The translations under genes were made by a program, and so were the position numbers. Shown in pieces: positions 1 through 26,942 of a stretch of DNA of 26,942 nucleotides; the stretch's first letter is position 1; the number at the start of each line of letters is the position of its first letter. The stretch is from Spirochaetales bacterium (GTDB taxonomy: Bacteria > Spirochaetota > Spirochaetia > JABEVK01), in assembly GCA_037142615.1 (NCBI GenBank), contig JBAXAI010000047.1, positions 1-26,942 of the forward strand, given 5' to 3'. Under the pieces are notes generated by a model, which saw only the letters and a list, made by a program, of their open reading frames with translations, had not been told where the DNA came from and searched no databases.

Positions 1-132
1 ATTGTGATTTTCAACATTGGTGGCAACAAGTACCGCTTGGTGGTGCGAGTTTTCTTTGAGACGCATGTGATCTACGTGCGCTTCGTGGGGACCCACGCCG
101 AATACGACGCCATTAACCCAGAGGACCTATGA
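1..132 (+). CDS. higB: HigB-family (RelE superfamily) toxin, 3' end only (runs off the window start)
   Basis: Frame 1 reads [43 protein letters not shown], with the [10 protein letters not shown] and GTHAEYD HigB signatures. The TGA stop overlaps the next ATG (ATGA, 129-132). Confidence 0.9.
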
Positions 133-1325
133 CCAAGTTTCAACTGAAGCCCATTACCAGCGCTACCGAACACGAGGCGGCTCTCGCGCAATTCGACAGC
201 CTGATCGATGCCGACGAAGGAACGCCAGAGGCCTACGAACGCGATGTGCTGGCCATCCTCATCGAAAAGTACGAAGACGAAACCATTAACCTCCCGCTCC
301 CACACCCCATCGAGGCTATCAAGTTCCGCCTGGAACAGGCCGGGCTGACCCGTAAGGCCCTCGAGCCGATCTTGGGTGGCAAGACCCGGGTATCGGAGAT
401 TCTTTCGGGCAAGCGCGAGCTGACGATACAGATGGCGCGAGGACTGCACGCCCAGCTGGGTATACCGGCCGAATCACTGCTAGGAAGCTCGACACCGCGC
501 GAAGGGCAGACGGTTGACATCACTTGGGACCGGTTTCCGGTGGTCGAGATGGAGCGCAATGGGGCCTTTCGGCGGTTCGGACTCGCCGATGTGAAGGGCA
601 AAGCCGAAACTGCCGTCGGACGGCTTATCACGTTCCTTGGGGGTGTGGAAGCCCTGCCGACTGCCCTCTTCCGAACGGGGGCCTCAACGCGCAAGAACGC
701 CAAGCTCAACTCGTACGCGCTCCGTGGGTGGTGCTTGCAGGTTCTGGCCGAAGCGCAGGAGACGGCGGTGCCACGCTTTGATGCTACCAAGTTCACCCCC
801 GAAATCCTTCGCCATTTGGTCCAACTCAGTTCCCAAAAGGACGGACCACAGGCGGCCCAGTTGTTTTTGGGGAGCCTGGGCGTAGTGCTCGTCCACGTGA
901 AGCACCTGAAAAACACCTATCTCGATGGGGCGGCCTTTTTGACGAAGGAGCACAAGGCCGTCATTGGCCTCTCCCTGCGGTACAACCGCATCGACAACTT
1001 CTGGTTTGCGCTCTTCCATGAGTTGGGGCACCTGATGATGCACCTGGGCGACAAGCCGGGAGACTTTTTGGTCGACGATCTGTCGCTCAGCGCGGGTTCG
1101 GATGACCTCGTCGAGAAACAAGCCGACGATTTTGCACAGAAGGCCCTGCTTCCGGATGACTTTGCGCTTGACCAGCAAGATTTCATCACAGCGCTCGACG
1201 TTGTGCAGTACGCCCAGCAGCAGGGGATTTCGCCCGCTATTGTGGCAGGCCGGGTCCAGCACACCAAACAGAACTACCGCGTGTTTGCCAGTTTGTTGGG
1301 TCGGGGGCAGGTTGTGCTCAGCTAA
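129..1325 (+). CDS. higA: HigA-type antitoxin (XRE HTH) fused to an ImmA/IrrE-family metallopeptidase domain
   Basis: N-terminus LAILIEKYE...[15 protein letters not shown]...[13 protein letters not shown] (HigA HTH); C-terminus [13 protein letters not shown] (HExxH) and EKQADDFA. Overlaps the higB stop. Confidence 0.88.
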
Positions 1326-1364
1326 TCGTCGCTACCAGTCCGGGGTGTCTCGGGCAACGCCCGC

Positions 1365-1391
1365 CTCCGCGTTCTCCGCGTCCCCGCGCGA
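1365..1391. repeat. Imperfect 9-bp tandem repeat (ctccgcgtt / ctccgcgtc / cccgcgcga), intergenic
   Basis: Seen directly; on the minus strand it reads tcgcgcggggacgcggagaacgcggag. Confidence 0.6.
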
Positions 1392-1461
1392 AATTCTAGA
1401 TTTCTGACCCATCCTTGAAGCAAAATGGTACTTCTGCCCGTCTGTCCTTTCGGAGGGCAAA

Positions 1462-1666
1462 ATGCCAACAAGATTTCCATGCTTGGTTTCAAGGCCAAGA
1501 AGCGAAGTTTTCCATTGAGGACTGTACCTGCCTGGGTGGGGAATTTCCAGGAAACAAACGTCGACTGGTGGAGGCCTGGATCGAACTTCGGCGCGATGAG
1601 CTGCTTGCCGACTGGGAATTGGCAAGATTGGGTCAGGATCTGGAAAAAATCGAGCCACTCCTGTAG
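1462..1666 (+). pseudogene. DUF4160-family protein (putative TA toxin) with a frameshifted/deleted N-terminus
   Basis: RBS GGAGGG at 1452-1457 precedes ATG-CCA-ACA (MPT) at 1462, but that frame stops after 18 codons. The body FHAW...LVEAWIELRRDELLADWELARLGQDLEKIEPL is in another frame, and the usual segment between MPTISM and FHA is missing. Confidence 0.75.
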
Positions 1667-1675
1667 AGTTTCTGT

Positions 1676-1912
1676 ATGTTGCCCAACGTAGTTGAAGTGA
1701 GTGTACGTCCCCAACTCCATTTGGAACTTCGTTTCCGAAGTGGCGAAGTTAAGGTTTTTGATGCTCGGCCCTACCTGAATGTTGGCCGCTTTCTTGAGTT
1801 GCTCGATGAGCGGCTATTTGCTCAGGCAAAGGTTGTTCTTGGTACGGTCGAGTGGCCCAACGGTCTCGATTTCGACCCTGAAGACCTTTATGAACTTTCG
1901 GTGCCGGTATAG
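1676..1912 (+). CDS. DUF2442-family protein (putative antitoxin partner of DUF4160)
   Basis: LELRFRSGEVKVFD...F.QAKV..GTVEWPNGLDFDPEDLYE pattern; lies immediately downstream of DUF4160. Confidence 0.85.
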   Translation: MLPNVVEVSVRPQLHLELRFRSGEVKVFDARPYLNVGRFLELLDERLFAQAKVVLGTVEWPNGLDFDPEDLYELSVPV

Positions 1913-1931
1913 TTGAACACAGGGTTTCCTA

Positions 1932-2100
1932 ATGGCGGATCTTCTGGAAATCGCCGGTCGTCTCCCGCCTGGTGCGCGTCATGAATTGCGGGACTTCGCG
2001 GGAACAGGAAGACTGGAAGGTCATAGCTCAAACGGGCCTCAGTAAAGTCTGGGACAATCCCCATGACGAATATGACGCCATCAACCCAGAGGACCTATGA
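1932..2100 (+). pseudogene. DUF2281-like small antitoxin remnant, frameshifted and fused to a higB tail copy
   Basis: MADLLEIAGRLPPGARHELRDFA, then after a frameshift near 2001, EQEDWKVIAQTGLSKVWDNPHDE running in frame into YDAINPEDL*. Confidence 0.5.
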
Positions 2101-2121
2101 CAAGTTTCAACTGAAGCCCAT
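2067..2121 (+). repeat. Diverged direct repeat of 99-154 (higB stop / higA start junction)
   Basis: cgaatatgacgccatcaacccagaggacctatga-caagtttcaactgaagcccat versus cgaatacgacgccattaacccagaggacctatgaccaagtttcaactgaagcccat: 2 substitutions and one 1-bp deletion. Confidence 0.95.
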
Positions 2122-2176
2122 GGCCGCCGACCTCGACCACCGGGGCATCCTCAACCCCGGGAAGAACTTTCTTTAG
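2120..2176 (+). pseudogene. C-terminal remnant of an FAD-linked oxidase (GlcD / D-lactate dehydrogenase-like)
   Basis: Reads AADLDHRGILNPGKNFL*, matching the family's terminal (L/F)DPxGILNPGK motif. Confidence 0.6.
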
Positions 2177-2192
2177 CGGGCCACGTCCCCTT

Positions 2193-3180
2193 TCACGGTC
2201 GGGTTACGACAAAGTCTGCACCGGCCAAATTGCGCCAGAGGCCCGGTACCGACAAGTCGCTTGCCATGTTCGTGAATTGGACGGAGCCTGCGGCACCGGG
2301 GCGAACGTCGAGCAGCGGACCACCGGAGGTAAGGCCTGTTACCAAAAGTCGTTCAAACGAGAGTGAACCTGCGATCCGGGGCCCATGGATCGAGACAGCG
2401 CTTTCGAGAGGGGCAATGACCTCGTTGTCCAAGAACCTGATTCTCCCGGCCGATAAATCACTGTCAAAAGCTAGTACCCGAAGCGCGCCGGTGGGGCCGC
2501 CTTGATCACTTTCGTGTGCCCCGCAACGGACAAGTCGGTTTCCCTGAACGGTGACCTCGGCTTGAAGGGGCCAGGCATCAAAGTTCGCAGCGATGAGAAT
2601 GCCCGAGCCCGTGGTAACCGTGTCGTGAATCGTGTTACCAACAACCTTGCAGGTGCCGCCTCCATAAATGGCGATGCCGTTGGCCAACCACGGCAACTGA
2701 ATGAAATTGCCCTCTAGGGTGTTGTTGTTGTCGGGGGGGCCGCCCGCTTTCGGCGACCACGCGGCCAAACTGTCGTCGCCGGTGTTGCGGAAGTGGCAGT
2801 CGCGAACAACGCAGCCCGACGAGCCGCTGCAGAGATTCACCCCGTCGGCCAGGGTATTCCGGATGCGACAGGCTTCGAGGGTGAGCCCGACGACAGTTGT
2901 TTTGCCGCCCCAGGATCCCGCCCACGCCGTTCTCTGCGTCGCTGACGTCGTTGCGGTCGCGCGTTTCACCAAAAATCGCCAGATCGGCCACGTGAGCCGT
3001 TTTCCCCTCAAACCGAACCTGGCTCGCCGGCCCGACGAACCGGGTGCGCCACAGGCCGGCTCCTTGAAGGGTCACGGCTCCTAAGTGGACGTCCTGGATG
3101 CGGTAGGTGCCTTCGGGAACGTACAGCACACCGCCTTTGGCCTTGTCGAGTGCCTTCTGCAGCAACACGGTCACATCTTC
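2193..3180 (-). pseudogene. Right-handed beta-helix glycoside hydrolase (GH87 / mycodextranase / alpha-1,3-glucanase-like), frameshifted and 5'-truncated
   Basis: One frame gives DVTVLLQKALD..LYVPEGTYRI..LQGAGLWRT..DLAIFGETRDRND. A second frame gives RIRNTLADGVNL..RNTGDDSLAAWS..LPWLANGIAIYGG. The frame switches near 2905-2910 and no start codon or RBS is evident. Confidence 0.75.
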
Positions 3181-3570
3181 CAAGACGGCAGGGAGATGTC
3201 CGCCAGGCTGCAGAGGCCCCTGGAAGCCATGTCTTTGACGGCCCACACCGCGTTGATTTTTGCGTTCAGCAACGATGTGTCGCCGGAGTTGGTCTTCGCC
3301 CAGCAGGTTTTGGCGTACGGAAGGAGGGGTGACATGCTGCTGGGCCTGAGTACCTCAGGAAACTCCACCAACGTGGTCAGGGCGTTTCAAGTTGCCAGGA
3401 CCCTGGGGGTTAGAACTCTTGCACTGACGGGAGCCCAGGGAGGGCTTCTGAAGGACCTCGCCGACGTCTGCATTTCGGTGCCCGCGACGGAAACCTATGC
3501 TGCGCAGGAACTTCACCTTCCCATCTACCACGCGCTTTGCTCCATGCTCGAGGCCGGGTTCTTCTCATAG
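3180..3570 (+). pseudogene. SIS-domain phosphosugar isomerase (GmhA-like), N-terminally truncated
   Basis: AFSNDVSPELVFAQQV..GDMLLGLSTSGNSTNV..ALTG..QELHLPIYHALC; the N-terminal GNGGSAADAxH motif is absent. Confidence 0.8.
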
Positions 3571-4721
3571 AAGGTTCTTCCACAGCGGGCCTTTGCCCCG
3601 CAAAAAATGCTCAACCACCAAGTTGGCGCTGGAAAGGACCGGTGGACTGGCCTCCAGCTGGGACTGGAGAATCGAGACTTGGCGACTGCCCCGCGAAATC
3701 ACCTGGGCGTTGACCTTGGTGCTGATGCTCTGCCTCAAGTCTTCGGCCTCGGCACCGATTTCCCCGCAGATCACCACCACCTGCAGATCCAGGATGTTCA
3801 CTGCCGTCACAATCAGGGCGGCGAGGTAGTTGGCCTCCCGCTCAACGGCGTTGCGCGCCGGAAGGTGGCCGGTTCTGGCCAAGGCAACGATTTGCCTCCA
3901 GCTAGAAAGCTCAGGATGGTCGTGACTCACGGCGGAAACCAGATTGGGAATCGAGGCATAGAGCTCGAAGCAACCGCGGTTTCCGCAGCTGCAAACCGGC
4001 CCGTCGGGGTTCAAGCTGATGTGCCCGAACTCGTTTCCGAAACCCGTGGCACCCTTGGTCAACTCGCCGTTGAGGATCAGGCCGGCCCCGACGCCGGAGT
4101 CCACCACCAGCTGGAGGAAGCTCTCGTGCTCGCGACCCAGACCGAAGCTCTTCTCGGCCAGCACCAAGGCGTTGGCGTTGTTCTCCAAGAGCACCAGCGT
4201 GCCCAGGCGTTCGGCAAAGAACCCGACGATCTGCACATTCCTCCAAGTGCCGAGATTGGGTGGTGACAAAATAATGCCGTTGTTCACCTCCAGCGGCCCC
4301 GGGGCGGTGATTCCCAGGCCCAGAAGCGCGCCGTCGGGAACGCTGCGGGCTACCAAGTCCCTGAGTGCGGCTTCCATCTTTTCGAGACTGTGTTGGTACG
4401 GTAGTTCGAGGTTCAACGGGTGGTGGGCCTGGTGGCGGACCTTGCCGGCAAAATCGACCAGCCCAAGGGAGTAACCATCGCGGGATTGTAGCGCAGGCTT
4501 ACCGACGGCCTGCCGACTCCCTGACCCTTAAGGGCCCCTTCGAGCAGGATGTGTTCTCCGAGAAGTTGGTCGACAATCCCGCCGATGGCGGCCCTCGTGA
4601 GTCCCGTCAGGCGGGCCAACTCCGCGCGGGAGTAAGGGTGCCTTCGCAACAGGCGCAGAAGCCTCAGTCGGTTCTGATTCTTCATGGCGGTTGCGTTGCT
4701 CGGACCCATGCCACGAACCAT
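3565..4721 (-). pseudogene. ROK-family transcriptional regulator, split by a frameshift
   Basis: HTH SRAELARLTGLTRAAIGGIVDQL and GRP lie in ORF 4413-4721. ROK motifs GITAPGP, ENNANA, GVGAGLILNG and EFGHISLNPDGPVCSCGNRGCFE lie in ORF 3565-4416. The frame switches near 4480 (YNP|DGYSLG|LVDFAGK). Confidence 0.85.
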
Positions 4722-4802
4722 AACGAATCCCGAACCAGAAGTAAAATGTACCCGATCACCCGCTGTGTGGTTCGGTACCCGGGTGGGGCCAAGGCGGCCT
4801 AC

Positions 4803-6077
4803 CTACACCGACTCTGGCAGTTCCTTGACGGGAACCCGTACTGGCCAGAAGGTGAAGCTCAGGGCCCCGAGGGTCGAAATAACCCCGCAAATGACGAGGG
4901 TCGGTCCGAGACCGAACCATGCCGAGAGTTGCACCCCAACCATGGGGCCAAAGCAGGCCCCCGCGTTCATCAGTAGCGACCAGTAGGCGGCGTACTCGGT
5001 CCGGCTATTCTCGGGCATGACTTTGAGAAGCGTGTTGGTATGGCTCAGGCTGACCCCGGCGTTGGCAAAGGCGTTGAGCGCGTTGGCAAAGAGAATGAGG
5101 ACTAACGAAGGCGAAAGGCCCACGAGCAACGGAAACGTGCTGGCAAGCACCATCGTGATCTTCAACGTTGTGCTCTCGCCGAAGCGGTGCATCCATCGGC
5201 GCCAAAACACGTACGAGGCGATGGTCACCAGACCAGAAACTGTTCCGTTCACACCAAGCCAGCCTTCGTCTGCTCCGCAAGTCTTTATGTAATAGAGAAT
5301 GAAGAGAGGACCAGCCGTCCACAGCATGAAGGCCTGGATGAAGGTGTTTCGCACGATCGAGCGGAAGCCTGCGTTTTCGAGCAAGGCGACGCGGAGCTTG
5401 CGCACTTCCTCGAACAGCGACAGCCGTGAGGCCGTTGGAGGGGGACGGTGGGGAACGACGATTTTCGCGAGGTAGCGGATACTGATGAAGGACGTCAGAA
5501 TCCCGACTCCGAACATCACCTGGTAGTTGGCGGGGTAGGGAGCTTCCTTCAGCCAGATGCCAAACGCGAAGATCAACACCGCCGAGGCGGCGTTGTTGAC
5601 GATGGCCCGCGCGGAAAACACCGCGGCCCGCCGCTCCTCGCTTACCACGTCGGCGAGCAGCGACAAGAAACCGATGTTGAAAAAGTGGGCTGGAATACCG
5701 ATCAGGATGAAGATCCAGACGCTGAATGTTCCCACAGGCAGTCCAAACCCGATAACGAAAGGGAGCAGGACAATCAGCGTGAACGAAGCCCGGTGAACGG
5801 CAAGGCTGGCCACGAGCCATTTCTTCGGGTTATGACGGCTCATAATGAAGCGGCCGGCCGGAAGGGCAACCAAGATCACCAGGAGCGAGGGGATGGAACT
5901 GAGCAGGCCGATTTCCGCGTTGCTCGCCCCCAGACGGAGTGCGAAGGCCGCACCAAAGGCCACGGCACTGCCCAGAAGCGAAGCCCAGAACATCTCGGCG
6001 ATCAGGAAGGAAGCATTCTTGTCTTCGCCGTTGCCGTGGTCCAGCTTGAAGGTGCGGTGAATTATCTTCAGAACCAT
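4803..6077 (-). CDS. MFS transporter
   Basis: 424 aa with about 12 hydrophobic segments; LGASNAEIGLL, LLADVVSEERRA and PENSRTEY loop motifs. Confidence 0.85.
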   Translation of the reverse strand: MVLKIIHRTFKLDHGNGEDKNASFLIAEMFWASLLGSAVAFGAAFALRLGASNAEIGLLSSIPSLLVILVALPAGRFIMSRHNPKKWLVASLAVHRASFTLIVLLPFVIGFGLPVGTFSVWIFILIGIPAHFFNIGFLSLLADVVSEERRAAVFSARAIVNNAASAVLIFAFGIWLKEAPYPANYQVMFGVGILTSFISIRYLAKIVVPHRPPPTASRLSLFEEVRKLRVALLENAGFRSIVRNTFIQAFMLWTAGPLFILYYIKTCGADEGWLGVNGTVSGLVTIASYVFWRRWMHRFGESTTLKITMVLASTFPLLVGLSPSLVLILFANALNAFANAGVSLSHTNTLLKVMPENSRTEYAAYWSLLMNAGACFGPMVGVQLSAWFGLGPTLVICGVISTLGALSFTFWPVRVPVKELPESV

Positions 6078-6196
6078 CGGCCCTCCCGATCCTTCTGTGC
6101 CTAGGCCGAACGGATGGCAACGGAACTTCCGCGCTGAGCTTGAGTATACGGGGTCCAGGGGGTGGACGTTTCTAACGAGTGTCGATTGATGTTGCG

Positions 6197-6225
6197 TTGA
6201 CCCCTTTTGCCGGGGGAAGTATGAA
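6197..6225 (+). promoter_or_regulatory. Putative sigma70 promoter for the dehydrogenase operon
   Basis: TTGACC (6197-6202), 17 bp, TATGAA (6220-6225), upstream of the ATG at 6245. Confidence 0.4.
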
Positions 6226-6244
6226 AAGCAAGGGGGTCACAGAC

Positions 6245-7225
6245 ATGCGTCAGGCCGTTATTACCGACTACAACTTTGCGGACGTCGAGCTGGAACGGAA
6301 CCTCCTCGCCCCGTTGGGCTGCCGGTTGGAAGCCCTCAAGTCCAGCAGCAACCGGGACGAACTGGTTTCGCTGGTAAAGCACGCCGATTTCGTCATCACC
6401 CAGTTCGCCGACCTCAATGCCGAGGTGATCGGACAGATGGAAAGGTGCAAGCTTATTGTCCGGTACGGTATCGGCGTCGACAACGTCGATGTCAAGGCCG
6501 CCGCGCTCAAGGGAATTCCGGTGTGCAACGTTCCCGATTACTGCACCAACGAAGTGGCCGATCATGCCTTGGCCCTCATCCTTGATCTCTGCCGACGGGT
6601 TACCGAAAACGCCGTCAAGGTCCGCGGTGGCACGTGGGGTTCGGCGGTGCCGTTGCAGGCCATGCGGAGCCTCAAGGACCAAACGGTGGGCATAGTGGCC
6701 TACGGAAGGATTGGCCGGGAAGTGGCCCTCCGGTTGCGGGCTTTCAAGTGCGAACTGGTGGCCTTTGATCCGTTTGCCGACGAGGCGAAGATGCGCGCCG
6801 ATGGCGTCGAGCCGGTGAGCCTTGAACAATTGTACTCCCGAAGCACCATCATCACGCTTCACTGCCCGAGCACCGAGGAAACTCGTTTCATGATCAACGC
6901 CGAGTCGATTGCCAGAATGAGGGTGGGCACTCTGCTGGTTAACGTGTCGCGAGGGACGCTGGTCCAGACCGACGACCTCGCCCGGGCCCTCGCTTCGGGC
7001 CACCTGGCCGCCGCCGCGGTCGATGTCACCGATCCGGAACCAATTGATCCGGCCCACCCGCTTGTCGGGCTTGGGAACGCGCTGATCACGCCCCATGTTG
7101 CCGCATGGAGCCCCCAGGCGGTTCTCAGGCTCCGGCACGCGGTCGCCGAGACGGTTGCCATCGCGCTTCGAGGTGAGAAGTTGCCCAACGTCGTCAACGG
7201 CGGGGCTCTTGGAAAGGTTTCTTGA
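6245..7225 (+). CDS. D-isomer-specific 2-hydroxyacid dehydrogenase (CtBP/SerA-like)
   Basis: RYGIGVDNVD, NVPDYCTNEVADHA, AYGRIG, NVSRG, DVTDPEP, TPHVAAWS. Start placed at 6245, after AAGGGGG. Confidence 0.9.
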   Translation: MRQAVITDYNFADVELERNLLAPLGCRLEALKSSSNRDELVSLVKHADFVITQFADLNAEVIGQMERCKLIVRYGIGVDNVDVKAAALKGIPVCNVPDYCTNEVADHALALILDLCRRVTENAVKVRGGTWGSAVPLQAMRSLKDQTVGIVAYGRIGREVALRLRAFKCELVAFDPFADEAKMRADGVEPVSLEQLYSRSTIITLHCPSTEETRFMINAESIARMRVGTLLVNVSRGTLVQTDDLARALASGHLAAAAVDVTDPEPIDPAHPLVGLGNALITPHVAAWSPQAVLRLRHAVAETVAIALRGEKLPNVVNGGALGKVS

Positions 7226-7238
7226 CAGGAGGAACAGC

Positions 7239-7997
7239 ATGAAAGTCGATTTAGGTGGAAAAGTTGCTATCGTCACCGGCGCATCGGGTGGCATTGGCGG
7301 CGCTATTGCCGCCAGCCTAGCCAGAAACGGGGCTACGGTCGTCAATGCTGACCTGACGGAAGATCCTCTCTACCTCTTCCACAAGACCGATGTCAGCGAC
7401 TTCTCGAGCGTGAGGGCGTTGGTTGACGCGGTACTTTCCGCACACGGCAAGATCGATATCTTGGTGAACAACGCCGGCGTCAACATCGCCGGCAAGAAGC
7501 GCAAGAACATCGATGAGTTTCCTGATGAGGAGTGGTCGCGCATTCTGGCCATCGATCTCGATGGTGTCTATCACTGCTCCAAGCTCGTGTCCCAAGCGAT
7601 GATCAAGCAGGGGGGGGGCCGAATCATCTGTATCGGCTCCGTCTTTGGAATGGTGCCCGCCCGGCAGCAGATTGCCTTCACGGCGGCCAAGGCGGCCGTG
7701 CACAACATGGCAAGGTCCATGGCCTTGGAATTGGCCCCGCACGGCATCCTCGTGAACGCGGTGGCCCCGGGCTCGATTCAACTGGAGGGCGGAAAGAGCC
7801 TCTTCTACTCCAAAGAGGCCGACCTGAACGACTTAACCGCCCGTATGCTCAGCCACATTCCGTTGGCGCGCCCTGGGAAACCCGAGGAAGTCGCGGAAAT
7901 GGTCAGTTTTCTTTGCGCGGCCGAAAGCAGCTACATCACGGGTCAAGTCATTGCTATCGACGGTGGCTGGACGGCTGGATACACTCGCGATTTTTAG
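7239..7997 (+). CDS. SDR-family oxidoreductase with an atypical FxxxK active site
   Basis: TGASGGIG, NNAG, FTAAK, NAVAPG, SYITGQ..DGG; RBS AGGAGG before the ATG at 7239. Confidence 0.9.
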   Translation: MKVDLGGKVAIVTGASGGIGGAIAASLARNGATVVNADLTEDPLYLFHKTDVSDFSSVRALVDAVLSAHGKIDILVNNAGVNIAGKKRKNIDEFPDEEWSRILAIDLDGVYHCSKLVSQAMIKQGGGRIICIGSVFGMVPARQQIAFTAAKAAVHNMARSMALELAPHGILVNAVAPGSIQLEGGKSLFYSKEADLNDLTARMLSHIPLARPGKPEEVAEMVSFLCAAESSYITGQVIAIDGGWTAGYTRDF

Positions 7998-8023
7998 GTA
8001 TAAACTATTGCCCCAAGGGGTCA

Positions 8024-8701
8024 ATGACCATGCTCACGCCGATCGAGAAGAAGTCACTTTCCACCGAGGTTTCAAACCGTATTCGAAGCAGCATCTTCAA
8101 CGGGAGTTTGAAGCCGGGGCAGAAACTGCTGGAACAGGAACTTTCGGAAAAGATGAATACCAGCCGTGGGCCCATCCGTGAGGCGTTTATCCTTCTTGAG
8201 CACGAAGGACTGGTCATCCGCGAAGCCAACCGCAGCGTGGTCGTTGTCGACTTGACTGAGACCGACGTCGAAGAAATCCACAGTATCCGGCTGTCGTTGG
8301 AACTGCTGGCGCTCCACTATCTGTGCGCCAACAGCGTGGTCGTCAACACCAGGCCCATGGCCGAGGCCATCGCGAGGCTTCGCTCGAGCATCGTTGACGG
8401 CTCGACCCTCGAGGACGCTGTGCAGCACGACCTGGACTTTCACGAGGAAATGATCCGCGCTTCGGGTCACAGCAGGCTCCTCAAACTTTGGATGAGTCTT
8501 CGTCCTCAGATCGGGTATTTGATCTTCATCAAGAATATCCACAGCTTCTTCGACTTCGAACGGGGTTGCAACCAGCACGTCGAGTTCATCCGCTTGATCG
8601 ACCGGAAAGACTACCTGAACGCCGAGCACCTGATGCGAACCCATCTCACGAGCGTTCTCGACGCTCTGCTCGAGAGTTTTGTCCAGAAGCTGAACGCCTG
8701 A
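8024..8701 (+). CDS. GntR-family regulator (FadR/FCD subfamily)
   Basis: LKPGQKLLEQELSEKMNTSRGPIREAFILLEHEGLV winged HTH; DLDFHEEM..SGH and H..F..LI..MRTHL FCD domain. Confidence 0.9.
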   Translation: MTMLTPIEKKSLSTEVSNRIRSSIFNGSLKPGQKLLEQELSEKMNTSRGPIREAFILLEHEGLVIREANRSVVVVDLTETDVEEIHSIRLSLELLALHYLCANSVVVNTRPMAEAIARLRSSIVDGSTLEDAVQHDLDFHEEMIRASGHSRLLKLWMSLRPQIGYLIFIKNIHSFFDFERGCNQHVEFIRLIDRKDYLNAEHLMRTHLTSVLDALLESFVQKLNA

Positions 8702-8787
8702 GTCAACGGTAGCTCGACGGACATTTCTATTGGGCTTACGGTAGCGGCCTTGTTGAGTCGCCCTGTGGCAATGAGTATTGTGTCCAT

Positions 8788-9792
8788 ATGCACAAATCCG
8801 AAGTGGCCCTTCCTGACCTGCCATCTCTGTTGAAGCTCTACCGGAAGATGGTAGAAATCCGAAAGTGCGAAGAAAGCCTCATCAAGGCCTTCAATTCGGG
8901 GCTCATGTACGGCGGTTGCCATACCTACATCGGCCAAGAAGCGATCGCCAGCGGCGTCAGCGCTCACCTCAACGACGATGACTTTGTTTTTGGAACCCAT
9001 CGGGGACACGGCCATGCCCTGGCCAAGGGGTTGAACCCCTTTGAGCTGTTCGCTGAGCTTTACGGTCGCAGCGAAGGGGCTTCGGGCGGACGGGGCGGGA
9101 GCATGCACCTGTTCAAACCGTCCATCGGTCTGATGGGCACCAACGGTATTGTGGGACCCAGCCTTCTTTTGGCCACCGGAGCCGCCTACACCTTCAAAAT
9201 GCTCAAGACCTCTCGTGTCGCCGTCGCCTACTTTGGCGATGGCGGGGTCAACAACGGTGCTTTTCACGAAGGCTGCAACATGGCCGCCAACTGGGATCTC
9301 CCGGTCGTCTTTATCTGCGAGAACAACCTCTACGCCACCGAGATTCCTTTCGCGTCGGTCACAAAACAGACCAGCGTCGCCAAACGCGGCGAAAGCTACG
9401 GGCTTCACAGCGTGGTCGCCGATGGCACCAACATCCTGGATGTTCACGCCAAGGCCGGCGAGGCCGTGAAGAGAGCCCGGGAGGGCCACGGTCCCACGCT
9501 CCTCGAGTGCCTCACCTACCGGCACCGTTCGCATTCCGAAGGGATGCGCGAGTCGGGGTACCGCACCAAAGAGGAAGTCCAACTTTGGAAAGAACGCGAC
9601 CCGATCAAGGCGCTGGCGGCGCACCTGCTAGAGGCAGGTCTCGCCACCGATTCCGAGTTGCTGGCGCTCGCAAAGGAAGTCGGCTTGTTGGTCGACGAGT
9701 CCAACAAGAGGGCCCTCGAGAGTCCCGAACCCGACGCCGCCACCCAGTTCGAGCACGTGCTCGCCGCCAATTCAGGAAGCCTCCATGCGTGA
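8788..9792 (+). CDS. TPP-dependent dehydrogenase E1 alpha subunit (AcoA/PdhA-like)
   Basis: HTYIGQEA, THRGHGH, GRGGSMH, TPP motif GDG...ENN, TYRHRSHS. Confidence 0.92.
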   Translation: MHKSEVALPDLPSLLKLYRKMVEIRKCEESLIKAFNSGLMYGGCHTYIGQEAIASGVSAHLNDDDFVFGTHRGHGHALAKGLNPFELFAELYGRSEGASGGRGGSMHLFKPSIGLMGTNGIVGPSLLLATGAAYTFKMLKTSRVAVAYFGDGGVNNGAFHEGCNMAANWDLPVVFICENNLYATEIPFASVTKQTSVAKRGESYGLHSVVADGTNILDVHAKAGEAVKRAREGHGPTLLECLTYRHRSHSEGMRESGYRTKEEVQLWKERDPIKALAAHLLEAGLATDSELLALAKEVGLLVDESNKRALESPEPDAATQFEHVLAANSGSLHA

Positions 9793-10762
9793 ACTCAGCT
9801 ACATCGACGCTGCCCGGGAGGCTTTGAGCGAGGAGATGGCACGGGATCCGACGATCTTCGTCATGGGCGAGGGAATCGGGCCGCGCGGAGGCAACTTCAG
9901 TACCACCGTGGGGTTGCACGCCCAGTACGGCTCTGAGCGCTTGCGCGATACGCCGATCAGCGAGCGCGGGTTCACCACCCTGTGTATCGGGGCGGCTCTC
10001 GCCGGCGCCAGGCCCGTGGTGGATGCCATGTTCGTCGACTTTGCCCTCGATGGCATCAGCGATCTGGTGAACCAGGCCTCCAAGATGCGGTGGATGAGCT
10101 CGGGGCGCCTCGAAGTGCCGCTGGTGGTGCGCGCGTGCATGGGAGTCTTCTCCAGTGCGGCGGCTCACCACTCGGGAAGTTACTACTCGTTCTTTGCTCA
10201 TATTCCGGGATTTCAGGTGGTTCTGCCCTCGTCGCCCGCCGACGCCAAGGGTCTTCTCAAGACAGCCCTTCGTTCGCGCGACCCGGTGATCTTTCTGGAA
10301 CATCGGGCGCTACTGGCAACCAAGGGACCGGTGCCCGACGGGGAGTACCTCATTCCCTTTGGGCAGGCCGCGATTGTGCACGAAGGGACCGACCTCACCC
10401 TGGTGGGTCTGTCGGCCATGGTTCCCAAGTGCCTCGAAGTCGCGCGGACCCTCGCCGCGGAAGGGATCACGGTCGAAGTCATCGATCCTCGAACGGTGGC
10501 GCCTCTGGACGTCGCCACCATTTGCGCCTCCGTCAAGAAGACAGGAAGGCTGCTGATTGTCGAGGAAGACTACGCCTCCTGCAGCGTGGCGGCCGAAATT
10601 GCCTCCCGGGTGGGCGATGAGTCGTTCGACGACCTCGACGCTCCCATCCGGCGCCTCCACTGCGGCTTCGCACCGGCGCCCTACAGTCCCGCCCTAGAGA
10701 AAGCCATGGCGATCAGTACGCAGACCATCCTTCAAAAGACCCGGGAACTTCTTGCAGAATGA
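9785..10762 (+). CDS. TPP-dependent dehydrogenase E1 beta subunit (AcoB/PdhB-like)
   Basis: MGEGIG, DTPISE, AAHHS, DAKGLLKTALR..PVIFLEH, VEVIDPRT, LDAPIRR; overlaps the alpha gene. Confidence 0.92.
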   Translation: MRELSYIDAAREALSEEMARDPTIFVMGEGIGPRGGNFSTTVGLHAQYGSERLRDTPISERGFTTLCIGAALAGARPVVDAMFVDFALDGISDLVNQASKMRWMSSGRLEVPLVVRACMGVFSSAAAHHSGSYYSFFAHIPGFQVVLPSSPADAKGLLKTALRSRDPVIFLEHRALLATKGPVPDGEYLIPFGQAAIVHEGTDLTLVGLSAMVPKCLEVARTLAAEGITVEVIDPRTVAPLDVATICASVKKTGRLLIVEEDYASCSVAAEIASRVGDESFDDLDAPIRRLHCGFAPAPYSPALEKAMAISTQTILQKTRELLAE

Positions 10763-10772
10763 GGAGACACTT

Positions 10773-11843
10773 GTGGCCTTCCAAGTAATTGTTCCCCGCA
10801 TCGGTTGGTCGATGGAAAAGGGAGTCTTCTCCGAATGGCTGAAGCACGAAGGGGAGTTTGTCAACCAAGGGGACGCCGTGTTCTCGATCGAGGCTGACAA
10901 GGCCGTCGAGGAAGTGCTTTCCGAGGACGCCGGAACCCTCTCTATTCTCGCCGGGGTGGCCCTTCCGGGGACCGAGCTTCTCGTCGGTACGGTGATCGGC
11001 TTTCTGCTCGAGGCCGGCGAGGCCCCTCCCGTCACCGCGCCCGCGACGCCCCGACCAGCAACCCTCCCGGCGCAAACGATTCCAGTCTCAAAGCAAGCAC
11101 CCGACCCCAAGGCCTCCCAAGCCGCCGAAGCGAGGCAGACGGGGGTCGTTGCCAGCCCCAGGGCCCGGCGGGTAAGCCGTGAACTCTCGGTCGACTGGCG
11201 GCGTCTGACCCCTACCGGAACTGGGGGGAGAGTCCGTGAACGCGATGTCCTCCGGTCAGCAACGCTCGGAGGTGTGGGTCGAAACCGAGGCTCCGGGCTG
11301 GTTTCGCTTCTGCGGGTGAGGGCCGACGCCACACAACTGGTGGCCCTCCTCGACCGGTTGGCCGATTCCGCGTACGTGTCGAGCGTCAGCGACCACTACG
11401 AAGCAATCCTCGTCAAGCTTGCCGCACGGGCGTACCTGAGAAACACCTCGGGTGTGGCGGCCAGTTGCCTCGCCGTTGGGATGATTTCCAGCGAGGGCCT
11501 GGGATATCGTTCGCTTCGCGGCGCCGAGACGCACAGCGTCAGCGAACTGGCGGCGCTGAGTCAGGGGCCGGTGGGCCTCGAAGACACGTTGTCGGGAGAC
11601 GAAGCGTTCACTTCGCTCAGTCTGGACTCTCTGGGGCTGGACGAGTATCTGCCCGAGTACGACGTGCCTGGCGGCCAACTGCTCTTATTCGGGCGTTTGG
11701 CGCGAAGTTCGACGCGCGGCGAGGGCGCCAGTATCGCTTTGGCTTTGTCCTTCCAGGAGGCCGAGGTCAGCCTCAGCCGAGCCGCTAAGTTCCTCGAAGA
11801 CGTAAGAATCGCCGTAGAAGATCCCTTTGTCTTCTTGGCGTAA
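10773..11843 (+). CDS. E2-like protein: lipoyl domain, E1/E3-binding domain and a degenerate acyltransferase domain
   Basis: IEADKAVEEV (lipoyl Lys); ASPRARR...GTGGRVRERDV (PSBD); C-terminus LALSFQEAEVSLSRAAKFL where LSFDHRVxDGxxAAxFL is expected. GTG start after GAGGAG. Confidence 0.8.
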   Translation: MAFQVIVPRIGWSMEKGVFSEWLKHEGEFVNQGDAVFSIEADKAVEEVLSEDAGTLSILAGVALPGTELLVGTVIGFLLEAGEAPPVTAPATPRPATLPAQTIPVSKQAPDPKASQAAEARQTGVVASPRARRVSRELSVDWRRLTPTGTGGRVRERDVLRSATLGGVGRNRGSGLVSLLRVRADATQLVALLDRLADSAYVSSVSDHYEAILVKLAARAYLRNTSGVAASCLAVGMISSEGLGYRSLRGAETHSVSELAALSQGPVGLEDTLSGDEAFTSLSLDSLGLDEYLPEYDVPGGQLLLFGRLARSSTRGEGASIALALSFQEAEVSLSRAAKFLEDVRIAVEDPFVFLA

Positions 11844-11855
11844 GGGAGAGACACG

Positions 11856-12941
11856 ATGGGTAAGTTCCACATCAAGTTCACGGGTGACTACTGCGGCACG
11901 GACGGCAAGCCCAATATGGACATGGCCCTGGATCTTCTGGAACCGCGGCCCGAGGTCAGTTGGGGTTTCCTCGAGGATCAATGTCCTCGCCCCGGTGACG
12001 CCGGCTACCAGGACAAACTCTACTCTCTGAGCCTTACCCCCGAGCATGTCGCGAGCGCCGATGCCATTGTCGTCTTGAGGCCTTGGGTCCAGGCCCCGGC
12101 GTTTGCCCAAGGAGCAGGTCGGCTGATCGCGATCGGCCGGTCAGGCATCGGCTACGACAAGTTCGACCTGTCGGCCTGTACCGAAAACGACGTGCTGGTC
12201 TTCAATTCGCCCTTCGGCCTCACGCACTCCACGGCCTCGTCTGCGCTGATCTTCATCCTCATGCTGGCGAGAAAGCTGCCGCTCCTGCAGAGAATGGTGC
12301 GCGATTACCGCTGGGACCTGCAAAAGGACGCCATCGGCACGGAACTGGCCGGAAAGGTTCTGGGCATCGTCGGTTTTGGCCAAACGGCTCGAGAGTTGGT
12401 GAGGCTGCTGGCTCCTTTTGGCATGATCGTGAAGGCCTACTCACCGCACGCCGACCCGGCGCAGGCCCGCGAGCTCGGGGTGACTCTGGTCGACGAATTG
12501 CACCCCTTGCTGCGTGAGTCAGACTTCGTGAGTCTGCATACCCGACTAGACGCCAACAATCACCGCAGTTTCGGAGAACGCGAGTTTGCGTGCATGAAGC
12601 CGTCGGCCTTTCTGATCAACATCGCCCGAGGGGAACTTGTCGACGAAGAGGTGATGATTCACTACCTGAGGGAACACCGCATCGCCGGAGCCGGGCTCGA
12701 CGTTTTTGAGACCGAGCCCTTACCGCTTTCCAGCCCCCTGTTGCAGTTGGACAACGTGGTTCTGACGCCCCACTGGTTAGCCACGACCCGGGAAGCCGGC
12801 CGCGCCACGATCGTACCGATCATCCAAGGCCTCTTGGGCCTCACGCAAGGAATCGTCCCGGGTCAGGTGTTGAACCCGGCTGTTTTGAACCGCAAAGGCT
12901 TTCTCGAGAAACTCGCGCGCTGGAAAGGAGCTGCAAAATGA
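11856..12941 (+). CDS. D-isomer-specific 2-hydroxyacid dehydrogenase
   Basis: RSGIGYD, GIVGFGQTA, DFVSLH, NIARG, DVFETEP, LTPHW. Confidence 0.88.
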   Translation: MGKFHIKFTGDYCGTDGKPNMDMALDLLEPRPEVSWGFLEDQCPRPGDAGYQDKLYSLSLTPEHVASADAIVVLRPWVQAPAFAQGAGRLIAIGRSGIGYDKFDLSACTENDVLVFNSPFGLTHSTASSALIFILMLARKLPLLQRMVRDYRWDLQKDAIGTELAGKVLGIVGFGQTARELVRLLAPFGMIVKAYSPHADPAQARELGVTLVDELHPLLRESDFVSLHTRLDANNHRSFGEREFACMKPSAFLINIARGELVDEEVMIHYLREHRIAGAGLDVFETEPLPLSSPLLQLDNVVLTPHWLATTREAGRATIVPIIQGLLGLTQGIVPGQVLNPAVLNRKGFLEKLARWKGAAK

Positions 12942-13750
12942 GAATCATCCGCTACCTCGACCCTCAGGGGAGAGTCAACTACGGGTCGCAACAAGCTGAC
13001 GGCAGCGCCCACAGGCTCGAGGGGGAGCTCTTCCATACCCTTAAGGACACTGGGCAGAAGGCCGAGGTCGCAACCCTCCTGGCGCCTATCAAGCCTAGCG
13101 CCTTGTTGTGCGTGGGCCTCAATTATCGAACCCACGCCAAGGAAGTCGGAGCCGCCGTTCCCGCGTTTCCCATTCTCTTTATCAAGAGCCCGGGGGCCCT
13201 GCAGAACCCCGGTGGTCCCATCGAATTGCCGCGCTTTTTGAAGAGCGACGAAGTTGACTATGAAGGCGAAATGGCGGTGGTGATAGGAAAGACCTGCAAA
13301 AACGTGTCGCGCGCGAAGGCGCTGGACTACGTGCTCGGGTACACCTGCGCCAACGACGTCAGCGCCCGGGAATGGCAGACGCAGTTCGGCGGCACCCAGT
13401 GGTGCCGGGGCAAATCGTTCGACACGTTTTGTCCGCTCGGACCGTGGCTCGTCACCACCGACGAAGTCCCTGATCCCCAAACTTTGCGGATCCGGACGGT
13501 CATCAACGGACAAGTCCTTCAGGATTCCAACACGAGCGACATGATCTTCGACGTGGCCTCGCTGATCGAGTTTCTGAGCGGCAGCACCACCCTCGAGGCG
13601 GGGACCGTCATCCTCACCGGAACTCCCCAAGGCGTCGGAGCGGCCCGGACCCCGAAACGGTGGCTTGTTCCCGGCGATTCAGTTTCTGTCGAAATCGAAA
13701 GACTCGGCGTCCTGACCAATCCCGTTGTCGAGGAAAGGGCCAGGCCATGA
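12938..13750 (+). CDS. Fumarylacetoacetate hydrolase (FAH) family protein
   Basis: CVGLNYRTH, DYEGE, NDVSAR, GKSFDTFCPLGP, ILTGTP.GVG. Confidence 0.93.
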   Translation: MRIIRYLDPQGRVNYGSQQADGSAHRLEGELFHTLKDTGQKAEVATLLAPIKPSALLCVGLNYRTHAKEVGAAVPAFPILFIKSPGALQNPGGPIELPRFLKSDEVDYEGEMAVVIGKTCKNVSRAKALDYVLGYTCANDVSAREWQTQFGGTQWCRGKSFDTFCPLGPWLVTTDEVPDPQTLRIRTVINGQVLQDSNTSDMIFDVASLIEFLSGSTTLEAGTVILTGTPQGVGAARTPKRWLVPGDSVSVEIERLGVLTNPVVEERARP

Positions 13751-14955
13751 AAATCACCCGGATCGAAACCATTTGGTGCGACGAATTGCTGCCAACCTGC
13801 TGGGTACAAATCCATACCGACGACGGCTTGGTGGGGCTGGGGGAAACCTACTACATCCCGAGGGCCGTGAGCGCGGTGATCCACGATATGTTCGCCAAGG
13901 TACTTCTGGGCCGCAACCCGCTCGACATTGAGAACCACTGGCAAAACATGTTTTCGATGGCCAATTTCTTCGGTTTCGCCGGCTCGGAGATGCGGGCCAT
14001 CAGCGCCATCGACCTGGCCCTGTGGGACCTCCTTGGCCAGCACACCGGGCAGCCGATCTACAACCTGCTCGGTGGCCGCAGCCGTGACCAGATCAAGATC
14101 TACAATACCTGCGTGGGCCATGGCCGGCATCAGGACTACTTGGCGTGGGCCGAAGGCCACACCGGCGAGCTCGCCCGTGACTTGCTCGCTTCGGGCATCA
14201 CCGCCATGAAGATCTGGCCCTTCGACCAGTTTGGCGTTTCCTTGGCAGGCCCGTCGGGGGCCTCGGGGCCGCGCGCTTCGGGAACCTCGGGAGCCAACGC
14301 CATGGGGCCGGTGAGCCACTACTTGAGCAAGGATGATCTCAAGAAAGGCCTTTCCTACGTGGAAGACATCCGCAAGGCCGTGGGCGACAAGATGGAGATC
14401 GCCATCGAGGGCCATGCCCGCTGGAACCTGCCGTGCGCGGTGACCATCGCCCAGGCGTTGGAACCCTACGACATCCTGTGGCTCGAAGAGATCTTGCCGC
14501 CCGACAACGTCGAGAGCTACGTGCGCCTCAAGGCCCAAACAAAGGTCAAACTGTGCGTCAGCGAGCGGCTGTTTACCCGCTTTGGCTTCCGCCAGGTGGT
14601 CGAGCAGAACGCCGCTGACGTGATCATGCCCGACATGGCCTGGACCGGCGGACTCAGCGAGACCCGAAAGATCTGTGCCTTGGCCGATACTTACTATCTG
14701 CCGGTCACGAGCCACGACTGCATCGGTCCCGTCGCCCTGTGGTCGGCAGCCCATCTGATGCTCCACGCTCCTAACGCCATGATTGTCGAGACGGTGCGCG
14801 CCTACTACGACGGTTGGTACAACGACATCGTCACCGACAGGATTCCGATTCAGGGCGGGATGATCTCGCTCGAGGGAAAACCAGGCCTGGGTACCTCGCT
14901 GCGTCCCGAAGTCTTTCAGCGCAAGGACGTGCACGTCGAGGTGTCGTCCCTGTAG
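13747..14955 (+). CDS. Mandelate racemase / muconate lactonising enzyme family protein (probable sugar-acid dehydratase)
   Basis: GLGET, AISAIDLALWDL, LLGG, AMKIWPF, IEGH, WLEE, SERL, IMPD, SHDC; ATGA overlap with the FAH gene. Confidence 0.9.
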   Translation: MKITRIETIWCDELLPTCWVQIHTDDGLVGLGETYYIPRAVSAVIHDMFAKVLLGRNPLDIENHWQNMFSMANFFGFAGSEMRAISAIDLALWDLLGQHTGQPIYNLLGGRSRDQIKIYNTCVGHGRHQDYLAWAEGHTGELARDLLASGITAMKIWPFDQFGVSLAGPSGASGPRASGTSGANAMGPVSHYLSKDDLKKGLSYVEDIRKAVGDKMEIAIEGHARWNLPCAVTIAQALEPYDILWLEEILPPDNVESYVRLKAQTKVKLCVSERLFTRFGFRQVVEQNAADVIMPDMAWTGGLSETRKICALADTYYLPVTSHDCIGPVALWSAAHLMLHAPNAMIVETVRAYYDGWYNDIVTDRIPIQGGMISLEGKPGLGTSLRPEVFQRKDVHVEVSSL

Positions 14956-14975
14956 CCACTGTCAAGGAGCCCCCG

Positions 14976-15815
14976 ATGCCATCAAGTCTGAGAATGAAAG
15001 ACAAGCGCGTCCTCGTCACCGGGGCGGGGACAGGCATCGGCCGGGAGATCGCCTTGGAGTTTGCCCGAGAAGGCGCTGACGTGGTCCTCCACTACTCTCA
15101 CAGCAGCGCGGGGGCCAGTTCCGCGAAGGCCCAGATTGAGGCGATGGGGGTCAGGGCCTCAACGTTCCAGGCGAACCTTGGTTCGGTTGGGGAGTGCCGG
15201 AGCTTGGCTCTGGCAGCGGTCGAGTTTCTCGGCGGCCTGGACGTCTTGGTGAACAATGCCGGTATCACCGCCAACCTGCCTTTTGAACAGGTGACCCCCG
15301 AGCAGTTTGACACCCTTTACCACGTCAACGTGCGCGGACAGTTCTTTGTCACGCAGACGGCCCTGCCCGCCTTGCTGGCAAGCCGAGGCAACGTCATCAA
15401 CCTCACTTCTATCCACGCTTTCGAGGCCTTCCCCGAGCACTCGGTCTACGCCGGGACAAAGGGGGCCATCGTGTCGTATACGAGGGAACTCGCCATCGAG
15501 TTGGCCCCGCGGGGAGTCAGGGTCAACGCGATCGCACCGGGGGCGGTGCCGGTCGACAACCACTTTGTGTCCACTCCGGGGGTCGACATCGCGCGCGAAA
15601 TCGCCGAGGGGGACAAGCTGATTCCGATCGGCTTTCAGGGGGCCCCGCTCGACATTGCTCGCATCGCGGTCTTTCTGGCCAGTGAGGACGCGCGGTTCAT
15701 CGTCGGCCAAACCCTGATCGCCGATGGAGGCACCACGTCGTGGATGCCCTTCGGGGAGGGCTTTCGCCACGGTCCCGGCAAGCAGTTCGGTCAGGGGTAC
15801 GTGCCGGGGATCTAA
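14976..15815 (+). CDS. SDR-family oxidoreductase
   Basis: TGAGTGIG, NNAG, YAGTK, NAIAPG; RBS AAGGAG. Confidence 0.92.
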   Translation: MPSSLRMKDKRVLVTGAGTGIGREIALEFAREGADVVLHYSHSSAGASSAKAQIEAMGVRASTFQANLGSVGECRSLALAAVEFLGGLDVLVNNAGITANLPFEQVTPEQFDTLYHVNVRGQFFVTQTALPALLASRGNVINLTSIHAFEAFPEHSVYAGTKGAIVSYTRELAIELAPRGVRVNAIAPGAVPVDNHFVSTPGVDIAREIAEGDKLIPIGFQGAPLDIARIAVFLASEDARFIVGQTLIADGGTTSWMPFGEGFRHGPGKQFGQGYVPGI

Positions 15816-17071
15816 AGGGGCCGTACCGGCAGGCCCGTCTGAGCCTCGATCTCCAGCAGGCGGTTGTACTTGGCAAGCCTTTCGGACTGCCTGATCGACC
15901 CCACCTTCAGGTAATCTGCCCCCCAACCCACCGCCAGATCGGCCAGCCAGTCGTCCTCGGTCTCGCCACTGCGGGCGCTGACCGTGATGCTCCAGCCGGC
16001 CGAACGCGCTAGGTGCAGGGCCTCGCAGGCCTCGGTGACCGTACCGATCTGGTTCACCTTGAGCAGCAGCGCGCTGGCGGCCTTGGTGTCGATGGCCTTC
16101 TGGATGCGGGCGACCTTGGTGCACAGCAGGTCGTCGCCCATCACCAGGATGTCGGAGGCGACTTCGCGGCGGAACTGGCTCCAGTGAAGCCAGTCTTCCT
16201 GCGCGAGGGGGTCTTCGATGCTGAGGATGGGGAAGTCCTCGAGCCAGGTCTGAAGACGGCGCACCATGGCCGGTCCGTCGAGGGTCTGCCCATCCAGATG
16301 ATACAGGTTGTCGCGGTAGAACTGGCTGGAGGCGACATCGACGGCCAGAGCCACGTCCTTGCCGGGCTCGAGGCCAGCGGCGCGGATGGCGAGCACGGCC
16401 TCGTCGAGCATGGCCCGCGAACTGGCAAACGGCGGCGCCAACCCGCCCTCGTCGGCCTTCAGTTCCCTCATGCCGTAGTGCTCCAGGGTCAGTTCGGCCG
16501 CCGACCGGTACACGGCCGCCGTCATCTCCAGGGACGCGCCGATGGTGGCCGCCTGGGGCACCATCAGAACATCCTGAATGGCCACCTGGCCGCCGGCATG
16601 GAGGCCACCGCTGAACAGGTTGACCGTGAGGCGGGGCAAGGAATCGGGCTTTCTGCCGGCGACCAGGGCAAAGTAGCCGTAGAGGGGTATCGCCTGCTCC
16701 GCAGCAGCCGCGCGGGCAAAGGCGAGCGACACCGCGAGCAGCGCGTTGGCCCCCAGGCGGCTCTTGTCGGCGGTTCCATCCAGACCGACCAAAGCAGCGT
16801 CCAGGTCCTGCTGGCTGGCGAAGGATCGGTTGGCAAGGGCCCTGTTGAGCTCGTTGTTGACGTGCCCGACGGCCTTGAGGCAACCCAGGCCGTGATAGCG
16901 CTTTTCGTCACCGTCGCGAAGCTCCCTCGCTTCGGCGGCGCCTGTGGACGCCCCCGAGGGCACCGACGCGGTGCCTCTGGCTCCTGAGGCCAGCACGCAG
17001 GTGGCTTTCAGGGTGGGGCGGCCCCGGCTATCCAAGATTTCCAGCGCACACAGACTCGTGACTACGGGCAT
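15812..17071 (-). CDS. eno: Enolase paralog (phosphopyruvate hydratase-like) with atypical active-site residues
   Basis: EILDSRGRPT, VPSGASTG, LGANA, DEGG, IEDP, GDDL, LLKVNQIG, SARSGETED, SERLAKYN; RBS AGGAGG lies inside the upstream gene. Confidence 0.85.
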   Translation of the reverse strand: MPVVTSLCALEILDSRGRPTLKATCVLASGARGTASVPSGASTGAAEARELRDGDEKRYHGLGCLKAVGHVNNELNRALANRSFASQQDLDAALVGLDGTADKSRLGANALLAVSLAFARAAAAEQAIPLYGYFALVAGRKPDSLPRLTVNLFSGGLHAGGQVAIQDVLMVPQAATIGASLEMTAAVYRSAAELTLEHYGMRELKADEGGLAPPFASSRAMLDEAVLAIRAAGLEPGKDVALAVDVASSQFYRDNLYHLDGQTLDGPAMVRRLQTWLEDFPILSIEDPLAQEDWLHWSQFRREVASDILVMGDDLLCTKVARIQKAIDTKAASALLLKVNQIGTVTEACEALHLARSAGWSITVSARSGETEDDWLADLAVGWGADYLKVGSIRQSERLAKYNRLLEIEAQTGLPVRPL

Positions 17072-19344
17072 TCGGCTATCCTCCTGACAAACACTTCAAC
17101 GAGCTCGGGGACCGTGACGGGGGGCGCCTGCAGCAGTCCAAGAACCACCTTAAGCTGACGTTCGCCCTCGTGGGGGCTCAAGTATTCCAAGGGAGACTTC
17201 CCGCAGACCCGCGCCAGAAGACAAGCCAGAGTGTGCCTCACCGCTCTGGCTTCTAGGCCGCGAAACCACGCCGGCTGGCCCACTTCCTGCAGGTAGGCAC
17301 GCCAGAAGGTCGCCGCCGCTTCCGCGAACGCGGAGCGCAACCCAACCAGATGGTTGGCCTTGCTCAGCAGGTGCGTCAACGCGAACCCGAGATCGAAGGC
17401 CGGATCACCAAAGTGCATCACTTCGTGGTCGAGCAAGACCAGGCGGTTCTGGTAGACCAGCGCGTTTTTGGGGCTGTAGTCGCCGTGGGTCAGCGCCACG
17501 GTGGTGGCGCGGGTCTCTTGCACCAGCGCGCTCAGGAACTCCCTGGCCGCCGCGCAAGTCTGGGCCGAATAGAGGTAGTAGGCCTCCACGCGCAAGGTTT
17601 CGAAGTAGGAGCGGTCGGCGAACTCGGCGGCCAAGAGGGGCGCCTGTTGCCCGGGCGCGCGCTCCAGTTGGGCCAGGAGAGTCCCGTGCTGGCGCACCAG
17701 GTCGAGGTCGAGCTCGCCGGCCAGAAGCAGGGTCTTCCAGTTCTGGTGGGGCTCGGGAACGGCCTCCATCGCCAGCACATCGACCGAACGATCCTCCAAC
17801 ACGAGCTTGGGGACGCTCCCCTGCGGTAGCAATTGTCCCAGCCATTTCAGGCCGAGAGCTTCCTGATGGATGCGTTTGGGGTCGCTGAACCAATCGGACT
17901 TCACTCGGAGCTTCCCCAGGGCCTGCTTGATCACCCAGGCCTCGCCGCCCGGTCGCCCGAGCCAAACGGTCCGGTTGGATACCCCACCGGCCAACACCCG
18001 CATTTTGAGCGTTTCGTCGGGGTCCACGAGGCGCTTGTCCTGCAGGTAGGCCCTCAGCGACGCGGGGTCCTCGATATCGAGGGCGAGATAGCCGATGGTT
18101 TGGGGCCCCTCCGGGAGGACGCAGACCCTGAGGTCAGGCTTTGCCAGGCGCAGCCTGGCGAGCAGGGCCAACGGGTCCCCGCAGGGTTGGTAGAGCGCCT
18201 CGGTGATCTGCTCGGGCGAGAGACCCACGGAATGGACGAAGACGTCTTGCTTGAGCAAGATTTGGCACTGAATCTGCACGGCCCATTGATCGGGTTCGGA
18301 AAAGTCTGGCTGGGCCAGCAGTTCCAAGGCTCTCGTCGGTGAGCCTGCCTTTGCCAGCAGCTTGGCGTAGCCCCCATGGTCGGGAAGACCATCCTCGCAG
18401 CCAGCGCACAGGAGGATGGTGCCTCCGTCGCGGACGACCCGGCTGGCGGCGCTGATGCCCTTGATCGTCTGGTAAAGGTTTTGGTCGAGCGGGTAGCCCC
18501 CGTTGGTGGTGATCGCGACGTCGTAGGGCTGGTCGACCTTCAGCATGGCGCTGCTGCGCACGAACTCGCAGCCCGCCTGGTGCGCGGCGAGCATGTCGCC
18601 GGCAAAGACGCCGGTAATCTGCTTGAGAGCGTTCATGGTCACGTTCACCAGAAAGGTTGGCTTGACCCTCAGGGCGACTTCACAGATCTCCTCCCACAAG
18701 GGGTTGCCCCGGGTGACCCCCCAGGTGGCCAGCGGATGCCCGATCATGGCAAAACTGTGGTTCGTCTGCACGCTCTCGGCACCGGCCAGAGCCGGGAGAA
18801 CGGCCTTCGGTCCGCCGCTAAACCCCGCGAAAAAGTGGGGTTCGATGAAACCGGTCAGGATTCGAACGTCCGATTCCAGCAGAAGGCGGTTGACCCTCAC
18901 GGGGTTGCCCAAGCTCGTGGTTCCCAAGGAAACCAGCCGTGCATCGTCGTTGCCATCGTGTTGTTCGCAGCGGTATCTATCGACCACGGCATCGCCAAGC
19001 ATCTTCCGCAGTTCGGCCTGAGTCTGCGGACGGTGGGTTCCCAAGCCATTGAGGAGCACGATGTCCTGACGGTGCACGCCCGCCGCCTCCAGTTCTTCCA
19101 GAATGACCGGTAGCAATCGTTCATTCGGGGTGGCACGGGTAATGTCGCTGTGGACGAGCACAACTTTGTCGCCCGGCTTGGCGAGCATGCGCAGGGGTGG
19201 TGAGCCAATCGGCTCCCGAAGGGCTTGGACGAGCGAAGCGCGCTCGTCGCTCAGGCCGGCGACGGGGGCGCACCTGAGAATGTCGGTTCCCTCGGGAAGG
19301 TCCAGCTTCAGGCCCTCCCTACCGTAGGGCAGGTTGATCGTCAT
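17062..19344 (-). CDS. larA: LarA-family nickel-pincer racemase/epimerase fused to an APH/MtnK-like phosphotransferase
   Basis: Residues ~1-420: SDITR, GTHR, EPHFFAGFSGGPK, NHS, YQTIKG, DQW, LPEGP. Residues ~421-760: GGVSN, VIKQA, HGDYSPKN, LLDHE, GDPAFDLG. Confidence 0.88.
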   Translation of the reverse strand: MTINLPYGREGLKLDLPEGTDILRCAPVAGLSDERASLVQALREPIGSPPLRMLAKPGDKVVLVHSDITRATPNERLLPVILEELEAAGVHRQDIVLLNGLGTHRPQTQAELRKMLGDAVVDRYRCEQHDGNDDARLVSLGTTSLGNPVRVNRLLLESDVRILTGFIEPHFFAGFSGGPKAVLPALAGAESVQTNHSFAMIGHPLATWGVTRGNPLWEEICEVALRVKPTFLVNVTMNALKQITGVFAGDMLAAHQAGCEFVRSSAMLKVDQPYDVAITTNGGYPLDQNLYQTIKGISAASRVVRDGGTILLCAGCEDGLPDHGGYAKLLAKAGSPTRALELLAQPDFSEPDQWAVQIQCQILLKQDVFVHSVGLSPEQITEALYQPCGDPLALLARLRLAKPDLRVCVLPEGPQTIGYLALDIEDPASLRAYLQDKRLVDPDETLKMRVLAGGVSNRTVWLGRPGGEAWVIKQALGKLRVKSDWFSDPKRIHQEALGLKWLGQLLPQGSVPKLVLEDRSVDVLAMEAVPEPHQNWKTLLLAGELDLDLVRQHGTLLAQLERAPGQQAPLLAAEFADRSYFETLRVEAYYLYSAQTCAAAREFLSALVQETRATTVALTHGDYSPKNALVYQNRLVLLDHEVMHFGDPAFDLGFALTHLLSKANHLVGLRSAFAEAAATFWRAYLQEVGQPAWFRGLEARAVRHTLACLLARVCGKSPLEYLSPHEGERQLKVVLGLLQAPPVTVPELVEVFVRRIAECP

Positions 19345-19421
19345 CGTCGCCTCCGCTCGCGGTCAAGGGTGGGGCACACGGACGAGCGCTGTCAAGGCGA
19401 AAACGGGCCCGAAAGACGATT

Positions 19422-19438
19422 TTGTTAATTGTCAACAT
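19422..19438. promoter_or_regulatory. Palindromic operator TTGTTAATTGTCAACAT in the divergent larA/AKR intergenic region
   Basis: AT-rich imperfect palindrome, 15/17 identical to the reverse complement of 22808-22824. Confidence 0.65.
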
Positions 19439-19501
19439 CGCCGATATGGTGGTAACCTTGGGGGCCCTGTGGGAGAAAACCAGCGGGCAGGGAGGCCGTC
19501 C

Positions 19502-20455
19502 ATGAAGACGCTGAAACTCGGGGGAACCGGAGGCACCGTGAGCGCCTTGTGCTTGGGAACCATGGACTTCGGAGTCAAGACCGAACCGCGTCAGGCCGAG
19601 GCGCTTCTCGACCGCTACTGCGAGGCCGGAGGCACCTTTCTGGATACGGCAAACAACTACGGACGCTGGACCGACGGGGGCGGCCGGGAATCGGAAACCG
19701 TCCTCGGCGAATGGATGCGTACCCGAAAGAACCGGAACAGCCTGTTCCTCGCGACCAAGGTGGGCGCGAACCCTCCGGCAAGGGGCTGGAGCTTGAAGCC
19801 GCAGTTGATCCGGGAGGAACTCGAAGAAAGCCTGCGCCGGTTGGGAACCGACCACGTCGATCTCTACTACGCCCACATCGACGTGCGGGAAGACCCGCTG
19901 GAAGAGACCCTTGGCGTCTTCGACCAGTTGCACCGGGAAGGAAAGTTCCTTGCACTGGGGTGCAGTAACTACCGCGCTTGGCGCATCGAACAGGCGCGGC
20001 AGCTCAGCAAGGACCGGGGCTTCCCCGCCTACTGCTGTGCCCAGTTGCGCCACACCTACTTGCGGCCGGTGCCGGGCGCCTCGTTCCGGCCACAGGTGTT
20101 CATCGACGAGGAAACCAGGGACTATGCGCGCGCGAACAAGGACTTTCTTTTGCTTGGCTATTCCATCGCTCTGGGCGGGGCCTACGCTTCGAGGCCGGAG
20201 AAGCCAGTGCCTTTGGCGTACCGCGGACCGGATACCGACGACCGGCTGAGGGTGCTCGCCGAGGTCTCGCGGGAAACGGGGGCTTCCGCGGTCCAGGTTG
20301 TCCTGGCCTGGATGCTCGCCTCAGCTCCGACCGTCCTTCCGCTGATCAGCTCAAGCACCCTGCAACAGTTGGACGAAAACCTAGGGTCGCTCGAAGTGGT
20401 CCTGAGTTCCGAACAGATGGTGCGGCTTGACCAGGCGGGCGCTAGGGCTTGTTGA
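19502..20455 (+). CDS. Aldo/keto reductase
   Basis: LCLGTMDFG, FLDTANNY, LATKVG, SLRRLGTDHVDLYYAH, LGCSN, QLDENL; RBS GGAGG. Confidence 0.93.
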   Translation: MKTLKLGGTGGTVSALCLGTMDFGVKTEPRQAEALLDRYCEAGGTFLDTANNYGRWTDGGGRESETVLGEWMRTRKNRNSLFLATKVGANPPARGWSLKPQLIREELEESLRRLGTDHVDLYYAHIDVREDPLEETLGVFDQLHREGKFLALGCSNYRAWRIEQARQLSKDRGFPAYCCAQLRHTYLRPVPGASFRPQVFIDEETRDYARANKDFLLLGYSIALGGAYASRPEKPVPLAYRGPDTDDRLRVLAEVSRETGASAVQVVLAWMLASAPTVLPLISSSTLQQLDENLGSLEVVLSSEQMVRLDQAGARAC

Positions 20456-21410
20456 CGGCGTTTCTCGGCGGCTTGCCGGTCAACACGTCGGCGACCCCTT
20501 GAGCCGCTTTGGTCTGCAGTTCCACTTGTGCCTCTTCCGAGTACCAGCCGGTGTGGTCCGACAAGACCACATTGTCCAAGCCAAACAGAGAGTAGTTTGG
20601 GGGCACCGGCTCGGTCTCGTGCACATCCAGCCCCGCGCTGTTGAGGTGTCCGTTTTTGAGGGCTTCGTACAGGGCTTGGGTGTCGACCAAACCACCCCGG
20701 CTGGTGTTGATGAAGATCGCTCCCGGTTTCATTTTGGCAAAGGCGGCTGCGTTGAACAAGTGCCGGGTTTTTTCGCCCAAAGGCACGTGGCACGAGAGGA
20801 AATCGGACCGGGAAAGAAGGTCGCCAAAGTCAACTTTCTCCCCGCCTGCCTCGCGGATAACCTCTTCTGGTACAAAGGGATCGTACACGAGAACCCTCTT
20901 CAGGTCGAAGCCCTTGAGCTTGCGGTGCAACACCTTGGGAATGCTGCCGTACCCCGCCAAGCCAAACACCTTTCCGGCGATGCGGAACATCGGGTCTTTG
21001 GTGCCGATGTTCCACTGCCCTGACCTCACTTGGCGGTCGCGAAGCGAGGTCTTTCGAACGCAGGCCATCAACAGGGCAAAGGCCTGGTCGGAGACGTCTT
21101 CGAGGCAGTAGTCGGGCACGTTGAGTACGAAGATGCCCTTCCGCGCGGCCGCTTGGATGTCGACATTGTCGAACCCGACGCCGTAGCGGGCAATCACCTT
21201 GCAGCGCGCAAGCCCCGAGATGGTCTCGGCCGACAGCGGGGCAAGGTTGACCAGAATCGCATCGGCGTCGCCACACAGAGCCAGAATTTCTCCGGGAGAC
21301 GACGCCCCGGAGCCCTCGATCACTTCTGCCCCGATGGCCTCGAGCACCCGCCGTTCGTAGCCATGGCTCGCGTAGCGGTCCTCAAGCAAAACGACTTTGT
21401 AGTTTGACAT
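20442..21410 (-). CDS. D-isomer-specific 2-hydroxyacid dehydrogenase (CtBP-like)
   Basis: RYGVGFDNVD, NVPDYC, NTSRG, DVHETEP, SDHTGWYSE; true start MSNYK at 21410 after AGGAGG. Confidence 0.9.
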   Translation of the reverse strand: MSNYKVVLLEDRYASHGYERRVLEAIGAEVIEGSGASSPGEILALCGDADAILVNLAPLSAETISGLARCKVIARYGVGFDNVDIQAAARKGIFVLNVPDYCLEDVSDQAFALLMACVRKTSLRDRQVRSGQWNIGTKDPMFRIAGKVFGLAGYGSIPKVLHRKLKGFDLKRVLVYDPFVPEEVIREAGGEKVDFGDLLSRSDFLSCHVPLGEKTRHLFNAAAFAKMKPGAIFINTSRGGLVDTQALYEALKNGHLNSAGLDVHETEPVPPNYSLFGLDNVVLSDHTGWYSEEAQVELQTKAAQGVADVLTGKPPRNAVNKP

Positions 21411-21418
21411 GGATCCTC

Positions 21419-22201
21419 CTAGGGCTTCACAACCGCGCGGGTCGCACCGGTCGACATGCCCCCGTCGACGAGCAGAGTCTGTCCGGTGACATACGTGCTG
21501 GCATCTGACGCGAGAAACAAGAGCGCGCCCTCGAGTTCCTCGGTCTTTCCTGGCCGTTTCAGCGGCAGCCGGTCGTTCAAATAGGCAAGCCACTCGGGGT
21601 TTTCGTACAACGCCGCCGTCTGGTCGGTCTTGAACCAACCGGGAGCCAAGCAGTTGACGGTGATTCCGTGAGCACCCCACTCGTCGGCCAGGCTCATGGT
21701 CAACTGTTTCATTCCGCCCCGGCTGGCGCAGTAAGGGCCGATGCCGGCGTAGCCGAACACCGCAGTCAGCGAGCCGATGTTGATGACGCGCCCGTACCCC
21801 CGGGAAAGCATCCCGGGAACCAGCGCCTGGGCCACGAAGAAGGCCCCCCGCAGGTTGGTGTCGAGCACGCGGTTCCAGTCGTCCCACGTGACCTCGAGGG
21901 CCGGTTTGCGCACGTTGCACCCGGCGTTGTTGACCAGAATATCGACGTTGGCGGACGAGGAAACGTTCCGGGCCAAGGCGTCGATACTCGCCTTCTCGGT
22001 CACTTCGAGAGGCAGCGGGAGCGCGGTGCGGCCGAGCTCCCGGATTTCGGCCACAACGCCCTCAAGCGCCTCGACGTTCCGGGCCGTCACCACCAGGTCG
22101 GCCCCGGCGCGGGCCAGAGTCAAGGCAAAGTGGCGGCCCAAACCTCGGCTGGCGCCGGTGACCAGGGCCGTGCGACCGTGCAAATCAAACGGTGGGTTCA
22201 T
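21419..22201 (-). CDS. SDR-family oxidoreductase (gluconate 5-dehydrogenase / KduD-like)
   Basis: FDLHGRTALVTGASRGLG, NNAG, YCASR, NCLAPGWFKT. Confidence 0.88.
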   Translation of the reverse strand: MNPPFDLHGRTALVTGASRGLGRHFALTLARAGADLVVTARNVEALEGVVAEIRELGRTALPLPLEVTEKASIDALARNVSSSANVDILVNNAGCNVRKPALEVTWDDWNRVLDTNLRGAFFVAQALVPGMLSRGYGRVINIGSLTAVFGYAGIGPYCASRGGMKQLTMSLADEWGAHGITVNCLAPGWFKTDQTAALYENPEWLAYLNDRLPLKRPGKTEELEGALLFLASDASTYVTGQTLLVDGGMSTGATRAVVKP

Positions 22202-22712
22202 GACGTACCCCTGGAGTGCGACCATCGCTGCCCAACACCGGTTGAAGGATCTCGATGATGAAGCCGACCGCCTTCTCGGTGTCGTAGTTGACCCAGTAGG
22301 AACCCTCGCGGATGCCGGCACCCTCTTGGGTAGGACCCATTCCCTTGTCAACAAGGTAGGTCGTGAGCGCTTGATGGTCGGGAACGTTGAACCTCAAGTG
22401 GTGGAGGCCCGGGCCCTTCTGCTCGAGAAAATCCGACCAAATGCTCTTGCCGTCGACGGGCTGGATCAACTCGAGCTCGATACTGCCAAGGTCAGCAAAA
22501 GCTTGCCTGGTATGAAAATGAGCCGGCTCGCCGAAGTACAGTTGCTGCTGGGCTCGCTCGGGCGGGGGACAGTCCACCACGCGGAAAGGACCAATGCCGA
22601 ACACCGAGGTGAGGGTCTCCATGCTTTGTTCCAGATTGGCGACGACCACCCCTAGTTGAATAGCGGTCCGAAAAGGCCTGGTAAGTGAGTTCGAAGAGGC
22701 AGGCAGTTCCAT
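22185..22712 (-). CDS. VOC-superfamily protein (methylmalonyl-CoA epimerase / glyoxalase-like)
   Basis: QLGVVVANLE, IELELIQP..SIWSDFLEQKGPGLHHL, GFIIEI. Confidence 0.85.
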   Translation of the reverse strand: MELPASSNSLTRPFRTAIQLGVVVANLEQSMETLTSVFGIGPFRVVDCPPPERAQQQLYFGEPAHFHTRQAFADLGSIELELIQPVDGKSIWSDFLEQKGPGLHHLRFNVPDHQALTTYLVDKGMGPTQEGAGIREGSYWVNYDTEKAVGFIIEILQPVLGSDGRTPGVRHEPTV

Positions 22713-22807
22713 GGTTCTCCTCCAAGTACGGCCACTTGGACGGCCGCAAACTCAGGTTAGGGGCGAAAAGGCAGCTCTGTCTACGGCCGGACCCACGAAA
22801 AGAAAAA

Positions 22808-22839
22808 TTGTTGACAGTTAACAAATAGGGGTTTAGCAT
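22808..22839 (+). promoter_or_regulatory. Sigma70 promoter for the ABC operon with a palindromic operator over the -35 element
   Basis: TTGACA (22811-22816), 17 bp, TAGCAT (22834-22839); palindrome TTGTTGACAGTTAACAA at 22808-22824. Confidence 0.7.
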
Positions 22840-22983
22840 TCCGAATCGCCGGCCAGACACGATGGAGGAGGCATCGCCAGCGCTGAGATACTGCCGCAAA
22901 TCACGGGAAGACCCGTGGTTTTCGTCTAGAAGGGTTCGATGGGGCAAGTCTCCATCGTGAGTTTTCCATAGCAAAAGGAGATT

Positions 22984-24612
22984 ATGATGAGACGAATTGT
23001 TCAATTGATCCTTGCAGCGTCAGTGATCGTGCTGGCCGCATTTCAGGTGTCTGCCGAACCGGTCAAAGTATCGATCTGGTCGGCCATCACCGGCGTCGGA
23101 CAGGAAGGAAAGACCGAGGTATCCTACAGCGATACCCCCATTGGAAACATGGTTTCCGGGATAAACGGGGTCGACTGGCAAATCCAGTATACCCAGAACA
23201 GCAACTTCGCTAATGCGTTCAACCTTCGCCTGGCTTCCGATGACTGGCCCGAAGCCATCAACATGCCTTCGGCAACCCTCATGCCGATGGACAAACTCCA
23301 GAAGTTGATCGACGCCAAGGTGATCGTCCCGCTCGACAAGTACTACAACAACCCGAAGTACCCCTACATCAACATGATTCCGAAGAAGGTCATCGACTAC
23401 TGGCGGATGCCCGACGGCCATATCTACAACTTCCCCACGGGCGTCTACGCTGACCCGAAGCAGGCCTACGGTTATTGGGCAGCGGCGGTTTGGGCCGTAC
23501 GTCCCGACTACCTGGCCGCCGTCAATATGACGACTTCCGATCTCAAGACGATTGCCGGAGTGGAAAAATTCCTGCGCGCCGTCAAGGCCAAGGGCCTCAA
23601 GAACAGCGACGGTCTGCCGGTTTACCCCATCAGTTCCGGTGAGAACATCGGTCTCGCCGACCTCATCCTCAATACCTTCGGCGTCTCAACCGTCGGACAA
23701 GGTTTCGACATGGTCGGCAGCAAGATGGTCAACGTCCGCGACAACCCGCAAACCAAAGCCGCCCTCGCGTGGCTGAACTCGCTGTGGGCCGACGGAATCA
23801 TCGACCCGGAAGCTCTTTCGCAGAAGAACGACACCCTGCGCGAGAAGATGATGGGCAAGCGCGTCGCTATGATGGCGAGCTTCGCCTGGCCCTACTGGCA
23901 GACGGTCACCGCGGGAATCACGCCGGTCACCGACATGGCCTTCTTGGAATACCCATCGGCTCCTGGCGCGGCCAAGTCTGGCGTCAACGTCACCTACAAC
24001 CCGAACGGCAGCGCGGGCGGCCTTCTGATCACGAAGAACGCCAAGAACCCCGAGGCGATTGTCAACCTGGTCAACGAGACCTGGAAGGACTTTGACCCCA
24101 AGATGAGTGCCGACGCGAAGTGGGAGCATCAACTTACCCTGGAGTACGGCAACCGAGGCGTGTTCTGGGACTGGGATCCGAAGCTTGGCAAGCCTTACTA
24201 CGTGACGCTGCGCGACATGGCTGCTGCCGGCGGCGACTACAACAAGATCGCGGCGATTGGCTTCTCGATGAACCCGATCATCGTGCAGGGCAACGACTCG
24301 AACTACTTCACGGCCAACCTGAAGGACGTGCTCGACTGGATCTTCCGGATGCACAAGTTCTACTACAACAAGCCCAACGTGGCGCCGGAACGCCCGTTTG
24401 ACTCGCTCAAGATGCCGGCCGAAGGGCTGTGGAACAAGAATGCCGAAGTTCTCGGTCGCCTGGACCTCGAATACAAGGCCAAGCTGATTTCGGCGCCCAA
24501 GGGTGGCTTCGAAGCCGTCTGGAAGGACTACCAGAACCAGCTGGAACAGCAGGGCAACTGGTCGAAGGTTCGCGCGGAGTGGGAAGCGGCCTACAAGGCG
24601 CAAGTCAAGTAA
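22984..24612 (+). CDS. Carbohydrate ABC transporter substrate-binding protein
   Basis: Signal peptide ending AFQVSA|EP with no lipobox Cys; FNLRLAS, IVPLDKY, PDGHIY, LWADGIIDP, ITKNAKNPE; RBS AAGGAG. Confidence 0.88.
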   Translation: MMRRIVQLILAASVIVLAAFQVSAEPVKVSIWSAITGVGQEGKTEVSYSDTPIGNMVSGINGVDWQIQYTQNSNFANAFNLRLASDDWPEAINMPSATLMPMDKLQKLIDAKVIVPLDKYYNNPKYPYINMIPKKVIDYWRMPDGHIYNFPTGVYADPKQAYGYWAAAVWAVRPDYLAAVNMTTSDLKTIAGVEKFLRAVKAKGLKNSDGLPVYPISSGENIGLADLILNTFGVSTVGQGFDMVGSKMVNVRDNPQTKAALAWLNSLWADGIIDPEALSQKNDTLREKMMGKRVAMMASFAWPYWQTVTAGITPVTDMAFLEYPSAPGAAKSGVNVTYNPNGSAGGLLITKNAKNPEAIVNLVNETWKDFDPKMSADAKWEHQLTLEYGNRGVFWDWDPKLGKPYYVTLRDMAAAGGDYNKIAAIGFSMNPIIVQGNDSNYFTANLKDVLDWIFRMHKFYYNKPNVAPERPFDSLKMPAEGLWNKNAEVLGRLDLEYKAKLISAPKGGFEAVWKDYQNQLEQQGNWSKVRAEWEAAYKAQVK

Positions 24613-24627
24613 TTCCCGCTAGGGGTT

Positions 24628-24663
24628 CTGGCGCGCGCCGGTAACGACGCGCGCCAGTTTTTT
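24628..24663 (+). terminator. GC-rich stem-loop plus T-tract between the SBP and permease genes
   Basis: ctggcgcgcg (24628-24637) pairs with cgcgcgccag (24648-24657), followed by tttttt. Confidence 0.75.
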
Positions 24664-24691
24664 CCAGTCGAGAGTTCCGACGGAGGTTGGT

Positions 24692-25657
24692 ATGACCAGC
24701 GCAGAGACCAAGCCACTAGGTATCCAGCCCCGTCCCCCGACAAAGCATTCTCTTGGCCGACGCCTTAAGCGAACGGTCAGTCTGTACGGCTGGCTCTACG
24801 CCTTCATCCTGCCGGGAATCATCTTGCTTTTCCTGTTCGCCTATATGCCCATGGTTGGGCTTCAAGTGGCGTTCAAGGACTATGTGATCTACAAGCCCCT
24901 TTCGGAGGCGCCCTGGGTAGGGTTTCAGTACTTCTCCTTCATTACTGACCCCGTCTTCTGGCAGTCGTTCAACAACACGATTCTGATCACCTTCTTCCGG
25001 TTTCTCTTCGGTTTCCCGGCGCCGATTATTCTGGCCATCTTGCTCAACGAGCTCTACAACGCGCCCTTTCGCCGCCTCATCCAGAGTCTGAGCTACCTGC
25101 CACACTTCATCTCCTGGATAGTGGTTTCCTACATTCTCTATACCTTCATGCAACTCGATACGGGTCCGCTCAACATGGTGCTGCAGTACCTTGGCTTCGA
25201 GCAGACCAACTTCATGGGTACCCAGGACTACTTTCGGCCCATCGTGATCATCAGCGCTATTTGGAAGGAACTCGGGTGGGGGGCCATCATCTACTTGGCC
25301 GCTCTCTCGGGGATCGATCCGCAGCTCCATGAGGCCGCCATGATGGACGGCGCCGGGCGCCTGCAACGGATTCTCCACATCAACCTGCCGGGAATCATGC
25401 CGACGGTCAGCATCATGCTTATCCTGGCGCTTCCCGGCCTGCTGACCGCCGGCTACGAGCAGATTTACCCCCTCGTGAACGCCACCAATCTCGGTGTGTC
25501 GAACGTGCTCGACGTGTACGTGATCCGTCTGGGCCTCACGCAGGCCCAATACAGCGTAGCAACCGCCATCGGCTTGGCGCTGGGGATCGTCAACACCTTG
25601 GTGGTTTTGGGTGCCAATTGGCTGGCCAAGCGGGCCGGCCAAACAGGATTTTGGTGA
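24692..25657 (+). CDS. Carbohydrate ABC transporter permease (LplB-like)
   Basis: PWVGFQYF, SYLPHFISW, WKELGWGAIIYLAALSGIDPQLHEAAMMDGA (EAA motif). Confidence 0.93.
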   Translation: MTSAETKPLGIQPRPPTKHSLGRRLKRTVSLYGWLYAFILPGIILLFLFAYMPMVGLQVAFKDYVIYKPLSEAPWVGFQYFSFITDPVFWQSFNNTILITFFRFLFGFPAPIILAILLNELYNAPFRRLIQSLSYLPHFISWIVVSYILYTFMQLDTGPLNMVLQYLGFEQTNFMGTQDYFRPIVIISAIWKELGWGAIIYLAALSGIDPQLHEAAMMDGAGRLQRILHINLPGIMPTVSIMLILALPGLLTAGYEQIYPLVNATNLGVSNVLDVYVIRLGLTQAQYSVATAIGLALGIVNTLVVLGANWLAKRAGQTGFW

Positions 25658-25671
25658 ACAAGGTGGCTACC

Positions 25672-26583
25672 ATGAAAAAGAAAATGTCCCGCGCTGACCG
25701 CATCTTCAACACCGTCAACATTTTGGTGCTCGGCTTCATCGGCCTGACGTGCCTGTACCCCATCATCATGATGACCGCCCTGTCGTTCAACCAGGGCACC
25801 GACACGATGAAGGGCGGCGTGTTCTTCTGGCCGCGGTCGTTTACCTGGGTCAATTACCGCGTCATGCTCGAAAACGTCGAGCTCCGTTCGGCCTACTGGA
25901 TCACGATCCTGCGCACCGTAGTCGGCACGGTCAGTGGCGTCTTCGTGACGGGTCTGGTCGCCTACGGCCTGTCGGAGGCCAAGCTCCCGGGTCGCAAGTG
26001 GATCATGATCTACATGATCATTCCGCTGTTCTTCGGCGGTGGCTTGATTCCCTACTACCTGCAACTTCGCAGCCTCGGGCTGATCAACAGTTTCTGGGTC
26101 TACATCTTCCCGGGTCTGTTCAGCATCTACTACTGCGTGGTCATGAAGACGTTCTTCCAAGGTATCCCCCAAAGCCTCAAAGAGTCGATGCGGATGGACG
26201 GAGCGGGCGAACTCACCATACTGTTCCGCGTCATCTTTCCACTATCGTCCGCGTTGTTCGCAGCCATCGCGTTGTTCACGGCGGTGGGGCATTGGAACGA
26301 CTGGTTTTCAGGCGCGTTCTACGTCACCAAGGGCAGCTTGATCCCTGTCCAGACCTTCCTCATGAACTTCATGACCTTTGACGCCTCTCAAACCTACAGC
26401 CGCGACAACGCGCAGGCGGGGGCCCAAGCCCTGGCCAAGATGACCACCGAGTTCTCGACGATCACCTCGACCTCCCTGCGCATGGCCGCCGTCATGGTGG
26501 CGCTGGTTCCCATTCTGTTGGTCTACCCCTTCCTCCAGAGGTATTTCGTCAAGGGCGTCCTCATCGGATCCATCAAGGAATAA
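25672..26583 (+). CDS. Carbohydrate ABC transporter permease (LplC-like)
   Basis: FFGGGLIPYY, IPQSLKESMRMDGA, AVGHWNDWF, YPFLQRYFVKGVLIGSIKE. Confidence 0.93.
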   Translation: MKKKMSRADRIFNTVNILVLGFIGLTCLYPIIMMTALSFNQGTDTMKGGVFFWPRSFTWVNYRVMLENVELRSAYWITILRTVVGTVSGVFVTGLVAYGLSEAKLPGRKWIMIYMIIPLFFGGGLIPYYLQLRSLGLINSFWVYIFPGLFSIYYCVVMKTFFQGIPQSLKESMRMDGAGELTILFRVIFPLSSALFAAIALFTAVGHWNDWFSGAFYVTKGSLIPVQTFLMNFMTFDASQTYSRDNAQAGAQALAKMTTEFSTITSTSLRMAAVMVALVPILLVYPFLQRYFVKGVLIGSIKE

Positions 26584-26585
26584 CC

Positions 26586-26942
26586 ATGCAGAATCTCTTG
26601 CGGAGCTTCGAGAATCCCGTCGACCTCCCGTTTTCGTTAATATTGGGAGGTCGGCCGTCGAAAGAGTTCCTTCCATCCTGGACCGCAACGTGGACGGCTA
26701 CGCCCGGGGGGAAGCAGGGCAGTTTTGTCTCCCCCGACAAGACCCTGCAGCTGACGGTCGAGCTGTCGGAGTTTCCTTCCACGGGCGTCGTGGAGTGGTT
26801 GCTTCGTCTCAAGAATACCGGTGCGGCCGATGCACCCGTGGTGGAACACCTGTACCCGCTGAACCTGCGACAGAACTTGGGCAACAAACCCGCGGTTCCT
26901 TCGGTGCTGCATTCGTCGGGTTGCTGGGATGCCGGCACGGGA
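26586..26942 (+). CDS. Probable GH36-like alpha-galactosidase, N-terminal part (runs off the window end; absent from the ORF track)
   Basis: Open frame from the ATG at 26586: MQNLLRSFENPVDLPFSLILGGRPSKEFLPSW...VVEWLLRLKNTGAADAPVVEHLYPLN. It resembles the PFSF.YGG..S / VEW...F.N.G..D.P N-terminus I associate with GH36-type proteins. The catalytic domain is outside the window. Confidence 0.55.
   Translation, partial: MQNLLRSFENPVDLPFSLILGGRPSKEFLPSWTATWTATPGGKQGSFVSPDKTLQLTVELSEFPSTGVVEWLLRLKNTGAADAPVVEHLYPLNLRQNLGNKPAVPSVLHSSGCWDAGTG

What the first reader, a model, noticed from the sequence alone, without database searches (positions are those of the whole stretch)
15812..19344. Candidate undescribed module: LarA racemase-kinase fusion coupled to a remodelled enolase
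Seen: two minus-strand genes overlap by 10 bp with an internal AGGAGG RBS, and together they encode a LarA domain, an APH/MtnK-like kinase and an enolase paralog. Known: LarA enzymes invert C2 of 2-hydroxy acids, and enolase dehydrates 2-phospho-D-glycerate. Inference: the three activities could act in sequence, first setting the C2 configuration, then phosphorylating the 2-OH, then eliminating the 3-OH to give a phosphoenol-2-ketoacid. The substrate could be L-glycerate or, given the enolase substitutions, a C3-substituted acid such as threonate, erythronate or 2,3-dihydroxybutyrate. I know of no described pathway with this combination.
Basis: partly seen in the sequence, partly recalled or inferred. 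Interest (0 to 1): 0.85.

Follow-up and report, generated by a model that had tools for sequence, protein, structure and literature searches.

The report
Kinase plus dedicated enolase paralogue module
Two overlapping genes encode a lactate-racemase-like domain freshly fused to a small-molecule kinase, followed by a second, remodelled enolase; the kinase-enolase pair turns out to be a widespread, apparently undescribed two-step module that probably turns glycerate (or a close relative) into phosphoenolpyruvate.

Summary
The gene at 17062-19344(-) encodes LarA fused to an APH/MtnK-like kinase. The gene at 15812-17071(-) encodes an enolase paralogue (Eno2). They overlap by 10 bp, with AGGAGG 8 nt upstream of the second start.

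The core finding is the kinase-Eno2 pair, not LarA. Of 76 assessable kinase loci from several phyla, 69 carry Eno2 directly downstream. Five of five tested genomes with an unlinked kinase still hold an Eno2-type enolase. Many proteins fuse the two, and two fuse Eno2 to a D-2-hydroxyacid dehydrogenase.

All 65 Eno2 sequences keep the enolase metal, base, acid and phosphate residues. All 65 carry Glu168->Asp and His373->Ala/Val. A canonical enolase is also present in every genome tested.

LarA linkage is rare (2 of 80 loci, plus the window). The fusion is very young: relatives 92-93% identical have two separate genes. LarB, LarC and LarE were not found in this genome.

Context is sugar-acid dehydratase + SDR + FAH hydrolase ("Route III") or 2-HADH. 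It points to D-glycerate -> 2-phosphoglycerate -> PEP, with LarA supplying D- from L-glycerate.

The strict pairing and the altered pocket leave room for another 2,3-dihydroxy acid. Four literature searches found no description of the pair.

The parts
17062..19344 (-). LarA-kinase fusion gene (760 aa)
   Evidence: ORF. Pfam Lar_N, LarA_C and APH. NCBIfam LarA 461.2 bits against cut-off 460. The exact protein is on 2 contigs of public assemblies. The junction is bridged in runs X2 and X3.
18082..19344 (-). LarA (nickel-pincer 2-hydroxyacid racemase) domain, aa 1-421
   Evidence: Best solved relatives are broad-spectrum LarA 9eid (258.8 bits) and L. plantarum LarA (243 bits). H104, H170, K180 and H196 align with LarA H108, H174, K184 and H200. 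The D/R and YQxxK motifs are kept. The T359-equivalent residue is Ala.
17062..18081 (-). APH-fold, MtnK-like small-molecule kinase domain, aa 422-760
   Evidence: PF01636 53.5 bits. MtnK TIGR01767 scores only 32.6 against 275. The only solved-structure hit is 2pyw, E 5e-5. Family size is 566 clusters (50% identity) at E<=1e-30. Invariant motifs are GGVSN, KQAL..LRV, HGDxSPKN and LLDHEV.
17080..17085 (-). AGGAGG ribosome-binding site inside the end of the fusion gene, 8 nt before the enolase ATG
   Evidence: Sequence read directly.
17062..17071 (-). 10-bp overlap ATGCCCGTAG (enolase start codon to fusion-gene stop codon): translational coupling
   Evidence: In 57 of 69 other loci the computed distance from the kinase stop to the enolase start is 30 nt or less (44 computed as overlaps). 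Six large negative values among them are alignment artefacts that mask short gaps or overlaps.
15812..17071 (-). Eno2: enolase paralogue with Asp167 (canonical Glu) and Ala366 (canonical His)
   Evidence: Enolase_N plus Enolase_C. TIGR01060 412.7 bits, against 700.6 for the genome's canonical enolase. Clade signature and retained catalytic residues.
11856..15815 (+). Convergent neighbour operon: 2-HADH (11856-12941), FAH-family hydrolase (12938-13750), MR/MLE sugar-acid dehydratase (13747-14955) and SDR (14976-15815). This is the probable source of the 2-hydroxy acid.
   Evidence: Pfam. NCBIfam: the FAH protein's best hit is 2,4-didehydro-3-deoxy-L-rhamnonate hydrolase, 211.5 bits (below cut-off 500). 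The MR/MLE protein's best hit is galactonate dehydratase, 229 bits (below cut-off 311).
7532..11843 (+). Same-strand upstream genes: GntR/FCD regulator, E1 alpha, E1 beta and a lipoyl/E3-binding protein. Their membership in the pathway is uncertain.
   Evidence: Pfam and NCBIfam.
19502..26583 (.). Other flank: aldo-keto reductase (19502-20455 +), 2-HADH (20442-21440 -), SDR (21419-22204 -), VOC/glyoxalase (22185-22712 -), a 542-aa ORF without a family hit (22984-24612 +) and two ABC permeases (24692-26583 +). This is a probable sugar uptake and oxidation context.
   Evidence: Pfam and NCBIfam.

Best explanation
The core is a conserved two-enzyme module. An MtnK-like APH-fold kinase phosphorylates the 2-hydroxyl of a D-2,3-dihydroxy acid, most likely D-glycerate. 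A dedicated enolase paralogue (Eno2) then removes the C2 proton and the C3 hydroxyl to give the enol phosphate, most likely PEP. The two genes are translationally coupled. The acid is supplied in one of two ways. The first is a non-phosphorylative 'Route III' sugar-acid pathway: dehydratase, SDR 4-dehydrogenase, then FAH hydrolase, giving pyruvate plus a 2-hydroxy acid. The second is a D-2-hydroxyacid dehydrogenase reducing the 2-oxo acid (hydroxypyruvate). In the window's lineage a LAR-group LarA sits directly upstream. A short spacer was recently lost, which fused LarA in frame to the kinase. Its expected job is to turn the L-isomer (L-glycerate from an L-configured sugar acid made by the convergent operon) into the D-isomer that the kinase takes. 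Shown: gene structure, domain content, conserved linkage, fusions, residue conservation, gene contexts and the youth of the fusion. Inferred: substrate identity, position of phosphorylation, direction, and whether LarA is active.
For: (1) Linkage. Of the other 76, 69 carry an Eno2 homologue (53-69% identity) downstream on the same strand. All 5 of the 7 exceptions that I tested hold an Eno2-type (SARSGET) enolase elsewhere in the genome. (2) Fusions. Of the 120 long enolase-domain proteins listed, 67 carry the kinase motif. Of the 57 of these with a readable SxRSGETED motif, 56 have Ala, 1 has Gly and 0 have His. All 43 proteins with His lack the kinase motif. Examples with names given by the source are from Marinomonas sp. 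and Vibrio halioticoli. Two Eno2-type enolases are fused to a D-2-hydroxyacid dehydrogenase (P0063, P0084). (3) Eno2 is catalytically complete. The equivalents of S39, H159, Q167, E211, D246, E295, D320, K345, R374, S375 and K396 are invariant in 65 of 65 sequences. This predicts a 2-phospho-carboxylate substrate. (4) Context. Among 130 immediate neighbours of 65 pairs, the only recurrent enzymes are SDR (10) and 2-HADH (5-6). Within 7 kb, SDR occurs in 16 loci, and FAH, 2-HADH and GH36 in 7 each. In a Truepera locus the order is FAH-kinase-Eno2-SDR-galactonate dehydratase (504 bits, over cut-off)-SDR. Acidobacteriaceae loci combine an L-arabinonate-type dehydratase (878.3 bits against cut-off 882), GH36, FAH (411.6 bits to the diketo-rhamnonate hydrolase model), SDR, kinase and Eno2. 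In such a route a hexonate would give pyruvate plus glycerate. The kinase family member is the only kinase I recognised among the annotated genes of these clusters; not every ORF there was annotated. (5) Route III (dehydrogenase plus FAH hydrolase giving pyruvate plus glycolate or lactate) is established biochemistry (PMC6336799, passages read). (6) LAR-group LarAs racemise glycerate, and one of them prefers it (PMC11770544, passages read). The window's LarA domain is in that group and keeps all the catalytic residues that I aligned. LarA lies next to the pair in two other phyla (L019 and L082, 52% identical to the window's domain).
Against: (a) All 5 pair-bearing genomes tested, the window's included, already hold a classical glycerate kinase (MOFRL in 4, Gly_kinase in 1). 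All 11 tested also hold a canonical enolase. A glycerate-to-PEP module would therefore be doubly redundant. (b) The near-obligate pairing, the fusions, and the invariant Glu168->Asp and His373->Ala/Val changes beside the leaving-group site (65 of 65) suggest an intermediate that the housekeeping enolase does not handle. (c) LarB (33.8 bits against cut-off 175), LarC (no match with two models) and LarE (30.2 bits against 150) were not found in this 96.7%-complete genome. LarC was found in 0 of 5 genomes of the genus, against 10 of 31 relatives overall. The LarA domain may therefore lack its cofactor. (d) LarA is near the pair in only 2 of 80 loci, and relatives 92-93% identical have separate genes. 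(e) A hexose version of Route III that yields glycerate is my inference. 'Glycerate' does not occur in the main text of PMC6336799. (f) The window's dehydratase and hydrolase score below their family cut-offs, so the sugar is unknown. A 6-deoxy sugar would give lactate, which an enolase cannot dehydrate.
Confidence: 0.45

Rival explanations
1. The mechanism is the same (2-O-phosphorylation, then enolase-type beta-elimination) but the substrate is a different acid. It would be a small 2,3-dihydroxy acid with a substituent at C3, or an otherwise non-glycerate acid: erythronate/threonate, 2,3-dihydroxybutyrate, tartrate or 2,3-dihydroxyisovalerate. The product is then a PEP homologue, and the pair acts as an ATP-driven dehydratase. 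LarA would epimerise C2.
For: Glu168->Asp and His373->Ala/Val are invariant in 65 of 65 Eno2 sequences, and in the distant fused forms, while every other catalytic residue is kept. By recalled enolase structural work, both residues flank the C3-OH, and both changes make room there. Classical glycerate kinase and canonical enolase co-exist with the pair in all genomes tested. The pair is almost never separated. LAR-group LarAs also epimerise 2,3-dihydroxybutyrates, though weakly (PMC11770544).
Against: No recurrent neighbour points to a C4 acid. The sugar-acid contexts (galactonate dehydratase, FAH, SDR, GH36) predict a C3 product from hexonates. Two small substitutions open little space. I could not inspect coordinates, so the 'room at C3' argument rests on recalled structures.
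Confidence: 0.28
2. LarA here is simply a lactate racemase serving the neighbouring deoxy-sugar pathway: L-lactate from the FAH hydrolase becomes D-lactate, which a D-2-hydroxyacid dehydrogenase oxidises to pyruvate. Its fusion to the kinase is an accident of a spacer deletion in an operon, with no coupling of substrates.
For: NCBIfam puts the domain at the lactate-racemase cut-off (461.2 against 460). Route III on 6-deoxyhexoses yields lactate (PMC6336799). Two D-2-HADH genes flank the locus. The fusion is very young. LarA is absent from 78 of 80 kinase loci.
Against: LarA lies next to the kinase-Eno2 pair in three separate lineages. In L019 it is the third gene on the same strand. These LarAs are closer to each other (52%) than to the LarA hits found in the window's own class (36-40% by the search; about 34-35% for three of them realigned). 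In relatives 92-93% identical, LarA directly precedes the kinase as well.
Confidence: 0.2
3. The LarA domain is inactive baggage in this organism. The module was acquired recently, the host cannot make the nickel-pincer cofactor, and only the kinase-Eno2 part works.
For: LarB, LarC and LarE were not found. LarC was found in 0 of 5 genomes of the genus. None of 30 relatives has the kinase or the fusion. In one public assembly the ORF is split inside LarA: 255 aa plus 499 aa on a 17.5-kb contig.
Against: All the catalytic and cofactor-binding residues that I aligned are intact. The same intact ORF is seen in assemblies from three studies. The genome is a 76-contig draft. Other genomes of the class also have LarA hits without a LarC hit (G012, G024, G028, G030). 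An unknown cofactor source is therefore possible.
Confidence: 0.2
4. Eno2 is only a spare glycolytic enolase. The kinase has an unrelated role, such as antibiotic or sugar phosphorylation, or it regulates the enolase as a protein kinase.
For: TIGR01060 scores Eno2 above its cut-off. Public sources name the fusions 'enolase' or 'phosphopyruvate hydratase'. APH-fold proteins include antibiotic kinases (weak APH(3') hit, 23.6 bits).
Against: Linkage, co-occurrence and fusion are too consistent for unrelated functions. The enolase signature tracks the kinase without exception (0 of 57 fused forms have His373). The contexts are catabolic.
Confidence: 0.05

Closest known systems
Canonical enolase (phosphopyruvate hydratase, EC 4.2.1.11; TIGR01060)
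   Same: Two-domain architecture. Score above the family cut-off. Metal ligands, Lys base, Glu acid, and the phosphate- and carboxylate-binding residues are all kept.
   Different: It is a separate paralogue clade: 37.8-50.7% identity to canonical enolases, against 52.6-96.6% within the clade. It always sits beside a canonical copy. It carries invariant Glu168->Asp and His373->Ala/Val plus about 30 other clade-specific positions. It is genetically tied to a kinase.
LarA lactate racemase and LAR-group LarA homologues, including the glycerate-preferring LarAH43 (PMC11770544; PMC7583248)
   Same: Lar_N plus LarA_C domains. The score is at the LarA cut-off. The two catalytic His, the Lys tether, the Ni-binding His and the substrate-binding YQxxK are kept.
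   Different: It is fused to a kinase. In my search of kinase-region homologues, no other fusion of this kind was found apart from the window's own cluster. The position equivalent to T359/Q359 is Ala. No larBCE was found in the genome.
5-Methylthioribose kinase MtnK (TIGR01767; solved structure 2pyw)
   Same: APH/protein-kinase-like fold. Shared KQAL...R and HGD motifs. MtnK is the nearest named family, and some sources label homologues 'MTR kinase'.
   Different: It scores 32.6 bits against a cut-off of 275. The partner is a true enolase, not the MtnA/MtnB/MtnW enzymes. No methionine-salvage family is among the 25 most frequent families of 130 neighbours.
Hydroxypyruvate reductase -> glycerate 2-kinase -> enolase segment of the serine cycle and glycerate pathways, with the three known glycerate kinase classes (PMC2063504, search listing and abstract only)
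   Same: It is the same proposed chemistry and order. 2-HADH, kinase and enolase are adjacent or fused.
   Different: The kinase is from an unrelated fold (APH, not Gly_kinase or MOFRL). The enolase is a dedicated, altered paralogue. Classical glycerate kinases are present as well.
Non-phosphorylative 'Route III' sugar-acid pathway (KDx 4-dehydrogenase plus FAH-family diketo-hydrolase; PMC6336799, PMC11199699)
   Same: Dehydratase, SDR and FAH genes lie next to the pair in the window, in Truepera and in Acidobacteriaceae.
   Different: The described routes end in glycolate or lactate. A kinase-plus-enolase extension that converts a glycerate product to PEP is not described there.
Enolase homologue PhpH of phosphinothricin biosynthesis (recalled from memory; not checked in any call)
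   Same: It is a precedent for an enolase-family paralogue acting on a glycerate derivative other than 2-PG.
   Different: It belongs to a different pathway, has no kinase partner, and was not compared here.

Membership tests
Enolase (TIGR01060 / PF03952 + PF00113) | Enolase_N plus Enolase_C domains and an HMM score over the curated cut-off | tested here: met
   245.9 and 157.8 bits. 412.7 bits against cut-off 300.
Enolase (TIGR01060 / PF03952 + PF00113) | Metal ligands (S39, D246, E295, D320), base K345, acid E211, and phosphate/carboxylate binders (H159, R374, S375, Q167, K396). Yeast numbering is recalled. | tested here: met
   All are present in the window protein and invariant in 65 of 65 clade members.
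Enolase (TIGR01060 / PF03952 + PF00113) | Glu168 and His373 of the C3-OH/water site | tested here: not met
   Asp in 65 of 65. Ala in 48 and Val in 17 of 65. All 6 canonical controls have Glu and His.
Enolase (TIGR01060 / PF03952 + PF00113) | Dehydration of 2-phospho-D-glycerate to PEP | not testable with these tools
   Needs an enzyme assay.
LarA, NPN-dependent lactate racemase (NF033504) | Lar_N plus LarA_C domains and a score over the equivalog cut-off | tested here: met
   219.2 and 91.2 bits. 461.2 bits against cut-off 460, so only marginally met.
LarA, NPN-dependent lactate racemase (NF033504) | Catalytic His108/His174, Lys184 tether and His200 Ni ligand | tested here: met
   H104, H170, K180 and H196 align with them.
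LarA, NPN-dependent lactate racemase (NF033504) | Cofactor supply by LarB, LarC and LarE in the same genome | tested here: not met
   LarB 33.8 bits against 175. LarC no match with TIGR00299 or PF01969. LarE 30.2 bits against 150. Genome 96.7% complete. LarC found in 0 of 5 genomes of the genus.
LarA, NPN-dependent lactate racemase (NF033504) | Racemisation of lactate (or glycerate) | not testable with these tools
   Needs NPN-loaded protein and chiral analysis.
MtnK, 5-methylthioribose kinase (TIGR01767) | Score over the equivalog cut-off | tested here: not met
   32.6 bits against 275, covering the N-lobe only.
APH phosphotransferase family (PF01636) | Domain score over the gathering threshold, with the Lys and HGD...N/D motifs | tested here: met
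   53.5 bits against 23.2. Invariant K44, H191-G-D193, N198 and D210 in the family alignment.
Glycerate kinase classes I/II (PF02595; PF05161 MOFRL) | Homology to either family | tested here: not met
   No such Pfam hit on the fusion protein. A separate MOFRL gene exists elsewhere in the genome. 'Works like a glycerate 2-kinase' is a hypothesis only.

The most novel reading that the evidence does not exclude
Eno2 is not a 2-phosphoglycerate enolase. It would be the first functionally divergent branch inside the enolase family proper. Together with its obligate MtnK-like kinase it would form an ATP-driven dehydratase for another 2,3-dihydroxy acid and yield a PEP homologue (an enol phosphate that could pay the ATP back). 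In some lineages LarA or a D-2-hydroxyacid dehydrogenase would set the C2 configuration.
Probability: 0.3. Interest if true: 0.8.

Novelty: new variant of a known kind. Interest (0 to 1): 0.62.

Why it matters
As I recall the field's view, the enolase family proper is treated as isofunctional, and public sources label these paralogues and fusions 'enolase'. Here a distinct clade has an invariant two-residue change at the leaving-group site. It is tied to a kinase of no known function by adjacency, co-occurrence and fusion across Acidobacteriota, Chloroflexota, Planctomycetota, Verrucomicrobiota, Deinococcota, Actinomycetota and some Gammaproteobacteria. If the substrate is glycerate, this is a fourth, unrelated kind of glycerate kinase. 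It would also be the missing end of a hexose 'Route III' pathway common in soil and freshwater bacteria. If the substrate is not glycerate, this is new enolase chemistry. Either way, hundreds of gene pairs are probably mis-annotated or under-annotated. The window's variant adds a natural LarA-kinase fusion in a genome with no visible cofactor pathway. That raises the question of how orphan LarA proteins get their nickel-pincer cofactor.

Tried and rejected

'Missing glycerate kinase' argument: rejected. All 5 pair-bearing genomes tested have a classical glycerate kinase.

Sulfolactate route (2-phosphosulfolactate -> PEP + sulfite): considered because of the changed leaving-group site and an IlvD/Edd dehydratase in some clusters. 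No sulfite or sulfonate family is among the 25 most frequent families of 130 immediate neighbours. The retained acid catalyst also fits a hydroxyl leaving group. Dropped.

Methionine salvage: the MtnK score is far below cut-off. The review PMC6302742 (passages read) mentions no true-enolase partner. Dropped.

2-Phospholactate/F420 idea: an enolase cannot dehydrate it, and I recalled that most host phyla lack F420. Not tested and dropped.

Mis-binned contig: C47 has GC 0.608, the same as the genome, and tetranucleotide correlation 0.981 (rank 19 of 60 contigs of 10 kb or more). There is no sign of mis-binning.

Sequencing-error fusion: the other two frames at the junction do not encode the relatives' LarA tail. 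Independent contigs bridge the junction. Rejected.

Method slips. The first ORF clustering chose the longest ORFs and included antisense ORFs (component 2), so I redid the neighbour calls with a codon-position GC score. Six large negative 'gaps' were artefacts of alignments that ran through the stop codon, not fusions. In one search the L082 LarA ORF was picked in the wrong frame (20.9%), so for L082 I rely on the tblastn value of 52%. The 'IQx' pattern hit the wrong place in some sequences and is not used.

Not interpreted:
- Two joints (skips of 389 and 296 nt) and the loose ends come from short contigs under 90-95% likeness, probably from other organisms.
- Run X7 covers only 21 of 30 bins.
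- The RNA library X16 gave one 264-nt contig over 19086-19349. That is a weak hint of transcription at most, because DNA can be present in such libraries.
- An FGGY-kinase/APH-kinase fusion (P0215) and MobA-like/APH fusions (P0278, P0022, P0023) at 37-41% identity are too distant to read.

Atlas search returned only 'phosphotransferase family protein'.

Literature. Searches found nothing on a kinase-enolase pair or on an APH-fold glycerate kinase. This covers only the held library. Table S1 of PMC7583248 (gene contexts of LarA groups) may mention kinase neighbours, and I could not see it.

Not run: structure prediction, fold search and complex prediction. I make no claim that the proteins bind each other.

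Full report
WHAT IS THERE. Two minus-strand ORFs, 17062..19344 (760 aa) and 15812..17071 (419 aa), overlap by the 10 bases ATGCCCGTAG. An AGGAGG sits at 17085-17080, 8 nt before the second start codon. The first protein has Lar_N (aa 7-209), LarA_C (aa 272-413) and an APH phosphotransferase domain (aa 448-685). The second has Enolase_N plus Enolase_C. NCBIfam places the N-terminal half at the lactate-racemase cut-off (461.2 against 460). The kinase resembles methylthioribose kinase only faintly (32.6 against 275). The enolase scores above the enolase cut-off (412.7 against 300). The genome (4.27 Mb, 76 contigs, 96.7% complete) has a canonical enolase elsewhere at 700.6 bits, so this copy is a divergent paralogue, called Eno2 here. 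The contig matches the genome in composition.

THE CORE IS A KINASE-ENOLASE PAIR. I aligned kinase-domain homologues and scanned one genome per prokaryotic species. They come from Acidobacteriota, Chloroflexota, Planctomycetota, Verrucomicrobiota, Trueperaceae, SAR324, Actinomycetota and others.
- Four of the 80 end too soon after the kinase to judge.
- Of the remaining 76, 69 carry an Eno2 homologue (53-69% identical) downstream on the same strand, and 7 do not.
- In 57 of the 69 the computed distance from kinase stop to enolase start is 30 nt or less. Six large negative values are alignment artefacts.
- I tested 5 of the 7 exceptions. All 5 genomes hold an Eno2-type enolase with the SARSGET motif elsewhere, besides a canonical enolase.
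- In an evenly drawn sample of 121 genomes of one acidobacterial order, the kinase part matched in only 4 genomes. Each match lies directly beside an enolase-family gene (8 unpublished genomes in that sample showed only enolase-part matches and carry no claim here). The module is therefore patchy, as accessory genes are.
- By exhaustive search the kinase family has 566 clusters (50% identity) at E<=1e-30.

FUSIONS. The first homologue search already showed kinase-enolase fusions. A search for long proteins with the Eno2 query listed 120 proteins (268 reached E<=1e-30).
- 67 of the 120 carry the kinase motif.
- Of the 57 of these with a readable SxRSGETED motif, 56 have Ala and 1 has Gly. None has His.
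- All 43 proteins with His lack the kinase motif.
- Fusions occur in cultured Gammaproteobacteria: Marinomonas sp. and Vibrio halioticoli, as named by the sources.
- Two Eno2-type enolases are fused to a D-isomer-specific 2-hydroxyacid dehydrogenase, one in each domain order.
These are three independent 'Rosetta stone' links among 2-HADH, kinase and Eno2.

THE ENOLASE IS COMPLETE BUT ALTERED. I compared 65 Eno2 sequences with 6 canonical enolases from the same or similar genomes.
- The equivalents of S39, H159, Q167, E211, D246, E295, D320, K345, R374, S375 and K396 (yeast numbering, recalled) are invariant in 65 of 65.
- Glu168 is Asp in 65 of 65.
- His373 is Ala in 48 and Val in 17.
- Other clade marks include NGG->SGG (65 of 65) and GDEGG->ADEGG (65 of 65).
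- Identity is 52.6-96.6% within Eno2 and 37.8-50.7% between Eno2 and canonical enolases. The ranges do not overlap.
- All 11 pair-bearing genomes tested (own, five, five) hold one canonical enolase plus one Eno2.
The retained metal, phosphate, carboxylate, base and acid residues predict a 2-phospho-carboxylate substrate that loses its C2 proton and a C3 leaving group. By recalled structural work, the two changed residues flank the C3 hydroxyl.

CONTEXT. Apart from the pair itself, neighbourhoods vary.
- Among 130 immediate neighbours of 65 pairs, the only recurrent enzymes are SDR (10) and D-2-HADH (5-6). Wzy_C (6) belongs to one related group of loci.
- Within 7 kb, SDR occurs in 16 loci, and FAH hydrolase, 2-HADH and GH36 glycosidase in 7 each.
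- 2-HADH lies directly upstream of the kinase in several Chloroflexota and SAR324 loci.
- A Truepera locus reads FAH-kinase-Eno2-SDR-galactonate dehydratase (504 bits, over cut-off 311)-SDR.
- Acidobacteriaceae loci combine an L-arabinonate-type IlvD/Edd dehydratase (878.3 against 882), GH36 enzymes, an FAH protein close to 2,4-didehydro-3-deoxy-L-rhamnonate hydrolase (411.6 against 500), SDR, kinase and Eno2.
- The window has the same set on the convergent strand: 2-HADH, FAH (211.5 bits to the same hydrolase model), an MR/MLE dehydratase (229 bits to galactonate dehydratase, below cut-off) and SDR. A GntR regulator and E1/lipoyl genes precede them. On the other side lie an aldo-keto reductase, 2-HADH, SDR, a VOC protein and ABC permeases.
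Dehydratase + SDR 4-dehydrogenase + FAH hydrolase is the published non-phosphorylative 'Route III'. It splits 2-keto-3-deoxy acids into pyruvate plus glycolate (pentoses) or lactate (6-deoxyhexoses) (PMC6336799, passages read). By the same chemistry a hexonate would give pyruvate plus glycerate. That step is my inference and is not in that paper. Glycerate is the one such product that a kinase and an enolase can carry on to PEP. A 2-HADH partner fits hydroxypyruvate -> D-glycerate.

LarA. The domain keeps both catalytic histidines, the lysine tether, the nickel-binding histidine and the substrate-binding motifs. Its best solved relatives are lactate racemases, including a broad-spectrum one. 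Published LAR-group enzymes racemise glycerate, and one prefers it (PMC11770544, passages read). The window has Ala where that enzyme has Gln, so no preference can be read from that residue.
- LarA lies near the pair in only 2 of 80 loci. In L019 it is the third gene on the same strand. In L082 it is on the opposite strand. Both are 52% identical to the window's domain.
- No other LarA-kinase fusion appeared among 29 kinase-region homologues of fused length. Only the 8000 candidates sharing most words were scored.
- The fusion is very young. Cluster members 92-93% identical have a 426-aa LarA ending just after the junction and a separate 343-aa kinase, both reported from a 3642-nt contig. The window's other frames do not encode that LarA tail, so a short spacer has been lost.
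- The fused form is real. A 3953-nt contig (2 differences, no gaps) and a 1037-nt contig (0 differences) from two other studies of freshwater metagenomes bridge the junction.
- LarB, LarC and LarE were not found in the genome. LarC was found in 0 of 5 genomes of the genus and in 10 of 31 relatives. One of the two other LarA-linked genomes has LarC.
- None of 30 relatives has the kinase or the fusion, so the module is a recent arrival in this lineage.

MOST LIKELY MECHANISM (confidence about 0.45). The kinase puts phosphate on the 2-OH of D-glycerate, and Eno2 dehydrates 2-phosphoglycerate to PEP. Glycerate comes from a hexose Route III pathway or from hydroxypyruvate reduction. In this lineage LarA converts L-glycerate, from an L-configured sugar acid, to the D form.

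Against this reading: all 5 pair-bearing genomes tested already have a classical glycerate kinase, and all have a canonical enolase. The strict coupling and the invariant pocket changes hint that the intermediate is not ordinary 2-PG. The main rival (about 0.28) keeps the mechanism but changes the acid to a C4 or branched 2,3-dihydroxy acid, giving a PEP homologue. Other rivals concern LarA only. It may be a plain lactate racemase for a deoxy-sugar route (about 0.2), or an inactive passenger without its cofactor (about 0.2). These rivals are not mutually exclusive with the main reading of the pair.

NOVELTY. Four full-text searches, the LarA papers and a methionine-salvage review gave no description of a kinase-enolase pair, an APH-fold glycerate kinase, or a functionally distinct enolase clade of this kind. 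Sources that name these proteins call them 'enolase', 'phosphopyruvate hydratase', 'MTR kinase' or 'phosphotransferase'. I rate it a new variant of known kinds: known enzyme families in an undescribed, widely conserved combination with a diagnostic active-site signature.

Noticed in passing
window 8788-11843 (+): E1 alpha, E1 beta and a 363-aa protein with lipoyl and E3-binding domains, but no acyltransferase catalytic-domain hit. They sit in the same gene string as the 2-HADH/FAH/dehydratase/SDR genes. This may be an acetoin- or pyruvate-dehydrogenase-like unit attached to a sugar-acid operon.
   Followed up: partly
G000:C33:22810-23643 (own genome, outside the window): A second, distant LarA homologue (29% identical over aa 50-314, open frame 415 aa). 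It is shared with the genus and family. The genus shows no LarC in 0 of 5 genomes, while sister genus g2 has it in 3 of 4. LarA homologues without a visible cofactor pathway also occur in G012, G024, G028 and G030.
   Followed up: partly
proteins P0032 and P0035 (public assembly, 17.5-kb contig; equivalent to window 17062-19344): In one assembly, 100% identical in protein, the fusion ORF is called as two pieces: aa 1-255, and aa 262 to the end. The break lies inside the LarA domain. This is either an assembly error or a broken LarA in part of the population.
   Followed up: no
G115:C38:10469-12684 and G120:C39:12873-15055: A second, more distant kinase-enolase pair type (kinase 35-36%, enolase 44% identical to the fusion P0011). 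It resembles the fused forms P0024 and P0027 and also carries the QD/SARS signature, so the coupling predates the split of the two subfamilies.
   Followed up: partly
proteins P0063 and P0084: Eno2-type enolases fused to a D-2-hydroxyacid dehydrogenase, once at the C-terminus and once at the N-terminus.
   Followed up: partly
protein P0215 (730 aa): An FGGY carbohydrate kinase fused to a member of this APH kinase family (41% identical). Two kinases in one chain; unexplained.
   Followed up: no
window 22984-24612 (+) and 6101-7345 (-): ORFs of 542 aa and 414 aa with no Pfam hit; the 542-aa one also had no NCBIfam hit. The first precedes two ABC permease genes and may be an unrecognised solute-binding protein.
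   Followed up: no
L078:5836-6939: In one Chloroflexota locus the MR/MLE gene just upstream of the kinase scores as cis-3-hydroxy-L-proline dehydratase (622 bits, over cut-off 500), not as a sugar-acid dehydratase. This context does not fit the glycerate story.
   Followed up: no
window 17000-19400 in public runs: Near-identical DNA is held by freshwater and lake-water metagenome assemblies. The three DNA runs I laid come from three studies, of 2018, 2020 and 2025. One metatranscriptome contig covers the 5' end of the fusion gene (19086-19349).
   Followed up: partly
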